Source: Acidobacteriota bacterium | Lineage (GTDB): Bacteria > Acidobacteriota > Thermoanaerobaculia > Gp7-AA8 | Assembly (NCBI GenBank): GCA_019244185.1 | Contig: JAFATB010000026.1 | Location: 156,130-220,129 of the forward strand | DNA: 64,000 nt | Direction: 5' to 3' | Shown: positions 1-64,000 of the stretch, one piece after another | Layout of the letters: each line of letters starts with the position of its first letter | Position numbering within the stretch: position 1 is the first letter of the stretch | Program-made: the position numbers and the translations under genes | The notes under the pieces: model-generated | Database searches by the model: none | The model's input: the letters and a program-made list of their open reading frames with translations, nothing else | Told to the model about the DNA's origin: nothing

Positions 1-1
1 C

Positions 2-217
2 GCCAACGTCACGGCGGTGGCTCCGCAGACGGGCGGCTATCTCGCGCTCTTCGCGTCCGACGTCGCGTGGGCCGGCACGAGCACGCTCAACTACCGTACC
101 GGCAAGACGCGTGCGAACAACGCGGTGCTGCCGCTGTCCGCGGACGGGCGCATCACGGTGAAGAATGAAGGCAGCACGCTGAACTTCATCATCGACGTGA
201 CGGGATACTTCAAGTAG
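2..217 (+). CDS. C-terminal end of a probable secreted protein (5' truncated by window edge)
   Basis: Open frame from base 2 (ANVTAVAP...RANNAVL...FIIDVTGYFK*). Resembles a beta-rich C-terminal module seen on large secreted proteins. Confidence 0.7.
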   Translation, partial: ANVTAVAPQTGGYLALFASDVAWAGTSTLNYRTGKTRANNAVLPLSADGRITVKNEGSTLNFIIDVTGYFK

Positions 218-242
218 GCGAGAGCGCCGCCGGCGCTCTCGC
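218..242. terminator. Hairpin between convergent genes, possible bidirectional terminator
   Basis: GCGAGAGCGCC-GCC-GGCGCTCTCGC inverted repeat fills the gap between the two stop codons; no U-tract. Confidence 0.5.
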
Positions 243-563
243 TTACCGATTCACCCAGTCGAGGACCGGGCCGAGCTCGAGCTTCGCCGTCTTGGCGAGC
301 TCGTTCACGCGCCGGAGGTTTCCGTCCGCGAGCGCGCGGCGAAGGTCGAGGAGCGCGTGCTTGACGTTCAACGCGTTGTCGCGAAACGCGCCGCCCTTGA
401 CGGACTTGCCGAGCGTTTCGCCGATCGGCTCGAGCTCCGCGTCGACCTTCTTCCAGTCGTCGAGCGTCCAGCGATTGCCGTCCGCGTCACGGAGAATGCT
501 GGACAGTCGGGTCGCTGCCTGTTTGGCAGCCGGCTTGTCGGGGCCAATCTGACGTTCGGTCAT
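243..563 (-). CDS. hypothetical protein (106 aa, helical)
   Basis: ATG preceded by GAAGGAG RBS; typical codon usage. Confidence 0.7.
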   Translation of the reverse strand: MTERQIGPDKPAAKQAATRLSSILRDADGNRWTLDDWKKVDAELEPIGETLGKSVKGGAFRDNALNVKHALLDLRRALADGNLRRVNELAKTAKLELGPVLDWVNR

Positions 564-685
564 CCGATCTCCTTCTCGCCGGCTTCGCAGCCGGATCGGG
601 TTCCTGATTGTCTGGGGGTGACCTGCGGAAGGCGGTAGTGTAGCGCTTCAGGCCGTTGCGATGGAAATCGCGAGAAGGGGAGGAT

Positions 686-761
<76 letters not shown>

Positions 762-884
762 AACTGAGCTACCGAGGGCTGCGCTCGGAAACAGGGGTTC
801 CGAAAAAGCGCGGCGGAAGATACCACAGCGACGTGGAGTGCAGAATAGCTTTTCGGCGCGGGTTCATTCCAAAGAAGGGAGCGC

Positions 885-912
885 TTGACAGGCGGCGGAG
901 GGGGCGTAGACT
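885..912 (+). promoter_or_regulatory. sigma70-type promoter for the riboswitch leader
   Basis: TTGACA (885-890), 16 bp spacer, TAGACT (907-912), just upstream of the aptamer. Confidence 0.75.
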
Positions 913-937
913 CGTCGGTGCCGCCCACCAGGTGGCG

Positions 938-1080
938 GCCTTGCCGCCTAATCCTCGGCGCCGAGGAGCGGGGGAACCGATCAGCGACGGCTTGCCACCG
1001 TCCGGGGTGAATCCGGCCGAAAGCCGGTAGGGCTTCCAGCCCGAATCCGACAGCTAACCTCGTAGGCAGCCGGAAGGCAG
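938..1080 (+). ncRNA. cyclic di-AMP (ydaO/yuaA) riboswitch aptamer
   Basis: Hallmark blocks in order: GCCTAATCC..GAGGAGCGGGGGAACC..GGGGTGAATCC..GTAGGGC-TTCC-AGCCCGAATCCGACAGCTAACCTCGTAGGC, then GGAAG able to pair with TTCC as the pseudoknot. Confidence 0.9.
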
Positions 1081-1086
1081 GCCAAG

Positions 1087-1120
1087 CAAACGCCGCGAAT
1101 CTCGCGGCGTTTGTGTTTTC
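1087..1120 (+). terminator. Intrinsic terminator (riboswitch expression platform)
   Basis: CAAACGCCGCGA-ATC-TCGCGGCGTTTG followed by TGTTTTC. Confidence 0.85.
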
Positions 1121-1390
1121 AGGCGGAAATCAGGGGGTGTTCACCTTTTCCTCACATGGTGCTAGAGTACGCCGCGATTTGGCGGAAAGGCGCTGCGTGA
1201 GCCCGGATGCCGGATGGGGTTCAACGATTCAAAAGTAAGAACGCTGTGGAACGGTGATTTGAACGAATCACCTGTCTGCGCATAGCTCTTTGCAAGCCGA
1301 ACTCGATGTGCAGCAACAAGTTGGCAGGATCTGGCATGAACGGCCGGAAACCTGCACAAGGGTCGCCCCGAAATCTAGAAAGGAGCCGAT

Positions 1391-4300
1391 ATGAAACGGT
1401 GCCCTACCATTTGGTCTCGTGCGGTTTGGACCGCACTGCTCGTATCACTGATCGCCGTCGGTGCATATGCGCAGCTTCAGTCAGGTAACATCTTCGGTAC
1501 AGTCACAGGAAATGATGGAGCCGCCCTCCCGGGCGTCACTGTCACCCTCTCAGGTATCGGTGCGGCGCAAAACACCGTCACCGATTCCGCCGGCCGCTTC
1601 CGCTTCATCAACCTCTCCCCCGGAACCTACACGCTCAAGGCAGAACTGGCCGGATACGGCACGGCGACGCGCAGCGGCGTGACGGTCAACATCGGTCGTA
1701 ACGCCGAACTGGCGATGACGCTCAATCCGTCCGTGTCGCAGTCGATCACGGTCACGGCCGAAGCGCCTCTCCTGGACGTGCGCAAGACCGGCACGGGCAA
1801 CGACGTTCCGCGCGTCGAGCTCGAGAAAATCCCGTCGGCCCGCGACCCGTGGGTCATCCTGCAGCAGACCCCGGGCGTCACCATGGACCGTAACAACGTC
1901 GGTGGTAACGAGTCGGGTCAGCAGTCGGTGTACGTTTCGAAGGGCACGATCGGCACGCAGTCGACGTGGAACGTTGACGGTGTCAACATCACCGACTTCG
2001 CCGCCACCGGTTCTTCGCCGTCGTACTACGACTTCGACTCGTTCGAAGAAATGCAGATCACGACGGGTGGTTCGGACCCGCGCATCATGACCCCGGGCGT
2101 CCAGCTCAACATGGTCACCAAGCGCGGCACGAACGACTTCAGCGGTTCCGCGCGGTACTTCCGCACGGACGGCGCCTGGCAGGCGGATCCCCGCGTTCCG
2201 GCCGAGGCGACCGCGTATCTCCCGCGTGTCAACGAGATCAACGGCATCAGCGATGCCGGCGGTGACATCAGCGGTCCGATCATTCGCGACAAGCTGTGGC
2301 TGTGGGCTGCCTACGGCAAGCAGAACATCAACATCCTGTCGGCCGCGATCATCGCGGGCGCTCGCTTCCAGGACAAGACGCTCCTCCGCAACGAGAACGT
2401 CAAACTGAACGCGCAGCCGTTCGCCTCGAACAGCCTCACCCTCGTCGACCAGTTCGGTGAGAAGATCAAGAAGGGCCGCAACGTCGGTCCGACGCGTCTT
2501 CCGGAAACCGCCTGGAACCAGGGCAACATCTATGACAACGGCACGGGCAGCCTGACCGACCCGACGCTGTGGAAGATCGAAGACACGCAGCTCTTCGGAC
2601 CGAACTTCTACCTCACCGGCATGTACTCGAAGGTCCAGGGCGGTTTCGGCCTCATCGCCGACAACGGCCAGGGCTGCACGACGTTCGAGTGCGGCGCTGC
2701 CGGCCCGGTGGCCAAGTTCAACGAAGCGATCGGCGCGTGGCAGGACAGCTACGTCAGCATCGACTCGCTCCGTCCGCAGACGCAGTATCGTTTGGACGGT
2801 TCGGCGTTCGCCAACACGGGCGCGATGAGCCACGAGTTCAAGTTCGGCTGGGGCTATCGCGAAGCGAAAGTCACCTCTGACTCCGTCTGGCCGGGTGGCG
2901 AATACACCGACCTGTACTCCCTCGTCGGCGGTACGGACCAGGTGCTGTTCACCCGCTTCCCGCTCCTCACGTTCTCCGCGAAGTCGACCGACGCGTACAT
3001 CGGCGACACGATGCTCCTCGGCAACCTGACCCTCCAGGCCGCTCTCCGTTACGACCTGCAGAAGGGTGCCAACTCCGCCGGCGTCTCGCCTGCGAACTCC
3101 GTCGTTCCTGAAATTCTCCCGACCGTCAACTTCCCCGCGGCCAGCGGCCTGTCGTGGGACAACATCTCGCCCCGCCTCGGTCTCACCTACGCTCTCGGCG
3201 CGGATCGCCGCACGCTGCTGCGTGCCGGCTACAACCGCTACGTCAACCAGCTCAACTCCGGTGCAGTCACCCCGACGTCCCCCGGTGCGTACTCCCGCGT
3301 TCTGTACTACTTCAATGACCTGAACCACGATCAGGTCGCGCAGCACAACGAGATCGACTTCGACTACGGTCCGCTCTTCTTCGATGGATTCGATCCGGCG
3401 AACCCCGGTGCCGCCGGCACCGCGTTCACCCGCTGGGATCCGGACCTGAAGGCGCCGATCACGGACGAAATCCTCCTCGGCGGCGAGCGCGAAGTGCTCA
3501 CCAACTTCAGCGTCGGCCTCAACCTCACGTACCGCAAGCTGAAAGACTTCGTCGGCACCTACAACGAGAAGCACCAGGGTCAGGGTGACTTCTACACGGC
3601 GGCCGACTACGTGCAGCGCCACACCAGCGGCACCCTGAACAACAACGTCCCCACGTCGCCGTTCGCGGGTACGCCGTTCGACGTCACGTACTACGAACTG
3701 GCCGCCGGCGTTCCGCTCCCGGTCTACAGCGTCATCCGCAACATCCCTGACTACGAGCAGACGTACAAGGGCGCTGAGCTCAACCTCATCAAGCGCATGT
3801 CCAACCGCTGGATGATGCGCGGCAACGTGACCCTCCAGGACTGGACGCAGGATTCCGGCGCGAACACGTCGGCTGACCCGAGCCGCGCTCGTGCGGCCAA
3901 TGCGTTCACGGCCTGCCTCACCTGCAACGGCGCGGTCATCTATCAGTCGACCGGTTCGGGCAGCAAGGGCAACGTCTACATCAACTCGAAGTGGTCGACG
4001 AGCCTCACCGGCCTCTATCAGATCCCGGTCGTCGAGACCTCGCTCGGCTTCAACCTGAACTCGCGTCAGGGCTACGCCCTCCCGTACGTGTATGCGGTTC
4101 GTACTCGTGAAGGCACGAAGAACATCATCGCGACCGACGAGGTCGACTCCGAGCGCCTCCCGAACGTCACGCAGCTCGACATGAACCTGTCGAAGGACTT
4201 CCGCTTCCGTGGCCTCGGCTTCACGGTTTCGGTCGACGCGTTCAACGTGCTCAACAAGAACACGGTCCTGCAGCGCAACGCCGGCGCCGAGAACGCCAAC

Positions 4301-4417
4301 GCGTTCAACAGCGCGAGTCCGACGGGCAGCGCTCTGAACACGTCCACCACCACCGGTCGTGTGGTCGAAGTGCTCTCGCCGCGCGTGTTCCGCATCGGCG
4401 CCCGCTTCTCCTTCTAA
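1391..4417 (+). CDS. TonB-dependent receptor-like (Oar-type) outer membrane protein with carboxypeptidase-regulatory-like N-domain
   Basis: AAGGAG RBS, signal peptide, GTVT..GAALPGVTVT domain, plug-like region (VDGVNITD, NMVTKRGTN), C-terminal RIGARFSF. Frequent GGT/CGT codons suggest high expression. Confidence 0.9.
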   Translation: MKRCPTIWSRAVWTALLVSLIAVGAYAQLQSGNIFGTVTGNDGAALPGVTVTLSGIGAAQNTVTDSAGRFRFINLSPGTYTLKAELAGYGTATRSGVTVNIGRNAELAMTLNPSVSQSITVTAEAPLLDVRKTGTGNDVPRVELEKIPSARDPWVILQQTPGVTMDRNNVGGNESGQQSVYVSKGTIGTQSTWNVDGVNITDFAATGSSPSYYDFDSFEEMQITTGGSDPRIMTPGVQLNMVTKRGTNDFSGSARYFRTDGAWQADPRVPAEATAYLPRVNEINGISDAGGDISGPIIRDKLWLWAAYGKQNINILSAAIIAGARFQDKTLLRNENVKLNAQPFASNSLTLVDQFGEKIKKGRNVGPTRLPETAWNQGNIYDNGTGSLTDPTLWKIEDTQLFGPNFYLTGMYSKVQGGFGLIADNGQGCTTFECGAAGPVAKFNEAIGAWQDSYVSIDSLRPQTQYRLDGSAFANTGAMSHEFKFGWGYREAKVTSDSVWPGGEYTDLYSLVGGTDQVLFTRFPLLTFSAKSTDAYIGDTMLLGNLTLQAALRYDLQKGANSAGVSPANSVVPEILPTVNFPAASGLSWDNISPRLGLTYALGADRRTLLRAGYNRYVNQLNSGAVTPTSPGAYSRVLYYFNDLNHDQVAQHNEIDFDYGPLFFDGFDPANPGAAGTAFTRWDPDLKAPITDEILLGGEREVLTNFSVGLNLTYRKLKDFVGTYNEKHQGQGDFYTAADYVQRHTSGTLNNNVPTSPFAGTPFDVTYYELAAGVPLPVYSVIRNIPDYEQTYKGAELNLIKRMSNRWMMRGNVTLQDWTQDSGANTSADPSRARAANAFTACLTCNGAVIYQSTGSGSKGNVYINSKWSTSLTGLYQIPVVETSLGFNLNSRQGYALPYVYAVRTREGTKNIIATDEVDSERLPNVTQLDMNLSKDFRFRGLGFTVSVDAFNVLNKNTVLQRNAGAENANAFNSASPTGSALNTSTTTGRVVEVLSPRVFRIGARFSF

Positions 4418-4439
4418 GTCGTATCCACGCAGTCACACG

Positions 4440-4471
4440 AACCCGCTGGGGGCAACCCCAGCGGGTTTTTT
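4440..4471 (+). terminator. Rho-independent terminator
   Basis: AACCCGCTGGGG-GCAA-CCCCAGCGGGTT followed by a T run. Confidence 0.9.
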
Positions 4472-4577
4472 GTTGCTCTCGCCGCCGCGGCACGCGCTGG
4501 AAGAGACAGCCACCCCTCCGCGTTGTCAGCACGGACGCGCGCGGCTCGCGCACGACACACCAACATCAGGAGACGGC

Positions 4578-5639
4578 ATGCGGAAGCTCACTCTCATCAT
4601 CACGATCGCGCTGTCGATCGTCGTCGCCGCGGTTGCGACCGCGCAGGTCCGGGGACATGGTCGCCTTCAGGGCATCGTCACCGACAAAGCCACCGGTAAA
4701 CCGGTCGCCGGTGCGAAGGTCACGGTCAGCGCCGCCGATCAGGAAACGCAGCCGATCGTCACCAAGACCGACTCGCGCGGACACTGGTCCGCCCTCGGCC
4801 TCGTCGGCGGCACCTGGAACATCGACATCGTCGCCGACGGCTACGACACCACGCGCGGCTCCGCGAGCGTCAGCGAAATGACGATGTCGCCGCTCATCAA
4901 GACGGCCATGGCTCCCGCGGTCCAGCAGGAGCAGCAGCCCGAGATGGCGCCCGTGGCCAACCCGATCATTCCGGAGGAAGCCGTCAACGCGATCAACGCG
5001 GGACAGGAACTGCTCAAGGTGAAAGCGGGCGACACCGTCACCGGTGCCGACAACTCGCAGCACGCCGCCACCGCCGACGAAGTCAAGGCGAACGCCGCGC
5101 AGGCCGTCACGCAGTTCGAGAAGGCCATCTCGCTGCTTCCCACCGACAAGGAAGAAGCGCAGAAGGTGCGCCTGCAGCTGATGGGCGTCATGTCGCGTGC
5201 GTACTACAACGCCGGCGATCTGCCGAAGGCGATCTCCACGCTCGAACAGCTCAACGCCGCCGATCCGTCCGATCCGAACGCCGGCGCGCGCAAGCTCCTC
5301 CTCGTGAACCTCTACCTCGAGAACCACGACCTCGAGAAGGGCCGCACGCTGCTCGAGCAGGTTCCTGCCGGCACGGTCACCGATCCGACGATCTACATGA
5401 ACATCGGCATTCTGTTCCTCAATCAGCAGAAGCCGGCCGACGCGCTCAAGTACTTCAGCGACGCGGTGAAGCTCGACGCGAAGAACGCGGCCGCGTACTA
5501 CTACCGCGGTCTCGCGGAAGTGCAGCTGAAGAAGGTCGCCGACGCGCGGACCGACTTCCAGCAGGTGATCGCGCTCTCACCCGATTCGTCCGAGGCGCGT
5601 GATTCGAAGCAGATGCTCGACGCGCTCAGTCACAGCTGA
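4578..5639 (+). CDS. Secreted carboxypeptidase-regulatory-like domain + TPR protein
   Basis: AGGAG RBS before ATG 4578, signal peptide, GRLQGIVTD..GKPVAGAKVTV domain, C-terminal TPR motifs. Confidence 0.85.
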   Translation: MRKLTLIITIALSIVVAAVATAQVRGHGRLQGIVTDKATGKPVAGAKVTVSAADQETQPIVTKTDSRGHWSALGLVGGTWNIDIVADGYDTTRGSASVSEMTMSPLIKTAMAPAVQQEQQPEMAPVANPIIPEEAVNAINAGQELLKVKAGDTVTGADNSQHAATADEVKANAAQAVTQFEKAISLLPTDKEEAQKVRLQLMGVMSRAYYNAGDLPKAISTLEQLNAADPSDPNAGARKLLLVNLYLENHDLEKGRTLLEQVPAGTVTDPTIYMNIGILFLNQQKPADALKYFSDAVKLDAKNAAAYYYRGLAEVQLKKVADARTDFQQVIALSPDSSEARDSKQMLDALSHS

Positions 5640-5665
5640 CGCGCTCACGCGTCTGACTCGTGCGC

Positions 5666-7900
5666 ATGTCCTTCCAGCGGTTCCCACGCTCCATCAGGGC
5701 GGTCGTTTCCACGGCCGCCCTGATGTTCGTTACGCTCTCCTGCGGGCGCCGTGCGGCGATCCCCGCGCCGTCGCGCCAGACGCCGGTCATCCTGATCTCG
5801 ATCGATACGCTGCGGTCCGATCACCTGCCTGCATACGGCTACAAGAGCGTCGAGACGCCCGCCATCGACGCGCTGCGCGCCGACTCGATCCTCTATCGCC
5901 GCGCGTACAGCCACACGCCGCTCACGTTTCCGTCGCACGTCTCGATCCTCACCGGCATGCTGCCGGCGGACAACGGCGTGCGCGACAACGTCGGCTACCG
6001 CGTGTCTCCCTCCGCGCAGATGGTGCAGGAGGTGCTCAAGAAGAACGGCTACGTGACGGGCGGCGCGATCTCCGCGTTCGTGCTGCGTCACGAGACGCTG
6101 CTCTCGCGCGGCTTCGACTTCTTCGACGACGCCGTGCAGCCGGTGAACGGGCAGATCGCCATCGGACGCGTGCAGCGCACCGGCGGTGAGACGCTCGCGG
6201 CCGGCAAGCCGTGGATCGACGCACATATCAACAAGCCGTTCTTCTTCTTCCTGCACCTCTACGATCCGCACACGCCGTACACGCCGCCCGAGCCGTACTT
6301 CTCGCGTTACACGAATCACTACGACGGCGAGATCGCGTACTCCGACTCGCTCGTCGGTGAGCTGATCGCAGACCTCAAGCAGAAGGGCGTCTACGACAAG
6401 GCGCTCATCATCCTGCTTTCCGATCACGGCGAAGGTCTCAACGAGCATGGCGAGGAGGAGCACGGCTTCTTCCTCTATCGCGAGGCCATCCAGGTGCCGC
6501 TGCTCGTCAAGCTGCCGAACTCCGCGCGCGGCGGCACCAGCGTCGACGCGCCGGTGCAGCTCGTCGACGTCTTCCCGACCATCGTCGAGCGCACCGCCAG
6601 CGCGATGCCGCCGGGCAATCATCCAGGACAGTCGCTGCTCGCGTTCCTCGACAAGAACGCGCCGTCGCGGCAGATCTACTCGGAGACGTACTACGGCCGC
6701 TTCCACTTCGGCTGGAGCGAGCTGCATTCGCTGATCAGCGGCAACGATCACTACATCCGCGCGCCGCAGCCCGAGCTCTACGACCTCGACAAAGACCCGG
6801 GCGAGAAGCACAACGCGATCGAGGAGAACCGCCGCGCGTACGTGCGTCTGCGCGCCGCGATCGAGCCGCTCATCAAAGAGCCGGAAGCCCCGTCGAACGT
6901 CGACTCCGAAACGAAGGCGAAGCTCGCCGCGCTCGGCTACATCGGCTCGACCGTGCAGACCGCGAAAGGGCAGGCGCTGCCCGATCCGAAGACGAAGATG
7001 GGCGAGTTCCACGACGTGCGGCTCGCGTACACGTACTTCGAGAACAACAACCCGCAGGAAGCGCTCAACATCACGCAGCGGCTGCTGAAGAACAATCCCG
7101 AGCTCGTGGACATGTGGGATCTGCAGGCCAAGATCCTCTTCAAGCTCAACCGCCGCCAGGATGCGCTCGAAACGGCGAAGGAAGGACTGCGTCATTCGCC
7201 GATGGCGATCACGCTGCTCTTCAATGTCGCGGACATCGCGCTCGCGCTCAACGATCTCGACACCGCGCAGAAGCATCTCGAGATCGCCGAGAAGATCGAG
7301 CCGGGCCAGGCGCACGAGACGCTCGCGCGCGTCTGGCTGCTGCGCGGCAACCAGCAGAAGGGCGAAGAGGAAGCGAAGCTCGCGCTGCAGACGCATCAGA
7401 TCCCGACGAAAGCGCTGATGATCCTCGGCTCCATCGAGATGGACCGCCAGCATTACGAGAAGGCGCTCGAGTACTACCGGCAGGCGGGAGCGGGGGAGAA
7501 GCGCTGGACCGGGAAGCCGGTCGAGAACCTGCACGCGAACAGCGGCGACGCGCTGGCACGCCTCGGACGCAACGACGAAGCGGAGCGCGAGTTCCGCGCG
7601 GAGCTCGTCGACTTTCCGAAGAACGCGCGCGCGTACTCGTCCCTCATCGTGCTGCTCGTGACGGAGCGCCGCACCGACGAGGCCACGCGGCTCGTCTTCG
7701 ACGCGATCAAAGCCAATCCGACGCCCAACATGTACGAGGTCATCTCCGAGACGCTGAAGGCGATCGGCGATGATCGCGGCGCGATGTTCTGGGCGTATCA
7801 GGGCATCCAGAAGTTTCCGCAGGACGCCGAGCTGCGGCGGCTGCCGCAACGCCTCGAGCGCGTCACGCCGCTGCTGCGAGAGCACATGCGCACGAACTGA
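5666..7900 (+). CDS. Sulfatase-like (alkaline phosphatase superfamily) hydrolase/transferase with TPRs, probable lipoprotein
   Basis: ISIDTLRSDH, TFPSH, HLYDPH, SDHGE motifs; LSC lipobox; TPR C-terminus. Start could be GTG 5660. Confidence 0.88.
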   Translation: MSFQRFPRSIRAVVSTAALMFVTLSCGRRAAIPAPSRQTPVILISIDTLRSDHLPAYGYKSVETPAIDALRADSILYRRAYSHTPLTFPSHVSILTGMLPADNGVRDNVGYRVSPSAQMVQEVLKKNGYVTGGAISAFVLRHETLLSRGFDFFDDAVQPVNGQIAIGRVQRTGGETLAAGKPWIDAHINKPFFFFLHLYDPHTPYTPPEPYFSRYTNHYDGEIAYSDSLVGELIADLKQKGVYDKALIILLSDHGEGLNEHGEEEHGFFLYREAIQVPLLVKLPNSARGGTSVDAPVQLVDVFPTIVERTASAMPPGNHPGQSLLAFLDKNAPSRQIYSETYYGRFHFGWSELHSLISGNDHYIRAPQPELYDLDKDPGEKHNAIEENRRAYVRLRAAIEPLIKEPEAPSNVDSETKAKLAALGYIGSTVQTAKGQALPDPKTKMGEFHDVRLAYTYFENNNPQEALNITQRLLKNNPELVDMWDLQAKILFKLNRRQDALETAKEGLRHSPMAITLLFNVADIALALNDLDTAQKHLEIAEKIEPGQAHETLARVWLLRGNQQKGEEEAKLALQTHQIPTKALMILGSIEMDRQHYEKALEYYRQAGAGEKRWTGKPVENLHANSGDALARLGRNDEAEREFRAELVDFPKNARAYSSLIVLLVTERRTDEATRLVFDAIKANPTPNMYEVISETLKAIGDDRGAMFWAYQGIQKFPQDAELRRLPQRLERVTPLLREHMRTN

Positions 7901-7902
7901 TC

Positions 7903-10032
7903 GTGCATCCGAAGATGGCAGCTCGCAAATCGCGCATCGTCCTCGTTTCCGTCGTCGCGGTCGTGCTCGTCGCGGCCGCGGCGGCCTGGTTCGTCGTGAA
8001 GCGTCATGCCGCGAGCGGCGGCGGTGCCGGCGCGTTCTTCGGCGGACACAGCGGCCCCGCGCGCGACATCATCCTCGTCACCATCGACACGACGCGCGCG
8101 GACGCGCTCGGCTACGCCGGCAACACCACCGTCCGCACGCCGTTCCTCGACTCGCTCGCGGCGAAGGGCCTCGTGTTCACGAACGCGCACGCGCACAACG
8201 TGATCACGCTGCCGTCCCACATCAACATCTTGACCGGTTTGTATCCGTACCAGCACGGCGTGCGCGAGAACGCCGGCTTCACGCTCGACGCCTCGCACGC
8301 CACCGTCGCCACGATGCTGCGCAAGGCCGGCTACGCGACCGGCGCGTTCGTCGGCGCGTTTCCGCTCGACGCGCGCTTCGGACTCAATCAGGGCTTCGAC
8401 GTGTACGACGACAACTACGGCAAAGGACAGGCGACCGTCGACTTCGTCGTGCAGGAGCGACCCGCGAGCGCCGTGCTCGCCGCGGCCACGGACTGGTGGC
8501 GGCGCAACGAAGGGAAGAAGCGCTTCATGTGGGTCCACTGCTACGACCCGCACGCGCCGTATCTGCCGCCCGAGCCGTACCGCACGGAGTTCCGCGGACA
8601 TCCGTATCTCGGCGAGATCTCGTACGTCGACGCGCAGCTCTCCGAGGCGCTGACGCCGATCCTCACGGCGAATCCCGACGCGCTCGTCATCGTCACCGCC
8701 GATCACGGCGAGTCGCTCGGCGAGCACGGCGAGCGCACGCACGGACTGTTCGCCTATGAAGTCACGCTGAAGATTCCGCTGCTCCTCGCGCGCGGCGGCG
8801 TCGCGCACCGCGTCGTCTCCGACTACGTGCGCCACATCGACATCGTGCCCACGATCCTCGACTCCGCCGGCGTCGCCGCGCCGAAAGAACTGCTCGGACG
8901 CTCGCTGCTGCGGAGCGGCGCCGCGACCGACACGTACTTCGAGTCGCTGTCGACGTCGATCAACCGCGGCTGGGCGCCGCTCACCGGCGTCATCCACAGC
9001 GGCCTGAAGTACATTCAGGTGCCGATCACCGAGCTGTACGACCTGCAGTCCGATCCGCACGAGCAGACCAACGTCGCCGGCGACCGCCGTCGCGACGTCG
9101 AGGCCGCGCGAAAGATTCTGGCGTCGCTCGCGAGCAGCGCGCCCGCGCCGTCGCGCAACGTTTCGAGCGAAGAGATCGCGCGGCTGCGCAGCCTCGGCTA
9201 CATCACCGGCTCCGCGGAGACGAAGGACCACTACACCGCCGCAGACGATCCGAAGACGCTCGTGCACCTCGACTCGAAGATGCACGACGCGGTCGATGCG
9301 TTCGAGCGCGGGCAAGCCGAGCGCGGCCTCTCGCTCGCGCGCGAAGTGGTCGCCGAGCGTCCGACCATGAGCGCGGGCCGCGAGTTGCTCGCGTTCATGC
9401 TGCAGCAGAACGATCGCGTCGCCGAGGCCATCGAACAGCTCGAGGTGCTGACGCGCGATCCGCACGTGAGCGACGACGACCGCACGCAGCTCGCGTTGCT
9501 GTATTGCGAGACCGGGCAGCCGAAGAAAGCGGTCGCGCTGCTCGAGCCGCACAGCAAGACGGACAATCCCGATCTGCTCAACACGTATGGCGTCGCGCTG
9601 TCCGATGACCGCCAGGTCGAGCCCGCGCGGCAGCAGTTCGAGCGCGCGCTCGCGATCGATCCGAACAACGCGCCGGCGCTGCAGAACCTCGGCATCCTCG
9701 CGCTGCGCATGGACGACGTGCCCACCGCGCGCAACTATCTCGGCCGCGCGCTCGAGCTCAATCCGAAGCTGCCGCTCGCGCTGAACACGCTCGGCGTCGT
9801 GTACGCGCGCGAGAACGACTTCCAGCACGCCGTGGAGATGTGGCAGCGCGCCGTCGACGTCGATCCGCGCCAGTACGACGCGCTCTACAACATCGGCATG
9901 GTGGCCGTGCAGGCGCGCAACGCGCCGGCCGCGCGTCAGGCGCTCACGCGCTTCGTCAACACCGCGCCGCCGTCGCAATACGCGAACGACATCGCCTCCG
10001 CGCGTCGCATCCTCGCGACGATGCCGCACTGA
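7903..10032 (+). CDS. Second sulfatase-like hydrolase/transferase with TPRs
   Basis: VTIDTTRAD, TLPSH, HCYDPH, ADHGE motifs; N-terminal membrane anchor; TPRs. Start could be ATG 7915. Confidence 0.88.
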   Translation: MHPKMAARKSRIVLVSVVAVVLVAAAAAWFVVKRHAASGGGAGAFFGGHSGPARDIILVTIDTTRADALGYAGNTTVRTPFLDSLAAKGLVFTNAHAHNVITLPSHINILTGLYPYQHGVRENAGFTLDASHATVATMLRKAGYATGAFVGAFPLDARFGLNQGFDVYDDNYGKGQATVDFVVQERPASAVLAAATDWWRRNEGKKRFMWVHCYDPHAPYLPPEPYRTEFRGHPYLGEISYVDAQLSEALTPILTANPDALVIVTADHGESLGEHGERTHGLFAYEVTLKIPLLLARGGVAHRVVSDYVRHIDIVPTILDSAGVAAPKELLGRSLLRSGAATDTYFESLSTSINRGWAPLTGVIHSGLKYIQVPITELYDLQSDPHEQTNVAGDRRRDVEAARKILASLASSAPAPSRNVSSEEIARLRSLGYITGSAETKDHYTAADDPKTLVHLDSKMHDAVDAFERGQAERGLSLAREVVAERPTMSAGRELLAFMLQQNDRVAEAIEQLEVLTRDPHVSDDDRTQLALLYCETGQPKKAVALLEPHSKTDNPDLLNTYGVALSDDRQVEPARQQFERALAIDPNNAPALQNLGILALRMDDVPTARNYLGRALELNPKLPLALNTLGVVYARENDFQHAVEMWQRAVDVDPRQYDALYNIGMVAVQARNAPAARQALTRFVNTAPPSQYANDIASARRILATMPH

Positions 10033-10134
10033 GACAAACCGTTTCAGCAGTGTGACCACCGTGTCGCGCGAGCGCGATAACGTAAGCGGCACCGCGTTCC
10101 CCGAAGTGCAACGCCTGTTTTGCGAAGGAGGATC

Positions 10135-12240
10135 ATGCGCGCGAACTCTCGTCTCACATCATTGCTGCTCACGCTCGCGCTGCACGGCACCGTGCTGGTG
10201 CCGGCGCAGGCGCAGGCGATCCGTGCCGACGAGTCCGTGCAGGTCAACCTCGTGGAAGTGCCCGTCACCGTGCTCACGTCCGACGGGCAGCCGGTGCGCG
10301 ATCTCACCAAAGACAACTTCGAGGTCTACGACCAGGGCCACAGGAAAGAGATCACGAACTTCGAGATGATCGACGTCGCGGCGCGTGTACACGAGCCGGC
10401 GCTCGAGCATGCCGAGATCAGCAGCGCGGCCGCGCGCAACTTCCTGATCCTCTTCGACCTCGGCAACTCCGAGCCGGCATCGCTCATCCGCGCGCGCGGC
10501 GCCGCGCACGAGTTCGTGAACCGGCAGGTGGTGCCGCGCGACCGCGTCGCCGTCGCCACCATCGCACCGCAGCAGGGCTTTCGCATCGTCGCGAATTTCT
10601 CCACCGATCGAAAGCTCGCGTCGTCGGCCATCGACGCGCTCGGCCTTCCGCAACTGCAGATGGCGGGCGATCCGCTGCTCATCACGGTCAAAGACCTCGG
10701 CCTCTGGCGCGACAACGCTCCCGCGCCGCCGAGCGATGGACGCCGCGTGAACCCCGAAGCGGAGGCGGAGGCGATCCTCAAGGAGACCGCGCAGCTGTCC
10801 CGCCATCAAGCCGATCAGGCGCAGCGTGAGTACGTGAAGCGGGAGCTCGAAGAGTTCTCCGCGATGGGCGCGGCGCTCGACCGCATTCCCGGCCGCAAGC
10901 AGGTCATCCTGCTCAGCGAAGGCTTCGATCCGAAAGTGCTGCAGGGACACGCGAACGCGCCGTCCGAGGAGACGCGCGCGGAGCAGGATGCCGCGGAGTC
11001 GGGCGAGATCTGGAAGATCGACAACGACGCGCGCTTCGGCAGCAGCTCGAGCCGCGGCGACCTCGGCGCGATGGTCGATGCGCTCCGCCGCTCCGACGTC
11101 GTGCTCAGTGCCATTGATATCAAAGGATTGCGCGGCAACACCGACGCCACGGCCGTGAATCAGGGCAGCGTCACGAAGAGCAACGACGCGCTCTACCTCC
11201 TCACGAACGACACCGGCGGCATCGTCTTCCGCAACACGAACGATCTCGCAGGCAACTTCAGCCAGTGGCTGAAGTCGCAGGAAGTCACGTACGTGCTCGC
11301 GTTCAACGGCGCGACGACGCAGCCCGGCGCGTTCCACAACCTGCGCGTGAAGCTCGTCAACGCGCCGAAAGCGCGCGTGAGCTATCGCCCCGGCTACTAC
11401 GAGCCGCGTCCGGTGACGTCGGACGTCGACCGCATGCTCACCGCGGGCGAGATCATCATGAACGCCATTCCGGTCGCCGACGTCAGCGTGCGCGCGCTGG
11501 CCGCGCCGATTCCGCGCAACGAACGCGCGGAAGTGCCGATCGTGGTCGAGACGGACGGCAACAGTCTGCTCGCGGGCGTCACCGGGCCGGCGGTGTTCGA
11601 AGAGTTCTACGTTTACGCGTTCGACGCCAAGGAGATCATCGCCGACTACGCGCATCAGCGCATGAGTCTCGAGCTCGCGAAAGTGCGCGATCGCGTCGCG
11701 GCCGCGGGCGTGAAGCTCTACGCGACGCTCGACCTGCCACCCGGCGACTACAACGTGCGCGTGCTCGTCGTCGCGAACGGCTCGCGCAACGGCTTCACGA
11801 GCATCCCCGTGCATGTGCCGCGCGCGGACGAGCCGTATGCCGTCGGCGCGATCAACGATCCGCGCCCGTGGGTGATGGTGAAGGCGGCGGACAAGCAGCA
11901 GAACCGCGCGTATCCGTTCGCGCTCGGCGACAAGACGCTCGTCCCCGCGGCGCAGCCGTCGCTCGCGCGCGGCGCCACGTACGACGTCGAAGTCGTGACG
12001 CACGGCCTGAGCGCCGAGGGGTTGCAGGTCGAGGCGCACGTCGAGGATGCGGCGGGCAACGCGTCGCCGGCGACGCTGACGCTCGCCGGACGCACGAATC
12101 CCGACGAACAGGGGAACGTGAAGCTGTTGTTCAGGTTCGCGCCGCAACTGGCGAGCGGCCGGTACTCGCTCACGATCGCGCTGCACGGCGGCGCGAGCGC
12201 CGCGGCCGCGCACGTCCAATTGCCGTTCACCGTTCAGTAG
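10135..12240 (+). CDS. Acidobacterial-type VWA-domain protein (paralog 1)
   Basis: AGGAGG RBS, signal peptide, VNLVEVPVTV..GQPVRDLTKDNFEV, GRKQVILLSEG, TGG..F.NTNDL, VSYRPGYY. Confidence 0.88.
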   Translation: MRANSRLTSLLLTLALHGTVLVPAQAQAIRADESVQVNLVEVPVTVLTSDGQPVRDLTKDNFEVYDQGHRKEITNFEMIDVAARVHEPALEHAEISSAAARNFLILFDLGNSEPASLIRARGAAHEFVNRQVVPRDRVAVATIAPQQGFRIVANFSTDRKLASSAIDALGLPQLQMAGDPLLITVKDLGLWRDNAPAPPSDGRRVNPEAEAEAILKETAQLSRHQADQAQREYVKRELEEFSAMGAALDRIPGRKQVILLSEGFDPKVLQGHANAPSEETRAEQDAAESGEIWKIDNDARFGSSSSRGDLGAMVDALRRSDVVLSAIDIKGLRGNTDATAVNQGSVTKSNDALYLLTNDTGGIVFRNTNDLAGNFSQWLKSQEVTYVLAFNGATTQPGAFHNLRVKLVNAPKARVSYRPGYYEPRPVTSDVDRMLTAGEIIMNAIPVADVSVRALAAPIPRNERAEVPIVVETDGNSLLAGVTGPAVFEEFYVYAFDAKEIIADYAHQRMSLELAKVRDRVAAAGVKLYATLDLPPGDYNVRVLVVANGSRNGFTSIPVHVPRADEPYAVGAINDPRPWVMVKAADKQQNRAYPFALGDKTLVPAAQPSLARGATYDVEVVTHGLSAEGLQVEAHVEDAAGNASPATLTLAGRTNPDEQGNVKLLFRFAPQLASGRYSLTIALHGGASAAAAHVQLPFTVQ

Positions 12241-12249
12241 GAGGAATCG

Positions 12250-14382
12250 ATGCGAATCCAGTCACGCTGTTTCGCAGTCGCGTTGATCGCAGCAGTCGCT
12301 GTTGGAGCGCACGCGCAATCGTCGCATTCGACGGCGTCGGTCGACGTGAACCTCGTGGAAGTGCCGGTCACGGTCACGACCGGTGACGGCCAGCCGGTGC
12401 GCGGCCTCACGAAGCGCAACTTCGAGGTCTACGACCAGGGGCATAAGAAAGAGATCACGAACTTCGAAGTCGTCGACGTCGCCTCCGTCGAGCCGGCGGT
12501 GCAGCAGGCCGGCGGCGCCGCGCGGCCCGCGGCCGGCGCGCGCAACTTCATGCTGCTGTTCGACCTCGGCAACTCGCTGCCGTCATCGCTCGTGCGCGCG
12601 CGCACGGCGGCGCTGAACTTCATTCAGCATCAGCTGCTGCCCGGCGATCGCATCGCCGTCGCGACGATCGCTCCGCTGCAGGGCTTCCGGCTGCAGGCGA
12701 ATTTCTCGACCGACCGCCAGCTCGCCGAGATCGCCATCCAGACGCTCGGCTCCGCGCAGTCGGGACATTCCGGCGATCCTCTGCTCCTGACGCGCGCCGA
12801 CATCGCCGACCTCGCACCGGTCAACGGACGCAACGGCGCGAGCGAGCTGCCGACCAGCCGGACTGGACACAACGTCAAAACGCCCGACGTCGACATGGGC
12901 GCGCTCGCGGAAGAGAGCATCGTCGCGACGTCGCACATGACGCGCACGGCGAGCGATCAGGCGCAGCGGCAGTACGTGCAGCGCCAGTTGCACGACTTCA
13001 CGGCCATGGGCGACGCGCTCGACCGCGTGCAAGGCCGCAAGCAGGTGATCCTGCTCAGCGAAGGCTTCGATCCGAAAGCGCTGCAGGGACACGCGACCGG
13101 GACGGTGAATTCCGAGGAGGCGCAGGCGGAGCAGTCGGCGGCGGAGTCGGGCGAAATCTGGCGGATCGACAATGACGCGCGCTTCGGCAGCAGCTCGTCG
13201 CGCAGCGACCTCGGCGCCATGGTCGACGCGCTGCGGCGCGCTGACGTCGTGCTCAACGCGATCGACATTCGCGGCCTGCGCGGCAACCTCGACGCGACCG
13301 CCGACGCGACGGTCGCTGGCGCGAACAACGACTCGCTCTTCCTGCTCACGAACGACACCGGCGGCGTCGTGTACCGCAACTCGAACGACCTGCAGTCGAA
13401 CTTCGCGCAGCTCCTCAAGTCGCAGGAAGTCACGTACGTGCTCGCGTTCAACGGCGCGACGTCGGAGCCGGGCGCATTTCACAACCTGAAGGTCAAGCTC
13501 GTGAATGCGCCGAAAGCGCGCGTGAACTACCGCGTCGGCTACTACGAGCCGCGTCCCGTGCTGTCGGACATGGACCGCCTGCTCTCCGCGAGCGAGATCC
13601 TCATGAACAGCGTGCCGATGCACGACGTCGACGTGCGCGCGCTGGCGACGGTCATCCCCGGCAGCGGGCCGCGCGCCGAGGTGCCGGTCGTCATCGAGAC
13701 CGACGGCAAGGACCTGCTGTCGAACGCCGGCACGTCGGTCTTCGAAGAGATCTACGTCTACGCCTTCAATCAGGATCAGCTCATCTCCGACTACGCGCAC
13801 CAGCGCATGAGCCTCGATCTCGCGAAAGTGCGCGACCGCATCGCCGCGGCGGGCGTGAAGCTCTACGCGACGCTCGACCTCGCGCCGGGCGACTATGACA
13901 TCCGCGTGCTCGTCGTCGCCGACGGCACGCGCAACGGCTTCACCAGCACGCCGCTGCACGTGCCGCAGCCGAACGAGCCGTACGCGCTGGCCGCGATCAA
14001 CGATCCGCGTCCGTGGCTGATGGTGAAAGCGGCCGACAAGCAGCAGGATCGCCCGTATCCGTTCGCGCTCGGCGAGAAGATGATCGTGCCCGCGGCACGG
14101 CCGTCGCTGTCGCGCGGCGCGCACGAGATCGCGCTGCTCGCGCACGGCTTCGGCGTCGAGCCGCTGCAGGTCGACGCCGTCGTCGAAGACGCGTCGGGGA
14201 ACCACATCCCGGTGACGCTGTCGCTCGTCGGCCGCACCGATCCCGACGCGCAGGGGAACGTCAAGCTGCTTTACTCGTTCGCACCGCAGGTCGCGAACGG
14301 CCAGTACTCACTCGTCGCCACCTTGCGCAGCAGCGCCCATCCCGCGCCGCTGCGCGTCACGATGCCGTTCACGATGGAGTAG
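12250..14382 (+). CDS. Acidobacterial-type VWA-domain protein (paralog 2)
   Basis: AGGAGG RBS; colinear paralog of 10135-12240. Confidence 0.88.
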   Translation: MRIQSRCFAVALIAAVAVGAHAQSSHSTASVDVNLVEVPVTVTTGDGQPVRGLTKRNFEVYDQGHKKEITNFEVVDVASVEPAVQQAGGAARPAAGARNFMLLFDLGNSLPSSLVRARTAALNFIQHQLLPGDRIAVATIAPLQGFRLQANFSTDRQLAEIAIQTLGSAQSGHSGDPLLLTRADIADLAPVNGRNGASELPTSRTGHNVKTPDVDMGALAEESIVATSHMTRTASDQAQRQYVQRQLHDFTAMGDALDRVQGRKQVILLSEGFDPKALQGHATGTVNSEEAQAEQSAAESGEIWRIDNDARFGSSSSRSDLGAMVDALRRADVVLNAIDIRGLRGNLDATADATVAGANNDSLFLLTNDTGGVVYRNSNDLQSNFAQLLKSQEVTYVLAFNGATSEPGAFHNLKVKLVNAPKARVNYRVGYYEPRPVLSDMDRLLSASEILMNSVPMHDVDVRALATVIPGSGPRAEVPVVIETDGKDLLSNAGTSVFEEIYVYAFNQDQLISDYAHQRMSLDLAKVRDRIAAAGVKLYATLDLAPGDYDIRVLVVADGTRNGFTSTPLHVPQPNEPYALAAINDPRPWLMVKAADKQQDRPYPFALGEKMIVPAARPSLSRGAHEIALLAHGFGVEPLQVDAVVEDASGNHIPVTLSLVGRTDPDAQGNVKLLYSFAPQVANGQYSLVATLRSSAHPAPLRVTMPFTME

Positions 14383-14390
14383 GACCGACC

Positions 14391-16472
14391 ATGAGAAAAA
14401 AGATCATCAGTGTCTCCACCGCGCTTCTTCTCACCGCAGTGACGTTGCCCGTGCAGCCGCAGGCAACGCGTTCCGATGCATCGATTCAGGTCAACCTCGT
14501 CGAGCTGCCGGTCACGGTCACGTCGACCAACGGCGATCCGGTGCGCGGCCTCACGAAGGAGAACTTCGAGATCTACGATCAGGGCCGCAAGCAGGACATC
14601 ACGAACTTCGAGATGATCGACTTCGCCGACAGCGCGCAGCAGCAGCCGTCCGCGGCGACGGCCGAAGCCGCGCGCCCCGCGGCGGCGCGCAACTTCCTGT
14701 TGCTCTTCGACCTCGGCAACTCCAGTCCCACCGCGCTCGTGCGCGCGCGCAGCGCGGCGAGCGACTTCGTGAACAAGCAGGTGCTGCCGCACGACCGCGT
14801 CGCCGTGGCCACGATCGCACCGCAGCAGGGCTTTCAGCTGCACGCGAATTTCTCGACCGACCGCAAGCTCGCCACGTCGGCCATCGACACGCTCGGCCTC
14901 CCGCAACTGCAGCAGACCGGCGATCCGCTGCTCGTGACGATGAAGGAGCTCGGCGTCACCGACATCGTCCCCGCCGTGGGCGCCAACCAGAAAGAGGCGG
15001 TTGCGCTCGAAACGCTGCAGGGAATCTCGCTCGCGTCGCGCCGCGCCAATGATGCCGCGCAGCGCGAGTACGTCGACCGGCAGCTGCATGAATTCGCCTC
15101 GATGGGTGCGATGCTCGATCGCGTTCCGGGACGCAAGCAGGTCATTCTGCTCAGCGAAGGGTTCGATCCGAAGGTGCTGCAGGGACACGGCAATGCGCCG
15201 TCCGAGGAAACGCGCGCGGAACAGGACGCCTCCGAGCGCGGCGAGATCTGGAACATCAACAGCGAGGCGCGCTTCGGCAGCAGCTCGTCGCGTTCGAACC
15301 TCGGCGCGATGGTCGATTCACTGCGCCGCTCCGACGTCGTGCTCAACGCGATCGACATCCAGGGACTGCGCGGCGGCACCGACGCGAAGTCGATCGGCAC
15401 GTCGCAGGCGACCAGCAACGACTCGCTCTTCCTGCTCACGAACGACACCGGCGGCACGGTGTTCCGCAACACGAACAATCTCGCCGGCAACTTCTCGCAG
15501 CTGCTCCGCACGCAGGAAGTCACGTATCTGCTCGCGTTCAACGGCGCGAGCACGAAGCCGGGGACGTTTCACAACCTGAAGGTGAAGCTCGTGAACGCGC
15601 CGAAAGCGCGCGTGAACTATCGCGTCGGCTACTACGAGCCGCACCCGATCGCGTCGGACATGGATCGCCTGCTCTCGGCCGGCGAGATCATGATGAACAG
15701 CATCCCGGTGGCGGACGTGAAGATGCACGTGCTCGCGACGCCGATCCCGGCCGCGGACAAGGCGGAAGTCCCCGTCGTCGTCGAGACCGAGGGGTCGAGC
15801 CTGCTCGCGAACGTCACGACGCCGTCGGTGGCGGAGGAGTTCTACGTCTACGCGTTCGACCCGAAAGGCACCATCGTCGACTTCGCGCATCAGCGCATGA
15901 ACCTCGACCTCGCGAAAGTGCGCGACCGCATCGCCGCGAACGGCGTGAAGCTCTTCTCGACGCTCGACCTCCCGCCGGGCGACTACGACCTGCGCGTGCT
16001 CGTCATCGCCGCCGGCACGCGCAACAGCTTCCAGAGCGTGCCGCTGCATGTACCGGCCGCCACGGACGCATACGCGACCGCCGCGATCGCCGACCCGCAG
16101 CCGTGGCTCATGGTGCGCGCCGTCGACAAGAATCCGAATCGCGCGTATCCGTTCGCATTCGGCGAGAAAGTGCTCGTCCCCGCCGCGCGCGCATCGCTCG
16201 CGAACGGCCCGCACGATCTCGCCGTCGTCACGCACGGCTTCGGCGCCGATCCGGTGCGCGTGGACGCCCACGTCGAAGACGCGAACGGCAAGCAGAGCGC
16301 GGCCGCGCTGTCGCTCGTCGGACGGACGAGCGCCGACGAAGCGGGCAACGTGAAGCTGCTCTTCTCGTTCGCGCCGGACCTGCCGCACGGCGACTACGCG
16401 CTGGTGATGACGCTGCACGGCGACGCGCGCCCCGACGAGGCGCACGTGCGGCTGCCGTTCAGCGTGGAGTAG
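14391..16472 (+). CDS. Acidobacterial-type VWA-domain protein (paralog 3)
   Basis: ATG 14391 gives signal peptide MRKKIIS...; colinear paralog. Confidence 0.88.
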   Translation: MRKKIISVSTALLLTAVTLPVQPQATRSDASIQVNLVELPVTVTSTNGDPVRGLTKENFEIYDQGRKQDITNFEMIDFADSAQQQPSAATAEAARPAAARNFLLLFDLGNSSPTALVRARSAASDFVNKQVLPHDRVAVATIAPQQGFQLHANFSTDRKLATSAIDTLGLPQLQQTGDPLLVTMKELGVTDIVPAVGANQKEAVALETLQGISLASRRANDAAQREYVDRQLHEFASMGAMLDRVPGRKQVILLSEGFDPKVLQGHGNAPSEETRAEQDASERGEIWNINSEARFGSSSSRSNLGAMVDSLRRSDVVLNAIDIQGLRGGTDAKSIGTSQATSNDSLFLLTNDTGGTVFRNTNNLAGNFSQLLRTQEVTYLLAFNGASTKPGTFHNLKVKLVNAPKARVNYRVGYYEPHPIASDMDRLLSAGEIMMNSIPVADVKMHVLATPIPAADKAEVPVVVETEGSSLLANVTTPSVAEEFYVYAFDPKGTIVDFAHQRMNLDLAKVRDRIAANGVKLFSTLDLPPGDYDLRVLVIAAGTRNSFQSVPLHVPAATDAYATAAIADPQPWLMVRAVDKNPNRAYPFAFGEKVLVPAARASLANGPHDLAVVTHGFGADPVRVDAHVEDANGKQSAAALSLVGRTSADEAGNVKLLFSFAPDLPHGDYALVMTLHGDARPDEAHVRLPFSVE

Positions 16473-18137
16473 TCAGCGCAGAAATCCGCGCTCGCGCAAC
16501 AGCGACACGATCCGCCGCGCGTTCTCCTCGGGACGCGCGCGGACCGTGTCGAGCGTGAGCTCCGGCGCGAGCGGCGGCTCGTACGGATCGTCGATCCCGG
16601 TAAAGTTCTTGACCAATCCGGCACGCGCCTGCGCGTACATCCCTTTGATGTCGCGCGACTCGCACACGTCGAGCGGCGTGTCGACGAAGATCTCGATGAA
16701 GCGATGCGCGCCGGCCAGCTCGCGCACGCGGTCGCGCGTCGCGCGGTACGGGCTCACCGCCGCGCAGACCGCGACGCCGCCGTGGCGCACCACTTCGCTC
16801 GCCACGTAGCCGATGCGCAGGATGTTCGTGTCGCGATCCTCTTTCGAGAAGCCGAGGCCTTTCGAGAGATGCGTGCGCACGACGTCGCCGTCGAGCACCG
16901 TCGCTTGTCGCCCGTGCTCGAGGAGCAGCGTGACGACGATGTCCGCCGTCGTCGACTTGCCCGCGCCGCTCAGCCCCGTGAACCAGAGGCAGAAGCCTTC
17001 GCGATATCGCGGCGGGTGTGCCTCCGCGAGAATCGCCGCGACCTCGGGACGCGTGAACCATTCCGGCAGCGGCTTGCCGGCGGCAAGGTAGTCCTCGCGC
17101 ACCTGCGTTCCCGACAGCGACAGCGACGGCTTGTCCGACTGCTCCTCGTAGTGGCCGTCGACGTAGACGAGCTGGCGGAACGGCACCATCTTCACGCCGA
17201 TCTCGGCTTCGTATTGGGCGACGAGCTGCTGCGCGTCGTACGGACCGTAGAACGGCCCGGGACTGGCGTGATCGCGGCCGACGATGAAGTGGTTCGCGCC
17301 GAAGTTGCGGCGGATGATCGCGTGCCACAGCGCCTCGCGCGGTCCGGCCATGCGCATCGCCAGCGGCAGCAGCGAGAGCAGCACGCGATCGGGCTCGTAG
17401 TAGTGCTCGACGAGCGCCTTGTACGTGCGGACGCGCGTGTAGTGATCGATGTCGCCCGGCTTCGTGAGCCCGACCACGGGATGCAGCAGCAGCACGCCGT
17501 CGGTCGCTTCAATCGCGCGATGCGTGAGCTCCTCGTGCGCGCGATGCAGCGGATTCCGCGTCTGGAACGCGACGACGTTTTCGCGTCCACGTTCGGCGAG
17601 CAGCGCGCGCACGTCCGCAGGCGTGCGGCGCAGTTCGACGAAGTCGTAATGCGACGGCAGCCGCAACACGCGCAACGGTCCGCTGATCTGCAGCCGTCCC
17701 CAGCGATCCATCTCCGCCACGAGCGGATGTTTGCGATCGGTCGTGCCGAAGACTTTCTGCGCCGTCTCGTCGACGTCCCAGCCGTAGATCTCGTCGACGG
17801 TCATCACCGCGAGCAGTTCCTGCCGCGGGCTGCGCAGCGCGACGTCGTGATGCAGTGCGACCGGCGCGCTCGCGTCGACCGGCAGTGTCACCGGAATCGG
17901 GAACAGCGCGCCGCCGGCGAGACGCATCTCGTCGAGCACGCGTTGAAAGTCGGCCTGGCCGAGGAAGCGATCGAGCGGGGAGAAGGCGCCGGTGGCAAGG
18001 AGCTCGAGGTCGCACGTCGAACGTTCGCTGAGCTGCACCGACGGCAACGTCGCGGCATAACGCGCGAGCTCGGCGGCGGTCTCGGGCGGCTCGAGCAGGT
18101 TCACGAGAGTGCCGCCGTACGGAGAGATCAGTTCCAT
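16473..18137 (-). CDS. sat/cysC: Bifunctional sulfate adenylyltransferase / adenylylsulfate kinase
   Basis: QTRNPLHRAH, GRDHA and APS kinase motifs WFTGLSGAGKST, LDGDVVR, FTGIDDPYEPP. Confidence 0.95.
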   Translation of the reverse strand: MELISPYGGTLVNLLEPPETAAELARYAATLPSVQLSERSTCDLELLATGAFSPLDRFLGQADFQRVLDEMRLAGGALFPIPVTLPVDASAPVALHHDVALRSPRQELLAVMTVDEIYGWDVDETAQKVFGTTDRKHPLVAEMDRWGRLQISGPLRVLRLPSHYDFVELRRTPADVRALLAERGRENVVAFQTRNPLHRAHEELTHRAIEATDGVLLLHPVVGLTKPGDIDHYTRVRTYKALVEHYYEPDRVLLSLLPLAMRMAGPREALWHAIIRRNFGANHFIVGRDHASPGPFYGPYDAQQLVAQYEAEIGVKMVPFRQLVYVDGHYEEQSDKPSLSLSGTQVREDYLAAGKPLPEWFTRPEVAAILAEAHPPRYREGFCLWFTGLSGAGKSTTADIVVTLLLEHGRQATVLDGDVVRTHLSKGLGFSKEDRDTNILRIGYVASEVVRHGGVAVCAAVSPYRATRDRVRELAGAHRFIEIFVDTPLDVCESRDIKGMYAQARAGLVKNFTGIDDPYEPPLAPELTLDTVRARPEENARRIVSLLRERGFLR

Positions 18138-18185
18138 GCGGCGCGCATTCTACGGTCTCGCGGCACCGCTTATACTCGCCCTCGC

Positions 18186-18884
18186 GTGGAATCGGATTTC
18201 GAGCAGCGACTCGGCTACACCTTTCAGCAGCGCGAGCTGCTGCGCCGCGCGCTGACGCACAAGTCGTATTCGCACGAAGCCAAAGACGACGCCGTGCGGC
18301 ACAACGAGACCTTCGAGTTCCTCGGCGACTCCGTGCTCGGCTTCATAGTCGGCGACCTGCTCTTCCATCAGTTCCCGGATCTCGACGAGGGCGCGCTCTC
18401 GAAGATGAAGGCGTTCCTCGTCAGCGCGCCGAGTCTCGCGAAGAAAGCGCGCGGCTACGGGATGGGCGAGGTCATGCTCCTCGGCGTCGGCGAGGAGAAG
18501 ACCGGCGGCCGCAAGAAAGACTCGCTGCTCGCGAATCTCTTCGAGGCGATCGTCGCCGGGATCTACCTCGACGGCGGCATCGAGCCCGCGCGGCAGCTCA
18601 TCGAGCGCTCGTTCCTCGACGACATCCGCTCCATCGACGAACAGGACCTGCTCTTTCAGGACTACAAGACCGCGCTGCAGGAGCTCGCGCAGGGCAACGG
18701 CTTGCAGCTGCCGGAGTACAACGTCGTCGCCGAAGTCGGTCCCGATCACGACAAGACGTTCGTCATCGAAGTGAAGGTCGGCAGCTTGACCGCGCGCGGC
18801 GAAGGCTCGTCGAAGAAAGAAGCGCAGCAGCAGGCGGCGCGGCTCGCGATGCGCGAATACGACGCGCGCCATTCCTCATCGTGA
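18186..18884 (+). CDS. rnc: Ribonuclease III
   Basis: ALTHKS, NETFEFLGDSVLG signature, dsRBD DYKTALQE..GSSKKEAQQQAA; GTG start 18186. Confidence 0.95.
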   Translation: MESDFEQRLGYTFQQRELLRRALTHKSYSHEAKDDAVRHNETFEFLGDSVLGFIVGDLLFHQFPDLDEGALSKMKAFLVSAPSLAKKARGYGMGEVMLLGVGEEKTGGRKKDSLLANLFEAIVAGIYLDGGIEPARQLIERSFLDDIRSIDEQDLLFQDYKTALQELAQGNGLQLPEYNVVAEVGPDHDKTFVIEVKVGSLTARGEGSSKKEAQQQAARLAMREYDARHSSS

Positions 18885-19999
18885 CGAAACGGCTCGCGGT
18901 CGCGCTCGCGGTGATGCTGCTGATGACCAGCGCGCACGCGCAGCGGAACGATCTCGAGCGCATCCGCGGCGAGATCACGCGTCTCCGCCAGCGTCTCGAA
19001 GACGTGCGGCGCGAGGCGGAGTCGGCGGCGCGCGAGCTCGAAGAAGCGGACCTGCAACTCGGCATCCGCACGCGCGAGCTCGAGCTGGCCGCGGCGGCGG
19101 AGGCGCAGCTCGACGCGCAGCAGCACGCCATCGAGACGCAGGTCGCCGAGCTCGTGCCGCGCATTGCGAAACAGAAAGCGGATCTGCGCCAGCGTCTCGT
19201 CGCGCTCTATCGCCTCGGCGGCCTCAGTTACCTGCGCATGCTCCTCGCGCTCGACGACGAGCGCAATCCGATCGAGGCGATGTCCATGCTCAGCTATCTC
19301 GTCTCGCGCGACGCGCGCTCCGTGTCGCGCTTTCAGGCGACCGGCGTGCAGCTCGCGGCGCAGAAGACGGCGCTCGCGGACAAGCAGAAGCGCCTGCACG
19401 AGACGCGCGTCCTCGTCGAGGAGCGGCGGCGCGCGGTGGCCGTCGCGGTGCAGCAGAAAGAGTCGGTGCTCGCGAAACTGCGCAGCGAGGAATCGGGCGC
19501 GCAGCAGCAGCTCGCGGTGCTCGAAGAGAAAGCGCGACGGCTGCAGCGGCTCGTCGACACGCTCGCGCAGCAGAAGCCCGGCATGCCGCCGTCGTTCGAC
19601 ATCCGCAGCGTGCAGGGCGCGCTCGCGTGGCCGGTCGACGGCACCGTCATCGAGCGCTTCGGACGGCAACGTAACCCGAAGTTTTCAACCTACACGATCA
19701 ACAACGGCCTCAAGATTCAGGCGGCGCCCGGCACCGCCGTGCGCGCGGTTTTCCAGGGAACAGTTCTATTTACGCAGTGGTTCAAGGGATACGGAAACTT
19801 GATCATTCTCGATCACGGCAATCGCATCTTTTCGCTCTATGGAAACCTCAAGGCGCCGATGGTTGCGGTGGGCGACCGGATCGCAACCGGCCAGCCGATT
19901 GCAGGAGTGGGCGAGAGTGAAGATGCCGGCGCCGGTTACCTGTACTTCGAAATCCGGCAGGACAATCACCCTCAGGATCCTCAGAAGTGGCTGCGCTGA
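18881..19999 (+). CDS. envC: EnvC-like murein hydrolase activator (coiled coil + degenerate M23)
   Basis: Signal peptide, long coiled coil, WPVDG..FG, GYGNLIILDHG, LYFEIR; Zn ligands absent as in EnvC; GTGA overlap with rnc. Confidence 0.85.
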   Translation: MTKRLAVALAVMLLMTSAHAQRNDLERIRGEITRLRQRLEDVRREAESAARELEEADLQLGIRTRELELAAAAEAQLDAQQHAIETQVAELVPRIAKQKADLRQRLVALYRLGGLSYLRMLLALDDERNPIEAMSMLSYLVSRDARSVSRFQATGVQLAAQKTALADKQKRLHETRVLVEERRRAVAVAVQQKESVLAKLRSEESGAQQQLAVLEEKARRLQRLVDTLAQQKPGMPPSFDIRSVQGALAWPVDGTVIERFGRQRNPKFSTYTINNGLKIQAAPGTAVRAVFQGTVLFTQWFKGYGNLIILDHGNRIFSLYGNLKAPMVAVGDRIATGQPIAGVGESEDAGAGYLYFEIRQDNHPQDPQKWLR

Positions 20000-21195
20000 T
20001 GATGACTAAGAAAAAGATCGCCTTCCTCTCCTTGTCCGTCGCGTTGATGCTCGTGCTGCTGGCCGGTGCGGTGTTCGGCCAGGCCACGCCGAAGAACAGC
20101 GTGTATCGCTACCTCAGCATCTTCTCCGAGGTCTTCGATCTCACGCGCAACAACTACGTCGACGAAGTGTCGAGCGAGCAGCTGATGGACGGCGCGTTCT
20201 CCGGCGTCACCGACGCCGTCGACGAGTTCAGCTACTACGTGCCGCCCGCGCAGATGGCCGCGTACAAAGGCTTCGAGGACGTCGAGGACAACGGCATCGG
20301 CCTCATCGTCACCAAACGTTTCGGCTACGCGTACGTCATCGCCGCGACGCCCGGCTCGCCCGCGGAAAAGGCGGGACTCGAGCGCGGCGACTTCGTCGAG
20401 AAGATCGACGGCCAGTCGCTGCAGAAGACGCCCATCTGGCAGATCCGCACGATGCTCCGCGCGAACCATCCCATCAAGCTGCAGGTCCTGCACGGCGGCG
20501 AGACGAAGCGCGACCAGGTCACCGTGCAGCACGCGAGCTTCCATCCGATCGCACTCGATACCGACAACCTCTCCGGCATCGCGTACATCCGCATCCCGTA
20601 CTTCGAGCAGGGCACCGCGCAGCAGTTCCGTGCCGCGCTCGACAACGTGCGCAAGAGCGGCGCGCGCAAGCTGATCGTCGACGTCCGCGGCAACGCCGGC
20701 GGCTCGGTCGACGACGCCATCGCCGCGGCCGACGAGCTGCTCACGAGCGGTCTCATCACCGCGCTCGAAGGCCGCAAGCTGCAGTCGAAGCGCTGGCAGG
20801 CCGACCGCAACACGTCGTTCGACGGCGAGGTCGAAGTGCTCGCCGACATGTCCACCGCAGCCGGCGGCGAAGTCTTCGCGGCCGCCATCCGCGGCAACAA
20901 CCGCGGCAAGGTCGTCGGCGTGACGACGTACGGCAAGTCCATCGTGCAGAAGTTCATCCCGCTCCCGAGCGGCGGCGGCGTGCAGATGACCGTCGGTCAT
21001 TACACGACACCCGACCTCAAGCCGATCACCGAGACCGGCGTGAAGCCCGACGTGCTCGTCGACCTCACCGCGCAGGCGCTCGAACAGCAGGAAGACAAGA
21101 AGACCGGCCGCAAGACCGCCGAAGAGGACCTGATCCTCGAGAAGGCGCTGCAGCTCTTCGGCGCGCCCGCGACGGCGGCGAAGAAAGCCGCCTAG
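19999..21195 (+). CDS. S41 C-terminal processing protease homolog (PDZ), catalytic Ser apparently replaced
   Basis: PDZ (GIG..GSPAEKAGL), DVRGNAGG, TYGK..VQ; the SASASE motif reads TAAGGE. Confidence 0.85.
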   Translation: MMTKKKIAFLSLSVALMLVLLAGAVFGQATPKNSVYRYLSIFSEVFDLTRNNYVDEVSSEQLMDGAFSGVTDAVDEFSYYVPPAQMAAYKGFEDVEDNGIGLIVTKRFGYAYVIAATPGSPAEKAGLERGDFVEKIDGQSLQKTPIWQIRTMLRANHPIKLQVLHGGETKRDQVTVQHASFHPIALDTDNLSGIAYIRIPYFEQGTAQQFRAALDNVRKSGARKLIVDVRGNAGGSVDDAIAAADELLTSGLITALEGRKLQSKRWQADRNTSFDGEVEVLADMSTAAGGEVFAAAIRGNNRGKVVGVTTYGKSIVQKFIPLPSGGGVQMTVGHYTTPDLKPITETGVKPDVLVDLTAQALEQQEDKKTGRKTAEEDLILEKALQLFGAPATAAKKAA

Positions 21196-21719
21196 TTCTT
21201 CTCGTCTTTCTCGCTTTTTCCGCGCGTGGCGATGTAGACAGCGGCATCCCACGCGTTGTGGATGCCGATGAACAGCAACGCCAGCGCGAGGGCGGCTGTC
21301 CAGTACAGCGCGCCGAGGATGTGGCGCCACGCGAGCGTGCCGGTGATGAGCGCGACACCGTACGTGCCAATGGGGAAGCCGACGTGCCACAGCCAGTCCT
21401 CGAGCACCGGCGCGTAGCCGCTCTGGCGCCGCGCGCGGATCGCTGTGATGACGCCGTAGAACACGCCGAACGCGCCGATCGTCGCCAGGCAGAAGCCGAA
21501 GCTCGTCGGTGAATGGCGCGGCACGCAGGCGATCGCGGCGATCGTCAGCACGGAGCAGAAGTGCACGACCGTCGGCGTGCCGAACGCCTCGACCTGCTCC
21601 ACGCTCCCGATGTGCGTCTCCGCACCGAGAGCCATGACGACGAACTGCAGACCGGTCAGCGCGGCCGCGGCCGAGCCGACGATCACGTAGAACGTTTCCC
21701 ACTCGTGCAGAGCCTGCAT
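21192..21719 (-). CDS. Multi-pass membrane protein
   Basis: MQALHEWETFY..GSAAAALTGLQFV..IGIHNAWD; hydrophobic helices; TACGCT -10 six bases upstream. Confidence 0.8.
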   Translation of the reverse strand: MQALHEWETFYVIVGSAAAALTGLQFVVMALGAETHIGSVEQVEAFGTPTVVHFCSVLTIAAIACVPRHSPTSFGFCLATIGAFGVFYGVITAIRARRQSGYAPVLEDWLWHVGFPIGTYGVALITGTLAWRHILGALYWTAALALALLFIGIHNAWDAAVYIATRGKSEKDEKN

Positions 21720-21774
21720 GCCGCGAGCGTAGCGTGCGCCGCGGCACAAGACAACGCTACAATTCCGGTTGCGC

Positions 21775-22695
21775 ATGCACGGACGGGACGGGGACGGGCG
21801 CGGTTCTTTTTCGACGATCGCGAAGCTGACGGCGATTCCACTGGCCGGGCTCGCGATGTTCTTTTTGTGGAACTGGATGCACGGCGGCATCACGCCGCCC
21901 GAAGCCGCGCGCGAAGTGCGCGCCTCGACCGCGTCGCTCGTCCCGCATCACAACGCCCCACCGACCGCACCGCCCGAAGAAGCGCTTCCGCGCGTGCAGG
22001 CGAAGCATCACGAGACGTCGCGCACGCGCGCATCGGGCCACGGCGGCTCCATCGTCCTCATCATCGACGACCTCGGCTTCGAAGGGCAGCCGCTCGATCG
22101 CCTCATGTCGCTCGACCCGAACGTCAACTGCGCGATCCTGCCGAACGGCACGCGCGTCGACGAGTTCGCGCACGAGCTGCACGCGCGCGGCTTCGAGATC
22201 CTCTGCCATCTGCCGATGGAGCCGCAGGGACACGCCGCGCCGGGACGCAACGCCATCCTCACGTCGATGTCCGACGACGAGATCGCGCGCGCCACCCGCG
22301 AGAACATCGAGGCCGTGCCGTTCGCGCGCGGCGTGAACAACCACATGGGCTCGCGCGCGACGATGGACCGGCGCGTGATGACGAGCGTCATCGGCGCGAT
22401 CCCGAACGGGATGTACTTCATCGACTCGCGGACGATCCCCGGCAGCATCGCCGCGAACGTCGCGCGCGAGCTGCATGTGCGCACCGCCGCGCGCAATGTC
22501 TTTCTCGACGACGTCGCCACCGACGCCGCCGTGCGGCGGCAGGTCGCGGAAGTCGCGCATCTCGCCGAAGAACACGGCGTCGCGATCGCAATCGGCCATC
22601 CGCATCCCGCCACGATGCGCGTGCTCGCGGAAGAGTTGCCGGCGCTGCGCGCGCGCGGCTTTCATCTGATCCGCGCGAGCGAAGTGGTTCGCTGA
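21775..22695 (+). CDS. Divergent polysaccharide deacetylase (YibQ family)
   Basis: IIDDLG, HLPMEP, NNHMGS, FIDSRT, RNVFLD, AIGHP motifs. Confidence 0.92.
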   Translation: MHGRDGDGRGSFSTIAKLTAIPLAGLAMFFLWNWMHGGITPPEAAREVRASTASLVPHHNAPPTAPPEEALPRVQAKHHETSRTRASGHGGSIVLIIDDLGFEGQPLDRLMSLDPNVNCAILPNGTRVDEFAHELHARGFEILCHLPMEPQGHAAPGRNAILTSMSDDEIARATRENIEAVPFARGVNNHMGSRATMDRRVMTSVIGAIPNGMYFIDSRTIPGSIAANVARELHVRTAARNVFLDDVATDAAVRRQVAEVAHLAEEHGVAIAIGHPHPATMRVLAEELPALRARGFHLIRASEVVR

Positions 22696-23429
22696 TGCTG
22701 CTCGCGTTGTTTCTCGTCGACGCCGCGGCCGGGCTCTATCTCTTCCTGCCACTCGTCGGACGCCGCAACGCCGGCGTGAAGTTCTACCGCCTCATTCTCC
22801 TCACCGGCGCGTCGCTCGCCCTCGGCGCCGCGATCGCGCACGCGATGGCCGCGCATCGCGAGCTCGCGTACGCGGACGTCGCCATCGTCGCGCTGACGCT
22901 CGTCGTCTGGTTCGTGCTCCGCTATCCGAAGCGCCTCATCTACCGCGCCGCGTCCGTGCTCCTCGGCATCGCGTACCTCGTCGCCGCCGTGCTCGCGTAT
23001 CACGCCGCCGTGCGTCCGCCGCATCTCGCATGGAGCATCGCCGGCGCGCTCGCGTCGCTCGCGCTTCTCGGCAGCGTCAATCTCGCCATGCTCCTCGGGC
23101 ACTGGTATCTCGTCGTGCGCGGCATGTCGATCGATCCGCTGAAGCGCCTCACGATCGCGACGCTCGTCACCGCGTGCGTCAAGATCGCGCTCGTCGCCGT
23201 CGTGGTCGTGGTGTCGTGGCCCGGCGCGTTCGTGAAGGACATCTTCTTCTGGATGCGCGCGCTGTGGGGTCTCCTCGGCCCGCTCGCGCTGTATCCGATG
23301 GTGTGGGGCACCGTGCGCACGCGCTCGACGATGGCCGCGACCGGCATCCTCTACGTCGACGTCGTGGCCGTCGTCATCGGCGAAGTGCTGGGTGGCTGGC
23401 TCTCGGCTCTGACGCATCTGCCGCTGTGA
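22695..23429 (+). CDS. Multi-pass membrane protein
   Basis: TGATG coupling to previous gene; hydrophobic; AMLLGHWYL and STMAATGILY motifs. Confidence 0.8.
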   Translation: MLLALFLVDAAAGLYLFLPLVGRRNAGVKFYRLILLTGASLALGAAIAHAMAAHRELAYADVAIVALTLVVWFVLRYPKRLIYRAASVLLGIAYLVAAVLAYHAAVRPPHLAWSIAGALASLALLGSVNLAMLLGHWYLVVRGMSIDPLKRLTIATLVTACVKIALVAVVVVVSWPGAFVKDIFFWMRALWGLLGPLALYPMVWGTVRTRSTMAATGILYVDVVAVVIGEVLGGWLSALTHLPL

Positions 23430-24705
23430 GCAGCGCGCGCACTGCAGCGGGAAGCCGCGACGTGTCGCCGACGTCGAGATAGCGCGCGAGCAATGCATCG
23501 ACGTCGATCGGCGGTAGCGCGTCCGCCAATCGTTGCGCGACCTCGCCGCCGAGTCCCTTGCGGCGGCAGAGCGCAAACGCGAGCCGCGCCTCGTCCGCAT
23601 CGCCGACGCATTCGAACGGCTTGTGCGCGTCGATGCCGAGGAGCTCGCGGAACCAGCGCTCGTTCTCCGGCATTGCCAGGATGTCGCGCGCGAACATGCC
23701 GTCGACATCGAGAAACGCGTTCAGCTGCAGAAACACGTACGCGCATTTTGCGCAGCGCAGGCACCACGGCTTCGCAACGTTGCACGAATGCGTCTTGCGC
23801 ACGGCCTCTTCCGCGCCGCGCAGGATGCGCACGATCGCGGCGTCGTACAGCGGCTTGAGGATGGAAACATACGCGCCGTCGGCGATCAGCTCGTCGCGCA
23901 GATACGCGTCGAGCAGCACTTCCGCCTCCGTCGACTTGCCCCATTGATGGTTGACCGGCTCGCCGTTCCAGACGAGGTTCGGCGCGTCGGCGCTGCGCTC
24001 GTTGCCGAGGATGAGCGTGCGGTGGCCGTGCTGCAGCATCAGTGGAAGCGCGTAGAAGAGCGAGATCGGCGTCTCCGCGCAGACGAGCGCCGCGCGCTCG
24101 TCGAAGTCATCCTCCGCGCGCATGCGATGGCGCCGCGCGACGTGCGCCGCGTCGAGCAGCGAGTCGATGAGCGCATGCTGCATCGCAGGATCGCCGTAGT
24201 CCGCGTGCGAGTAGGCGAAGGTGGCAAACGGCATCCGCGCGCGCTGCAGCAGCGTGATCGCCGCGAGCGAGTCTTTGCCGCCGCCGCAGAACGCCAGCGC
24301 ATCGCCGCCGTCGCCGATGTGAATCGGCGTTGCCTCGCGCGGTGAGCCGCTGACAATCACGCGCGGCGCATATCCCGCGCGATCGTGCTCGTACCGCCAC
24401 TGCCCGCCCACGCCCTCCCACACCCGCCGCCACAACGCCGCGAAGCGCGGCGTAAAGTACGCCGACGCCTCGCGCAGCTCCACGACCTCCGGCGCGAGCC
24501 CGAAGAACGGAATCGCCTCCATCATCGCCAGTTGTGCCGTGATGCGTTCGAGCAACGCCGCGCCGTAACGCGCCTCGAGCTCGAGAAAGTCGACGTCGTC
24601 GTAACGGCAGACGCGCGTGACCACGCGCGCATCGAGCGCGTACACCATCGAGATCGCATTGCGCGTGCGCGACCAGCGGAGGAGGGCGACGCTACGCACG
24701 GCCAT
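23374..24705 (-). CDS. MurL-like PP-loop ATP-dependent enzyme (epimerase/ligase)
   Basis: GGGKDS PP-loop, GNERSA..VNHQWGKS, HSCN..WCLRCAKC, HKPFECVG; this motif set resembles MurL. Confidence 0.7.
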   Translation of the reverse strand: MAVRSVALLRWSRTRNAISMVYALDARVVTRVCRYDDVDFLELEARYGAALLERITAQLAMMEAIPFFGLAPEVVELREASAYFTPRFAALWRRVWEGVGGQWRYEHDRAGYAPRVIVSGSPREATPIHIGDGGDALAFCGGGKDSLAAITLLQRARMPFATFAYSHADYGDPAMQHALIDSLLDAAHVARRHRMRAEDDFDERAALVCAETPISLFYALPLMLQHGHRTLILGNERSADAPNLVWNGEPVNHQWGKSTEAEVLLDAYLRDELIADGAYVSILKPLYDAAIVRILRGAEEAVRKTHSCNVAKPWCLRCAKCAYVFLQLNAFLDVDGMFARDILAMPENERWFRELLGIDAHKPFECVGDADEARLAFALCRRKGLGGEVAQRLADALPPIDVDALLARYLDVGDTSRLPAAVRALLTAADASEPRASHPALRR

Positions 24706-25312
24706 GCGCGCGATCCTCCAGGTGCTGCCACAGGTCGTCCTTCAACGACGGCGGCGTCTGCGTTCCCGGCACGCCGCCGTTCCAAGCCTTCCAGTCCGCG
24801 CGCGTGATCCGCGGCGGCTCGCGCAGCTCGCGGAAATCCGCGCGGCAAACGAGCATCGCGTTGCAGATGGCCGCGCGGCGCCGGTACGAACCCTCCCAAA
24901 CGCGGAGATCTTTCTGCGTCAGATCGGTGAAGTCGAGCGGCAACGGCGGATTGCGATCGACCATGCAGTTCCGCGGCAGCGCCAGTCCGCGCGCGCGATG
25001 CCATTCCGCGGCGCCGGCGTGCGACTCGAAACGCTCCAGCACGGTGAGCAGCGCCGTCAGCCGCCAATGCGCCTCGCGCTCGTCGTACCGGCCGAGCTTC
25101 GTCATGTACGCGACGCGATCGCATTTCTGCAGACGCGGCGCGAAGCGTTTCACGCGGCAGAGCGCGGAGATCGTCGGGAACTTCGCTTCGAGATCGGGCT
25201 CGCGCTGGCACGAGCCATCGATGAACGGCAGCAGGCCGTGCCGCGCGCTCGCTTCTCGTCCCGCGCGCGCGCCGCAGAGCGGCCGGTACGTCGACAGGAA
25301 CGCTCTGCTCAT
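24692..25312 (-). CDS. Hypothetical protein, possibly Nmad2/PUA-like nucleotide-modification-associated domain
   Basis: ATGA-coupled to upstream gene and overlapping downstream start; weak resemblance (DG..P....TISALCR..RL..GD-like..LTV). Confidence 0.65.
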   Translation of the reverse strand: MSRAFLSTYRPLCGARAGREASARHGLLPFIDGSCQREPDLEAKFPTISALCRVKRFAPRLQKCDRVAYMTKLGRYDEREAHWRLTALLTVLERFESHAGAAEWHRARGLALPRNCMVDRNPPLPLDFTDLTQKDLRVWEGSYRRRAAICNAMLVCRADFRELREPPRITRADWKAWNGGVPGTQTPPSLKDDLWQHLEDRAHGRA

Positions 25313-26016
25313 CCGCGGTAGTTCGGATCAAAGTCCGGCGTCGCCGTCTTCGAGTAGAGATACGGGTCGAGATTCTCTTCCGCGCGGAAGCGGGCGCCGG
25401 GCGTGTCGAAGGTCATGATCACGTTGATGCGCTCTTCGATCCCCGTCACGCGGCGGACGCTGTGGAGGCAGCGGTCGCCGCGCATGACGATCATGCGGCC
25501 GGGCGCGGGCGCGACGACGAGCGGCGCGGTGAAGCGCGTGAAGAAACGCCAGATGCGGTCGAGGGCGCGCTGCGCCAAGGTGTCTTTCGCGCGGCCGAGG
25601 CGGAGGCGGTGGTTCGCGTACATCTCCGTCTCGCCGCCGCCGACGGAGTTGAGAAAGAGAATCGCGGTGACGGCGTTCCGGTCGTAGTGCCAGCGGTACT
25701 CGCCGCCGGGCGGGGTGAGGTTCACGTTCACGCTCGCGGTGCGGTTCGGCAGCGGGATGAGCGTCGCATCCGATGCGCGCACGAGCGCGCCGACGCGTTC
25801 GTACAGCGCGACGAGCGACGGCAAGTCTTCATGAATCGCATCGCCATCGATGACCTTGTAGCGCAACGCCCGCTCGCCGTCTTCGCGCACGATGAGCGGC
25901 AGCTCGTGCCTCGCGGCGTACGCGTGGATCTCGTCGAGCAGTGCCGTGCAGGCCGCGTCGTCGAGATACGTTTCGACGATTGCGACCCCGTCGCGACGCA
26001 GCGTCAGCGCGCGCAT
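25309..26016 (-). CDS. 2OG-Fe(II) oxygenase (hydroxylase type, BesD/HalD-related fold)
   Basis: WHYD (HxD), GGETE, RGDRCLHSV (distal His), ERINV (2OG-binding Arg); ATG 26016 overlaps GT stop. Confidence 0.85.
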   Translation of the reverse strand: MRALTLRRDGVAIVETYLDDAACTALLDEIHAYAARHELPLIVREDGERALRYKVIDGDAIHEDLPSLVALYERVGALVRASDATLIPLPNRTASVNVNLTPPGGEYRWHYDRNAVTAILFLNSVGGGETEMYANHRLRLGRAKDTLAQRALDRIWRFFTRFTAPLVVAPAPGRMIVMRGDRCLHSVRRVTGIEERINVIMTFDTPGARFRAEENLDPYLYSKTATPDFDPNYRG

Positions 26017-27038
26017 GCGCTCTCCGCGGCCGTCTCGAGCAGCGTCGCGCGGAAGACGTCCCACGACTGACGTTCGTGCGCGACGGCGAGCAATGCGCCG
26101 CGGCGGGCGCGCCACGTGTCGTCGCTCCACGCGAGCATCGTCGCGATGGCGTCGCGGTGCGCGTCGACGTCGCCCGGCTCGACCACGATGCAATGCTCGA
26201 GCACCGCGTCGTCGAGTCCCGACGCGCGCGTGGTGATCGGCACGCAGCCGGAGAAGATCGCCTCGAGCGCGGTGCCCATCTGTCCTTCGACGACGGTGGG
26301 GATGTACGCGAAGCGGCAGGAGCGGAGGAGGTCGCGATAGGGCGCCGAGCGGGAGTCGAGGTAACCGTGGTGCACGATGCTCCCATTGTTGCGCGAGTCG
26401 AGCCTCGCACGCCACGCCGGCTCCAGCTGACCGACCGCGTGCAGCCGCGTCACGCGCGCATCGATGCCGCTCCACGTCTCGAGCACGTCGTAAAAGCCCT
26501 TGCGCAGTCCGCAGTGCGTCGCCGGATAACAGAACTCTCGCCGCGCGTCCGCCGCCGGATGAAAGAGCGTCGCGTCGACGGAGTAGTTGAGCAGGCGGAT
26601 CTTCGATCGCCAGCGCGGCGCAAACGTCGCGCGCGTGAACGAGTTGCCGACGAGCAGCACGACGTCCGCGCGCTCCATCGTCTCGTCGTGATCGAAATGC
26701 GGCGGCGGCGCATCCCACGCCGGCTCGCCGAGGCCGGTCGCCTCGACGATCGGCGCGAGCGCACGCGCGCGATAGCCGGGGTCCGCGATCGCGTAGAGCA
26801 CGACGTTGCGCGCGAAGCGGTTCGCACGCGCGGTGCGCGCGAACGACCAGAAGTGTCCGACGAAGAACTCCGCCGTCAGACCGCGCGGCTGCGCGTCCGC
26901 GTCGAGATAGCAGACCGTTCCCAACTCGCGCAGCGCCGCGTAGAGATGTTGTGCAATTTGTCCCGCCGAACAGTTGCCGCGCGGCGCGTCACCGTCCGGC
27001 GAGAAATAGGCCCGGAAGTACGAAAGGACGGAATGCAC
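26004..27038 (-). CDS. GT-B glycosyltransferase (GT4-like)
   Basis: LRKG, PTVVEGQMGTALEAIFSGCVPITT (EX7E), VEPGDVD. Confidence 0.85.
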   Translation of the reverse strand: MHSVLSYFRAYFSPDGDAPRGNCSAGQIAQHLYAALRELGTVCYLDADAQPRGLTAEFFVGHFWSFARTARANRFARNVVLYAIADPGYRARALAPIVEATGLGEPAWDAPPPHFDHDETMERADVVLLVGNSFTRATFAPRWRSKIRLLNYSVDATLFHPAADARREFCYPATHCGLRKGFYDVLETWSGIDARVTRLHAVGQLEPAWRARLDSRNNGSIVHHGYLDSRSAPYRDLLRSCRFAYIPTVVEGQMGTALEAIFSGCVPITTRASGLDDAVLEHCIVVEPGDVDAHRDAIATMLAWSDDTWRARRGALLAVAHERQSWDVFRATLLETAAESACAR

Positions 27039-27088
27039 GCGTCCGGTTGTACATTAGTTCCTGCCTTGCGGCAATTACTTCTCGTGCG

Positions 27089-27523
27089 TCACTTCTCTTC
27101 CGCTCCCGGCGGCGCGGCGCCGTAGACGTGGCGGTCGTGCGTCGCCAGATCGAACGGCGGAATGGCCGGATTCGGGGCGTAGCCGCGATGCACCGCCTGA
27201 CATTCGTAGCAGACGATGACGTCTTTCACCACGCGCCAGACGATGTAGTCGAGCACCGTCACGGCGAGGAGCGAGAGTCCCCACGTCCACGGCACGAAGA
27301 CCGCGCCGACGGCGACGAGCGCGATGCCGGTCGTGCGGTTGAAGTCCTTCTGCACATACAGCTCGGCGTGGCCGCACGCGGCGCATTGACCGATTACGGC
27401 GTCTTCCGCCGGCGCCACCACGTTCGTCTGCGCGCCGCAGAAATCGCACGCGCGCGCCGGCTCGCCCGCGACGCGCGCCAGCCGCGCCTCGCATTGCGGG
27501 CAGAGATAGTGGACGCTGGCCAT
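27089..27523 (-). CDS. Zinc-ribbon membrane protein
   Basis: Four CxxC pairs (CPQC, CDFC, CAAC, CYEC) flanking two TM helices; QKDFN motif. Confidence 0.75.
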   Translation of the reverse strand: MASVHYLCPQCEARLARVAGEPARACDFCGAQTNVVAPAEDAVIGQCAACGHAELYVQKDFNRTTGIALVAVGAVFVPWTWGLSLLAVTVLDYIVWRVVKDVIVCYECQAVHRGYAPNPAIPPFDLATHDRHVYGAAPPGAEEK

Positions 27524-27579
27524 CTTAGTGTTCGCTGTCGAACTGACGCGTGCTCGCCTGTTACCTATTCTGCACGCGC

Positions 27580-27777
27580 ATGGCGCGGTATGGCATCGAC
27601 GAAGTCGCTCAGTTGCTCGTTCACGTCGCCGGCAGTGTGCGGGAGTTGCGCGCGGAGCTCGCCGCACTCGCGCTCGCGCCCACCGAGAAGCTGTACTTCA
27701 CATGCATTCTGAACGCGATCGAATCGAGCGCGGCGTCGCTCTCGGAGTCGGTGCTGCACTCCGAGCACGAGCACTGA
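27580..27777 (+). CDS. Small hypothetical protein (65 aa)
   Basis: Fills the gap between genes, helical composition, stop abuts efp stop. Confidence 0.5.
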   Translation: MARYGIDEVAQLLVHVAGSVRELRAELAALALAPTEKLYFTCILNAIESSAASLSESVLHSEHEH

Positions 27778-28335
27778 TCAGCGCGCGCGCTCGATGTAGC
27801 GGTTGTCGCTCGGGTCGACGATGATCTCTTCGCCCTCGGTGACGAACGGCGGGACCTGCACGACGACGCCGTTCTCCAGCGTGGCCGGCTTGTACGACGA
27901 CGACTGCGTCGCGCCTTTGACCATCGGCTGCGTCTCGGCGATCTTCACCTTCATCGTCTTCGGCAGCTCGACGCCGATCGGCCGCGACTCGTGGAACTGC
28001 ACCTGGATCTTCAGGCCGGGCTGGAGCCACGACGCCGCGTCGCCGAGGTCCTCCTCGCTGATCTCCACCTGCTCGTAGTTCTCCGTGTTCATGAAGTGGT
28101 GCGCGTGGCCGTCCGAGTAGAGGTACTCCATCTCGTGCTGGGAGATGTACGCCTGCTCGATGTCGTCGTTCGAGCGGAAGCGGTGCTCGAACTGGTTGCC
28201 GGTGCGCAGGTTGCGCAGCTTGGCCTGCACCATCGCGCGGAGGTTGCCGGGCGTGTGGTGGCGGAAGTCCATCACCTTGCAGAGGTCTCCCTCGAACATG
28301 ATGACGATCCCTTTACGAATGTCGTTGGCCTGCAT
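27778..28335 (-). CDS. efp: Elongation factor P (tip motif PGNLR)
   Basis: MQANDIRKG, YLYSDG..FMNTENYEQ, KPATLENG..VQVPPFV..GE, YIER. Confidence 0.95.
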   Translation of the reverse strand: MQANDIRKGIVIMFEGDLCKVMDFRHHTPGNLRAMVQAKLRNLRTGNQFEHRFRSNDDIEQAYISQHEMEYLYSDGHAHHFMNTENYEQVEISEEDLGDAASWLQPGLKIQVQFHESRPIGVELPKTMKVKIAETQPMVKGATQSSSYKPATLENGVVVQVPPFVTEGEEIIVDPSDNRYIERAR

Positions 28336-28406
28336 TTGAATCCTTTCGACGGGGTATAAACTCGCGGAGCCGCGGCATTGTAGCCGCACGTGGAGAGACG
28401 AACATC

Positions 28407-29549
28407 GTGAAAACTGCTCGAATCGTTTGTGCAGCCGCGCTGCTGATCGCGGCCTGCCGCCCCGGCCGCGAAGCCCAAACGGCGGCCCCGACAGGGGATA
28501 TTCCAGTGGGCGTCTTCGCTGCGCTCACCGGTTCCGAAGCCTCGTTCGGCAACGCCACCGTGTCCGGCGTGAAGCTCGCCGCCGACGAGATCAACGCCTC
28601 CGGCGGCATCCTCGGACGCAAGATTCGCCTCGTCGTCGAAGACGATCAGGGGAAGGCGGAAGAAGCGGCGTCGGTGGTCACGAAGCTCATCACGAGCGAC
28701 GACGTCGTGGCGCTGATCGGCGAGAACTCGTCGAACCAGTCGCTCGCGGCCGCGCCGATCGCGCAGTCGAGCCGCGTGCCGATGATCTCGCCGTCGTCGA
28801 CGAATCCCGCGGTCACGCAGAAGGGCGACTACATCTTCCGCGTTTGCTTCACGGATCCCTATCAGGGGAAGGCGCTCGCGGCGTTCGTGCGCAACAACCT
28901 GAAGCTCGAGAACGCGGCGGTGCTGCTCGACAAGAAGAACGACTACTCCGTCGGCCTCGCGGAGTTCTTCACCAAGGAATTCGTGGCAATGGGCGGCAAG
29001 ATCGTCGCGACGCAGAGCTACACCGGCGGCGATACGGAGTTCCGCCCGCAGCTCACCGCCATCAAGCAGGCAAACCCGCAAGTGCTCTTCATCCCCGGCT
29101 TCTACACGGAAGTCGGACAGATCGCGATCCAGGCCCGCGACCTCGGCATCAACGTGCCGCTCGTCGGCGGCGACGGCTGGGACTCACCGTCCGTCGTGCA
29201 GATCGGCGGCAAGTCGATCGACGGCTCGTACTTTTCCGATCACTACTTCGTCGGCGACCCGCGCCCCGCGGTGCAGACGTTCGTGCAGAAGATCCGCGCG
29301 CGCACCGGCAAGAACCCCGAGGCGAATGCCGCCCTCGGATACGACGCGCTGCAGATGTTCGCGCTCGCGGCGAAACACGCCGGCTCGCTCGACCGCAAAG
29401 CCGTGCGCGACCAGCTCGCCGCGATGAAGGGATATCCAGGCATCTCCGGCACGATCACGATGGGAGCCGATCGGAATCCCATCAAGCCGGTGGCGATCAT
29501 CAAGATCGACAACGGACAGATGACGTTCGCGGGGTGGGTGAGTCCGTAG
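28407..29549 (+). CDS. Branched-chain amino acid ABC substrate-binding lipoprotein (LivJ/K family)
   Basis: Lipobox IAAC, EINASGGILG, STNPAVT..YIFRVCFTD, GGDGW, GYDA. Confidence 0.92.
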   Translation: MKTARIVCAAALLIAACRPGREAQTAAPTGDIPVGVFAALTGSEASFGNATVSGVKLAADEINASGGILGRKIRLVVEDDQGKAEEAASVVTKLITSDDVVALIGENSSNQSLAAAPIAQSSRVPMISPSSTNPAVTQKGDYIFRVCFTDPYQGKALAAFVRNNLKLENAAVLLDKKNDYSVGLAEFFTKEFVAMGGKIVATQSYTGGDTEFRPQLTAIKQANPQVLFIPGFYTEVGQIAIQARDLGINVPLVGGDGWDSPSVVQIGGKSIDGSYFSDHYFVGDPRPAVQTFVQKIRARTGKNPEANAALGYDALQMFALAAKHAGSLDRKAVRDQLAAMKGYPGISGTITMGADRNPIKPVAIIKIDNGQMTFAGWVSP

Positions 29550-29565
29550 CGCCTATACTCTCCGC

Positions 29566-29976
29566 ATGCGCAAATCGCTCGTCGTCCTCGCGTCGCTCGC
29601 GACTCTCGCCTTGCCGCTTTTCGCCGCCAGTCCGCAGAAGCACGGCAAGTGGCAGATCACGACGCAGGTCGAGATGCCGGGCGTGCCCGTGCAGGCGCCG
29701 CCGGTGACGCAGACGGTCTGTCTCACCGCCGCCGACGTCGAGAATCCGCAAAAGTCGGTGCCGGCGGATGCGAATCACGACTGCAAAGTCAGCGACTACA
29801 AGATCGACGGCAACACGATCAGCTGGACGGTCAGCTGCCCGAAGATGCAGGCCCTCGGTAGCGGCAAGATCACCTTCGCCGGCGACTCGTACAGCGGCGC
29901 GATGAAGCTGATGGTCCACGAGCACGAGATGTCGATGAAGTACAGCGGCAAGCGGCTCGGCGACTGCGACAAGTAG
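29566..29976 (+). CDS. Secreted DUF3617-like protein
   Basis: Signal peptide, GKWQIT..EMPG, four Cys, GKRLGDC end. Confidence 0.8.
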   Translation: MRKSLVVLASLATLALPLFAASPQKHGKWQITTQVEMPGVPVQAPPVTQTVCLTAADVENPQKSVPADANHDCKVSDYKIDGNTISWTVSCPKMQALGSGKITFAGDSYSGAMKLMVHEHEMSMKYSGKRLGDCDK

Positions 29977-29998
29977 AGGCTGCCGTCAGCAGCGACGC

Positions 29999-32900
29999 TC
30001 ACGGCATCCAGAAATCCCGCGGCCACAAACGCACGAGCTGCGTCTCCGCGCCGTCTGCCTTTTTCAGATATGACTCCCACGCGTCGAGCTGCTTGTCGGG
30101 GCCGATCGTGAAGTACACCGCGCCGGCGACGTCGGCGCCTTTCACGTTGTAGCCCGGCAGCGCGCGGCCGTAGACGGCGTCCTTGCGATCGAAGAGCGTG
30201 TCGCCGAGGGCGGGGTCGTTGCGCAGGGCGAGAATCGAGGCGCGGAACTTCTTCACCTGCTCGGGCGGCTGATTGTCCGCGAGATCGTTGGCGATGCCTT
30301 CCGCGCGCGACTCGTACGTCGCGGCGGCGCGGCTCTCGCCGAACACCTGCGCGACGGCGTAGTCGGCGAGGCGCGGGTCGCGCTGCGCGTTCTTCAGCGT
30401 GTCGACGACGAACTTCACCGTCTGCGGGATCTCCGGCGTGCGCTCGGCGTAGTAGCCGGCGCGTCCCGACTGCACGGTCGCGCGCAGGCCGTTGCTGTAC
30501 GCGAGGCCGTTCGCCAGCGTCTTGAGGAAGATGCCGTGCGCGCCGTAGCCGGCGAAGAGGCGCGAGGCGAGGTAGTCAAGCTGTTTACCTTTGTCGTCGT
30601 AGTCGGAAAAGTGCGCCGACGGCACGGACGTGATGATCACGCCGCCTTTCATGTTCGGCGCGAGCAGGCCGATGTACGTGAACTTCGCGTTCGCGTCGCG
30701 GCCGAGGACGCGCGCGTCGACGAGACGCGTGCCGTCTGCCGCGATCGGATTCGAGGGGCCGTTGCCGAGCGATGCCGTCAACAACTCGAGCGACGGGGCG
30801 AGCTGCTTGCCGAGGGACGTCGACGTGACGAGCCACATCCGCGCGCCGCTCTTCGCGAGGAGCTGCTTGCGCGCGGCGTCGAGGGCGGCGAGCGCCTGCG
30901 CCGGCGGCGTGAGCAGATCGTCACGCATCGCGGTAACGAGATACGTCCAGTCGGCGGCGAGGCTGCTGTCGGGAACATCGGTGAGCGTCAGCTCGAGATC
31001 CTTGCGCGCGTCCTGCGCAATCGGCTGCGCCGACGCGGAGAGCGCGCTCACGTTCTGCGCCGCGGCGAGCAGCGCCGCGCGGTCGCCTTTCTGCTGCGCG
31101 AGGTTCGTGAACCACTGCTGCAGCGCGTCGCGATCGGCGGCCGGCGCTTCCTTCAGCAGCCAGCGCAGGCGCAGCGCGTTGTGCGCGCGCGTGAGGAACG
31201 AGTCCGCCGCGAGAAACGCGGGGCTCGACTGCATCCGATACGCCGCCGCGGGGTTCTGCACCCACGACTCTTCCGAGCCCTGCATCGTGTTGCGCAGCGC
31301 GCTCAGCGACTGATCGACGACGTCGCGGATGCGCGCGAGATTCTCCGGCCGCCAGTCGGGATGCTGGAGGACGAGCGACATCCACTCGACCGCGCGCTTC
31401 GCCTCGCCGATGCCGATGCCGGAGCCCGACACGACGAGCTCGACGCGGTTCGTGCGCGGGTTCGTCGAGAAGCGCGCGTCGAGATCGAGGATCTCCTTGC
31501 GCAGCCGCTCCGACATCTCGTCGTACGACACCGGCTTGCCGTTCTCGATCACGCCGACTCGCGTCAAAAGAGCAGGCATGAGCGAGAGATAACGAAGCTG
31601 CTCGCGCGAGAGCGTGTCCGCGCGCAGGACTAGCGCGGCCGTCGCGCTGGACATGTTGTCGAACGTCGACGTGACCATCGGCACGCCGCTGCCGAGCTTC
31701 GACTGCGCGTAGTGCAGCGGATCGTCGAGCGTCATCGGCGGGTTCTTGATGAAGGCCGGCGGCGCGATCGACTTCGCCTCCTCTTCGATGTGCGCGGACT
31801 CCGCTTCCTGCTCGCCCTGATAGCGCTTCAGCGCGGCCTGCACGTCCGTCATCGAGTACTGCTTCGCGAGCCGCTGCGCCTCGGCCTCGGCGCGCGCGGT
31901 GCGCTCGCTCTCCTCGCGCTGCAGCAGGGCGGGACTCGGCTTCGCGGCGACGCCGTACGGCGTGACGTCGGTGAGCTGCCATTCGGCGAGCTTCGTCCGC
32001 CAGAGGTTCTTCCCCGACGCGAGCTGTTTGCGGATCGCGTCGAGCTGCGGCGCGAGCGTCACCGACTTGCGCGCGTCCGGCACGCGCTCGAGCAGCAGCA
32101 GCTGATCCATCCACGACGAGCGCGTGTTGCGGAAGCCGAACGACGGCGGCGTGTTGACGAAGTTCGCGAGCTGGCGCCGCGTGTCGATGAGCCGGTTCAG
32201 CACGCGCTCGTTGAATTCCTTCAGCTCCGGCGAGTCATCGCCGAACGCGGCCACGCGCGCGAGCTCGTCCTGCACGCGCTTGCGCACCTCGGCGATCTTG
32301 TCGCTGGTCAGACTCGCGACCGCGACGTTGTCGAGGATGAGCGAGAACTGCTCCCCCTGATCGCGCTCCACATTGTTGAAGACGCCGGTCGCGCCGGTCT
32401 CCATCACGCGCGTCTTGCTGTCGACGAAGAGCTTGTAGAGGTTCGTCGTCGCGTCGCCGGCGAAGCTGTCGGCGAAGAGCTCGAGCAGGATCGCGTCCTG
32501 CGCGGAGAGATTGACGCGCGTCGCCGGCCAGACCAGTGCGAGAGGGCTCGGCTGCTGGTCGTTGCGGAACGGATACTCGTCGATGCGGATCGTGCCCGTC
32601 GCCGCGGCTTGCGGCGCGGGGAGTGGCTTCGCTGTCGTCGACGGCCGCGACTGCGGCTCCGTCTCGACTTTGGTCAAGATGTTGTCCGTCCGGCTGAGGA
32701 TCTCGGAAATGGGAACGCTCTTCGGGAAGGCGACGATGGTGCCCATGTTGCCGAGGTAGTAGTTCGCGGCGTGGAAGGCCCGGATGTCGGACGGCTGCAT
32801 CGTGCGGATGCCGGACGGCTCGCCGCCGGAGTTGTACGCGAGCGGATGCTGCGCGCCGTAGGTGAGCAGGCCCGCCTCGCGGAAGAGAACGCGGTAGCGG

Positions 32901-33484
32901 TTCGCGCTGGAGCTGGTCATCTCGTTGTAGACCGAGCCCTTTTCCTCGAGCCGCAGCGTGCCGTCGGGATTCGACGTGACGCCGAAGTTGCGCACCTCGC
33001 GGCGGATCTCGACGTCGGTGTAGTTGGGATGCAGGAGCGCGTTGAGCTGCGCGCCGAAGAGATCGAAGAAGACGTCTTTGCCGGCGGTGGTGTTGAAGTG
33101 ATAGCTCGTGCGCCACTGCTGCGTGAACGCGTTCGAGCCGGAGAGCCACATCGTGTCGAGCCCCGCGAACGCGCGGCCGGTCGTGCCCTTGCCGAGGAGG
33201 AGATGCTCCTGCGTGTGCGGCTCGCCCTGATCGCCGACCGGAATCGAGTTCACCCACGTGTAGCCCTGCGGCACCGACTCGATCTGCAGATAGTCGAGCG
33301 TGAAGCCGCTGCGCTTGTGGATGAAGCGCGCGCCGAGCGGCTGCCCCGCGTCGTCGAGGTACACCGCCTCGACGCGGAACCCGTCCGCGACGTCGCCTTT
33401 CTTCAGCTTGTCGAGCGAGAGATCGGCCGCGAATGCGGACAGCGTGACGAGAGCGGAGGCGAGCAGAAGAGCGGACATGCGCAT
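29999..33484 (-). CDS. Secreted M16 (insulinase/PreP-like) zinc metallopeptidase
   Basis: Inverted zincin HTQEH plus KGSVYNEM third ligand; signal peptide; 1161 aa. Confidence 0.8.
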   Translation of the reverse strand: MRMSALLLASALVTLSAFAADLSLDKLKKGDVADGFRVEAVYLDDAGQPLGARFIHKRSGFTLDYLQIESVPQGYTWVNSIPVGDQGEPHTQEHLLLGKGTTGRAFAGLDTMWLSGSNAFTQQWRTSYHFNTTAGKDVFFDLFGAQLNALLHPNYTDVEIRREVRNFGVTSNPDGTLRLEEKGSVYNEMTSSSANRYRVLFREAGLLTYGAQHPLAYNSGGEPSGIRTMQPSDIRAFHAANYYLGNMGTIVAFPKSVPISEILSRTDNILTKVETEPQSRPSTTAKPLPAPQAAATGTIRIDEYPFRNDQQPSPLALVWPATRVNLSAQDAILLELFADSFAGDATTNLYKLFVDSKTRVMETGATGVFNNVERDQGEQFSLILDNVAVASLTSDKIAEVRKRVQDELARVAAFGDDSPELKEFNERVLNRLIDTRRQLANFVNTPPSFGFRNTRSSWMDQLLLLERVPDARKSVTLAPQLDAIRKQLASGKNLWRTKLAEWQLTDVTPYGVAAKPSPALLQREESERTARAEAEAQRLAKQYSMTDVQAALKRYQGEQEAESAHIEEEAKSIAPPAFIKNPPMTLDDPLHYAQSKLGSGVPMVTSTFDNMSSATAALVLRADTLSREQLRYLSLMPALLTRVGVIENGKPVSYDEMSERLRKEILDLDARFSTNPRTNRVELVVSGSGIGIGEAKRAVEWMSLVLQHPDWRPENLARIRDVVDQSLSALRNTMQGSEESWVQNPAAAYRMQSSPAFLAADSFLTRAHNALRLRWLLKEAPAADRDALQQWFTNLAQQKGDRAALLAAAQNVSALSASAQPIAQDARKDLELTLTDVPDSSLAADWTYLVTAMRDDLLTPPAQALAALDAARKQLLAKSGARMWLVTSTSLGKQLAPSLELLTASLGNGPSNPIAADGTRLVDARVLGRDANAKFTYIGLLAPNMKGGVIITSVPSAHFSDYDDKGKQLDYLASRLFAGYGAHGIFLKTLANGLAYSNGLRATVQSGRAGYYAERTPEIPQTVKFVVDTLKNAQRDPRLADYAVAQVFGESRAAATYESRAEGIANDLADNQPPEQVKKFRASILALRNDPALGDTLFDRKDAVYGRALPGYNVKGADVAGAVYFTIGPDKQLDAWESYLKKADGAETQLVRLWPRDFWMP

Positions 33485-33544
33485 GGCGGCCGGAGTGTAC
33501 TCCGCGCGCAGATGTGGGTTAGGTGAATTCAGGAAGACATGAGA

Positions 33545-34381
33545 TCACTTCCCCTTCGCCCCCTCCACCCGCGGCAACAGCACATCCCGCACATACTGCC
33601 AATCCGGCACGAGCCGCAGCGCCTCGCGCGCCTCGGCGCGCGCGGCGGGGAGATCGGGCGGGGTGGCGTTGACGTGCGCGTACGCGAGCGCCATGAGCGA
33701 CTCCGGTTTGCCCCAGTCGGGGAGGGGGGAGTGGGAGGGCGGGGGCGCGAGCTGCACGGCGCGTTGATAGAGCTCGATCGCTTTCGGTACATCGCCGCCG
33801 ATCGAGGCGGGCTTGAAGAGGAGGTCGCCGCCGGCGACCCAGAGGACGCGGGGGTTGTCGGGCTCCAGCTCGCGGGCGCGGGCGAGGAGGCGGGCGGCGC
33901 GGGTGAAGCGCTCGCGCATCACCGCCGGGTCGTCGCGCAGGAGGTTGCCGAGCCAGCCGTTGACCGATGACGCGGCGGCGTAGGCATCGGCGAAGTCGGT
34001 GCGCTGGAGCATTGCGGCTTCGAACTCCGCGTCCGCTTCGATGAGGCGCGTCTGCAGGTCGCGGACGCTCATGTGGTGATTGGCGCCGTTGATCGCCGCG
34101 CGCCAGCTCGCGTAGCCGGACCAGTAGTGCGCGAGGTAGCCGAGCTCGGGATCGTCGACGAGCGGCGCGAGCTCGCGGCGGAGGCGCAGCAGGCCGGCGA
34201 TGTCGGCGCGATAGTCGGCGCGCATGGCGCGCTCCTTCACGGTCATGAGACGCGCGCGTACGGCGGCCGCGTTCGACGACGCCGTGGCCGCGGGTGCGAA
34301 CGCGCAGCTGGTCAGCTTCGCGACGAACCGCGGGTCTTCGAAGATGAGCAGCAGCATGACGGCGCACGCGACCGATCTCAT
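33545..34381 (-). CDS. Hypothetical helical/TPR-like exported protein
   Basis: ATGA-coupled to VOC gene; ELEPDNPR TPR-like motif; PDWG. Confidence 0.7.
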   Translation of the reverse strand: MRSVACAVMLLLIFEDPRFVAKLTSCAFAPAATASSNAAAVRARLMTVKERAMRADYRADIAGLLRLRRELAPLVDDPELGYLAHYWSGYASWRAAINGANHHMSVRDLQTRLIEADAEFEAAMLQRTDFADAYAAASSVNGWLGNLLRDDPAVMRERFTRAARLLARARELEPDNPRVLWVAGGDLLFKPASIGGDVPKAIELYQRAVQLAPPPSHSPLPDWGKPESLMALAYAHVNATPPDLPAARAEAREALRLVPDWQYVRDVLLPRVEGAKGK

Positions 34382-34743
34382 TGCGCGCCTCCGCGCTGCC
34401 AGATGCCGAAGACGCGGCGGTCGGGATCCTCGAACAGCGCCAGCGCGCCCATGTTCGGGATCTCCATGCGCGGCACGAGCGTCGTCCCGCCGGCCGCCTC
34501 GATCTTCGCGCGATACGCGTCGAGATCATCGACGTCGATGTACAGCGCGAGGTTGCCGGGCCACGGCCCGTCCTGCGGCGTGGTAATGCCGCCGTTGATG
34601 CCGTTCTCCGCGCGCGTGTCGACGAGGCGGTAGTTCAGCGCCTCGATGAACGTCACTTCCCAGTCGAAGACGTCCGCGTAAAAGCGTCCGACCTTCTCCG
34701 GATCCTTGGACCATAGTTCCCAATGCACGACCGGTTTGCCCAC
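34378..34743 (-). CDS. VOC/glyoxalase family protein
   Basis: AAGGAG RBS, GTG; VVHWEL, FYADVFDW, GINGG, FEDPDRRVFGIWQ. Confidence 0.9.
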   Translation of the reverse strand: MGKPVVHWELWSKDPEKVGRFYADVFDWEVTFIEALNYRLVDTRAENGINGGITTPQDGPWPGNLALYIDVDDLDAYRAKIEAAGGTTLVPRMEIPNMGALALFEDPDRRVFGIWQRGGAQ

Positions 34744-34804
34744 GTCTGCTCCTTTCGATTTCGCGCAAACGGTGAGGCCGCGGCGGACGTCCGCCAACGA
34801 CTTT

Positions 34805-34834
34805 TCGGCGGACGCGCGCGACGGCTCGGCGAAT
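34805..34834 (-). promoter_or_regulatory. Putative LytTR binding site (9-bp direct repeat, 12-bp spacer)
   Basis: Minus strand ATTCGCCGA-N12-GTCCGCCGA upstream of the VOC gene, next to a LytS/LytTR pair. Confidence 0.5.
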
Positions 34835-34879
34835 CGACCGGAGCGCCTGCACGTGGCGAGCTACCATGAGCCAGCGCTC

Positions 34880-35941
34880 ATGCTCGTCCGCACGCTGCTT
34901 CGAAATCTCGCACTGCTCGTCGCCGCGTGGCTGCCGTTTTTCTCGTTGTGGGTCTTCTTCGCGGCCGCGTACGGGCATCAATCGGTCGGCGCGGCGTCGT
35001 ATCTCGCCTTCTACACGATCGGCAGCGCCGCCTTTCTCGGCCTCGGCGTCTGGTACTACTGCGCGGCTTACCGCTGGCCGCAAGAGGTGCGCATCGGCTT
35101 CTACGCGCGTCACCTGGCCATGGCGTCGCTGTACTCCGCGTTGTGGATCCTGGCCACGTACTGGATCGGCAGTCTCCGCTTTCACGAATCGCTGTGGCAT
35201 TCCATCGTCACCTCGCAGATCCTCGGCTGGCAGTTCGTGATGGGCGTGTGGCTCTACGGCCTCGTCGCCGGCGTGACCTACGCGATGCAGACGCGCGAGT
35301 GGGCGACGCGCGCGGAGATCCGCGCCGCGCGCGCGGAGGCGGCGCTGCACGAGGCGCGGCTCGAGGCGCTGCGCAACCGCCTGCATCCGCACTTTCTGTT
35401 CAACGCGCTGCACACCGTCGCCGCGCTCGTGCGCGAAGACGCCACGCGCGCCGAGAACGCGGTTGACAAGCTCGGCGAGCTGCTGCGCTACACGCTCAGC
35501 GAAGAGCGCGACGTCGTGCCGCTGCGCGAGGAGTGGGAGCTGACGCGGCGCTATCTCGAGTTCGAGCAGCTGCGTTACGAGGAGCTCCTGCGCGTGAAGG
35601 CGGAGATCCAGTTGGAATCGCTCGCCTGCGCCGTGCCGTCGTTCGCCGTGCAGACGCTGGTCGAGAACGCGGTGCGGCACTCGATCGCCACGCGCACGAC
35701 CGGAGGCCACGTCGAGGTCTCCGCGATCGTGAGCGACGGACGCCTGCGCGTCATCGTGCGCGACGACGGCTCCGGCGCCGGCGGCGACGCCGGCATGCGC
35801 TCCGGCTTGCGCACGCTGCGCGAACGCCTCGCCGCCGTTCACGGCAACGACGCGCAGGTGACGTCGCGCACGGCGGCGGGGGAGTACGAGGCCGGCTTCT
35901 CGATCCCGTGCGCGCGCGCCGCGGAGCCGGTCGATGACTGA
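34880..35941 (+). CDS. LytS/YehU-family sensor histidine kinase
   Basis: TM helices, LHPHFLFNALH, ENAVRH, DDGSG, GLRTLRERL. Confidence 0.92.
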   Translation: MLVRTLLRNLALLVAAWLPFFSLWVFFAAAYGHQSVGAASYLAFYTIGSAAFLGLGVWYYCAAYRWPQEVRIGFYARHLAMASLYSALWILATYWIGSLRFHESLWHSIVTSQILGWQFVMGVWLYGLVAGVTYAMQTREWATRAEIRAARAEAALHEARLEALRNRLHPHFLFNALHTVAALVREDATRAENAVDKLGELLRYTLSEERDVVPLREEWELTRRYLEFEQLRYEELLRVKAEIQLESLACAVPSFAVQTLVENAVRHSIATRTTGGHVEVSAIVSDGRLRVIVRDDGSGAGGDAGMRSGLRTLRERLAAVHGNDAQVTSRTAAGEYEAGFSIPCARAAEPVDD

Positions 35942-36692
35942 CGCGGTACGCGTCGTTATCGCTGACGACGAGCCGCTCGCGCGGCGCGCGTTGCGCGAGC
36001 ACCTGCGCCACGTCGACTGGGTCGGTCGCGTCGACGAAGCGGCGGACGGCTTGTCCGCCGTGCGCCTCGTCGACGAGCTGCGCCCCGATCTCGTCTTCCT
36101 CGACGTCGTGATGCCGGGGCTCTCCGGCGTCGAAGCGGCGGAGCAGTTCGCGCACCGGCCGCACATCATCTTCACCACCGCGTACGACCGCTACGCCGTG
36201 ACCGCGTTCGAGCTCGGCGCGCTCGACTATCTCCTCAAGCCGTTCGGACGCGAGCGCGTTCTCGGCGTGCTCGATCGCGCGCGCGTCGCCCTGCAGCACG
36301 GCGTCCCGCGCATCGCCGCGCGCGCCAGTCAGGTGCTGCGGCAGTCGATGCCCGTGTCGTCGATCTACGTCAAGGAACGCGGGCGGCTCCTGCGCATCCC
36401 AGCCGATCGCGTGCAGCGGCTCGAGGCGTGCGACGACTACGTCGCGGTGCACGCCGACGGGAAGCGCCACCTCATGAACGCGCGCCTCGGCGATCTGCAC
36501 GCGCGGCTCGATCCCGCGCGTTTCGTGCGCGTGCATCGCTCGCACGTCATCAACGTCGACTTCATCGACGCCGTCGAAACCGGCAACGGCTCGCGGCTCG
36601 TGGTCGTGCTGCGCGACGCCACGTGCGTCACCGCGAGCCGCAGCGGCTCCGCGCAACTGCGCTCGCTCGTCGTGGCGGGTGTCGAACGATAA
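35934..36692 (+). CDS. LytTR response regulator
   Basis: DDEPLAR, FLDVVMP, DYLLKP, FVRVHRSHVIN. Confidence 0.95.
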   Translation: MTDAVRVVIADDEPLARRALREHLRHVDWVGRVDEAADGLSAVRLVDELRPDLVFLDVVMPGLSGVEAAEQFAHRPHIIFTTAYDRYAVTAFELGALDYLLKPFGRERVLGVLDRARVALQHGVPRIAARASQVLRQSMPVSSIYVKERGRLLRIPADRVQRLEACDDYVAVHADGKRHLMNARLGDLHARLDPARFVRVHRSHVINVDFIDAVETGNGSRLVVVLRDATCVTASRSGSAQLRSLVVAGVER

Positions 36693-36725
36693 AGAAACGC
36701 GATCGAGGAAACGACCGCGACCGCG

Positions 36726-37208
36726 CTACGGCGTCGGCGTCCGCCGCGCGCGATCCGCCAGCGCGAGCTGCGCGACCATCAGCAGCATGCCGGTGTCGCG
36801 GAAGAGCACAAAGCGCATGTCGGCGAGGCGTTCCTCGTACGTGCGGCCGGCGGCGGAGACGTCGAAGCAGCCGCAGTCGATGGCGTTGCCACGGGCGAGG
36901 TTGATCGTGATGGCGACCATGAAGGTGACGAGGAGCGCGGTGATGATCCAGCGCGCGGCGCGCGTCCAGACGCCGAGGATGAGGGCGAGGCCGGCGAAGA
37001 GCTCGACCCACGGCATCGTGATCGCGGCGAGGTTGATGAAGCCGCCGGGAAGGATGCGGTAGTTGTAGATCATGTGGGCGAACGCGGGCGGGTCGGCGAT
37101 CTTCGGCAGCGCGGCGACGACGAAGATCGCGCCGAGGGCGAGCTGCACGCGGATGGTGAGCCAGGGATGCGTGAGGCGTTCACGCCAGGTCAGCTCTCGA
37201 AACCCCAT
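36726..37208 (-). CDS. MauE/DoxX-family membrane protein
   Basis: KIADP, PWVEL..G, IDCGCF; TGATG-coupled to rhodanese gene. Confidence 0.88.
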   Translation of the reverse strand: MGFRELTWRERLTHPWLTIRVQLALGAIFVVAALPKIADPPAFAHMIYNYRILPGGFINLAAITMPWVELFAGLALILGVWTRAARWIITALLVTFMVAITINLARGNAIDCGCFDVSAAGRTYEERLADMRFVLFRDTGMLLMVAQLALADRARRTPTP

Positions 37209-38026
37209 CAGGGCTGCGCTCCCGTGTGCACCGGAAGGCCGCGCTTCTGCCAGTCCGGAAAGCCGTCCTTGTAGACGTACACGTTGTTGAACTGGATGCC
37301 CCACAGCTTCTCGGCGAGCATGTGCGAGTCCTCGCATACGCCGCCGGAGCAGTAGACGACGATGGGAAGGTTCTGCTCGCGCGGATCGCTGCGCTCGTTG
37401 AAGAGCGCGTTGACCTTCTCGTCGATGTCGGACTCCCACACCGAATACGAGCGTGCGCCGGGGATGTGGCCGTCGGCGAAGACGGAGGAGCGGCGCGCGT
37501 CGAGGAACAGCACGCCTTTGTCGTGGAGGAGCGCGGCTTCGTCGCCGCCGATCTCGACGTACGCATTCGACGGATGCGGCGCGTACTTCGCGAGCGCGTC
37601 GGCGGCGGGCGGGGCGGGGGCGGACTTGGATGCGGGCGGTGTCGACGACTTTGGTGCAGTGGTCGTCGTCGCCGGCGGCGCGGTGGTGGTGGGCGGAGTC
37701 GGAGTCGTGCGCGCGATGGTGGTTGTCGCGACAGTCGTCGTCGTTGTCGTCAGCGGCGCGGTGGTCGTCGTCGATGGCGCGTCGCTCGTCGTCAGCGGCG
37801 CACCGGTGGTCGTCGTTGCCGAAGTCGTCGCGATCGTCGCGGTGGTCTGCACCGGCGTCGACGGCGGTGTCGCCGCCTCGTGCGGCGGCACGCGCAGCGC
37901 GCCGGGGTAGTAGCCGGGCAGCATCAGCTTCCGCGTGCGCGAGGCGAAACCGTTCGCGACGATGGCGAAGACGAGCGCGGCGGCGATGAGGGCGACGGCC
38001 TGCAGCAGTGGATGGCGGATCGGCAT
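37208..38026 (-). CDS. Membrane-anchored rhodanese-like protein with Thr/Pro-rich linker
   Basis: FLDAR..F..GHIPGA, YCSGGVC, YKDGFPDW; long T/P/A tract. Confidence 0.88.
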   Translation of the reverse strand: MPIRHPLLQAVALIAAALVFAIVANGFASRTRKLMLPGYYPGALRVPPHEAATPPSTPVQTTATIATTSATTTTGAPLTTSDAPSTTTTAPLTTTTTTVATTTIARTTPTPPTTTAPPATTTTAPKSSTPPASKSAPAPPAADALAKYAPHPSNAYVEIGGDEAALLHDKGVLFLDARRSSVFADGHIPGARSYSVWESDIDEKVNALFNERSDPREQNLPIVVYCSGGVCEDSHMLAEKLWGIQFNNVYVYKDGFPDWQKRGLPVHTGAQP

Positions 38027-38092
38027 TCGAGGTCTAGGACGCGCGTGGCGGTGCGCGCGTTTCGCATCCTAGCGGGTTCCGTCCGCGACGCG

Positions 38093-38813
38093 CTACTTCC
38101 CCTGCAGCCGCCGCACCGCCGCCTGCTTGAGCGCCATGTTCGTGCCGCCGCGCGCGATCGCGCGCACCTCCGATTCCGGCAGCGTCGGCAGGATGCGCAG
38201 CGCGAACGCCTGCGGCGTCTTCGGGTTGTGAATGAGCGCCAGGCGCACGTCGAGACTCGACATCCACTGCGCCGCGTTCATGATGGCCTCGGCGATTTGA
38301 AAGGTGAGGAACGACGACTTCGCGGCGCGCACCACTTCGTCGACCGTGATGCGCGGATTGCGCAGCAGCGACAGCAGCACGCGCGGATCGTTGTCCTGCA
38401 GCAGCAGCGCGCGCTCGGAACGATCCGCCTTGACCGCGAGCAGCAGCTTCTCCATCTGCGAGAGCGCGCGGATGCGATCCCACGCGTTGACGTTCTTGTC
38501 CGGCGTTGTTTCCGCCGCTGTCTCCGCCGCCGTTTCCTCGCGCGCGAGGAGCCGCTCGAGGAGATCGCCGGTGTTGCTCTCGATCGCGAGCGCGATTCCG
38601 TCGGGCAGTTCCGCGACGACTCGCGCGCGCGAACGCCTCGCCGCCCCACGGCCCGCGCAGCGTCACCAGCAGCAGCGCGTGCAGCGGCGCGCGTTCGGCG
38701 GTCACGAGGCGCAGCGCGCCCTGCGAGAGGTTCACGCGATGCTCCTCGCGGACTTCCTCTTCGCTCGCGAACTCCGCGGTGAACGCCGCGTCGGAGACGC
38801 GCCGCACGTTCAT
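38093..38813 (-). pseudogene. Frameshifted gene (PilZ-like N-terminus + helical repeat C-terminus)
   Basis: Coding-like frame MNVRR..GEAFARA switches at the (CG)5 run 38622-38631 into RVVAELPDG..LLRNPRIT..HNPKTP. Confidence 0.7.
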
Positions 38814-38836
38814 GCGGCGATTCTACGCGCGCGGCG

Positions 38837-40948
38837 TCACTCGACGCGGCGCAGCACGATCAGCGAATGCGACTGCACCTGCACCTCGTCGCCCGCGTTC
38901 AACAGGTCGTGCTCGCGCAGGTCGGGCACCGGCTCGTTCGTGTCGATGACCTTCTCCCACCGGTCCCCCCACGGGCATGTCGGCAGCTTGAACGGGAGCG
39001 CATCGCTGTGCGCGTTGAAGAGGAGATAGAAGCTGTCGTCGACGATCGTCTGGCCGCGCTCGTCGGGCGTCGGAATCGCTTCGCCGTTGAGGAACACGCC
39101 GACCGTGCGCGCGTAGCCGGCCTGCCAGTCCTCGTCCGTCATCGGCTCGCCGTCCGGCTTGAACCAGCCGATGTCGCTGACGTCGGTGCCGCGCAGCGGA
39201 CGTCCGTGGAACCAGCCGCGGCGCTGGAACACGGGATGGTCTTTGCGGAACTGGATGACGCGCGCGACGAACGCGCGCAGGCCGTCGTCCATGTGCTCCC
39301 AGTCGAACCACGAGATCTCGTTGTCCTGGCAGTACGCGTTGTTGTTCCCGTGCTGCGTGCGCCCGAACTCGTCGCCGCCGAGCATCATCGGCACGCCCTG
39401 CGAGAGGAAGAGCGTGGTGAGGAAGTTGCGCTGCTGCCGCGCGCGCAGCGCGTTCACCGCGGGATCGTCGGTCTCGCCCTCGGCGCCGCAGTTCCACGAG
39501 CGGTTGTCGTCGGCGCCGTCGTGGTTGTTCTCGCCGTTCGCCTCGTTGTGCTTCCCGTTGTACGAGACGAGGTCGCGCAGCGGGAAGCCGTCGTGCGCGG
39601 TGATGAAGTTGATGCTCGCCGACGGCGCGCGGCCCGTCGTCGCGTAGAGATCGGAGCTGCCGGTGAGGCGCGTGGCGAAGTCGTCGAGCGTCTGATCGGT
39701 GCCGCGCCAGAAGTCGCGCACGACGTCGCGGTACTTGCCGTTCCACTCCGACCACAGCGGCGGGAAGTTGCCGACCTGATAGCCGCCTTCGCCGACGTCC
39801 CACGGCTCGGCGATGAGCTTCACCTGCGAGATGAACGGGTCCTGCTGGATGACGTCGAAGAACGCGGAGAGGCGATCGACGTCGTGCAGCTCGCGCGCGA
39901 GCGTCGCCGCGAGATCGAAGCGGAAGCCGTCCACGTGCATCTCGAGATGCCAGTAGCGCAGCGAGTCCATGATCAGCTGCAGCACGTGCGGGTGCCGCAT
40001 GTTCAAGCTGTTGCCGGTGCCCGTGTAGTCCATGTAGTAGCGCGGGTCGTCGGCGACGGTGCGGTAGTACGCGCTGTTGTCGATGCCTTTCATCGAGAGC
40101 ATCGGCCCGAGGTGATTCCCCTCGGAGGTATGGTTGTAGACGACGTCGAGGATCACTTCGATGCCCTCGTCGTGCAGCGCCTTCACCATCTGCTTGAACT
40201 CCATCACCTGATTCCCGCGCTGGCCGCTCGACGCGTACTCGTTGTGCGGCGCGAGGAAGGAGATCGAGTCGTAGCCCCAGTAGTTGCGCAGCCCGCGCTC
40301 GAGCAGCTGGTTCGCGTGGATGAACTGATGCACGGGCAGCACTTCGACGGCCGTGACGCCGAGCTGCCTGAGGTAGCGGATCGCGGCGGGATGCGCGAGC
40401 CCCGCGTACGAGCCGCGGAGATTTTCCGGGATGCCCGGATGGCGCATCGTGAAGCCTTTGACGTGCGTCTCGTAGATGATCGTCTGGTGCCACGGCGTGC
40501 AGAGGCGCCGGTCGCCGGACCAGTCGAAGAATGGATTGATGACCACGGACCGCGGCATGAACGGCGCGCTGTCGTCCTCGTTCTTCGAGTGTTCGGGATC
40601 GTTGAAGTGATACGGGAACACGGCCTCGTTCCACTTCACTTCACCTTCGACCGCTTTGCCGTACGGATCGAGAAGGAGCTTGGCGGGATTGCAGCGATGT
40701 CCGTGCTCCGGCTCCCACGGTCCATGCACGCGATAGCCGTAGCGCTGGCCGGGACCGGCGTTGGGCAGATAGCCGTGCCAGATGAAGGCGGTGCTCTCCG
40801 GCAGATCGACGCGCGTCTCGTTGCCGGCGTCGTCATACAAACAAAGCTCGACGCGCGTGGCCACTTCGGAGAAGAGGGAGAAGTTGGTGCCGACGCCATC
40901 CCACGTGGCGCCGAGGGGATATGGCTTGCCCGGCCAGAGTTTGATCAC
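38837..40948 (-). CDS. glgX: Glycogen debranching enzyme (GH13)
   Basis: PLGATWDG, NYWGY, DVVYNHT, DGFRFDLA, IAEPWD, FITAHDGF. Confidence 0.97.
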   Translation of the reverse strand: MIKLWPGKPYPLGATWDGVGTNFSLFSEVATRVELCLYDDAGNETRVDLPESTAFIWHGYLPNAGPGQRYGYRVHGPWEPEHGHRCNPAKLLLDPYGKAVEGEVKWNEAVFPYHFNDPEHSKNEDDSAPFMPRSVVINPFFDWSGDRRLCTPWHQTIIYETHVKGFTMRHPGIPENLRGSYAGLAHPAAIRYLRQLGVTAVEVLPVHQFIHANQLLERGLRNYWGYDSISFLAPHNEYASSGQRGNQVMEFKQMVKALHDEGIEVILDVVYNHTSEGNHLGPMLSMKGIDNSAYYRTVADDPRYYMDYTGTGNSLNMRHPHVLQLIMDSLRYWHLEMHVDGFRFDLAATLARELHDVDRLSAFFDVIQQDPFISQVKLIAEPWDVGEGGYQVGNFPPLWSEWNGKYRDVVRDFWRGTDQTLDDFATRLTGSSDLYATTGRAPSASINFITAHDGFPLRDLVSYNGKHNEANGENNHDGADDNRSWNCGAEGETDDPAVNALRARQQRNFLTTLFLSQGVPMMLGGDEFGRTQHGNNNAYCQDNEISWFDWEHMDDGLRAFVARVIQFRKDHPVFQRRGWFHGRPLRGTDVSDIGWFKPDGEPMTDEDWQAGYARTVGVFLNGEAIPTPDERGQTIVDDSFYLLFNAHSDALPFKLPTCPWGDRWEKVIDTNEPVPDLREHDLLNAGDEVQVQSHSLIVLRRVE

Positions 40949-40959
40949 GACGCCGGGAC

Positions 40960-40975
40960 AGCAAGTCCACTGCCA
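40960..40975 (-). promoter_or_regulatory. sigma54 (-24/-12) promoter for glgX
   Basis: Minus strand TGGCAGTGGACTTGCT (GG-N10-GC). Confidence 0.65.
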
Positions 40976-41004
40976 TGGATTGCTGACAATTTGGTCTTCG
41001 CTGA

Positions 41005-41020
41005 TGGCACGCGCCTCGCT
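41005..41020 (+). promoter_or_regulatory. sigma54 (-24/-12) promoter for the GT2-like gene
   Basis: TGGCACGCGCCTCGCT (GG-N10-GC). Confidence 0.6.
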
Positions 41021-41036
41021 GTTATTCGCGATCGCG

Positions 41037-42020
41037 ATGCGAAACAGAAACGCTGCCGAACGCTGCTGCAGTTACGTCGCGATCCTCGAACATGCGGCGG
41101 CTTCCGGCAGCGAGCTGCGCGACCTCGCCACCTATCTCTCCACCCTCGGCGTCGCGAACTGTGACGTGATCATTCTCGACGCGTCGCCGCGTCTGCAGTT
41201 CGAGCTGAACGGCCGCATCCTGCGCTGGGTCGGCCGGCACGTCGCGGTGCGTCCGGAGTTCCGCACGCCGGGCGGCGCGACCGACATCACGCGCGCGGCG
41301 GCGGCACTCGCCGCGTGCGAGAAAGTGATCGTCGCGGCGGATGACGTGCGCTACACGCCGGAAGCGATCGGGCAGCTCTGCGATCTCCTCGACGCGCACG
41401 AAGTGGTCGAGCCGCAGGACTATCTCGAGCCGCTGCCGTGGTGGGGCGGCATCGACGCGGGGCGCATCCTCGTGCATCGCGGGATCGAGCCGCAGCCGGA
41501 CCACGGCGCGACGTACGCGTTTCGCCGCAGCACGGTGCGCGCGATGCGCGCGCTTGGATCGTCGGAGGTGTACGACGATCAGGTGAGGCGCCTCGCGGCG
41601 GTCGGTGCGGAGGTGCACGCGGCGACAGACGTCTTCGTGCGGCGCCAGCCGGCGCCGCTCGGCGACTGGCTGTCCGCGCGGCCGCGGCTCGCCGGCGACG
41701 ACTTCGCGCTGCCGATGAAGACCGCGTTCTTCTTCTCGCTGATGCCGATGCTGCTCCTGCTCGCGGCCGCGGGCGGACTGCGCCTCGCCGGCGGCTACGC
41801 GGGCGTGATCGCGATGGCCACGATCGGACTCGCGCTGCGCGGCCGCGCCGGCGCCGCGGCGTTCTTCCCGCTGCGCGCCGCGCTCTTCGCGCCGCTGTGG
41901 GTCTTCGAGCGGAGCGTGAGCGTCTACTGGGCGCTGTACCGGAAGCTGTGCGGCGTCGAGGCCGATCCGCTGCGCGTGGCGATTCCGGACGCGCGCGAAC
42001 GCGTGGCGAGCGGGGAGTAG
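41037..42020 (+). CDS. GT2-like membrane glycosyltransferase homolog (motifs degenerate)
   Basis: DVIILDAS, ADDVRY, PQDY, C-terminal TM helices; start uncertain. Confidence 0.65.
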   Translation: MRNRNAAERCCSYVAILEHAAASGSELRDLATYLSTLGVANCDVIILDASPRLQFELNGRILRWVGRHVAVRPEFRTPGGATDITRAAAALAACEKVIVAADDVRYTPEAIGQLCDLLDAHEVVEPQDYLEPLPWWGGIDAGRILVHRGIEPQPDHGATYAFRRSTVRAMRALGSSEVYDDQVRRLAAVGAEVHAATDVFVRRQPAPLGDWLSARPRLAGDDFALPMKTAFFFSLMPMLLLLAAAGGLRLAGGYAGVIAMATIGLALRGRAGAAAFFPLRAALFAPLWVFERSVSVYWALYRKLCGVEADPLRVAIPDARERVASGE

Positions 42021-42082
42021 GCGACGGCGATTTCGTGTAGGATGGCGCCGGTCCGTAAATCCTGATCCCGGAGAGCCCCCCT

Positions 42083-42751
42083 ATGTCCGACTCGCTGCAG
42101 TTCGGCCGTGCCGAGTTTGCGCAAGCCGCGCCCGAGCGCGTGGTCTGCGCCGCCTGCCAGCAACCCGTCATCCAGAGTTACTACGAAATCGCGGGACGCG
42201 TTTTCTGCGCGACGTGCCGCGGAGCGTTCGACGCGCCGCGCGAAGGCTCGGGGCTCGTGCGCTTCGTGCGCGCAACGGTCGCGGGCCTCGGCGCCGCGAT
42301 CGCCGGCGCCGCGGTGTGGTACGGCGTGCGCGTCCTCGTCGAGCTCGAGCTCGCGCTGATCGCCATCGGCATCGCCGTCGCCGTCGGCAAGGCCGTGCGA
42401 TGGGGCTCGCGCGGCGTCGGCGGTCCGCTGTATCAGCTGCTCGCCGTCGCGCTCACGTACACCGGCATCGCCTTCAACTATCTCCCCGACCTGCTCAAAA
42501 CCTTCCTCGGCGCGACGACGACCAACGCGCCGCGCGTGCTGCTCGTGCCGATCGCGATCGCCTACTCGTACGCGCTTCCGTTCCTCATGGGGCCGGAGAA
42601 CTTTCTCGGCTGGATCATCATCGCCATCGGTCTGTGGCAGGCGTGGAAGAGCAACGCGCGCGTGAAGCTGACCATCAACGGCCCGTACTCGGTCGCGCCT
42701 TCTGCGCCGATGCTCGTTCCCGCGTTGGATCAAGTCCCGGCGAATGTCTGA
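42083..42751 (+). CDS. Zn-finger membrane protein
   Basis: CAAC..CATC then 4-5 TM segments; GGAG RBS. Confidence 0.8.
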   Translation: MSDSLQFGRAEFAQAAPERVVCAACQQPVIQSYYEIAGRVFCATCRGAFDAPREGSGLVRFVRATVAGLGAAIAGAAVWYGVRVLVELELALIAIGIAVAVGKAVRWGSRGVGGPLYQLLAVALTYTGIAFNYLPDLLKTFLGATTTNAPRVLLVPIAIAYSYALPFLMGPENFLGWIIIAIGLWQAWKSNARVKLTINGPYSVAPSAPMLVPALDQVPANV

Positions 42752-43799
42752 GCTCGCGCTCGCGATCGCACCCTCGCCGCAGCCACCGATGCCGTCGCGC
42801 TGCGACGCGTGCGCGACCGAGCTCGCGCCGGCGCTGCTCGTCTGTCCGTCGTGTCACGCGCTCGTGCATCGCGCGCGGCTCGAAGAGCTCGCGCGCGAGG
42901 CCGGTGACGCGGCGGCGGTGAAGGAGTTCACGCGCGCGGGCGCATTGTGGCGCAGCGCGCTGGCGCTGCTGCCGGAAGGCTCGACGCAGGCGAGCATCGT
43001 CGCGCAACGCGTCGACGCGATGAACGCGGCAGCGTCGGGCAAGACGCTCGAGGAGATGCGGCAGGGTCCGCCCGCGGGAAGCATCTGGGCGAAGATCCTC
43101 GGACCCTTCGGCGCGGCGGGGCTGCTCGTCTGGAAGCTGAAGTTCCTCATCGTCGCGCTGCTGACGAAAGGGAAGCTGCTGCTGCTCGGCCTCACGAAGC
43201 TCTCCACGATCGCGTCGATGTTCGTCTCGTTCGGCGTGTACTGGCGCGCGTGGGGCTGGCAGTTCGCGGCGGTGATCATCCTCGCCATCTACATCCACGA
43301 GATGGGACACGTCGCCGAGCTGCGGCGTCGCGGACTGCCGGCGAGCGCGCCGATGTTCGTCCCCGCGTTCGGCGCGTTCGTGCGCATGCACGAGCATCCG
43401 ACCTCGCCGCGTGAAGACGCGCGCGTCGGCCTCGCGGGACCGCTGTGGGGACTCGGCGCGGCCGTCGCGACGCTCGTCGTCGCGCTCATCACGAAATCGG
43501 CATTCTGGTTCGCGGCGACGCATCTCACGGCCGTCATCAACCTCTTCAATCTGACGCCGGTGTGGCAGCTCGACGGCAGCCGCGGCGTACATCCGCTCTC
43601 GCGTCTGCAGCGCGTGCTGCTCGTCGGAGTGATCGCGGCGGCGTGGGGCTTCTCACGCGAGAAGATGCTCGTGCTCGTGGCGCTCGTGCTGATCTGGCGT
43701 GCGGCGGAGAAGCAGAGCGCGACCGCGCACGACTGGCCGGTGTTCACCCGCTACGCGATGCTGATCGTCGCGTTCGCGGCGCTCGCGCTGGCGCATTGA
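42744..43799 (+). CDS. Site-2 protease (M50) with N-terminal Zn ribbon
   Basis: HEMGH, AGP, NLTPVWQLDG; CDAC..CPSC. Confidence 0.92.
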   Translation: MSELALAIAPSPQPPMPSRCDACATELAPALLVCPSCHALVHRARLEELAREAGDAAAVKEFTRAGALWRSALALLPEGSTQASIVAQRVDAMNAAASGKTLEEMRQGPPAGSIWAKILGPFGAAGLLVWKLKFLIVALLTKGKLLLLGLTKLSTIASMFVSFGVYWRAWGWQFAAVIILAIYIHEMGHVAELRRRGLPASAPMFVPAFGAFVRMHEHPTSPREDARVGLAGPLWGLGAAVATLVVALITKSAFWFAATHLTAVINLFNLTPVWQLDGSRGVHPLSRLQRVLLVGVIAAAWGFSREKMLVLVALVLIWRAAEKQSATAHDWPVFTRYAMLIVAFAALALAH

Positions 43800-43821
43800 G
43801 ATTCCGCGCGCGCGCCGCGGG

Positions 43822-44166
43822 TCAGGCCTTCTGGAACGCCTTCATCGCCTCGTCCTCGCTGTCGTAGACCGTGAACATCGGCAGGAGGTTGGTGAGGCGG
43901 AGCGTCTTCGTCACGCGGTCCTGCGGCTTGAGCAGGCGCAACGACGCGCCGGTGCGTTGCGACTCGCGGTAGGCCTGCACGAGCTCGCCGAGGCCGTTGC
44001 TGTCGATGTAATCCATCTCCGAGAGGTTGAGGAGGATCTTGCGTCCGCCCTCGGAGAGGATCTCGTGAATGACTCGCGGAAGAATGGTCTCGCTGACGCC
44101 GATGGCCATCCTTCCCTTGAAATCGACGACGGTCACGTCGCCCTGTTTGCGCACCGCGATATCCAT
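43822..44166 (-). CDS. STAS-domain anti-sigma factor antagonist
   Basis: ILLNLSEMDYIDSNGLGELV with phosphorylatable Ser. Confidence 0.92.
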   Translation of the reverse strand: MDIAVRKQGDVTVVDFKGRMAIGVSETILPRVIHEILSEGGRKILLNLSEMDYIDSNGLGELVQAYRESQRTGASLRLLKPQDRVTKTLRLTNLLPMFTVYDSEDEAMKAFQKA

Positions 44167-44239
44167 GCGACGCGGATGATAGTCGACTTCGCCGCCGCTT
44201 CACATCCCGCGCGTGTGCCGACATCGATTGGCGCGACGT

Positions 44240-44311
44240 GGCCGTCCTCGCCGGCCCGGCATTCGTCACGCGCGACGGCGGATTCGTCACACGTTTCGGT
44301 GAACTCGTCCC
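44240..44311 (+). promoter_or_regulatory. LytTR-type direct repeat array (21-bp period)
   Basis: GGCCGTCCT (44240), ATTCGTCAC (44261), ATTCGTCAC (44282), ACTCGTCCC (44303); TACACT -10 at 44342. Confidence 0.7.
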
Positions 44312-44369
44312 ATCGCCTTACCGCGGCGAAGGCCTCGGCCCTACACTTCGATGTTCCTTCTTTCGGCAG

Positions 44370-45509
44370 ATGGAGAATCCAACCGTCGCCTCGCACGATT
44401 CGCGTCTCTCCAGAAGGGTGCGCTGGTTCGGTCAGGTGCTCGCCGGCTGCGCCCTGGTCGGCCTCTTCCGCGCCAGTCACGAGTGGATGTTCAGCGCGTT
44501 TTCCGACGCGCACATCCCGCTGCAGCAGCTCGTGGTGCCGTATCTCCTCATCAGCGTCTCGTGGGCGGTCCTGACCGCGGTCGTCTTCGGCGTCGTCTAC
44601 CGCATTCCGATGGGCCGGCTCGACTCGTGGCGGACGCTCCTCACGATCTTCGTGCCGATGATCGTCATGGTCGCCGCCACCGCCGTCGTCGGCGAGCATC
44701 TCTCGTATCAGATCTCGCAGTCGACGCGCGCCGCGCTCACGAGCCGCTTCTTCATGCACGAGTTTCATCCCGCGCTCTTCGACGCCTTCATCATCCTCGG
44801 CATCGCCTGCGCGATCCGCATCCGCGACGACGCGGCCGAGCGCGCGCTGCGCACCGAGCGGCTCGAGTCGCAGCTGGGCCAGGCGCAGATCCGCGCGCTG
44901 CGCTCGCAGCTGCAGCCGCACTTCCTCTTCAACGCCCTGCACTCGATCTCCGCGGTCGTCTACGACGCGCCGGAAAAAGCGGAGGTGATGATCGCGCGCC
45001 TCGCCGACCTGCTGCGCATGTCGATCGACTCCGCGCACGACCAGTTCGTGCCGCTGCGCAGCGAGATCGCCTTCGTCAGCCGCTATCTCGACGTACAGCA
45101 GGCGCGCTTCGGCGAGCAGCTGCGCGTCTGCTGGAACCTCGACGTCACGACGCTCGGCCTGCCGGTGCCGAACTTCATCCTGCAGCCGCTGCTCGAGAAC
45201 TGCTTCAAGCACGGCATCGGGCAGTCGCCCGGCCCGTACACGATCCGCCTCGTCACCGCGCTCGAAGACGCGTCGCTCGTCCTGCGCATCGAAGAAGAGC
45301 ACGGCGCCGGCGGCGCCTTGCCGGCCGGACCGGTCGGCGACGGCGTCGGCCTCGCGAATCTCCGCGCGCGGCTGCACGCGCTCTACGGCGGCAGCGCGTC
45401 GCTCGACGTGCGCATCCGCCACGAGAACGGCGGGGGTAGCGTCGCCATCGTGCGTCTGCCGCCCGGCGCGCTCGCCGTCGCGGACGATCCGCACAGCAGC
45501 GCCGCGTGA
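44370..45509 (+). CDS. LytS-family sensor histidine kinase
   Basis: TM helices, QLQPHFLFNALH, ENCFKHG, GVGLANLRARL. Confidence 0.9.
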   Translation: MENPTVASHDSRLSRRVRWFGQVLAGCALVGLFRASHEWMFSAFSDAHIPLQQLVVPYLLISVSWAVLTAVVFGVVYRIPMGRLDSWRTLLTIFVPMIVMVAATAVVGEHLSYQISQSTRAALTSRFFMHEFHPALFDAFIILGIACAIRIRDDAAERALRTERLESQLGQAQIRALRSQLQPHFLFNALHSISAVVYDAPEKAEVMIARLADLLRMSIDSAHDQFVPLRSEIAFVSRYLDVQQARFGEQLRVCWNLDVTTLGLPVPNFILQPLLENCFKHGIGQSPGPYTIRLVTALEDASLVLRIEEEHGAGGALPAGPVGDGVGLANLRARLHALYGGSASLDVRIRHENGGGSVAIVRLPPGALAVADDPHSSAA

Positions 45510-45522
45510 TGCGGGGCGCGCG

Positions 45523-46299
45523 TCAGACGCCGATAATCGCGCGCTCGAGACGCGCGCGATACGTGGCCGACAACCGCAGCTGCTTGCCGTCGCGCAGCAC
45601 GACGATGAGGTCGCGATGAAACGCGCTGTGCAGCGCCGCGATGCGGTCGACGTTGACGATCGTCGAGCGGTGGATGCGGATGAACGACGCGGGATCGACG
45701 CTCTGCTCGAACTCGGCGATGGTGACGCGGTGCAGATGCGACTCACGGCCACAGTGCAGCCGCACGTAGTTGCCTTCCGCGCTGATGTAGTCGACGTCCT
45801 GCATCCGCAGCACGATCGAACGCTTCCCCGAGCGCACCGCCAGACGGTCGATGTGCTTCAGCGTCTCCTCGGCGGCGCTCTCTTCCTGCGCGGCGGACGC
45901 CCGCGCGTAACGGCGACGGCGCACGCGATCGAGCGCGCGCGCGAAACGCTCGCGGTCGAACGGCTTGAGCAGATAGTCGGTCGCGCGCGTATCGAAGGCG
46001 CGCACCGCGTAGTCGGCGAACGCGGTGACGAAGATGATCTCCGGCTCGTAGTCGCCGTGCGTGGCGAGCTCGCCGACGATGTCGAAGCCGCTCAGCTGCG
46101 GCATCTCGACGTCCATGAAGATGAGGTCGGGCCGGCTCTCGCTCAGCTCGTCCGCGACATGCGCGCCGCCCGGATACTCGTCGACGACGGTGATGTCGCT
46201 CTCGTGCAGGAGCAGGTCGCGGATCCGCTTGCGCGAAAACGGCTCGTCGTCCACCACGGCCGCGCGGATCAACGCGCCCTCGCCCGTCAGCGTCTGCAT
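45523..46299 (-). CDS. LytTR response regulator (convergent with the kinase)
   Basis: DDEP, FMDVEMP, DYLLKPF, FIRIHRSTIVN. Confidence 0.95.
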   Translation of the reverse strand: MQTLTGEGALIRAAVVDDEPFSRKRIRDLLLHESDITVVDEYPGGAHVADELSESRPDLIFMDVEMPQLSGFDIVGELATHGDYEPEIIFVTAFADYAVRAFDTRATDYLLKPFDRERFARALDRVRRRRYARASAAQEESAAEETLKHIDRLAVRSGKRSIVLRMQDVDYISAEGNYVRLHCGRESHLHRVTIAEFEQSVDPASFIRIHRSTIVNVDRIAALHSAFHRDLIVVLRDGKQLRLSATYRARLERAIIGV

Positions 46300-46475
46300 C
46301 GTTTAAGTTCCCGCGAAGCCGTCATTCTGGCTGCAAAATAAGTAGGGGATGTGAGCTTTTGGTGACGAACCAGACTCGGCGGCATGCCCAGTGATACGGG
46401 CCGCCCGCGGCGATCATCCACCCGCCGCTCCGCCGTCTGCGCCTATGATCCACGCGCCGCTTCGGCCGCGCATCC

Positions 46476-47183
46476 ATGAACCTCCTCCTCCTCTTCGACG
46501 ACGACTTCGTGGACGCGCATCGCGTGCGGCTGACGGGACGCCGGCGCGAGCACGTGATGCATGTGCACCGCGCGGGGGTCGGGGACGCGCTCGTGGTTGG
46601 GCGCGCGGGCGGGCGGGTGGGGGAGGGGACGATCGTGCGGCTCGACGACGACGCGCTGGAGCTCGACGTCGTGCTCGATCGCGAGCCGCCGCCGGCGCTG
46701 CCGCTCACGTTGGTACTCGCGCTGCCGCGGCCGAAGGTGCTGAACCGCGTCCTCGCGGGCGCGACGTCGATGGGGGTCAAGCGCATCGTGCTCGTCAACG
46801 CGTGGCGCGTCGAGAAGAGCTACTGGAAGTCGCCGCGGATGTCGGTGGAGAACCTCCTCCTGCAGCGCGTGCTCGGGCTCGAGCAGGCGCGCGACACGAT
46901 CCTGCCCTCGATCGACGTGCAGCGCTTCTTCCGTCCGTTCGTCGAGCGCGAGCTGCCGGAGCTCGCGCGCGGCTCGCTCGCGGTCGTCGCGCATCCCGGC
47001 GCGCGCGACGAATGTCCGCGTAACGTCGGGCAGCCGGTGACGCTCGTCATCGGTCCCGAAGGCGGGTTCATCGACGAGGAGATCGCGTCGCTGGAGAAGG
47101 CCGGCTTCGCGCCGGTGAGTCTCGGCGAACGCGTGCTGCGCGTCGAGACGGCGGTCGCCGCGCTCCTCGGAAGACTCTTCTGA
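46476..47183 (+). CDS. rsmE: 16S rRNA m3U1498 methyltransferase
   Basis: LALPRPK, IGPEGGF, LGERVLRVETA. Confidence 0.93.
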   Translation: MNLLLLFDDDFVDAHRVRLTGRRREHVMHVHRAGVGDALVVGRAGGRVGEGTIVRLDDDALELDVVLDREPPPALPLTLVLALPRPKVLNRVLAGATSMGVKRIVLVNAWRVEKSYWKSPRMSVENLLLQRVLGLEQARDTILPSIDVQRFFRPFVERELPELARGSLAVVAHPGARDECPRNVGQPVTLVIGPEGGFIDEEIASLEKAGFAPVSLGERVLRVETAVAALLGRLF

Positions 47184-47210
47184 GGTGCGGTGTTACCATG
47201 CGCCGTTCCC

Positions 47211-47714
47211 ATGCAGCGCAATCAGGTCCTCTTCCTCGTCAAATTCTTTCTGATCCTCGTCGCGGCGTACCTGCTCATCGCCTGGACGCCGGTCAACGAC
47301 CGCGTGATCGTGCCGTTCACGCACGGCGTGGCCGCGGCGTCGGGCGCGCTGCTCAACGGCATCGGCCAGCACGTCGCCGTCGACGGCACGGTCATCCGCT
47401 CGCCGCGCTTCGGCGTGAACATCAACAACGGCTGCAACGGCGTCGAGGCGATGCTGATCCTGCTCGCGTCGATCGTGGCCTTCCCCGCGTCGCCGAAGCA
47501 GCGCGCGATCGGGCTGTTGCTCGGCGCGATCGCCGTGCAGGCGCTCAACGCGATCCGCATCGTGACGCTCTATCTCCTCGGCGCGTATCAGCCGCGCCTC
47601 TTCGACATCTTCCACACCGCCGTCTGGCAGATCGCGATCATCCTCGCGGCCATCGGATTCTTCCTCGCATGGAGTGCACGGGTTGCCCCGACTCGACTGG
47701 CGAACCGCGCTTAA
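47211..47714 (+). CDS. xrtH: Exosortase H
   Basis: GCNGVEA (Cys), NAIRI (Arg), FHTAVWQ (His) triad; compact exosortase form. Confidence 0.85.
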   Translation: MQRNQVLFLVKFFLILVAAYLLIAWTPVNDRVIVPFTHGVAAASGALLNGIGQHVAVDGTVIRSPRFGVNINNGCNGVEAMLILLASIVAFPASPKQRAIGLLLGAIAVQALNAIRIVTLYLLGAYQPRLFDIFHTAVWQIAIILAAIGFFLAWSARVAPTRLANRA

Positions 47715-48258
47715 GGCTCTCGCCGGCTTTCTCACCGGCCTCGCGCTGTGGGTCGTGCTCACGCCGCTCTACGACCGCGTCATCGGCGCGGGCGCGGAAG
47801 CGACGCTGCGCGCGTTCGAGAGCCCGTCCGTGACGCGCCTCCATCGTGAGGCCGACGGCTACACGACCGTCGACCGCAGCGACTTCGACCCGCGCTCGAA
47901 ACAGCGGCCGACCGTCGCCATCAAAGACCTCACCTTCAACTTCGTGCTGCTCGCCGCGCTCTTCGCGATCGCGAAGCGGCCGTTCTCCGATCGCAACATC
48001 GGCGGCTTTCTCGCGGCCTCGGCCGCGCTCGCGGTCACGCACGTCGGCGCGACGATCGCGGAAGTCATGTCGATCTACGTCGCGAAGCTCGGCATCTGGA
48101 GCACCGTGCATTACGGCGAGACGGCGCGCAACATCTGGGGCGTCACCGCCACGTTCTACCGCGTCGTGCTGATGTACGCGATCGTCTTCGCGCTCTGGTT
48201 CGTCTTCCGCGATCCCGGCGCCGCGCCGGTGCCGAAGAAAAAGAAGCGAGCGCGCTGA
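47674..48258 (+). CDS. Exosortase-associated membrane protein
   Basis: Overlaps xrtH 3' end; TM helices; basic tail. Confidence 0.7.
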   Translation: MHGLPRLDWRTALKALAGFLTGLALWVVLTPLYDRVIGAGAEATLRAFESPSVTRLHREADGYTTVDRSDFDPRSKQRPTVAIKDLTFNFVLLAALFAIAKRPFSDRNIGGFLAASAALAVTHVGATIAEVMSIYVAKLGIWSTVHYGETARNIWGVTATFYRVVLMYAIVFALWFVFRDPGAAPVPKKKKRAR

Positions 48259-48265
48259 AGCGTCC

Positions 48266-48327
48266 CGCAGTTGCGGACGCGAAACGGCGCGCGCAGTTGC
48301 GGACGCCAAACGGCGCGCGCAGTTGCG
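48266..48327. repeat. 26-bp tandem repeat (about 2.4 copies)
   Basis: CGCAGTTGCGGACGC(G/C)AAACGGCGCG; the core CGCAGTTGCG starts at 48266, 48292 and 48318. Confidence 0.85.
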
Positions 48328-48375
48328 CGCGTCCGCCGCGCGAGGTAAAACAGACGCTTCCGGAGGATTGCTGCG

Positions 48376-49281
48376 ATGCGTCTGGTCACGCGTGGTGACC
48401 TCGACGGCCTCACGAGCGCCGTCATCATCACGATGAAGGAGCCGGTGGACGAGCTCCTGCTCGTGCATCCGCAGGACATCACCGACCAGCGCGTCGACAT
48501 CCGCTCCGACGACATCCTCACGAACCTGCCGTACGACCCGCGCTGCGGCATGTGGTTCGATCACCATCTCCTCACCGACAGCAACCAGCGTCCCTCCGGC
48601 GCGTTCCGCGGCCGCTACGACATCGCGCCGTCGGCGGCGCGGCTCGTGTACGACTACTACCTCGAACAGGCACCCGACGATCCCGCGCTGCTGCGCCTCG
48701 CGCCGCTCGTCGACGAGACCGACCGCCTCGACGCCGCGCTCCTCACGCCCACCGACGTCGAGTCGCCACGCGACTACATCCTCCTCGGCTACACGATGGA
48801 CAGCCGCACCGGCCTCGGCGCGTTCGACGATTACTTCCGCAAGCTCGTCGCCTGGCTCAAGACGATGTCCATCGACGAGGTGCTCGCGCAGCCGGATGTC
48901 CGCGAACGCGTGGAACGCATCCGCGCCGATCAGGCGGACTTCAAGCGCCTCCTCGTGCGCAACAGCTTCCTGCTGAACAACGTCGTCGTCACCGACCTGC
49001 GCGAGATCGACCGGCTCCCCGCCGGCAACCGCTTCCTCGTCTACTCGCTCTTCCCGCAGGCGAACGTCTCGCTGCGCGTGCACTGGGGACCGCGCGAGAA
49101 CAGCGTCATCGCCGCGGTCGGCCACAGCATCTTCAACCGCACGTGCAAGACATCGGTGGGCGAGCTGATGTCGCGCTTCGGCGGCGGCGGCCACCGCGGC
49201 GCCGGCACGTGCGTCCTCCCCGTGGAGCGCGCGGCCGACGCCATCGATGAGATCCTCTACGAACTGCAGGCGAACGGATGA
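48376..49281 (+). CDS. DHH/DHHA1 phosphoesterase (exopolyphosphatase/nanoRNase-like)
   Basis: GGAGG RBS; TRGDLDG, FDHH, PSAAR, GGGGHRGAG. Confidence 0.88.
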   Translation: MRLVTRGDLDGLTSAVIITMKEPVDELLLVHPQDITDQRVDIRSDDILTNLPYDPRCGMWFDHHLLTDSNQRPSGAFRGRYDIAPSAARLVYDYYLEQAPDDPALLRLAPLVDETDRLDAALLTPTDVESPRDYILLGYTMDSRTGLGAFDDYFRKLVAWLKTMSIDEVLAQPDVRERVERIRADQADFKRLLVRNSFLLNNVVVTDLREIDRLPAGNRFLVYSLFPQANVSLRVHWGPRENSVIAAVGHSIFNRTCKTSVGELMSRFGGGGHRGAGTCVLPVERAADAIDEILYELQANG

Positions 49282-51566
49282 AACTACGCACCGCGCTCCT
49301 CCTGGTCCTCGCGCTTGCCGCGCCCGCGTTCGCGGCGTCGAATCAGAACGTCGTCGAAGGCAACAGCGGCCTCACCATCGTGCGCGTCACGTTCACGATT
49401 CCGGCGCCGGTGAATCTGCCGGTCACCGGGCATTACGAGACGGTGGACGGCACGGCCACCGCGGCCGACAACGACTACCAGCCCGTGAGCGGCGACTTCG
49501 TCATTCCGTCGGGCCAGACGTCGAGCGAGCCGGTCGACATCCCGATCGTCGGCGACACGAAAGTGGAGTCCGACGAGACGTTCCAGCTCGTCCTCAGCAA
49601 CATCCAGAACGGCGCCGAGCTCGATCCCGGTCCGTACTCCTTCACGATCGTCAACGACGACGCGCCGGTCATCAGCGTCACCGGCACCTCCGTGCGCGAA
49701 GGCAACTCTGGCACGACCGCGCTGCCGTTCGACATCGTGCTCGGCGCGCCGGCGGCGACGCCGCTGCAGATCGCATACACCACGATCCCCGGCACGGCGA
49801 CGGCGGGCGAGGACTACGTCCCCGCGAACGCCACCGTGACGTTCGCGCCGGGCGAGGTGCGCAAGACCGTGAACGTCACGGTGATCGGCGACACGCGATT
49901 CGAGCCCGACGAGACGCTCACGCTCGTCGCCGCGCAGTCCGGCCTGCCGCCGTCCGCACCCGCGAGCGCCGTCGGCACGATCATCAACGACGACACGCGC
50001 CCGGCCGCGAGCCTCACCATCGTCAGCGGCAACAACCAGAGCGGGCGGCTCGGCCAACCACTCGCGCAGCCGCTGGTCGTGCAGGTCAACGACGCTGCGG
50101 GCGCGCCCGTCGCCGGCGCAACCGTGCAGTGGAGCGTGACGCGCGGCGCCGCGCAGCTCGATCCCGCCACGAGCACGACCAACGCGGAAGGACGCGCGTC
50201 GACGATCGTGACGCCGAACAGCGTCGGCGCCATCGACATCCGCGCGAGCTCCGGCGATCTGCCGCCGGTCACGTTCACGATCGCCGCGCAGACGACGCTC
50301 GAAGCGCGCGCGAACGGCCCGGTCGCGAAACCGATCGCGCACGTGCTCGACGGCGTCTGCGCGCGCAACGAAGAGCCGTTCACGCTCGTCTGCCGCGCGC
50401 TCGAACGCCTGCCCGACACCGACCTCACGCCCGCCCTCGAGCGCATCGCGCCGCAGCAGGCGGGCGCGCAGTCGAAGATCGCCGGCGAGATCATCGCGAA
50501 CATCACCGCGAGCCTCAGCGCGCGCCTCGCCGAACGCCGCGCCGGCGCGCGCTTCTCGCTGCAGCACGCGTCGCTCTCGATCGGCGGACAGCCCGTGCCC
50601 GTGGCCATCGTCGCGAACGCGCTCCTCGAACAGACCGGCACCGGCGCCGCGACGGGCGACGCGAACGGCGACGACTACAACGGCTGGTCCGCGTTCGTCA
50701 GCGGCAATCTCGGCACCGGCGAGCGTCGCGCGAGCTCCGGCGCGCTCGGCTTCGATCTCGATACAAGCGGCGTGATGGTGGGCGTCGATCGGCAGTTCGG
50801 CGAGAACATCTTCGGCCTCTCCGCGAACGCCGGCTGGCTCGACGCGACGCTCAGCGCCGGCACCGGCACCGTCGACACGACGAACTACGCGCTCTCGCTC
50901 TACGGCAGCCGCGGCGGTCTCTTCGCCGGCAGCGCCGCGCCGTCCACCGGCACGTCGATGCATTACGACGGCGTGCATCTCGAAGGCAGCCTCACCGCCG
51001 GACGCAGCCAGTTCGACGCCACGCACATCGTGAGCGTGCCGCTCCTGCCGTCGTCGACCGCGCACAGCTCGAACGATGCGACGCTCTTCGCGCTCACCGC
51101 GGGGGGCGGCGTCGACGCGCATCGCGGCCGCACCGACTTCGACTTCGCGCTCTCCGGCACGTGGTCGCGCACGCGGATCGACGACCTCGCCGAAAGCGAC
51201 GCCGGTCCGCTGGTGCTCTTCGTCGATGGACACGACATCGAGTCGCTCGTCGCCAACGCGGGACTCGACGTCCGCTCCGCGATCGCGGTGCCGTTCGGCA
51301 CGCTGATGCCGACGTTCCGCGGTGAGCTCGTGCACGAGTTCCGCAGCGCGGCGCGCCTCGTCACCGCGCACTTCCTGCACGACCATCTCGGCACCGGCTT
51401 CACGATTCCGGTCGATCAGCCGGACGCGAACTACGGCAAGCTGTCGGCGGGCCTGCAGGCGGTCTTCCCGCGCGGCGTCTCCGCGTTCGTCGAGGTGACG
51501 CAGGACGTGGCGCGCTCCGACTTGCGCTTCCGTACGCTGCAGTTCAATCTGTCGAAGTCGTTCTGA
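49278..51566 (+). CDS. Autotransporter-like outer membrane protein: two Calx-beta + Ig-like + beta-barrel
   Basis: EGNSG..DGTATA..DY..GDT..E.DETF twice; SGNNQSG..PLVVQV Ig-like domain; barrel ending LSKSF. Confidence 0.85.
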   Translation: MKLRTALLLVLALAAPAFAASNQNVVEGNSGLTIVRVTFTIPAPVNLPVTGHYETVDGTATAADNDYQPVSGDFVIPSGQTSSEPVDIPIVGDTKVESDETFQLVLSNIQNGAELDPGPYSFTIVNDDAPVISVTGTSVREGNSGTTALPFDIVLGAPAATPLQIAYTTIPGTATAGEDYVPANATVTFAPGEVRKTVNVTVIGDTRFEPDETLTLVAAQSGLPPSAPASAVGTIINDDTRPAASLTIVSGNNQSGRLGQPLAQPLVVQVNDAAGAPVAGATVQWSVTRGAAQLDPATSTTNAEGRASTIVTPNSVGAIDIRASSGDLPPVTFTIAAQTTLEARANGPVAKPIAHVLDGVCARNEEPFTLVCRALERLPDTDLTPALERIAPQQAGAQSKIAGEIIANITASLSARLAERRAGARFSLQHASLSIGGQPVPVAIVANALLEQTGTGAATGDANGDDYNGWSAFVSGNLGTGERRASSGALGFDLDTSGVMVGVDRQFGENIFGLSANAGWLDATLSAGTGTVDTTNYALSLYGSRGGLFAGSAAPSTGTSMHYDGVHLEGSLTAGRSQFDATHIVSVPLLPSSTAHSSNDATLFALTAGGGVDAHRGRTDFDFALSGTWSRTRIDDLAESDAGPLVLFVDGHDIESLVANAGLDVRSAIAVPFGTLMPTFRGELVHEFRSAARLVTAHFLHDHLGTGFTIPVDQPDANYGKLSAGLQAVFPRGVSAFVEVTQDVARSDLRFRTLQFNLSKSF

Positions 51567-51571
51567 TCCGC

Positions 51572-53056
51572 ATGCGCTCCGCCGCCGCGCTCTTGTTGCT
51601 GCTCGCTGTCTTCGCGCCGATCCTGCGCGCGCAGAACGCCGACGATCTCGTGCTCGTCGACTGCCGCCTGCCGCCGAAGATGAAACGCATCGGCGGGCGC
51701 ACGTATCCGGTCGCTGCGCGTCCGATCCGCACGACCGCGCTCGACTGCCGCATTCGCGGCGGCGAGTACACGGTGTACGACCGCGCGAACTACGCAACGT
51801 CGCTCAAGATCTGGCTCGACGCCGCGGAGAAAGGCGATCGCGACGCGCAGTACTACGTCGGCAAGCTCTACGAAGGCGGCCTCGGCACGCCGCCCGATTT
51901 CGCCGCCGCCGCGCGCTGGTACGCGAAGGCCGCCGACGCGGGCCTCAGCGCCGCGCAGTTCAGCCTCGGGACGCTCTACGAAAAGGGCCTCGGCGTTCCC
52001 GCCGATCCGGCCAAAGCGTTCGCGCTCTATCGCCGCGCCTCGGGACTGCCGGACAACGTCGTGCTCGTCGAGAGCGCGAAGTACGAGGAGCTCGAGCGCG
52101 CCGCGAACGACCTCGCCGCGCGCGAGCAGGAGATCGACGAGCTGCAACGCCAGCTCGACGACGCGCGCAAACAGCACAAGCTCGATCATCAGCGCGAGCG
52201 CGAGCTCACGCAGCAACTCGACGCCGCGAAACAAAAGGCGGACACGCAGCGCAAAGACGTCGCCAGCAAACGCAACGCGGTGCACGTCGCCGCGACGAAT
52301 GCCGCGCCGCTGCCGTCCGCGAAGCGCGGGACGCTCGGACGCTACGTCGCGCTCGTCATCGGCAACGCGACGTACGACCATCTGCCGCCGATGCCGTCGG
52401 CCGAAACGAACGCGCGCGCCGTGGCCGCGCTGCTGCGCGACGCGTACGGCTTCGACGTCACGCTGCTCCTCAACGCGCGCAACGACGCCATCCTCGCCAG
52501 CCTCTACAAACTGAGCCAGACGCTCGGCGAGAACGACAATCTCGTCGTCTACTACGCCGGCCACGGCCGCCGCGACCTGCGCAACCGGCGCGGCTGGTGG
52601 CTGCCTGCCGACGCGGATGCCGACGCCGCCGCGAAGACGAACTGGCTGCCGAATCAGGACGTCAGCGACCGGCTCGCGCTCGTGCCCGCGCGGCACATCC
52701 TCGTCCTCGCCGACGCGTCGTACGTCGGCGACATCACCCGCGGCGCGCCGCAGCCCGCGCCTTCGAACCTCACCGCCGCGCAGTGGTCGAAGTATCTCGA
52801 GACGACGAAGAGCCGCCGCGCGCGGCTCGCGCTCTCGTCCGGCGCGGACGAGCCGTCCGCCACCGGCTCGCGCTTCACGGCCGCGCTGCTCGAAGTGCTG
52901 CAAAAGCAGAAGGGCGTCGTGCCCGCGTCGCGCATCCACCAGGAGGTGGTCAACGTGTTGACCGCCGACGAGCGAGTGACCTCCGCCGTGCCGATCTTCG
53001 CGCCGCTGCAGTCGGCGTTTCACGACGGCGTCGACTTCCTCTTCGAGCGCCGATGA
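51572..53056 (+). CDS. Secreted Sel1-repeat + coiled coil + caspase-like (C14) protein, catalytic Cys to Ser
   Basis: Signal peptide; AQYYVGKLYEGGLG / AQFSLGTLYEKGLG Sel1 repeats; YVALVIGN, YYAGHG, LADASY. Confidence 0.88.
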   Translation: MRSAAALLLLLAVFAPILRAQNADDLVLVDCRLPPKMKRIGGRTYPVAARPIRTTALDCRIRGGEYTVYDRANYATSLKIWLDAAEKGDRDAQYYVGKLYEGGLGTPPDFAAAARWYAKAADAGLSAAQFSLGTLYEKGLGVPADPAKAFALYRRASGLPDNVVLVESAKYEELERAANDLAAREQEIDELQRQLDDARKQHKLDHQRERELTQQLDAAKQKADTQRKDVASKRNAVHVAATNAAPLPSAKRGTLGRYVALVIGNATYDHLPPMPSAETNARAVAALLRDAYGFDVTLLLNARNDAILASLYKLSQTLGENDNLVVYYAGHGRRDLRNRRGWWLPADADADAAAKTNWLPNQDVSDRLALVPARHILVLADASYVGDITRGAPQPAPSNLTAAQWSKYLETTKSRRARLALSSGADEPSATGSRFTAALLEVLQKQKGVVPASRIHQEVVNVLTADERVTSAVPIFAPLQSAFHDGVDFLFERR

Positions 53057-54843
53057 GCACCGTTCTCGACGAGATCGCGGAGCGCTTCGACGTCCTCGCC
53101 AAGCTCGGCGAGGGCGGCATGGGCTGCGTCTACAAGGTCCGCCACCGCGACCTCGACGAAGTGCAGATCGTGAAGACGCTGCAGGCGCACCTCAGCACGA
53201 ACGAAGGGCTGCGCACGCGCTTCATCAATGAGGCGCGCCGAGGAATGAGGTTGAGGCATCCGCACATCGCGGGAGTGCATGATTTTCACGTCTGCGCGGA
53301 CGGCACCGGCTACATCGTGATGGAGTACGTGCACGGCCTCAATTTGCGCGACCTCGTCAGCGCGCGCGGGCCGCTGCGCGTGCCGCTCGTCGGCGCGATC
53401 GCCTTGCAGACGCTCGACGCGCTCGGCTACCTGCACAGCCAGAAGTTCGTTCACCGCGACATCTCGCCCGACAACCTGATCCTCACGCAGACCGCCGACG
53501 GCCACCCGTTCGTCAAGCTCATCGACCTCGGCATCTCGAAGTCGCTCGACGAAGGCAACACCATGACCCAGACCGGCCAGTTCCTCGGCAAGGTTGCGTA
53601 CGCGTCGCCCGAGCAGTTCGGCGGCCACGTGGACGGCCGCAGCGATCTCTATTCGTTCGGCGTCGTGCTCTACAAGCTACTGACGAACGAGGAGCCGTTT
53701 GCCGGCGAGAACTACCGCGAGATCATCAGCGCGCATCTCTTCCAGAAGCCGCGGCCGTTCCCGCCGGAGCTCGAGATTCCGGACGCCGTCCAGCAGGTCG
53801 TGTTCCGCGCGCTCGAGAACGAGCCGGCACATCGCTACGCCGACGCCCACGAGTTCGCGGATGCCGTCGAGGAAGCGTTCGGCGTGCAGCGCGAGCGGAC
53901 GACGCGTCCCGCGCTCGAACGCATCTCGCGCGCCGAAGACGCGACGCTCGTCGACGGCGAGACGACGGCGATCGACACCACCGTCGCGGAGACGTCGTTC
54001 GCCGCGGCACCGACCATCGGCGAAACGGTCGTCGCGCGTCCGCGCGCGTCGCGGCGCTGGCCGTTACTCGCAGCTATCGTCCTCGTGCTGCTCGTCGCCG
54101 GCGCGCTCGTCTGGCAGCGGATGCACGCGGCCGCGCTCGCGCGCTACGGCAACTTCTACGCGGTCGTCATCGGCGAAGGGGAGTACCGCAAGTTCGAAGC
54201 GCTGCCCACCGCCGTCGACGACGCGCGCGCCGTCGCGCAGTTGCTCGAGTCGCGATACGGCTTTCACGTAACGCGGCTCGAGAACGCGAAGCAGCAGGAG
54301 ATCCTCGCCGCGCTGAACGCCGTCGGCAAGCAGCTCACGCCCGCCGACAACCTGCTCGTCTTCTACGCCGGCCACGGCTCGCTGCTCAACGGCAAGGGCT
54401 ACTGGCAGCCGGTCGACGCCGGCTTCGACATGACGAACTGGATCTCGCCCGCGCTCGTGAAAGACGCGCTGCTCGATCATCCCGCGCGCCGTGCGCTCGT
54501 CATCGCCGACACGTGCTATTCCGGCGCGCTCGTGCACGGCGCGCTCGCGACGTTGCCGCCCGATGAGCGCTTGACGAAACGCGCGCGTCTCGTCCTCAGC
54601 TCCGGCGGCACCGCGCCGGTGATCGACTCCGCCGACGGCCGTCACTCGATCTTCACGCGCGCACTCCTCGACGTCCTCGGCGAGCGCGGACGCGGCGTCA
54701 CCGACGTGCAGTCGATCTTCACGCCGATTGAGGCGCGCGTCATCGACGCCGCCCGGCGCGACGGCCACGAGCAGAAGCCGGAGCTCGCCGCGATGGCCGA
54801 GGTGGGGGATGAGGGCGGGACGTTCTACTTCGTCAGGCGCTGA
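53053..54843 (+). CDS. Ser/Thr protein kinase - TM - caspase-like (C14) fusion
   Basis: GEGGMG, HRDISPDN, DLG, ASPE, SDLYSFG; TM WPLLAAIVLVLLVAGALVW; FYAGHG and ADTCYSG dyad. Confidence 0.92.
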   Translation: MSTVLDEIAERFDVLAKLGEGGMGCVYKVRHRDLDEVQIVKTLQAHLSTNEGLRTRFINEARRGMRLRHPHIAGVHDFHVCADGTGYIVMEYVHGLNLRDLVSARGPLRVPLVGAIALQTLDALGYLHSQKFVHRDISPDNLILTQTADGHPFVKLIDLGISKSLDEGNTMTQTGQFLGKVAYASPEQFGGHVDGRSDLYSFGVVLYKLLTNEEPFAGENYREIISAHLFQKPRPFPPELEIPDAVQQVVFRALENEPAHRYADAHEFADAVEEAFGVQRERTTRPALERISRAEDATLVDGETTAIDTTVAETSFAAAPTIGETVVARPRASRRWPLLAAIVLVLLVAGALVWQRMHAAALARYGNFYAVVIGEGEYRKFEALPTAVDDARAVAQLLESRYGFHVTRLENAKQQEILAALNAVGKQLTPADNLLVFYAGHGSLLNGKGYWQPVDAGFDMTNWISPALVKDALLDHPARRALVIADTCYSGALVHGALATLPPDERLTKRARLVLSSGGTAPVIDSADGRHSIFTRALLDVLGERGRGVTDVQSIFTPIEARVIDAARRDGHEQKPELAAMAEVGDEGGTFYFVRR

Positions 54844-54857
54844 TCTTCAGACGCCGA

Positions 54858-56084
54858 TCAGATATCCGGCCAGTGCCGCAGCAGCGACGGCGTCGAGTGC
54901 GCGAGGTACAGCACCGCGTCGAACTTCGCGCCGAAGTCCGCCGGCAGATCGAGCGTCGCCGCATCGGGTGACGGCACGGCCGAGCCGGCGATGCGCATGC
55001 GGTGCGTGCCCGCGAGCCACGGCGGCAGCGGCGCGTGCAGCGGGACGATCATCGCGTCGAGCCGCGCTTGTGCGAGAAGCCGCGCGAAGTCGTCGGGCGA
55101 CGGCGCCGTCATCTGCTGCGCGCCGATGAAGCCGTCGAAGGTGCCGGGCAGATACTCGACGGCGAGGAACGTGCCGTCGAGCAGCGCGGAGCCGAGGGCG
55201 AAGTAATCGTTGCCGAACGTCGCGGCGAGCGATGAGCCGGCGCTGCGGATCGGACGCGGATCCTGCAGCACGTAGTCGGTGCGTCCCCAATGCTCGTTGT
55301 GCCCGAGGACGACGACGCGGTCGCGTTGCGCGAGCCAGGTGAGGTTCTCCGCCATCGCCGCGTCGCGCGCGTTGCGGTCGCCGGCGGCGACGCGCTCGCT
55401 CTGTTCGACGATGCGCGCGGCGTGGAGCACTTCATCGAGCTCGGGCGACGGCGGATGTGACGCGAGCGACGTGCGCACGCCGGCGATGAGAGAACGGCAG
55501 CGCTCATCGCCGCGATACGACGCGCCCATGCACGCGTAGTTCGCCTGCGCTTCCTCGGCCGCGGCGGGATCGATGCGACCGAGGTAGTCGACGACGACGC
55601 GCATGGCACCGGCGGTGGGATCGACGCCGGCGATGCGGATCGGCGGCGTGAGCCCGGCGGCGTTCTGCGCGCGCGCCCACATGAGGAGGTCGAAGACTTC
55701 CTGCGCGTCCCAGAACCAGTAGCGCGCGAGTGCGAGCGCGGCCGCGGGATCGCCGCTGCCGTGCACGATGTAGTCGTCGAGTTGCGCGTACTCCGCGTAC
55801 GGCGCCTCGAACGCGATCGTGCGGAAGCCGGCATCGACGAGCGCCGGCACGAGCTGCTGCTTCGACGCGAAGAGCTCGTGCGTGCCGTGCGTGGCGTCGC
55901 CGAGGGCGACGATGCGGGCGTTCGAGACGAGGCGCAGGAAGGGTGAGAGGGTGCCGTCGATGCGGATCGCGCGCTGCCGCAGCCACGCGGCGGGCGTGTC
56001 GACGTCGCCGGAGCGCACCGCGCGCACGCGTGCGGCGAGCGGCAGCGCGAGAATCATGGCGAGGAAGAGTGTGGCGCGTTTCAT
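54858..56084 (-). CDS. Erythromycin esterase family protein (secreted)
   Basis: VALGDATHGTHE, GFRTIAFE, RDAAMAEN, HNEH, FDAVLY; signal peptide. Confidence 0.85.
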   Translation of the reverse strand: MKRATLFLAMILALPLAARVRAVRSGDVDTPAAWLRQRAIRIDGTLSPFLRLVSNARIVALGDATHGTHELFASKQQLVPALVDAGFRTIAFEAPYAEYAQLDDYIVHGSGDPAAALALARYWFWDAQEVFDLLMWARAQNAAGLTPPIRIAGVDPTAGAMRVVVDYLGRIDPAAAEEAQANYACMGASYRGDERCRSLIAGVRTSLASHPPSPELDEVLHAARIVEQSERVAAGDRNARDAAMAENLTWLAQRDRVVVLGHNEHWGRTDYVLQDPRPIRSAGSSLAATFGNDYFALGSALLDGTFLAVEYLPGTFDGFIGAQQMTAPSPDDFARLLAQARLDAMIVPLHAPLPPWLAGTHRMRIAGSAVPSPDAATLDLPADFGAKFDAVLYLAHSTPSLLRHWPDI

Positions 56085-56100
56085 CTGCGATGATGGCTGC

Positions 56101-56523
56101 ATGCTGCAGCTCCGCGTCGCCGGACCTCACGAGGCGGGTTGGATCAATGAACGCTACGCCGCGGTGGAGTTCATCCCGTCCGACCTCGCGCGCGAAACGG
56201 TCGTCGTCGCGGAAATCGACGGCGCGCCCGCCGGCCTCGGCCGTCTGGTACCGCTCGACGACGACACGTACGAGCTCGGCGGCATGCTCGTGTTCGAAGC
56301 ATTCCGCGGCCGCGGCATCGCGCGCGCGATCGTCGACGAGCTGCTGCGCCGCGCGAAGGGCCGCGTCGTCTACTGCATTCCGTTCGCGGAGCTCGAGTCG
56401 TTTTACGCGGGCGCCGGCTTCGTGCGCGTCGACGATGCACCGCAGCTCCGCGAGAAGCTCGCGTGGTGCCGCGGCACGTACGCAAAGTCCGTCGTGTTGA
56501 TGCGGCACGGCTCTGCTCCATAA
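56101..56523 (+). CDS. GNAT N-acetyltransferase
   Basis: ELGGMLV..FRGRGIA, FY..AGF. Confidence 0.85.
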   Translation: MLQLRVAGPHEAGWINERYAAVEFIPSDLARETVVVAEIDGAPAGLGRLVPLDDDTYELGGMLVFEAFRGRGIARAIVDELLRRAKGRVVYCIPFAELESFYAGAGFVRVDDAPQLREKLAWCRGTYAKSVVLMRHGSAP

Positions 56524-56534
56524 TTCGCGCGCGC

Positions 56535-57416
56535 ATGATCGAGCTCGCACAGCCGCAACTCCTCGCGCCGATTCCGCCGGTCGGGCGCTTTCTCACGTTC
56601 CGCATCGCGCCGGAAGCCGACGTGCGCGCGGCGCTCACGCAGCTGCGCGACGACTTCGCGCCCGACTGCGGCGTCGCCGGCATCGGCGAACCGGCGATCC
56701 TCGCCCTCGGCGCGCAGGTGCCCGGCCTGCGCACGTTTCCGGCGCTGTCGGGACCGGCGACGAGCGTGCCGTCGACGCAGCAGGCGTTGATGTTCTTCCT
56801 GCGCGGCCCCGACCGCGGCATCCTCTTCGACGCCACGCAGAAGATCCGCGAAATTGTCGGCGAGGCGTTCATCCTCGAAGACGTCAACGACACCTTCACG
56901 TATCACGGCGGCCGCGATCTCACGCGCTTCGAGGACGGCACCGAAAATCCGTGCGACGAGAAAGCGGTGGCCGCGGCGATCGTCGCGGACGGCGAGTCGA
57001 TGCGCGGCTCGAGCTTCGTCGCCGTGCAGCGCTGGGTCCACGACCTCGGCCGCTTCCACGGCTTCAGCGGCGAGCGGCGCAATCAGCTCATCGGCCGCGA
57101 CGCGGACACGAACGACGAGCTCGAAGATCCGCCGCCGTTCGCGCACATCAAACGCGCCGAGCAGGAAGCGTACGATCCGCCCGCGTTCATGGTGCGGCGC
57201 TCGATGCCGTGGGCGGGCGCGGAGCGCGAGGGGCTGGAGTTCGTCGCCTTCGTCGAGTCGCTCGACCGCTACGAGCGCGTGCTGCGCCGCATGACCGGCT
57301 GCGACGACGGCATCATCGACGGCCTCTTTCGCTTCTCGCGGCCGATCACCGGCGGCTACTACTGGTGCCCGCCCGTGCGCGACGGCAAGCTGAATCTGAC
57401 GCAGCTCGGGATCTGA
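56535..57416 (+). CDS. Dyp-type peroxidase
   Basis: FEDGTENP, VQRWVHD, proximal AHIKR, distal RRSMPW, GLEF. Confidence 0.92.
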   Translation: MIELAQPQLLAPIPPVGRFLTFRIAPEADVRAALTQLRDDFAPDCGVAGIGEPAILALGAQVPGLRTFPALSGPATSVPSTQQALMFFLRGPDRGILFDATQKIREIVGEAFILEDVNDTFTYHGGRDLTRFEDGTENPCDEKAVAAAIVADGESMRGSSFVAVQRWVHDLGRFHGFSGERRNQLIGRDADTNDELEDPPPFAHIKRAEQEAYDPPAFMVRRSMPWAGAEREGLEFVAFVESLDRYERVLRRMTGCDDGIIDGLFRFSRPITGGYYWCPPVRDGKLNLTQLGI

Positions 57417-57425
57417 GTCCCTCCG

Positions 57426-57884
57426 TCACCACCGAAAGAAGGCGGGATGCCCTTCCTTCACCGCCACGAACGTGCCGCGGCACGTCGCCGTGATCTTGCC
57501 GTTCGCCTCGAGCGTGGCTTCGACCGTCGCGCGGTCGTCCGCCGACTCGACGACATGCGCGCGGAGATGGAGCGTCGCGTCCATCGGCGTGGGGCGCTTG
57601 AGCGTCACGTGAAAGTCGGACGTCACCGTCGGCGGCAGCTCCGTCGCGTGCTGTTTCTTCATCAGATGCACGGCCGCGGTCCAGTTGCTGTGGCAGTCGA
57701 GGAGCGAGCCGATGATGCCGCCGTTGACGGTGCCTTCGAAGGCGAGGTGGTGCGGCTCCGGACGCCAGTCGCACACGAGCTCGTCGCCCTCTTCGAAGCT
57801 GCGGATGTGCAGCCCTTTCTCGTTCGCCGGCCCGCAGCCGAAGCAGCGGTTGTGCGGCGCATACGTCTCCTGCAGACTTTTCAT
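57426..57884 (-). CDS. PaaI/hotdog-fold thioesterase
   Basis: CFGCG..N..GL, NGGIIGSLLD, RPTP. Confidence 0.88.
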   Translation of the reverse strand: MKSLQETYAPHNRCFGCGPANEKGLHIRSFEEGDELVCDWRPEPHHLAFEGTVNGGIIGSLLDCHSNWTAAVHLMKKQHATELPPTVTSDFHVTLKRPTPMDATLHLRAHVVESADDRATVEATLEANGKITATCRGTFVAVKEGHPAFFRW

Positions 57885-58009
57885 GCGGGCATCCTACCTC
57901 CCGCGCGGCGGGCGCTGCTTTTTTGCGGAAGTGTGCGCGGGCTCACATCCGGGCAAATGGGTTTCCGTGGAGAATGCACCCCTCACAAATCGGTAGGAGG
58001 AAAGAACTC

Positions 58010-58825
58010 ATGCGCAGGATCCTGGCTGCGGTTTGCCTCGTCCTCGGGGCGACCGGTGCAATGGGACAGGTGATCACGTCGCTCGATCCCCCCAGCTTCA
58101 AGGCGAATAGCGGCGAATGGTTTTTGACTGCGAACGGCCGCTACGTCGGCGACACGTTCGTTTACAACGGTCCGGCCGGCACGTTCAAAGTCGATGCGAA
58201 CGCGGTCGACACCACGTTCTCGACCGCCTGGGTGCCGCTCGAAGTGCTCGCCAAGCCCGGCCTCTACACGCTCACCGTCGAAGGGCCGAACGGCACGACC
58301 GATCCGGTCGAGTTCAAGGTGACCTCGCCGCCGCGCGTGCCGAACCTCACGCTCGTGCTGCCCGAGACGCTCGTCGCCGCGGCGCGGACGACCAAGGGCA
58401 ACTACGTGAAGTACGACGTCACTGCCTTCGGCGGCAGCGTTTCCGACGCGGTGGTACGGTGCGATCCGGCCTCCGGTTCGTTCTTCTACACCGGCACGAA
58501 TCGCGTCAGCTGCACCGCGTCGAACAGCGCCGGCGAGACGGCCTCCGACGTCTTCACCATCAGCGTCATCGACGACGCGCCGACGATCCGGCTGCCGAAC
58601 GACATCGTGGTGCCGCCCGCCAGCGACCGCGGCACGTTCGTGAAGTACGACGTCACTGCCTACGACGACGTCGACGCCGCCGCGGTCCCGGTGAGCTGCA
58701 AGCCCGCCTCGGGCGAGCTGTTCCCGGTCGGCCTCACGTTCGTCGAATGCACCGCCTCCGACTCCGTCGGCAACGTCGCCTCCGCGTCGTTCAGCGTGAA
58801 CGTCACCGACGAGAAGCCGCGGTAA
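58010..58825 (+). CDS. Secreted Ig-like + two HYR-domain protein
   Basis: AGGAGG RBS, signal peptide, repeats C.PASG..F..G...V.CTA. Confidence 0.85.
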   Translation: MRRILAAVCLVLGATGAMGQVITSLDPPSFKANSGEWFLTANGRYVGDTFVYNGPAGTFKVDANAVDTTFSTAWVPLEVLAKPGLYTLTVEGPNGTTDPVEFKVTSPPRVPNLTLVLPETLVAAARTTKGNYVKYDVTAFGGSVSDAVVRCDPASGSFFYTGTNRVSCTASNSAGETASDVFTISVIDDAPTIRLPNDIVVPPASDRGTFVKYDVTAYDDVDAAAVPVSCKPASGELFPVGLTFVECTASDSVGNVASASFSVNVTDEKPR

Positions 58826-58862
58826 TCCTTCAGCGCCATTCGCTTCGAGAAAACGGCGGGCG

Positions 58863-59450
58863 TCATTGCCCGCCGTTTTCTTGTTCGCGCGCGAAGGCGA
58901 CGACCTCGGGGAAGAACTCGTCGAAGCGCCGCTCGAGCTCCGCGCGCGAGTCGGCGAGATGCCGCGCCGCCGTCTCGAGCCGCGGCCGTCGCGACAAGCG
59001 CCGCGAGATGCCCGCCAGCGCGCCGGCGATCCCCCCGATCTCGCGATACGAAAGGAGCCAGCCGTCGTCGCGCATGCGCGGATAGACGAAGCGCAGCCGC
59101 CCCGGCAGCAGTTCCTCGTGCGGATCGATGGCCGCATACGTCCGCGCGAGGAACGCCTCCAGCGGCTCGCCGCCCAGCTCGTCGAAGCGCACCGCGAGAA
59201 AGTGATCGAAGAAGACGTCGGCGATCACGCGCGCGTAGTGGCCGTGCTCCGGCGTGAGCACGCGGCGGAACGCGGCCACCGCGGGATGCGCGTCGGTGAA
59301 CGCGTCGATGCGCCGGTGCTTGCGAATCCCCGCGGCAATCGCGTGCGGAAAGCGATCGCCGAGCGGACCCTTCACGAAGTCGCCGGCGAGATTGCCGATG
59401 AGCGAATGAGGATCGGGTTCCGCGAGAAAAAGGTGTGCGAGATGGTTCAA
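58863..59450 (-). CDS. acpH: Acyl carrier protein phosphodiesterase
   Basis: TTG start with TTGA overlap; NHLAHL, GNLAGDFVKG, HRRIDAFTD, DVFFDHFLA. Confidence 0.9.
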   Translation of the reverse strand: MNHLAHLFLAEPDPHSLIGNLAGDFVKGPLGDRFPHAIAAGIRKHRRIDAFTDAHPAVAAFRRVLTPEHGHYARVIADVFFDHFLAVRFDELGGEPLEAFLARTYAAIDPHEELLPGRLRFVYPRMRDDGWLLSYREIGGIAGALAGISRRLSRRPRLETAARHLADSRAELERRFDEFFPEVVAFAREQENGGQ

Positions 59451-59977
59451 GCCGCCTGCGGCGCGGTCAGCGAGCCGAGGCTGCGCAGCGGGTCGCGCTT
59501 GGCCGGCCCGGCCACCAGCGTCATCACGAGATACGCGCCGCCTCCGACGATCGACCATACCACGAGGTCGGCGATGAACCAGCGCAGGAACGGCGGATTC
59601 ATCTGCTGCACGGTGAAGAGCTTCGAGCCGATCCAGTCGTTGATCACGTCGGCGAACGCGGAGATGCCGAGGAGAAGGAAGAGGGCGCGGAAACCCCAGG
59701 CGCGCTGGACGCGCCAGCCGACGAGAACGACCGCGCAGTAGATGAACGCCACCGCCATGTAGACGGGGCCGGGCGCGTGGCCGGAGGTCGTGTTGAGATA
59801 CGTCCACGCGCCGATCTTCTGCCCGACCATGTCCGCGAACATCCCCGCAATCGCGCCGGCCGCGCCGCCCACGACCGCGCTCACGAAGCGCTTTCCGGTG
59901 GCGCGCGTGAAGTACCCTGCGAGGAAGGCGGCGACGATTCCGGCGGCGTTCGCGAAAATAATCAGCAGAGGCGGCAT
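59447..59977 (-). CDS. Membrane protein
   Basis: About five hydrophobic segments; coupled to acpH. Confidence 0.7.
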   Translation of the reverse strand: MPPLLIIFANAAGIVAAFLAGYFTRATGKRFVSAVVGGAAGAIAGMFADMVGQKIGAWTYLNTTSGHAPGPVYMAVAFIYCAVVLVGWRVQRAWGFRALFLLLGISAFADVINDWIGSKLFTVQQMNPPFLRWFIADLVVWSIVGGGAYLVMTLVAGPAKRDPLRSLGSLTAPQAA

Positions 59978-59991
59978 AAAGGAAATATATC

Positions 59992-60483
59992 ATGAATACA
60001 GCTGAGGCACTCCGTCTTTTCGCCTATACGGAATGGGCGAACGCGCGCACGATCGACGTCATCCGTACGCTGAGCGAAGAACAGTACACGCGCGCCCTCG
60101 AGTCGAGCTTTCCGTCCATCCGCGACACCCTCGGCCACATCGTGCTCGTCGAGTGGGTCTGGCTGCGGCGGTGGAAAGGGGAGAGCCCGACCGCGCCGCC
60201 CGACGTCGACTACGCGCTCGATGCGCTCGTCGCGAAACTGCGCGAGGTCGAGGAAGAACGGCGCGCGTTCGTGGCGACGCTGACCGACGACGCGCTGGCG
60301 CAGCCGCTCTCGTATCGCGCCATCGACGGAGCGGCGTTCACGCAGATTCTCGGCGACCTCGTCACGCATCTCGTGAACCATTCGACGTACCACCGCGGGC
60401 AGCTCGCGACGCTCCTGCGGCAGGTTGGCGCGGCGCCTCCGTCGACTGATTTCGTGAAGTTCGTGCGAGAAACTTCGCACTGA
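59992..60483 (+). CDS. DinB family protein
   Basis: YTEWAN, SIRDTLGHI, HLVNHSTYHRGQ. Confidence 0.92.
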   Translation: MNTAEALRLFAYTEWANARTIDVIRTLSEEQYTRALESSFPSIRDTLGHIVLVEWVWLRRWKGESPTAPPDVDYALDALVAKLREVEEERRAFVATLTDDALAQPLSYRAIDGAAFTQILGDLVTHLVNHSTYHRGQLATLLRQVGAAPPSTDFVKFVRETSH

Positions 60484-60575
60484 ATAAATTTTCTTGCGTT
60501 CGTCCGGTGTTTCCGGCACTGTAATCGGTATCGTCGGTCCAAAGACGATCTAAAAAATCGAGTCTAGGAGCCCGG

Positions 60576-61823
60576 GTGACACGCACTGTCGTCCGTCTAG
60601 CCGTTGCTGTTTCGCTCGTCGTGGGCGCATCGCGGATGCGGGCGCAAGTGGTCCCGACGCACTGCGCGGAAGCGGAAGTCGCGCTCGACGCAACGCACAG
60701 CGTCTCGAAGCTCGAACGCTGCGACGACGGTGAGGCGACCGAGCTCCTCTGGTATCTCGACCGGATCGACCAGATCGGCGGCGCCCTCGACGGCCGCTTC
60801 GACCGCCGCAACACCGGCGGCGGCAGCGTGATCTACGTGATGGACACGGGCGTCCTCGCGACGCACGACGAGTTCAAAGGATCGACGCGGGGCACGCGCG
60901 TCATCGCCGGCTTCGACGCGACCTCGTCGCTCGACGTCGGCCGCTCGCTCTGCTCGAGCCCGAACAAGGCGCTCGAGCCGTGCTACGACGACTTCGACGA
61001 ACTGCCCACCGCCTCGCACGGCACGAGCGTCGCCTCCGTCGCCGCGGGCCGCAACATCGGCGTCGCGCCCGACGCGATGATCGTCAGCGTGCGCGTGATG
61101 AACGAGCGCGGCCTGGCCACGACGCGCACGTATCTCGACGGACTCGACGCGGTCGTCCGCCACGCCTGGGCGCCGACCTCGCCGAACGTCCGCACGTCCA
61201 TCGTGAACATCAGCGGCTGGGTGCTCGAGCGCCTCAACGGCACGAGCGCGCCGGCGTCGTCGGTGGTGTCATTCGCGACCGTGGAGGAGAAGATGCGCGC
61301 GATGATCAACGGCGTCGACGCGCAGGGCCGGCCCGATCCGAACGGCAAGCGCTTCCTCTTCGTCGTCGCGGCGAACAATGTCGACGGCGGCTGCGGCATC
61401 AACGGGATGATCGACCGCTTCCCGGCCATCCTCGGGCGCGACATCCCCGGCCTCATCACCGTCGGCGGCATGACCGCCACGAACGAGAACTGGAGCGGCA
61501 CCTGCCGCGGCGGCGTGGAAGTGCTCGCGCCCGCGCAGTCGATCTTCAGCGCCACGATCACCGCGCACGACGAGTACCGCGGCCGCCGCCCGAACCTCCG
61601 CAGCGGGACGTCGTTCGCCGCGCCGATCATCTCCGGCATCGCCGCGCGGCTGCTCTCCGAGCGCCCCGACCTCACGCCGCAGCAGCTCGAGTCGTGGATC
61701 ACCGCGACGCCCTCGCGCGTCTACGATCCGGACGTCCTCCTGGCCGACGGCAAGGTCGCCTACGTCCGCTCGATCGCGCCGGCCGCCGCGACGACGACCG
61801 CGCGCGCGACGCTCGGACCGTAG
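60576..61823 (+). CDS. S8 subtilisin-like serine protease (secreted)
   Basis: Triad VMDTG, HGTSVAS, GTSFAAP; AGGAG RBS. Confidence 0.9.
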   Translation: MTRTVVRLAVAVSLVVGASRMRAQVVPTHCAEAEVALDATHSVSKLERCDDGEATELLWYLDRIDQIGGALDGRFDRRNTGGGSVIYVMDTGVLATHDEFKGSTRGTRVIAGFDATSSLDVGRSLCSSPNKALEPCYDDFDELPTASHGTSVASVAAGRNIGVAPDAMIVSVRVMNERGLATTRTYLDGLDAVVRHAWAPTSPNVRTSIVNISGWVLERLNGTSAPASSVVSFATVEEKMRAMINGVDAQGRPDPNGKRFLFVVAANNVDGGCGINGMIDRFPAILGRDIPGLITVGGMTATNENWSGTCRGGVEVLAPAQSIFSATITAHDEYRGRRPNLRSGTSFAAPIISGIAARLLSERPDLTPQQLESWITATPSRVYDPDVLLADGKVAYVRSIAPAAATTTARATLGP

Positions 61824-61871
61824 CGGCGACAGCCGGGGAGCCGCGCACGACAAGCCGCGCACTCCCGAGCG

Positions 61872-62345
61872 TCACAGGCGTTCGATCGTTTCTACCCCGT
61901 GCTCCGCCCACAGCGACTGTGCCACGGAAGCAATCGCGGCGGGCGTCACCGATCCGCCGAACTGAGCCAGCCGCTTCAACATATCCTCGAAGAAATGTTC
62001 GAATCCGCCCGGAGTATATGTGCAGTGCCAGCGCAGGCCGCGTTCCGAGCTCGGGTTCCACCACCGAAACGCCACGCCTCGTGGCACTACGACGATGCCT
62101 CCAGTTCGTATGCGCTGCTCGCTTCCGTCGAGCTCCATCGCCACCTCTCCCTCTTCGACAAAGCCATACCAATCAACCTCGCGGTGCCGGTGGAGTACGG
62201 GCGGTGCCTGAAATCCGGGAGGTACTGCGATCTCAACGACCGAAAACGCTCCACCGGTGTCCTCGGCGCGAACGCGAATGGTCACGCGCGAGCCCATCAT
62301 CTGCAAAGTGGTACCGTCGCCAGCCTGCCGAACGAGATCTTGCAA
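61872..62345 (-). CDS. Cupin domain protein
   Basis: DTGGAFS, PVLHRH, VPRGV, TPGGFEHFF. Confidence 0.8.
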   Translation of the reverse strand: MQDLVRQAGDGTTLQMMGSRVTIRVRAEDTGGAFSVVEIAVPPGFQAPPVLHRHREVDWYGFVEEGEVAMELDGSEQRIRTGGIVVVPRGVAFRWWNPSSERGLRWHCTYTPGGFEHFFEDMLKRLAQFGGSVTPAAIASVAQSLWAEHGVETIERL

Positions 62346-62550
62346 TCTTTGTCTCCTGCCGATTGCATATCAAAATGCATTGGCGGTATGAGGCTGAGCA
62401 TCACAGCGCTCGCCATTGTGCGGGGTTCCGCCGCCGAGCCGGCGAATATCATCTCATTCGGCACGGCGGTCGCAGCCGCTGGAATGCACTTCGCGCGTGC
62501 TCGGCGGCGGCCGATCGCGCCGTGCCGGAGAATCGAGGTACTCTCCATCG

Positions 62551-63171
62551 GTGTATATCCGTAAGTCACACCGGCCTCGTAAGGCCGAGGACGTCGTCGA
62601 GTTTGTTCGCCGCCACGCTTTTGCGACCCTCGTCACCGCTTCATCCAGCGGGATCGTAGCGAGTCACCTACCGTTCCTGTTCGAGCCTTCACCCGGGGGC
62701 GACTATGGCGTTCTGTACGCCCATATGGCGCGGGCGAACGAACACGGTGAGCTCCTCTCGGCCGGCGGCGAATCGCTCGTGATTTTCACCGGGCCGCACG
62801 CGTACATTTCTCCGTCGTGGTACGCCGATCGCGCAACGGCTCCGACGTGGGACTACGTCGCCATTCACTGTTATGGCAGAACGCGAATCCATAATCCCGA
62901 AGAAGCCGAACGGAACGTAAGGCGCCTTGTCGATGCCATGGAAGCCGGCGGCCCCAATCGCTGGTCCATGAACGATCTGCCCTATCCTGAGATCCAGGCG
63001 ATGCTGCGGAATATCATCTCGTTCGAGATCTCCGTCAGCCGGATCGAAGCGAAATTCAAGTTGAATCAAGGCGAGAAGCCCGATCGCACCGCCGCCGCGA
63101 TCCAGGTGCTCGAAGGAAGCGGGCAAAGCGAACTTGCAGATTACATGAAGCGGTACAACGATCTGTTGTAA
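62551..63171 (+). CDS. PaiB-family FMN-binding negative transcriptional regulator
   Basis: VYI start, FATLVT, ASHLPF, HMARAN, GPHAYISPSWY, PTWDY, KFKLNQ. Confidence 0.9.
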   Translation: MYIRKSHRPRKAEDVVEFVRRHAFATLVTASSSGIVASHLPFLFEPSPGGDYGVLYAHMARANEHGELLSAGGESLVIFTGPHAYISPSWYADRATAPTWDYVAIHCYGRTRIHNPEEAERNVRRLVDAMEAGGPNRWSMNDLPYPEIQAMLRNIISFEISVSRIEAKFKLNQGEKPDRTAAAIQVLEGSGQSELADYMKRYNDLL

Positions 63172-63222
63172 GGGCCGGTTGCCGCGAATGACATTCGAAT
63201 GGATTCGCGAACCGCAACCGCT

Positions 63223-63864
63223 TCACACGAAATTTCGGCGGCGCCGTTTGCGCGGGCACGGCGGCCATTGCTCCGCGAATCCCGGCGCTTCCACCGGCGA
63301 GAACGTAAGCTCGCTGAGCTCTATGAGCTGACGCGCATCGCTGAGCGGCAGAAGTGCCCCACGATCGTAACGCAGCCGATACAGGGAAGCATCTTTCGAG
63401 TACAGGAGATCGCCTGATGCTGACCATTCGGCCCAATCGGTTCTACCGAGGTTGTGCGATACGACTCCGCTCGAGACAACAGCGTGTTCCGTCACGTACC
63501 AGGGACCATTCTTTTCTTTGAGGCCCTGGATTTCCATCCGTAGCGCGTACTGCTGCGGTGCGAGTGGATGGAGCTTTTCCCAAATGATTGGAGGATTAAA
63601 GGTGATCCAGACCTGCGCGTCGAAGTCGTCTTTCACGACGCGCCCTCCGCTCGCCAGCGTCCACCCGTCGCGCTCGAGCCGACTCGACCACACTGGGTTG
63701 TCTTCGCCCCAACCGGAACGGCTTCCGAAAGGCTGAATCTTTACGTGCCTCGGGACCCGAAAGCCTTTGGCAAGCTTCATCTCGTTGTCGCGATGATTCA
63801 GCGCAATGACGGTGGCATTTTCGAAGTGCCCACCGCCGCCCCAACCATCCCCTCGCGGATTCAC
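63223..63864 (-). CDS. Hypothetical protein, possibly 5'-truncated
   Basis: Protein-like composition (GWGGGG, RLERDGW, DWAEW) but begins abruptly, with an in-frame stop 14 codons upstream and no RBS. Confidence 0.5.
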   Translation of the reverse strand: MNPRGDGWGGGGHFENATVIALNHRDNEMKLAKGFRVPRHVKIQPFGSRSGWGEDNPVWSSRLERDGWTLASGGRVVKDDFDAQVWITFNPPIIWEKLHPLAPQQYALRMEIQGLKEKNGPWYVTEHAVVSSGVVSHNLGRTDWAEWSASGDLLYSKDASLYRLRYDRGALLPLSDARQLIELSELTFSPVEAPGFAEQWPPCPRKRRRRNFV

Positions 63865-64000
63865 AGAACAAATGCAACAACGCGTTCCGTGAGAGAGGGC
63901 GATCTAGAACACTGACGAAAATCTTCCGGCAAGAAGGTCTCGCAGTGCGCTTTCACCAGATCACCCTCGCCGAGCGGTATACGCTGGCCACGCTCCGCAA

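What the first reader, a model, noticed from the sequence alone, without database searches (positions are those of the whole stretch)
885..1390. c-di-AMP riboswitch with terminator ahead of an outer-membrane TonB-type receptor
Seen: sigma70 promoter, full ydaO aptamer and intrinsic terminator, then the receptor gene on the same strand. Known: ydaO switches sense c-di-AMP and mostly control K+/osmolyte transport and wall hydrolases in Firmicutes, Actinobacteria and Cyanobacteria. Inference: c-di-AMP represses a major outer-membrane transporter in a diderm, which is an unusual target. Caveat: about 270 nt separate the terminator from the ATG, and a TG-n-TAGAGT near 1160 could be a second promoter.
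Basis: partly seen in the sequence, partly recalled or inferred. Interest (0 to 1): 0.75.

Follow-up and report, generated by a model that had tools for sequence, protein, structure and literature searches.

The report
Free-standing c-di-AMP aptamer RNA gene
The c-di-AMP-sensing RNA is real, but across this family of uncultured Acidobacteria it keeps its own promoter and terminator while changing neighbours and direction, so it looks more like an independent small RNA gene than a switch for the receptor gene beside it.

Summary
Promoter, RF00379 aptamer (77.9 bits) and terminator are real, and the genome has cdaA-cdaR-glmM. The receptor as target is not supported. The ~200-nt unit (about 920-1119) is in 35 of 36 sampled genomes of this Thermoanaerobaculia family, single copy, and in 1 of 114 other class members. 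Among 89 copies the next feature is the receptor in 52. It is rnc in 10, a convergent ispA in 7, tRNA-Phe in 7, and other or unknown in 13. The unit flips between unchanged neighbours. Receptor (28 of 52) and rnc (8 of 10) carry their own -10 motifs. Ten of 27 non-adjacent genomes gave no receptor match. A 5' hairpin, a closing helix and the terminator fit one covarying structure. Best reading (0.6): a free-standing c-di-AMP-binding RNA acting in trans, as a ligand sink or ligand-gated partner. Against it: a 7-bp antiterminator remains possible, my folding test failed its control, and binding and termination are untested. New variant of a known kind.

The parts
686..761 (-). tRNA-Phe(GAA), a recurrent neighbour of the RNA in either orientation
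885..912 (+). sigma70-type promoter of the RNA (TTGACA-16-TAGACT); start inferred at about G920
   Evidence: start site is inference from the 6-8 nt spacing to the conserved 5' end
920..936 (+). 5' hairpin outside the Rfam model; changes on both sides in 2 of its 4 core pairs
   Evidence: helices 1-2
937..945 (+). 5' strand of an extra closing helix (P0) that pairs with 1076-1083
   Evidence: 93.5% of cells paired, 2 pairs with double changes; duplex of -6 kcal/mol or better in 89 of 89
935..1081 (+). c-di-AMP (ydaO/yuaA) aptamer, RF00379
986..1002 (+). family-specific hairpin with near-invariant 7-nt loop (991-997); candidate partner-binding site
   Evidence: the 25-mer spanning it is in 52 of 55 family loci found by RF00379 and 0 of 23 other-family loci; stem covaries in L283 and L284, one loop change in L277
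1034..1075 (+). pseudoknot between loop 1034-1037 and 1072-1075
   Evidence: helix 12 (95.4% paired, 1 pair with double changes)
1060..1098 (+). possible antiterminator, 1060-1067 with 1092-1098 (7 bp, one bulge); unproven
   Evidence: broken in L277
1086..1119 (+). intrinsic terminator, 4 nt after the Rfam match
1140..1168 (+). probable own promoter of the receptor (TTCACC-17-TAGAGT with TG)
1378..1385 (+). ribosome-binding site GAAAGGAG
1391..4417 (+). Oar-like TonB-dependent outer-membrane receptor, 1008 aa, ending in Phe
4440..4471 (+). terminator directly behind the receptor gene
18171..18884 (+). rnc (RNase III) with own TATACT -10 and GTG start at 18186; first gene of rnc-envC-ctpA-yibQ, the next gene in 10 relatives

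Best explanation
The element is a free-standing small RNA gene. A sigma70-type promoter makes a ~200-nt RNA: 5' hairpin, a c-di-AMP aptamer closed by an extra helix, then an intrinsic terminator. The terminated RNA is the product under selection, and the receptor is a frequent neighbour with its own promoter. Most likely job (inferred): it binds c-di-AMP, two molecules per RNA as known for the class, and acts in trans. It could be a high-affinity sink that buffers the small pool made by the single membrane cyclase CdaA. It could also be a ligand-gated scaffold that offers the conserved loop 991-997 to a partner. I put these at about 55:45. If the weak antiterminator works, it would tie the amount of terminated RNA to the ligand and not gate a gene. 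Shown: anatomy, conservation, single copy, independence from neighbour and direction, presence of the cyclase. Inferred: start and end sites, binding, abundance, any action in trans.
For: 35 of 36 family genomes, one copy each, 17 of 18 genera; 1 of 114 other class members. Next feature varies: 52 receptor, 10 rnc, 7 convergent ispA, 7 tRNA-Phe, 5 TPR gene, 8 other or unknown, of 89 (labels partly set by hand). Inversion between unchanged neighbours: ispA>RNA>tRNA>rnc in L151, L152, L159, L161, and the RNA reversed in L136 and L102; L136 lies on a 1.47-Mb contig. Own -10 motifs on the neighbours: receptor 28 of 52, rnc 8 of 10. No receptor match in 10 of 27 non-adjacent genomes. On a FolP-CdaA-CdaR-GlmM tree all 50 receptor-adjacent rows fall in one clade of 72, and starred branches force at least 14 changes. 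The RNA core stays 84% or more identical (median 94%) while CdaA falls to 41-59% in 13 of 84. One static fold is 97.6% paired with 19 of 63 pairs changed on both sides, 0 of 500 shuffles. Only 4 nt separate aptamer and terminator, against 19-27 in six other Acidobacteriota switches. The genome's two kup genes have no riboswitch. The same orientation argument was used, then confirmed genetically, for raiA RNA (PMC10861870, passages).
Against: The receptor is next in most copies (52 of 89; 19 of 28 in the unselected set). One deep-branching genome has a second copy before a receptor (L178 in G286). A 7-bp antiterminator is 98.2% paired in 81 sequences and by my reading of the alignment extends to 8 bp in some deep lineages. 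The terminator core is invariant in 81 of 81, more so than the receptor's own terminator, which suits a switch. 24 of 52 receptor-adjacent copies show no second promoter by my pattern. No trans target was found. RNA-seq evidence is contigs only and cannot rank or bound transcripts. The tree is FastTree only, with an unclean outgroup.
Confidence: 0.6

Rival explanations
1. One reading: an ordinary OFF switch whose main job is to repress the Oar-like receptor when c-di-AMP is high; the other arrangements are relics or secondary uses.
For: Complete aptamer, promoter and terminator on the receptor's strand; receptor next in 52 of 89; possible antiterminator; one copy has no room for the second promoter (G028).
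Against: No decay of the unit where the receptor is absent, distant or divergent; conserved second promoter; paralogue without aptamer; deep lineages mostly lack the pairing.
Confidence: 0.2
2. A real transcriptional switch that acts on whichever envelope neighbour lies downstream: read-through into rnc-envC-ctpA-yibQ or the receptor, or antisense into ispA, as AspocR does for pocR.
For: envC-like, S41 protease and divergent deacetylase genes follow rnc and suit the known cell-wall regulon (PMC7288161, passages); ispA is convergent in 7 of 89 plus L277; AspocR precedent (PMC8079631, passages).
Against: It needs one near-invariant element to repress some genes, activate another by antisense relief and read into a tRNA that has its own promoter; rnc has its own -10; in this window an opposite-strand gene and 17 kb separate the RNA from rnc.
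Confidence: 0.12
3. The aptamer fold has been repurposed: a free-standing RNA that binds another ligand or only a protein.
For: Family-specific invariant loop and extra helices; no usual target gene.
Against: 52 of 56 consensus positions and the pseudoknot are kept; cyclase in 84 of 88 carriers, although five relatives outside the family also have it.
Confidence: 0.08

Closest known systems
c-di-AMP riboswitch RF00379 (B. subtilis kimA/ydaO and ktrAB leaders)
   Same: Full-length aptamer match with pseudoknot, promoter in front, terminator behind, host with CdaA-CdaR-GlmM.
   Different: No fixed downstream gene or direction; 4-nt gap to the terminator; added 5' hairpin, closing helix and invariant loop; the host's kup genes are not under it. 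Of 23 hits in other Acidobacteriota families, 13 precede genes I read as Kup or APC/KimA-type transporters (labels from recalled motifs, not scanned).
SreA/SreB SAM riboswitches of Listeria (PMC8079631, passages)
   Same: The terminated riboswitch RNA (229 nt for SreA) has a function in trans.
   Different: SreA keeps a fixed cis operon; here the cis role appears dispensable and no base-pairing target was found.
raiA motif RNA / ModT (PMC10861870, passages; PMC11706538, listing only)
   Same: Single copy, highly conserved, variable distance and orientation to a favourite neighbour, first taken for a riboswitch, shown to act in trans.
   Different: raiA has no known ligand and usually no terminator; this RNA is a recognisable ligand-binding aptamer limited to one family.
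AspocR and Rli55/EutX B12-riboswitch-gated RNAs (PMC8079631, passages; EutX recalled)
   Same: Riboswitch with no protein gene directly downstream; antisense geometry in the ispA-convergent copies.
   Different: No conserved sequence follows the terminator here; in some copies the next promoter or stop codon lies within 5-30 nt of it.

Membership tests
RF00379 c-di-AMP aptamer | Covariance-model score above the gathering threshold over the whole model | tested here: met
   77.9 against 38 bits, positions 1-134
RF00379 c-di-AMP aptamer | Conserved core nucleotides and helices | tested here: met
   52 of 56 upper-case consensus positions (hand count); helices 96-100% paired. Pocket residues listed in PMC7288161 could not be mapped by number; the structure paper I asked for was not held.
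RF00379 c-di-AMP aptamer | Pseudoknot from the last loop to the 3' purine tract | tested here: met
   4 pairs, 95.4% paired, one pair with double changes in 4 sequences
RF00379 c-di-AMP aptamer | Binds c-di-AMP | not testable with these tools
   needs in-line probing or ITC
RF00379 c-di-AMP aptamer | Host makes c-di-AMP | tested here: met
   folP-cdaA-cdaR-glmM in own genome; DAC in 84 of 88 carriers; gene presence only
cis-acting riboswitch | Consistently upstream of, and in the same direction as, the regulated gene | tested here: not met
   52 of 89 receptor; 14 of 89 convergent ispA or tRNA; inversion between fixed neighbours
cis-acting riboswitch | Expression platform with mutually exclusive terminator and antiterminator | tested here: inconclusive
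   candidate 7-bp helix 98.2% paired but no double changes, 196 of 500 shuffles as high; broken in L277; energy test not discriminating
cis-acting riboswitch | Downstream gene depends on the leader's promoter | tested here: inconclusive
   own -10 motif in 28 of 52 receptor and 8 of 10 rnc copies; motifs only, no start-site data
EutX/Rli55-type gated sRNA | Conserved RNA element downstream of the terminator | tested here: not met
   sequence diverges right after the U tract
free-standing structured ncRNA gene (raiA-like behaviour) | Single copy, own promoter, variable neighbour and orientation | tested here: met
   one genome has two copies
free-standing structured ncRNA gene (raiA-like behaviour) | Abundant discrete transcript | tested here: inconclusive
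   covered in 4 of 4 RNA runs laid, contigs only, runs chosen for holding it
Oar-like TonB-dependent transporter (receptor) | CarboxypepD_reg and plug domains | tested here: met
Oar-like TonB-dependent transporter (receptor) | C-terminal beta-barrel | tested here: inconclusive
   all ten listed Atlas clusters carry PF25183 at 52-100% of members, C-terminal Phe; own Pfam scan gave no barrel hit; single-sequence fold failed

The most novel reading that the evidence does not exclude
A whole bacterial family keeps, as a single-copy core gene, a riboswitch aptamer that has left the 5' UTR: an abundant ~200-nt RNA receptor for c-di-AMP that buffers the messenger or passes its level to a partner through an invariant loop, with no cis target needed.
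Probability: 0.45. Interest if true: 0.87.

Novelty: new variant of a known kind. Interest (0 to 1): 0.72.

Why it matters
Riboswitch surveys assign a regulon from the gene downstream. Here that rule gives the receptor, RNase III, a tRNA or nothing, depending on the species. If the terminated RNA is the product, it is a natural aptamer working as a second-messenger receptor in trans, a role I did not find in print for this class (ten searches, in a library that lacks most subscription papers). It would bear on how cells with one cyclase buffer c-di-AMP. It can be tested with a 200-nt transcript and a B. subtilis reporter, without culturing the host.

Tried and rejected
Folding energy as proof of constitutive termination: P(terminator) is at least 0.997 and the best terminator-free fold 19-28 kcal/mol worse in 89 of 89. 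But six presumed ordinary switches from other Acidobacteriota give 0.92-0.99 and 22-28 (of nine tried, one was mis-parsed and two had no terminator found). The test is uninformative and is not used. Pairing of the 5' leader with the invariant loop: 91% paired, no double changes, a slid control reaches 80%; rejected. Pairing of the 5' leader with the terminator: no double changes, broken in 7 rows where the 5' hairpin covaries; rejected. Base-pairing targets of the loop: three 12-mer windows matched at two other genome sites, none in an evident start region in the flanks printed, chance level. RNA-seq: 24 runs listed, 12 on record as RNA, none holding half the words. In 4 runs laid, contigs cover parts of about 931-1084, summed depth 4-713 against 0-35 on receptor-like pieces, and two runs stop at 1084 at an adapter. 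The tool warns that contig depth cannot rank genes, the runs were chosen for this RNA, and a terminated leader would also pile up. The variant was not found in viral contigs. PgpH-type phosphodiesterase was not found in the genome; two DHH proteins were not characterised. AlphaFold of the receptor without alignment: pLDDT 29.5, unusable; no solved barrel relative by sequence. The IQ-TREE run did not finish, so FastTree was used. Sigma54 reading of the receptor leader motifs: spacing does not fit (my reading).

Full report
Observation. RF00379 matches 935-1081 over its full length at 77.9 bits (gathering 38, E 2e-16), once in a genome that is 98.9% complete. A sigma70-type promoter lies at 885-912. 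A 13-bp hairpin at 1086-1114 (-22.4 kcal/mol, z -4.1) with a U tract to 1119 follows the aptamer. A 1008-aa protein starts at 1391, with CarboxypepD_reg and Plug domains and Oar-like TonB-dependent barrels as nearest Atlas clusters. The genome has folP-cdaA-cdaR-glmM, so the ligand can be made. The suspected second promoter is at 1140-1168.

Distribution. RF00379 was found in 32 of 36 family members and 1 of 24 outsiders among the relatives. In a class-wide sample it was in 35 of 36 family members (17 of 18 genera, one copy each) and 1 of 114 others. In the phylum it was in 22 of 151 genomes. A 25-mer spanning a family-specific hairpin is in 52 of 55 family loci found without it and in 0 of 23 other-family loci. 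An exact scan of 185,579 species genomes gave 89 loci. Of the 80 titles shown, 78 name Thermoanaerobaculia or Acidobacteria (some as gp7), one a Candidatus name and one Planctomycetota (L104; that genome gave no cyclase, so I suspect misbinning). A cyclase was found in 84 of the 88 genomes. Five relatives outside the family, four of which lack the aptamer, have it too.

The unit. Promoter, aptamer and terminator travel together: a -35/-10 pair in 69 of 89, a -10-like hexamer in 86, the terminator core in 88. The inferred RNA is about 190-225 nt. Its core is 84% or more identical to the window copy (median 94%), while CdaA falls to 41-59% in 13 of 84 genomes. On an alignment of 81 sequences (the window and 80 of the 89) one structure holds everything at once: 5' hairpin, an extra helix P0 closing the aptamer, the aptamer helices, the pseudoknot and the terminator. 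It is 97.6% paired, with 19 of 63 pairs changed on both sides, 0 of 500 shuffles as high and slid controls at 30-47%. I drew this structure from the window copy and the Rfam model, which favours it. P0 can form in 89 of 89. RNAalifold did not predict P0 and chose a shifted P1 register. Only 4 nt lie between the Rfam match and the terminator, against 19-27 in six other Acidobacteriota switches.

The neighbours. In this window the order is tRNA-Phe (minus), RNA, receptor with its own terminator, TPR protein, two sulfatase-TPR proteins, three VWA proteins, sat/cysC (minus), then rnc-envC-ctpA-yibQ; ispA lies about 7.5 kb upstream. Across 89 copies the next feature downstream is: receptor 52, rnc 10, convergent ispA 7, tRNA-Phe 7 (6 same strand, 1 convergent), TPR gene 5, VWA 1, sulfatase fragment 1, other 5, unknown 1. 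About 30 labels were set by hand; two receptor labels rest on the conserved leader and two on longer copies of the same stretch. In 28 family loci not chosen by my pattern: receptor 19, rnc 3, convergent ispA 2, VWA 1, sulfatase 1, none found 2. The unit inverts between unchanged neighbours (L151, L152, L159, L161 against L136, L102). In L146 the receptor is upstream and divergent. Neighbours bring their own promoters: extended -10 before the receptor in 28 of 52, TATACT just before the rnc start in 8 of 10 (also at 18171 here), TTGACA-17-TATCGT before tRNA-Phe (by eye). A 75% identical receptor paralogue on C14 has similar 3' leader motifs and no aptamer. Of 27 genomes picked for a non-receptor neighbour, 10 gave no receptor match at E 1e-50 and 17 have relatives elsewhere or further on; these are incomplete assemblies. 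On a FastTree of FolP-CdaA-CdaR-GlmM (85 carriers, 5 outsiders) all 50 receptor-adjacent rows sit in one starred clade of 72, 12 deeper rows have other neighbours, one long-branch row (L141) is unplaced, and at least 14 changes are forced. The outgroup is not clean, and one deep genome has a second copy before a receptor (L178), so the order of events is suggested and not shown.

How it most likely works. Variable neighbour, variable direction and single copy are the marks used to move raiA RNA out of the riboswitch candidates, later confirmed by plasmid complementation (PMC10861870, passages; PMC11477304, passage). I therefore read the terminated ~200-nt RNA as the product (0.6). The class binds c-di-AMP with picomolar affinity (PMC7266159, passages) in two pockets, and cellular levels are micromolar (PMC7288161, passages). 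An abundant copy could then act as a sink; the invariant loop at 991-997 points instead to a partner. Both are inference: no target was found, and binding was not measured.

What speaks against it. The receptor is still the commonest neighbour. A 7-bp helix between 1060-1067 and 1092-1098 could act as antiterminator: it is 98.2% paired in 81 sequences but has no double change, and 196 of 500 shuffles score as high; its duplex energy is -9.5 against -19.6 kcal/mol for the terminator. The terminator core never varies in the 81, whereas the receptor's terminator does vary among 20 loci; the same stem motif occurs 33 times in the genome. One copy outside the pattern set (L277) changes the terminator on both sides and breaks this helix. 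My energy test for constitutive termination failed its control. RNA runs cover the aptamer in 4 of 4 laid, two stopping at 1084, but they are contigs selected for this RNA. A dual role, as for SreA (PMC8079631, passages), is compatible with the best reading.

Comparison and novelty. It is a member of RF00379 by sequence and structure; it fails the positional test for a cis switch and is undecided on the expression platform. Searches for c-di-AMP riboswitch with TonB-dependent and for ydaO with opposite orientation and antisense returned 0 papers; some searches returned listings only, none on this RNA by title or abstract start. Nelson 2013 and Jones 2014 were not held; their lists of representatives and supplements, which I did not see, may include such loci. 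Verdict: new variant of a known kind, interest 0.72.

Unpublished genomes: G002 and G024, G238, G254, G283, G288 (loci L127, L143, L172, L177 in the counts, the alignment and the tree; G288 also) and G392 (one of the 35 of 36). They supply one receptor, two rnc and one TPR label among the 89; no conclusion depends on them alone.

Noticed in passing
window 5663-7900 and 7912-10032: Two sulfatase-fold TPR proteins have Thr (TxPSH) where sulfatases have the Cys/Ser that becomes formylglycine. That resembles Thr-nucleophile phosphodiesterases (recalled); a weak PF01663 hit agrees. Substrate unknown.
   Followed up: partly
window 18171-18884: rnc appears leaderless: TATACT 9 nt before a GTG start; the same layout with TTG or GTG in 8 of 10 relatives.
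   Followed up: partly
window 1214-1385: The receptor's ~220-nt leader holds conserved blocks (GATTCAAAA..GAAC, YGGCA..GGCYG..CTGCAC) across about 20 relatives and partly in the C14 paralogue; could be regulator sites or a second RNA element.
   Followed up: partly
G000:C14:57497-60496 and C15:8477-11332: Receptor paralogues at 75% and 44% identity, without riboswitch.
   Followed up: partly
L175 and L178 (both G286): One genome has two diverged copies of the RNA, one convergent with ispA and one before a receptor.
   Followed up: partly
L076, L088, L071, L091, L083, L087, L089: c-di-AMP aptamers in other Acidobacteriota families precede genes that look like a porin, a sulfate-binding protein, FAD-dependent enzymes and peptidases (labels recalled from N-terminal sequence).
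   Followed up: no
L021 / L044 (G011), about 170 nt behind the aptamer: The next gene is a 138-aa protein that looks like an Arr-type ADP-ribosyltransferase (label recalled, not scanned), another unrelated insertion at this site.
   Followed up: no
L104: Contig titled Planctomycetota carries the acidobacterial rnc-RNA-tRNA locus; its genome gave no cyclase match; probably misbinned.
   Followed up: no
window 16473-18137: Bifunctional sat/cysC on the minus strand interrupts the cluster before rnc.
   Followed up: no

Follow-up and report, generated by a model that had tools for sequence, protein, structure and literature searches.

We analysed a 64,000-nucleotide stretch (the window) of a genome of an Acidobacteriota bacterium (GCA_019244185.1, contig JAFATB010000026.1), in which four same-strand open reading frames, here g1 to g4, lie directly one after the other. 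The start of g2 overlaps g1, and the start of g4 overlaps g3, by an ATGA at 49278 and 53053 respectively, while g2 and g3 are separated by a 5-bp gap (51567-51571), as read directly from the sequence. All four frames show GC3 values of 0.83-0.93, typical of real genes in this genome. The coordinates, gene overlaps and domain calls of a preliminary description of the locus, which had listed a DHH phosphoesterase, a Calx-beta autotransporter, a Sel1-caspase and a kinase-TM-caspase, were thus confirmed, as was its assignment of Cys488 as the catalytic Cys of g4; it had not noticed that g3 lacks a catalytic Cys.

Features of the locus, with positions in the window and the evidence for each.
Feature	Position	Strand	Description	Evidence
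g1	48376..49281	+	PggH-like DHH/DHHA1 phosphodiesterase, 301 aa; abuts the conserved cassette but is not part of it	PDB 7d62 (PggH), E 7.7e-61 over residues 2-299; weak DHHA1 hit only; paralogue at 47% identity on another contig (C21); no homologue in 7 + 80 related loci
g2	49278..51566	+	Type Va autotransporter, 762 aa; N-terminal signal peptide, two Calx-beta domains, Big_1 Ig-like domain, Cys-containing helical linker, C-terminal beta-barrel ending in Phe	Pfam PF03160, PF02369 and PF03797 above cut-off; hydrophobic N-terminus; only PF03797 match in the 5.3-Mb genome
g2 Calx-beta	49656..49991	+	Best-scoring Calx-beta stretch, residues 127-238; a second copy lies upstream	Pfam
g2 Big_1	50073..50252	+	Ig-like domain, residues 266-325	Pfam
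g2 barrel	50694..51497	+	Autotransporter beta-barrel, residues 473-740	Pfam; pre-barrel linker alignable with cousins' autotransporters
g3	51572..53056	+	Secreted (predicted) Sel1-repeat pseudocaspase, 494 aa	Pfam Sel1 x2 and Peptidase_C14; AF2 model pLDDT 87.2, pTM 0.87; best solved matches MALT1, metacaspases and caspases
g3 N-terminal domain	51632..51781	+	Small beta domain of no known family, about residues 21-70; putative disulfide (inferred)	Cys59 invariant and Cys31 conserved in at least 90% of 80 sequences; AF2 model
g3 Sel1	51782..52042	+	Sel1 repeat helices, about residues 71-157	Pfam; AF2 model
g3 hairpin	52076..52285	+	Long helical hairpin / coiled coil, about residues 169-238	AF2 model
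g3 C14	52343..53047	+	Caspase-fold domain; His331 (52562-52564) kept, catalytic Cys replaced by Ser383 (52718-52720)	Alignment of relatives; sequence
g4	53053..54843	+	Bitopic Hanks Ser/Thr kinase-TM-caspase, 596 aa	Pfam Pkinase and Peptidase_C14; one hydrophobic segment
g4 kinase	53089..53841	+	Kinase domain, residues 13-263	Pfam; Lys41, His134-Arg135-Asp136, Asn141 and Asp158-Leu-Gly160 invariant in 22 of 22 orthologues
g4 TM	54046..54132	+	Hydrophobic stretch containing the single transmembrane helix, about residues 336-354	Only internal hydrophobic 19-mer, more Arg on the kinase side; 20 of 22 orthologues have exactly one such segment
g4 C14	54157..54792	+	Periplasmic (predicted) caspase domain; His441 (54373-54375), Cys488 (54514-54516)	Pfam; both residues invariant in 22 of 22 orthologues

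The domain assignments of g2, g3 and g4 all lie above the Pfam gathering scores. The C14 domains (PF00656) score 65.4 bits in g3 and 87.8 bits in g4 against a cut-off of 21.4, the g4 kinase domain (PF00069) scores 143.6 bits and carries the ATP-anchoring Lys, the HRD catalytic loop with its Asn and a DFG-type Mg loop, and the g2 barrel (PF03797) scores 103.2 bits against a cut-off of 26. No Pfam or NCBIfam model hit g1 above threshold, but g1 aligns along its full length, including its 'fdhh' and 'ggggh' motifs, with the solved DHH/DHHA1 enzyme named PggH by its depositors, a phosphodiesterase specific for pGpG, so that the earlier DHH call holds. Apart from the g4 segment, the only hydrophobic 19-mers are N-terminal in g2 and g3, consistent with signal peptides, and both caspase-fold domains are predicted to lie in the periplasm. 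The g3 model best matches MALT1, GSU0716, Yca1, AtMC9 and caspase-4/-7, with E values from 7e-9 to 2e-6, supporting a caspase-haemoglobinase fold. The two C14 domains are each other's closest relatives in the genome (39% identity).

To determine which of the four genes belong together, a criterion on which the preliminary description had itself proposed to stand or fall, we surveyed related genomes and loci. Sel1-C14 orthologues (E<=1e-40) and kinase-C14 orthologues occur in the same 8 of 41 genomes searched (the genome studied here, G000, and G005, G009, G012, G013, G017, G031 and G039), and neither was found in the other 33. In 7 of 7 relatives' loci examined, all three of g2, g3 and g4 are adjacent, in three different gene orders. 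Among the best-scoring 80 of 199 loci encoding a Sel1-C14 relative, 49 carry an autotransporter barrel gene in the flank, as detected with our own HMM and confirmed with PF03797 in 10 of 10 tested, and 56 carry a Hanks kinase; of the loci with at least 5 kb on both sides, 17 of 17 from Acidobacteriota and 24 of 25 from Pseudomonadota have an autotransporter or a kinase. These 80 loci include many close kin, and the counts are not independent events. A g1 homologue was found in 0 of the 7 and 0 of the 80 loci, indicating that g1 is a bystander and that the conserved unit is a three-gene cassette of autotransporter, Sel1-pseudocaspase and kinase-TM-caspase.

The survey also revealed a split between the two caspase domains. 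In 81 Sel1-C14 sequences, the catalytic Cys column reads C 39, V 18, S 11, A 7, L 2, H 2, E 1 and I 1, whereas His is kept in 80 of 81. Cys is kept in 0 of 36 Acidobacteriota loci and in 38 of 43 Pseudomonadota loci. The g3 caspase domain cannot be a cysteine protease and is therefore a pseudo-peptidase, while the kinase-linked domain retains its complete His-Cys dyad. Across loci, 21 of 21 with a complete kinase-caspase fusion have a Cys-less Sel1-C14, and 0 of 39 Cys-bearing loci have the fusion. In 5 of 5 genomes whose autotransporter and pseudocaspase locus lacks a kinase, a kinase-TM-caspase with GHG and DSC motifs is encoded elsewhere.

Gammaproteobacterial cousins, which include cultured Halomonas, Billgrantia and Marinibactrum strains, keep the same triad logic, with an autotransporter, a Sel1-caspase that retains Cys, and a bitopic Hanks kinase without its own caspase domain, having one TM and a periplasmic tail of about 125 aa. 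The Sel1-caspase family is thereby linked to autotransporters and bitopic Hanks kinases across two phyla. The triad is not universal, since in Halomonas-type loci neither the Sel1-C14 (Val at the Cys position) nor the kinase has a live caspase, and no autotransporter lies within 10 kb. Of the 43 Pseudomonadota loci, 18 carry type VI secretion (T6SS) genes in the flank, among which TssK, DotU, IcmF and a TagF_N + PP2C_2 fusion were confirmed by Pfam and TIGR03373. NCBIfam gives no specific name to the cousins' kinase, hydrolase or Sel1-caspase, and public names for g3 and g4 relatives are only 'caspase family protein', 'protein kinase', 'hypothetical' and automatic Bud32 labels.

To ask whether the two C14 domains could pair, we predicted their complex. 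The prediction gave only weak support, with a median score of 0.41 (runs 0.73, 0.34 and 0.41) against 0.03 for the best of three controls, a partner pLDDT of at least 88, and runs agreeing in at least 98% of contacts. In calibration, the mark was reached by 58 of 80 solved complexes and 2 of 110 mismatches, but at 0.60 or under it was reached by only 7 of those 80 solved complexes and by both mismatches. Moreover, caspase dimers are abundant among solved structures, so the result may reflect likeness rather than binding.

Together, these data suggest, with moderate confidence, that g2-g4 (49278-54843) form a trans-envelope sensor feeding a Ser/Thr kinase, gained and lost as a block, with g1 a housekeeping-type pGpG phosphodiesterase that merely abuts it in this genome. 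The gene structure, domain content, co-conservation and loss or retention of the catalytic residues rest on direct analysis of the sequences, while the working of the cassette, including compartment, surface exposure of the passenger, protein-protein contacts, proteolysis and phosphorylation, is inferred from sequence and prediction alone. In this view, the autotransporter, whose Calx-beta and Ig-like passenger varies in length and repeat number between relatives, would be the outer-membrane input or anchor, and the Sel1-pseudocaspase would be the periplasmic adaptor, a pseudo-protease acting as a binding module. Contact between these two is assumed rather than explained, since the passenger of a classical autotransporter faces outward. 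The adaptor's caspase-fold domain would pair with the caspase domain of the kinase, as pseudo-caspases pair with live caspases, bringing kinase molecules together for trans-autophosphorylation and/or switching on the periplasmic protease. The strictly conserved dyad implies that a cleavage step, of an as yet unidentified substrate, belongs to the cycle, and the output would be cytoplasmic Ser/Thr phosphorylation. The cassette itself carries no phosphatase, FHA protein or obvious substrate gene.

The earlier interpretation, in which a surface cue is relayed by caspase-domain pairing to kinase activation or proteolysis in contact sensing, defence or programmed death, is therefore partly supported. 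Co-conservation of g2, g3 and g4 and the predicted shared compartment of the C14 domains hold; membership of g1 does not, any pairing would be a live/dead heterodimer rather than two proteases, and defence or programmed death is not supported by any specific evidence. Its statement that no characterised system with this architecture was known needs qualifying, because the TagQ/TagR(-TagST)-PpkA module of the Pseudomonas aeruginosa H1-T6SS, the closest known system, has the same logic of outer-membrane component, soluble dimerising periplasmic adaptor and bitopic Hanks kinase activated by induced proximity (PMC13713981, PMC13584744). In the published model, a TagR dimer stabilised by TagQ binds two PpkA periplasmic domains and so dimerises the kinase (PMC13713981), and by analogy the family of the cassette would work like this sensor module. 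The two systems share no domains: TagQ is a lipoprotein, TagR uses an FGE-sulfatase domain rather than Sel1 plus a caspase fold, and the periplasmic domain of PpkA is not a caspase. No Pfam hits to such domains or to the TagST ABC-type pair were found in g2-g4, and g3 has no lipobox Cys near its signal peptide. The cassette (contig C10) is also not in a T6SS cluster and has no Fha, PppA or TagST partners nearby.

Other known systems resemble parts of the cassette. Prokaryotic orthocaspases and metacaspases share the Peptidase_C14 fold, Sel1 (6% of 671 sequences) and TM helices (15%) are described fusion partners, and pseudo-variants with a mutated dyad are common and of unknown role (PMC3501461, PMC7475262, PMC6426788). 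The described pseudo-orthocaspases, however, mostly carry Tyr-Ser or Tyr-Asn in place of the dyad, whereas here His is kept and only Cys is lost, and we found in passages of these papers no periplasmic live/dead pair, kinase fusion, or autotransporter or T6SS linkage. MALT1 and the caspase-8/cFLIP heterodimer are likewise caspase-fold systems controlled by dimerisation, in which a catalytically dead paralogue pairs with and regulates a live one and the protease doubles as a scaffold in a kinase-linked pathway, but they are eukaryotic and cytosolic, the structural similarity is only at 15-18% identity, and pairing here is only weakly predicted. In the EACC1-caspase two-gene conflict system, a membrane-associated component is proposed to activate a caspase-superfamily protein (PMC7159879); the corresponding NCBIfam model, NF047832, is the best caspase model hit, but its scores of 77.1 and 84.4 bits fall below the cut-off of 140, no small TM gene lies within the contiguous g2-g4 block, there are no variable effector domains, and that system is described as actinobacterial and linked to a multicellular habit. 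In the TslA-OmpA contact-sensing pathway of Acinetobacter/Burkholderia T6SS, an outer-membrane beta-barrel protein and a T6SS-cluster-encoded periplasmic protein relay a surface event to the inner membrane, but TslA is helical with a disordered tail, acts on TssM, and involves no kinase or caspase fold (PMC9251886).

Two alternatives survive as unlikely readings. In the first, the cassette is an autotransporter maturation or quality-control module, in which the periplasmic caspase processes the passenger, the linker or other envelope proteins during export and the kinase is a secondary regulator. The autotransporter and Sel1-C14 are indeed the tightest pair, with 31 of 36 Acidobacteriota loci having the autotransporter, several without a neighbouring kinase, and both the conserved g4 dyad and the Cys retained in most Pseudomonadota Sel1-C14 proteins would fit. 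However, at five loci where the pair stands alone with full flanks (L031, L036, L044, L045 and L060), the Sel1-C14 is Cys-less (V or H), so that this pair relationship cannot be proteolytic; Halomonas-type loci have the family without any nearby autotransporter, and this reading does not explain why a Hanks kinase is fused to the protease in 22 of 22 orthologues.

In the second, the cassette is the missing threonine-phosphorylation input of the T6SS that this genome encodes on another contig (C6, about 119-134 kb). That cluster has no kinase of its own, the cousins often lie in or beside T6SS genes with TagF-PP2C, and 4 of 8 cassette genomes have TssC against 5 of 33 without the cassette, although this contrast rests on related genomes and is not independent. 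Against this, 0 of 36 Acidobacteriota loci have T6SS genes in the flank, the C6 cluster has no FHA gene, and four genomes have the cassette but no TssC match, two of them (G031 and G039) 99-100% complete. The T6SS analogy therefore cannot simply be transferred, and the target of the kinase in this organism need not be the T6SS.

An anti-phage, abortive-infection or programmed-death cassette, with a surface receptor-like autotransporter sensing attack and the caspase or kinase executing a suicidal or defensive response, appears less likely still. The distribution is patchy (6 of 25 genomes of the genus, including G000), the genomic context differs at every insertion, and one relative (locus L014) has a TIR-NB-ARC-TPR gene next door. 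Among PADLOC models, g4 scores highly on mad6 and on PD-T4-6, down to E 1e-74, but these models cover the generic kinase domain, and the hits may reflect generic Hanks-kinase similarity; g2 has no PADLOC hit, g3 has only a weak one (4.3e-6), no EACC1-like gene is present, both caspase domains are predicted to be periplasmic, away from phage replication, and flanks are mostly ordinary metabolism genes, without a recognisable defence island. A four-gene operon in which g1 is a functional member, for example linking c-di-GMP/pGpG turnover to the envelope signal, rests only on the ATGA overlap, which suggests co-transcription in this genome, and is largely refuted by the neighbourhood survey; the paralogue elsewhere in the genome and the full-length similarity of g1 to a stand-alone solved enzyme also speak against it.

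A more far-reaching possibility, which we regard as unlikely although the data do not rule it out, is a periplasmic live/dead caspase switch, in which a secreted pseudo-caspase, positioned by the autotransporter, heterodimerises with the caspase ectodomain of a receptor kinase and gates both proteolysis and kinase signalling. This would be a bacterial counterpart of cFLIP/caspase-8 or MALT1-type signalling, and the wider family would then be an undescribed class of envelope-damage or contact sensors that triggers type VI secretion in Gammaproteobacteria. Caspase-fold proteins are common in bacteria, yet almost none has a known role, and their dead variants are a standing puzzle. Here, a live (dyad-bearing) and a dead caspase domain, predicted to share a compartment, are encoded side by side and tied to a receptor kinase and an outer-membrane protein, with conservation across two phyla, providing concrete, testable hypotheses for what a bacterial pseudo-caspase does. 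The gammaproteobacterial cousins, which could be studied genetically, would be a second, unrelated solution to how T6SS senses the envelope, so far answered only by TagQRST-PpkA, RtkS and TslA/OmpA. Literature searches found no paper linking a caspase-domain or Sel1-caspase protein to T6SS, to PpkA-type kinases or to autotransporters, and a 2026 review of T6SS accessory factors has no occurrence of 'caspase', 'Sel1' or 'autotransporter' in its main text, although supplementary tables of that review, of PMC3501461 (domain architectures) and of PMC7159879 might list the kinase-caspase or Sel1-caspase architectures.

Regarding the origin of the kinase's caspase domain, a quick tree (104 rows) and a careful tree (54 rows, after dropping 6 long-branch or odd rows and thinning) agree that the Acidobacteriota and Gammaproteobacteria Sel1-C14 clades are each solid (99/98 and 100/99), but do not decide whether the kinase's C14 is sister to all Sel1-C14 domains (94/50) or to the Acidobacteriota ones (not rejected, p-AU 0.33). 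A search of the Atlas with the g3 N-terminal domain (residues 21-82) returned only the same family and unnamed small proteins. A search of representative sequences with whole g3 was inflated by Sel1 repeats (7086 hits at E<=1e-30) and was not used for counts. A promoter and terminator scan of 47500-55500 was uninformative, finding 0 sigma-70-like promoters and 1 terminator-like site on the minus strand inside g3, fewer than the 3.7 expected from shuffles. Base composition shows no island signature, with GC of 0.66-0.72 across the cassette and its flanks.

The region contains four open reading frames on the plus strand, each with the codon-position GC pattern of real genes in this roughly 70% GC genome, and we read the junctions as the preliminary description had given them, with ATGA overlaps between the first and second (g1, g2) and the third and fourth (g3, g4) genes and a 5-bp gap between g2 and g3. 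The observation itself is confirmed. The next gene downstream is convergent and belongs to the erythromycin-esterase family, while RsmE, a short exosortase/EpsH-like gene (174 aa) and an overlapping 194-aa open reading frame with only a weak membrane-protein-like hit lie upstream. The 117-bp spacer before g1 holds a 26-nt unit (CGCAGTTGCGGACGC..AAACGGCGCG) repeated 2.5 times in tandem with overlapping GC-rich palindromes, which may be an operator, an attenuator or a terminator of the upstream gene.

Coordinates of the genes and sequence elements considered here. C4 and C6 are other contigs of the same genome; L014, L080, L085 and L094 are loci of relatives.
Feature	Sequence	Coordinates	Strand
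Four-gene region, g1–g4	window	48376-54843	+
ATGA overlap, g1/g2	window	49278	+
5-bp gap, g2/g3	window	51567-51571	+
ATGA overlap, g3/g4; ATG start of g4	window	53053	+
Erythromycin-esterase family gene	window	54858-56102	-
Spacer with tandem repeat, upstream of g1	window	48259-48375	
Short exosortase/EpsH-like gene	window	47190-47714	
194-aa open reading frame	window	47674-48258	
CarboxypepD_reg/Plug gene	window	1391-4417	
Tandem run of four similar-sized genes	window	5660-14382	
Third gene of the run	window	10120-12240	
Fourth gene of the run	window	12250-14382	
819-aa open reading frame	window	14013-16472	+
1161-aa open reading frame	window	29999-33484	-
300-aa open reading frame with HYR domain	window	57923-58825	
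Further Peptidase_C14 gene	C4	727330-728097	
Further Peptidase_C14 gene	C4	110036-110809	
Further Peptidase_C14 gene	C6	99398-99853	
TssC of the T6SS cluster	C6	126278	
TIR-NB-ARC-TPR gene	L014	13364-15703	
Sel1-caspase frame with internal stop	L080	2254-3732	
Alpha/beta-hydrolase gene	L085	8971-9867	-
Alpha/beta-hydrolase gene	L094	8546-9463	-

The g1 product (301 aa) has no Pfam or NCBIfam hit above threshold, but aligns end to end with the solved DHH/DHHA1 enzyme PggH (PDB 7d62, E 7.7e-61); it has no signal peptide, and a 47% identical paralogue is encoded on contig C21 of the same genome. The g2 product (762 aa) has a signal peptide, two Calx-beta domains, a Big_1 domain and an autotransporter barrel, and is the only PF03797 gene in the 5.3-Mb genome. 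The g3 product (494 aa) has a signal peptide, Sel1 repeats and a Peptidase_C14 domain, with a predicted mature protein of residues 21-494. An AlphaFold2 model built from 80 aligned relatives (pLDDT 87.2, pTM 0.87) shows a small five-stranded N-terminal domain, the Sel1 helices, a long helical hairpin and the C14 domain, which Foldseek places nearest to MALT1 paracaspase, GSU0716, yeast and plant metacaspases and caspases. The N-terminal domain matched no named family when searched by itself; within it, Cys59 is invariant and Cys31 is at least 90% conserved. The g4 product (596 aa), whose true start is an ATG rather than the upstream GTG of the longest open reading frame, is a Hanks kinase with all catalytic residues, one transmembrane helix and a C-terminal Peptidase_C14 domain. 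With the kinase in the cytoplasm and a single helix, the g4 caspase domain should be periplasmic, in the same compartment as secreted g3, an inference from hydropathy and charge. Three further Peptidase_C14 genes occur in this genome, in open frames of 757-885 aa; they are only distantly related to the two domains of the cassette, and one lies about 20 kb from the T6SS cluster.

In g3 the catalytic histidine (His331) is present, but the cysteine position holds Ser383. Across 81 family members this column reads C 39, V 18, S 11, A 7, L 2, H 2, E 1, I 1, while the histidine is kept in 80 of 81. Even within the closest clade the residue varies between Ser and Ala, so Ser383 is not a conserved replacement nucleophile. 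None of 36 Acidobacteriota loci keeps the cysteine, whereas 38 of 43 Pseudomonadota loci do. By contrast, His441 and Cys488 of the kinase-linked caspase domain are invariant in 22 of 22 orthologues, as are the kinase catalytic residues.

To determine which genes are inherited together, we searched 41 genomes, comprising the window's own (G000) and 40 relatives, three of them unpublished (G002, G024 and G030, all negative). The kinase-caspase and the Sel1-caspase occur in the same eight genomes (G000, G005, G009, G012, G013, G017, G031 and G039), and neither was found in the other 33 with these queries. In 7 of 7 fetched loci the autotransporter, Sel1-caspase and kinase-caspase genes are adjacent; the gene order is that of the window in five loci and autotransporter, kinase, Sel1 in G031, while in G039 the kinase is divergent from the other two. 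Homologues of g1 and of every other flanking gene of the window are absent from these 7 loci and from 80 wider loci, and the flanks differ from locus to locus, carrying amidase, PhoX-like, TIR-NB-ARC-TPR, catalase, prolyl oligopeptidase and DUF4388 genes. The TIR-NB-ARC-TPR (STAND-type) gene lies immediately downstream of the cassette in one relative, G005 (locus L014). The unit is therefore g2–g4, which moves as a block, and g1 is a neighbour by accident of insertion.

A pattern scan of one genome per species found 199 loci encoding a g3 relative, of which the best 80 were kept: 36 from Acidobacteriota (mostly labelled Thermoanaerobaculia), 43 from Pseudomonadota (mostly Gammaproteobacteria, including cultured Halomonas, Billgrantia and Marinibactrum) and one other. 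The cultured cousins include Halomonas heilongjiangensis DSM 26881, H. salifodinae JCM 14803, Billgrantia campisalis A4 and Marinibactrum halimedae NBRC 110095 (loci L056, L059, L052 and L094). Several hundred paired g3/g4 sequences are present in metagenomes. A hidden Markov model of the barrel finds an autotransporter gene in the flank of 49 of the 80 loci (31 of 36 and 18 of 43, respectively), and Pfam confirmed PF03797 in 10 of 10 tested. The passengers are long and Calx-beta rich in Acidobacteriota (roughly 340 to about 1,900 residues before the barrel) and short and domain-less in Gammaproteobacteria (about 120-440 residues), while the pre-barrel linker is alignable throughout. In one Acidobacteriota MAG (locus L080) the Sel1-caspase reading frame contains an internal stop codon, suggesting a possible pseudogene or an assembly error, and two separate barrel hits in adjacent open frames of the same locus suggest that the autotransporter gene may be interrupted too.

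A Hanks kinase lies in the flank of 23 of 36 Acidobacteriota and 33 of 43 Pseudomonadota loci. The kinase carries its own caspase domain in 21 complete Acidobacteriota cases, plus one cut by a contig end, and in 0 of 43 Pseudomonadota cases. The live/dead pattern is complementary, as all 21 loci with the fusion have a Cys-less Sel1-caspase and none of the 39 Cys-bearing loci has the fusion. Five Acidobacteriota genomes have only the autotransporter and pseudocaspase at the locus, and all five encode a kinase-TM-caspase with an intact dyad elsewhere. Exceptions exist, however, since Halomonas-type loci and one Ectothiorhodospiraceae locus have a Cys-less Sel1-caspase with a kinase that has no caspase domain.

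In 18 of 43 Pseudomonadota loci the flank holds T6SS genes. In Halomonas the order is TssK, TssL (DotU-OmpA), TssM, a TagF-PP2C fusion, the kinase, an alpha/beta-hydrolase on the opposite strand and then the Sel1-caspase, as confirmed by Pfam and TIGR03373. The hydrolase gene, wedged between the kinase and the Sel1-caspase and usually on the opposite strand, occurs in 26 of 43 Pseudomonadota loci (including L085 and L094) and in 1 of 36 Acidobacteriota loci, and may be a fourth member of the gammaproteobacterial version. The kinases of these loci have one transmembrane helix and a helical periplasmic tail of about 125 residues. This is the genomic signature of a threonine-phosphorylation input to T6SS, for which the published model in P. 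aeruginosa is that an outer-membrane lipoprotein (TagQ) stabilises a dimer of periplasmic TagR, which binds two PpkA ectodomains and dimerises the kinase (PMC13713981). Mutants in tagQ, tagR or ppkA lose induced firing. We found no paper tying a caspase-fold or Sel1-caspase protein to this pathway, and the main text, supplements aside, of a 2026 review of T6SS accessory genes does not contain the words ‘caspase’, ‘Sel1’ or ‘autotransporter’.

To assess whether the two caspase-fold domains could pair, the g4 ectodomain (residues 362-596, 22-row alignment) was folded together with the g3 caspase domain (residues 250-494, 80-row alignment). The median score was 0.41 (runs 0.73, 0.34 and 0.41) against a best control of 0.03, which rates as weak support: in calibration the mark was reached by 58 of 80 solved complexes and 2 of 110 mismatched pairs, but at 0.60 or under it was reached by only 7 of those 80 solved complexes and by both mismatches. 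Caspase dimers are also well represented among solved structures, so the pass may reflect likeness. Partner pLDDT was at least 88, and the runs agreed in at least 98% of contacts. The two domains are each other's closest relatives in the genome (39% identity), with the trees not resolving whether the domain of the kinase arose from the Acidobacteriota Sel1-caspase or is sister to the whole family.

Sequence and comparison establish the parts, their predicted compartments, the dead and live dyads, the block inheritance and the cross-phylum association with autotransporters and bitopic kinases. The working of the cassette, on the other hand, is inferred: the autotransporter would be the input or anchor, the pseudocaspase an adaptor that pairs with the caspase domain of the kinase, and this pairing would drive kinase activation and a proteolytic step on an as yet unidentified substrate. 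The interpretation in the preliminary description is partly supported, with three genes rather than four and a live/dead caspase pair rather than two proteases. A characterised analogue exists in logic, TagQ/TagR-PpkA, though not in parts, and the cassette would be a trans-envelope kinase sensor built from caspase-fold modules; it is testable in the cultured gammaproteobacterial cousins.

The T6SS reading transfers only weakly to this genome. G000 has a T6SS cluster on contig C6, with no kinase or FHA gene in it, and no Acidobacteriota locus has T6SS genes in its flank (0 of 36). Among the 41 genomes, 4 have both cassette and TssC, 4 have the cassette only (of which G031 and G039 are 99-100% complete), 5 have TssC only and 28 have neither, showing some enrichment, but among kin, and clearly no dependence. 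A rival idea, that the cassette serves autotransporter maturation, is opposed by the observation that where only the autotransporter and Sel1-caspase are linked, the caspase is dead; the conserved relationship is therefore one of binding rather than cleavage. A role in defence or PCD is opposed by the lack of specific defence hits, the predicted periplasmic location of both caspase domains and the T6SS link of the cousins, although the patchy, mobile distribution keeps this reading alive at low probability.

Elsewhere in the window, a CarboxypepD_reg/Plug (TonB-receptor-like) gene precedes a tandem run of four similar-sized genes (706-746 aa), of which the first two are sulfatase and TPR fusions and the next two have no Pfam hit at E<=1e-4. 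Two large open reading frames, of 1161 aa and 819 aa, have coding-type GC3 but likewise no Pfam match at E<=1e-4. Finally, a 300-aa open reading frame carries an HYR domain, which is more familiar from animal extracellular proteins.

Follow-up and report, generated by a model that had tools for sequence, protein, structure and literature searches.

In the cFLIP(L)/procaspase-8 pair of vertebrates, neighbouring paralogous genes encode a dead and a live caspase domain, and the dead one has been retained. The threonine phosphorylation pathway of type VI secretion comprises PpkA/TagE, PppA, Fha1 and TagF together with the upstream periplasmic and outer-membrane regulators TagQ/TagR or RtkS. Caspase homologues exported by bacteria exist in great number, and to our knowledge almost none of them has a known function.

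The metacaspase MCA4 of Trypanosoma brucei retains the catalytic His and carries Ser at the position of the Cys; the protein is described as inactive in vitro, active as the S219C variant, processed by its active paralogue MCA3 and functional without peptidase activity (PMC3220528). In bacteria, pseudo-variants are reported to make up 8.6% of the orthocaspases and are often joined to TPR-type repeats, and Sel1 is among the commonest orthocaspase partner domains (Klemencic et al. 2019, PMC6426788; Asplund-Samuelsson et al. 2012, PMC3501461). Neither Sel1 nor Acidobacteria came up when the text of PMC6426788 was searched.

The locus analysed here, from a soil acidobacterium, encodes two caspase domains in adjacent genes, one in a protein with Sel1 repeats (P0001) and the other fused to a Hanks-type kinase (P0002), within a window of 64,000 nucleotides, which is the whole stretch of DNA that was analysed. 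The first-pass annotation had likened the pair to cFLIP and caspase-8, and the likeness holds loosely: dead and live paralogues are adjacent and the dead copy is retained, but no death-effector or other death-fold domain is found among the Pfam matches of the cassette proteins, the two caspase domains fall into separate clades and did not arise by recent tandem duplication, a periplasmic location is predicted for both, and the live copy is fused to a kinase. Regulation of P0002 through heterodimerisation, in the manner of cFLIP and caspase-8, would be conjectural. MCA4 shares with P0001 the clan-CD caspase fold, the combination of His and Ser, its retention and its coexistence with an active paralogue. 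Unlike P0001, it is described as a eukaryotic protein acting at the cytoplasmic or flagellar membrane, without Sel1 repeats, kinase fusion or outer-membrane partner, and its inactivity and processing are experimental results, whereas for P0001 we infer them. Bacterial pseudo-orthocaspases resemble P0001 in being prokaryotic p20-type caspase homologues with a substituted His-Cys dyad, yet those described are mostly of the YS, YA, FS, QC or HA type and come from Alphaproteobacteria and Cyanobacteria, whereas P0001 is His/Ser and acidobacterial; the described variants are not known to include a dead copy that shares an operon with a kinase-fused live copy.

Layout of the cassette and its proteins

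The two caspase genes follow a gene for an autotransporter-like protein (Table 1), whose product has a signal-like hydrophobic N-terminal stretch, a C-terminal autotransporter beta-barrel (Pfam Autotransporter, E 3e-29), two Calx-beta domains (E 3e-29) and a Big_1 domain (E 1e-11). The ATGA overlap between P0001 and P0002 is usual for genes that are translationally coupled, as these two may be, and the P0002 start at 53053 is consistent with the orthologue lengths of about 576-640 aa. The Sel1, kinase and autotransporter genes are adjacent in all 11 genomes that carry the Sel1 gene, one kinase being truncated by a contig end, and an autotransporter-gene homologue adjoins the Sel1-caspase in 10/10 related loci. 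The flanks of the cassette are not conserved among the 11 genomes compared, and its occurrence in the genus is patchy (9 of 35 genomes). The third conserved gene, the membrane topology and the kinase/PP2C/FHA/type VI secretion neighbourhoods of the family are context beyond what the first-pass annotation had covered.

Table 1. Coordinates of the cassette genes and their features in the window.
Feature	Position	Strand	Basis
Autotransporter-like outer-membrane gene, first of the cassette	49278..51566	+	Pfam and hydrophobic N-terminus
P0001, Sel1/pseudo-caspase gene, 494 aa	51572..53056	+	ORF, Pfam, AlphaFold2 model
P0001, predicted signal peptide, residues 1-21 (...APILRAQ)	51572..51634	+	hydrophobicity only
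P0001, small N-terminal beta domain, then Sel1 repeats	51635..52051	+	invariant columns, Pfam Sel1, model secondary structure
P0001, coiled-coil-like stalk of two long helices, residues 168-238	52073..52285	+	DSSP on model: H168-200, H206-238
P0001, caspase-like Peptidase_C14 domain without nucleophile Cys	52337..53053	+	Pfam, alignment, codon
ATGA overlap, P0001 TGA stop / P0002 ATG start	53053..53056	+	sequence
P0002, Hanks-type Ser/Thr kinase-caspase gene, 596 aa	53053..54843	+	ORF, Pfam, topology, orthologues
P0002, kinase domain, residues 13-263	53089..53841	+	Pfam
P0002, transmembrane helix, residues 336-354, WPLLAAIVLVLLVAGALVW	54058..54114	+	Kyte-Doolittle 2.5
P0002, predicted periplasmic caspase domain, dyad intact	54148..54840	+	Pfam, residues, orthologues

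P0001 begins with a hydrophobic segment (residues 3-21, Kyte-Doolittle 1.83), followed by an N-terminal domain with two conserved Cys residues, C31 and C59, and the motif DCxIRGGEY. Pfam recognises the Sel1 repeats (E 2e-18) and a Peptidase_C14 domain (PF00656, E 8e-18, 65.4 bits against a cut-off of 21.4). Since a sequence search of solved structures with the caspase domain gave marginal matches (best caspase-4, E 0.21), a fold search was needed; the AlphaFold2 model (mean pLDDT 79.6) has a caspase-like fold, with Foldseek matches of E 3e-8 to 2e-7 at a probability of 1.00, and the PDB entries matched include GSU0716 (3bij), procaspase-1, caspase-4, Yca1 and MALT1. The catalytic dyad is incomplete, as the first-pass annotation had read it and as the sequence directly confirms: the His is kept in the YYAGHG motif (His331, CAC 52562-64), and the nucleophile position in L-A-D-A-S-Y is occupied by Ser383 (TCG 52718-20).

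The neighbouring kinase fusion was likewise correctly described as keeping both residues, His441 in FYAGHG (CAC 54373-75) and Cys488 in A-D-T-C-Y (TGC 54514-16), and both are present in 120/120 orthologue clusters. The Pkinase (E 1e-41) and Peptidase_C14 (E 1e-24, 87.8 bits, cut-off 21.4) matches are strong, and the kinase motifs HRD, DLG and VKT-Lys are conserved, HRDISPDN being found in 117/120 P0002 orthologue clusters and the remaining 3 being gapped there. The caspase domains of P0001 and P0002 are 39% identical over 247 columns (E 8e-35). With hydrophobic N-termini on the two exported proteins and one transmembrane helix between the kinase and caspase domains of P0002, both caspase domains are predicted to be periplasmic, a placement for which hydrophobicity was the only criterion.

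Codon, conservation and selection at the nucleophile position

The TCG codon at 52718-20 is not a sequencing error. It is found in 10/10 same-genus assemblies, and contigs, rather than raw reads, of four public runs agree: three runs, possibly the source samples, match 52500-54600 with 0 other letters, while the fourth, which comes from another study and represents a close relative diverging by about 3 letters in 100 across its pieces, has a synonymous change at 52717 and leaves 52718-20 and 54514-16 unchanged. The first-pass annotation had also argued from two required base substitutions, which is true of TGC>TCG, but the argument is without weight because a single step, TGC>TCC, suffices to produce Ser and the further step TCC>TCG is synonymous.

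Among 120 orthologue clusters of P0001 (at least 67% identity), the nucleophile position is Ser in 116, Ala in 4 and Cys in none, and the catalytic His is kept in 116 and replaced by Arg in 4, which are not the Ala-bearing ones. Frequencies of 116/120 for Ser and for His are also expected of a working His/Ser pair, or equally of common ancestry in a single genus. Purifying selection acts more strongly on the dead domain than on the live one: dN/dS, approximate because dS averages about 0.65, is 0.24 for the P0001 domain and 0.36 for that of P0002 (8 genomes, 28 pairs), and dN is lower in the dead domain in 28/28 pairs. Close orthologues with Cys and relaxed selection, which together would have spoken against the retained non-catalytic copy proposed in the first-pass annotation, were not found. 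The two active groups have 45 conserved columns in which they share the same residue; the Ser clade keeps 37 of these and differs at 8, with S382A, G425A, Q472A, G483F and G487V among the changes.

The domain of P0001 is thus a p20-type caspase domain with one dyad residue substituted and the rest intact and conserved, as in a pseudo-orthocaspase, and, judged from sequence, the Ser copy is almost certainly a retained, selected, non-catalytic paralogue beside a copy with an intact dyad. A pseudoprotease is preferred over a Ser-nucleophile enzyme because distant cassette orthologues carry Ala (G043), Ile (G051) or Val (L064 and L068) at this position; the kinase partners of all four retain Cys.

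Distribution of the family and its neighbourhoods

The subfamily is large, with 16,918 cluster representatives matched. Across 159 family loci, the neighbours include an autotransporter gene in 65, a kinase in 61, PP2C in 21, FHA in 10 and TssM in 7. In related lineages, the nucleophile position is Ala, Ile, Val, Leu or His. In the domain tree, from a quick LG+G4 search that left 51 of 130 inner branches unresolved, 21 of the 24 rows in one starred clade lack Cys (S, A, H, I, V), and several independent losses of Cys are needed because three Cys-bearing rows nest beside the Ser clade. The kinase-borne caspase domains and the dead Sel1 ones occupy different starred clades and do not group as sisters; on this separation in the quick-search tree, the idea that the dead domain arose by recently duplicating the live one was rejected. 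Loci of the nearest Cys-bearing relatives, P0126-P0128, were sought in a metagenome scan, which returned none above 58% identity (best segment). The genome's own paralogue L002 has a normal His/Cys site, L005 is a partial match only and L003 was missed by the two-sequence profile.

Cross-tabulation of the 65 loci that combine a Sel1-caspase with a kinase, the latter cut in 4 of them, shows a kinase-caspase fusion beside a Sel1 copy with Cys in 0 of 14, and a Sel1 copy with Cys in 43 of the 47 where the kinase lacks a caspase domain. The figure of 0/14 overstates the independent support, as the fused loci come from no more than about four lineages (Ser, Ala, Ile, Val). Loss of Cys does not need a fused live copy, since at four loci, L044, L057, L101 and L135, a dead Sel1-caspase stands beside a kinase without a caspase domain; a seed-profile search for a diverged caspase domain in the L101 kinase, where the Sel1 copy is dead (Val), gave no match at E up to 10.

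The proteobacterial relatives keep Cys in the Sel1-caspase, which adjoins kinases without a caspase domain, and some of their loci also carry PP2C, FHA, TagF/TagF-PP2C or TssM genes. The type VI phosphorylation pathway is like the cassette in having a single-pass Hanks kinase, and the periplasmic domain of that kinase receives its input from a periplasmic protein linked to an outer-membrane component; P0002 is likewise a single-pass Hanks kinase with a predicted periplasmic domain. The sensor domain of PpkA is a vWA domain, whereas that of the cassette kinase is a caspase domain. No PP2C, FHA or type VI genes are found among the 49 ORFs scanned in the window, and the type VI cluster of the host genome lies on another contig, where the Pfam blank for IcmF-related (PF06761) is a false negative, TssM being recognised through IcmF-related_N. 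In the genus, 6 genomes have both the cassette and TssC, 3 only the cassette, 4 only TssC and 22 neither. Strict dependence on type VI secretion was rejected, as G025 (97% complete), G017, G043 and G051 have the cassette and no TssC match. A text search of a 2026 review of type VI accessory factors (PMC13584744) did not find the words 'caspase', 'Sel1' or 'autotransporter', and a literature search covering papers available without subscription found no description of the caspase/kinase module or of its link to type VI secretion.

A possible envelope signalling cassette

P0001 has lost its catalytic Cys for good and most likely survives as a non-cutting helper in cell-envelope signalling, since the adjoining membrane kinase carries an intact caspase domain. 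With a probability of roughly 0.6, P0001 and P0002 form the inner part of a three-gene envelope-spanning signalling cassette, in which P0001 is a retained non-cutting pseudoprotease. The cassette would consist of an outer-membrane autotransporter-like barrel with Calx-beta/Ig-like surface domains, an exported periplasmic protein composed of a Cys-pair domain, Sel1 repeats, a helical stalk and a non-cutting caspase fold, and an inner-membrane Hanks-type Ser/Thr kinase whose periplasmic sensor would be a caspase domain with an intact His/Cys dyad. P0001, its fold and surface maintained by selection, would most likely connect the outer-membrane protein with the periplasmic protease domain of the kinase, serving as adaptor or regulator, and/or act as a non-cleaving binder or substrate of that protease, and the output would be cytoplasmic phosphorylation. 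The wider family has a live Sel1-caspase and a kinase without a caspase domain, whereas in the acidobacterial lineage the kinase bears the live caspase and the Sel1 copy has lost its Cys repeatedly, as if catalysis had been handed over. The contact between P0001 and P0002, the direction of regulation and the downstream target are parts of this best explanation that we infer. Complex prediction for P0002 358-596 with P0001 250-494 gave scores of 0.23 and 0.07 (mark 0.32, controls not folded), which count neither for nor against contact. A more specific form of the model is tentative and somewhat doubtful: a trans-envelope device linking proteolysis to phosphorylation, in which the barrel-tethered dead caspase gates the live caspase of the kinase and catalysis has passed from the Sel1 protein to the kinase. 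In such a device, the dead caspase, carried on its Sel1/helical stalk, would act as an allosteric partner or pseudosubstrate, and a signal at the envelope or surface would be converted into Ser/Thr phosphorylation.

Several other explanations can be weighed against the signalling cassette. The Ser-nucleophile variant that the first-pass annotation had entertained, with His331 and Ser383 as a working dyad and the Sel1 protein as an active serine-type peptidase, is very unlikely. The prevalence of His and Ser (116/120 clusters each), the nearly invariant surrounding loop LADASYVGDITRG and an invariant Asp two residues ahead of the nucleophile position would suit it, but 4 clusters have Ala instead of Ser and 4 different, otherwise intact ones have Arg instead of His, Ala, Ile or Val occupies the position in cassette orthologues and Leu or His also occurs in relatives, and 8 of the 45 columns invariant in the active lineages are altered. 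The His/Ser metacaspase TbMCA4 is moreover described as inactive on a peptide library, and its authors, writing in 2011, knew of no Ser-nucleophile peptidase in the caspase fold at that time (PMC3220528). It is also unlikely that the kinase-borne protease has the dead domain chiefly as its target or pseudosubstrate, so that cleavage rather than stable dimerisation carries the signal. The cut may, for example, fall in the conserved basic loop GHG-RRDLRNRRG (residues 333-341); the Arg-rich stretch directly after His-Gly is conserved in the dead clade and falls where the domain model is least confident (pLDDT 53-67, residues 331-360), although low pLDDT is no proof of a flexible loop. In favour of such a cut, the DxC motif of P0002 resembles metacaspase/orthocaspase sites which we take to prefer basic P1 residues. 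The processing of TbMCA4 by MCA3 provides a precedent (PMC3220528).

Distinctly unlikely is an arrangement of independent neighbours, in which the Sel1 protein serves the autotransporter-like protein only, through its Sel1 and N-terminal domains, for instance in folding, anchoring or display, and the dead caspase domain is a structural remnant unconnected with the kinase. The autotransporter gene is indeed the most constant neighbour of the family (65/159 loci against 61 for the kinase), yet no part of the pair is better conserved than the dead domain, which is ill-suited to a remnant, and the ATGA overlap together with strict adjacency to the kinase in 11/11 genomes indicates a shared function. 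An anti-phage or abortive-infection system of a kinase and caspase-like proteases is most improbable. It would fit the patchy distribution in the genus (9/35), and PADLOC matches the kinase domain to PD-T4-6 models (E 1e-74) and gives a weak 'caspase' match (E 4e-6); however, the PADLOC matches are confined to residues 3-358, which comprise the generic Hanks kinase domain and the linker leading to the membrane helix, and no NCBIfam defence model scores above its cut-off (MAD6 141.6 bits against 460). Both protease domains are, furthermore, predicted to be extracytoplasmic, the third gene encodes an outer-membrane protein, and no mobile-element or defence-island genes are found among the genes of the window.

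The neighbours of the Sel1-caspase family form a constant set that consists of an outer-membrane barrel and a membrane kinase. The acidobacterial lineage presents a natural experiment, in which a kinase caspase with an intact Cys always stands beside a Sel1 copy that is Cys-less yet strongly selected, and it makes testable which copy cuts, what the target is and whether the dead copy controls the kinase. The proteobacterial members hint at an upstream module, as yet undescribed, close to the type VI secretion phosphorylation pathway. If the pseudo-caspase regulates its partner, control of a caspase by a dead caspase would have evolved outside animals and trypanosomes, and the gating device, if true, would be an independently evolved prokaryotic counterpart of pseudo-caspase regulation.

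The paired caspase domains

The genes of the Sel1-repeat caspase protein (P0001) and of the neighbouring kinase-caspase fusion (P0002) run in the same direction, and their ends overlap by ATGA. In P0001 a hydrophobic N-terminus leads into a small beta domain, in which two cysteines are conserved; Sel1 repeats and a pair of long helices follow, and a Peptidase_C14 domain closes the chain. In P0002 a Hanks-type Ser/Thr kinase is joined by a single transmembrane helix (residues 336-354) to a Peptidase_C14 domain of its own, 39% identical to that of P0001 (E 8e-35). With the N-terminus of P0001 read as a signal peptide and the helix of P0002 lying between kinase and caspase, both caspase domains should be periplasmic, a placement made by hydrophobicity only. 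The N-terminal beta domain of P0001, with the motif DCxIRGGEY, matches no Pfam family and is conserved from Acidobacteriota to Proteobacteria; its C31 is nearly invariant and C59 invariant. The domain could serve in binding, with the two cysteines joined as a disulfide.

The AlphaFold2 model of P0001, built from 61 sequences, has a mean pLDDT of 79.6, with most of the caspase domain at 80-97, and in a Foldseek search of the PDB it matches GSU0716 (3bij), procaspase-1, caspase-4, yeast Yca1 and MALT1 at E values of 3e-8 to 2e-7. Residues 331-360 reach a pLDDT of only 53-67, and the conserved basic motif after the His-Gly falls within them. This Arg-rich stretch, RRDLRNRRG, is specific to the clade of dead domains and may be where a protease with a basic P1 preference binds or cuts.

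Features of the window, with nucleotide positions
Feature	Position	Length or residues	Remark
Sulfatase-TPR genes	5660-10032		two genes, adjacent
Large ORFs	10120-16472		three, after the sulfatase-TPR genes
LytTR-type pair	34706-36692		
LytTR-type pair	44238-46299		
Autotransporter-like gene	49278-51566	762 aa	five bases upstream of P0001 gene
P0001 Sel1-caspase gene	51572-53056	494 aa	
P0001 beta domain	51635-51796	residues 22-75	
P0001 histidine	52562-52564	His331	CAC
P0001 Arg-rich stretch	52568-52594	residues 333-341	directly 3' of His-Gly
P0001 nucleophile position	52718-52720	Ser383	TCG
P0002 kinase-caspase gene	53053-54843	596 aa	
P0002 histidine	54373-54375	His441	CAC
P0002 nucleophile	54514-54516	Cys488	TGC

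The His and Ser of P0001 and the His and Cys of P0002 are present where the first-pass annotation had placed them, and the Ser/Cys contrast between the two neighbours is a stable trait across the family, as seen from assemblies, sequencing runs and orthologues alike. The Ser383 codon is TCG in 10/10 same-genus assemblies. Contigs, not raw reads, were compared for the runs: those of three public runs, possibly the samples from which the window itself was assembled, are identical to the window over 52500-54600. A fourth run from another study contains a close relative whose pieces differ at about 3 letters in 100; it has a silent difference at 52717, and both of its nucleophile codons are unchanged. 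The tabulation of Cys against Ser in orthologues that had been proposed as a check gives Ser in 116, Ala in four and Cys in none of the 120 best clusters of a 5.8-billion-protein collection (67-100% identity, the window's own among them). The histidine is kept in 116 of these and replaced by Arg in four, in proteins other than those with Ala. For P0002, both His and Cys are found in all 120 clusters and the HRDISPDN motif in 117, the remaining three being gapped there.

The dead domain is also not decaying. Across eight genomes with both genes (28 pairs, Nei-Gojobori method), the mean dN/dS is 0.24 (range 0.05-0.37) for the Ser-bearing domain and 0.36 (0.20-0.48) for the Cys-bearing one, values that are approximate since dS is about 0.65, and in every pair the Ser-bearing domain has the smaller dN. 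The case that would have spoken against the original proposal, close orthologues with Cys and relaxed selection on this copy, is not what is found.

Loss of the nucleophile

The first-pass annotation had allowed for either a retained non-catalytic regulator or a Ser-nucleophile variant, and three observations on the sequences favour a pseudoprotease. Otherwise intact close orthologues of P0001 have exchanged Ser for Ala or His for Arg in 8 of the 120 clusters, compared to 0/120 for the partner. The nucleophile position also varies further out: it is Ala (G043), Ile (G051) or Val (L064, L068) in distant orthologues from genomes and loci with the same three-gene arrangement, all of whose kinase partners keep Cys, and Leu, Ala, Ile or His in other family members (loci L044, L076, L057, L120, L122 and L135, and protein P0133). 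Finally, 45 columns share one residue between the two active groups (120 kinase-borne domains, and 97 Sel1-type or representative domains with Cys) at a conservation of 85% or more in each, and the Ser clade departs at 8 of them. These include G425A, Q472A, G483F, G487V and S382A, the residue directly before the nucleophile, and the same eight columns vary in other dead lineages too. Experimentally, the best precedent comes from Trypanosoma brucei MCA4, a caspase-fold protein that, like P0001, keeps the His and has Ser for Cys. MCA4 had no activity on a P1 library, its S219C variant was active, and the protein was processed by the active MCA3; the authors remarked that a Ser-nucleophile peptidase of caspase fold was not known at that time (PMC3220528). 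An enzyme using Ser383 as nucleophile is very improbable. Of the proposed regulator, the pseudoenzyme half is well supported, and a regulatory effect of P0001 on its neighbour is plausible.

Dead Sel1 copies and kinases with a live caspase domain tend to occur together. Among 65 loci with a kinase and a Sel1-caspase of readable nucleophile, the Sel1 copy has Cys in 0/14 where the kinase is fused to a caspase domain (always with Cys), although these come from about four lineages (Ser, Ala, Ile, Val) and are not independent, and in 43/47 where the kinase has no such domain; in 4/65 the kinase is cut by the contig end. Dead Sel1 copies without a fused kinase are found at L044, L057, L101 and L135. 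A quick maximum-likelihood tree, computed for 136 domains, groups the Sel1 domains of acidobacterial type in a starred clade, where 21 of the 24 rows lack Cys and three Cys-bearing rows (P0126-P0128) are nested beside the Ser clade. The "Sel1 without Cys" state requires seven changes over the tree, at least five of them forced by the starred branches, and the kinase-borne domains lie in separate clades that are not sisters of the dead Sel1 domains. Most parsimoniously, the kinase would first have acquired a caspase domain that kept its Cys, and the Sel1 copy would then have lost its own several times.

Outside the window, P0123, P0124, P0125, P0146 and P0247 each carry two caspase domains of the subfamily in tandem. 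At least one of the two lacks Cys (Val or Ser) in P0124, P0146 and P0247, and one lacks His (Gln) in P0125, so that dead and live domains are combined within a single polypeptide.

The cassette, its relatives and type VI secretion

The 762-residue protein encoded upstream of P0001 has a signal-like N-terminus, two Calx-beta domains, a Big_1 domain and an autotransporter beta-barrel. The Sel1-caspase is present in 11 of 61 related genomes, namely in 9/35 of the genus (window's own included) and 2/26 from elsewhere in the class, in different genera and families. An autotransporter homologue and a kinase-caspase adjoin it in all ten other carriers, with one kinase cut by a contig end, the kinase gene preceding the Sel1 gene in G043 and the genes not all on one strand in G051, and the genes flanking the cassette in the window are not conserved around it in these ten genomes. 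Given the constant trio, the unconserved flanks and the few carriers, the unit is a three-gene cassette of patchy distribution. Elsewhere the window carries ordinary genes, for sulfatases, TPR proteins, LytTR two-component pairs and peptidases, and an erythromycin-esterase-like gene, with no mobile-element or defence genes among them. The two sulfatase genes are paralogous, each with C-terminal TPR repeats; the three large ORFs match no Pfam family, and the two LytTR-type pairs (His_kinase PF06580 and Response_reg-LytTR) lie less than 10 kb apart.

The caspase subfamily counts 16,918 cluster representatives at E ≤0.001, and His/Cys is found in 144 of 160 domains from the best 150 of these plus three added proteins. 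Proteins that combine a DCxIRGGEY domain, Sel1 repeats and a caspase domain occur widely, in Gamma- and Alphaproteobacteria as well as in further phyla. Among the proteobacteria with the live Sel1 form, Zhongshania, Spongiibacter and Arenimonas fontis are cultivable (examples of such loci are L045, L048, L052 and L096). A genome scan (654 stretches confirmed, 79 loci kept) and a metagenome scan (375 confirmed, 80 kept) gave 159 loci, many of them short, in which about 5-6 kb around contain an autotransporter barrel (65 loci), a Hanks kinase (61), an alpha/beta-hydrolase-like lipoprotein (55), PP2C (21), FHA (10) and TssM (7). By Pfam, a Nitrococcus locus combines TssM, TagF-PP2C, kinase, hydrolase-like protein and Sel1-caspase, and a Spongiibacter locus FHA, Sel1-caspase, barrel, hydrolase-like protein, kinase and PP2C, which is the gene setting of the type VI secretion threonine phosphorylation pathway. 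The kinases of such loci have one transmembrane helix and no caspase domain; their periplasmic part is a helical tail about 110-145 residues long. Four loci (L053:2-7527, L045:4894-12219, L044:1501-9059 and L046:2814-11182) encode Sel1-caspase lipoproteins with barrel, hydrolase-like lipoprotein, PpkA-like kinase, PP2C or TagF-PP2C, and FHA, and TssM in L053 and L044 only; the Sel1 copies are described as Cys-bearing, but that of L044 is counted as lacking Cys in the cross-tabulation. The proteobacterial loci look like an undescribed upstream module of the phosphorylation pathway. We found no description of a Sel1-caspase/barrel/kinase module in the literature, and a text search of a review from 2026 on the accessory factors of type VI secretion (PMC13584744) gave no occurrence of "caspase", "Sel1" or "autotransporter".

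The window's own genome carries a type VI cluster (TssK, L, M, A, B, C, Hcp, TssE, TssF, VgrG) at about 118000-141000 of contig C6 (L118, L119), a different contig from that of the cassette, and no kinase, FHA or PP2C is found among the 37 ORFs scanned there. Two eCIS_core-domain proteins lie nearby, and the TssM is matched by IcmF-related_N and missed by Pfam IcmF-related (PF06761). Among the 35 genomes of the genus, which are related and not independent, six have cassette and TssC, three the cassette only, four TssC only and 22 neither, and in G043 and G051 the cassette is present and TssC is not. The link is suggestive and not a requirement, and type VI secretion is a tentative candidate for one output of the cassette.

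Proposed role of the dead caspase

In our main reading, with a probability of about 0.6, P0001 would be the non-catalytic periplasmic component of a cassette signalling from the outer to the inner membrane, in which its conserved caspase-fold surface and basic loop would serve for binding and the live protease and kinase of the partner would supply the chemistry. The dead domain may dimerise with the live one, may be cut by it, or may work with the barrel alone. The likeness to cFLIP and caspase-8 drawn in the first-pass annotation extends to a dead paralogue beside a live one; in domain content, origin and compartment the comparison fails. Pseudo-orthocaspases and a His/Ser pseudo-metacaspase have already been published; an exported dead caspase that shares an operon with a live one fused to a kinase, together with the family-wide pattern of this pairing, extends this known kind.
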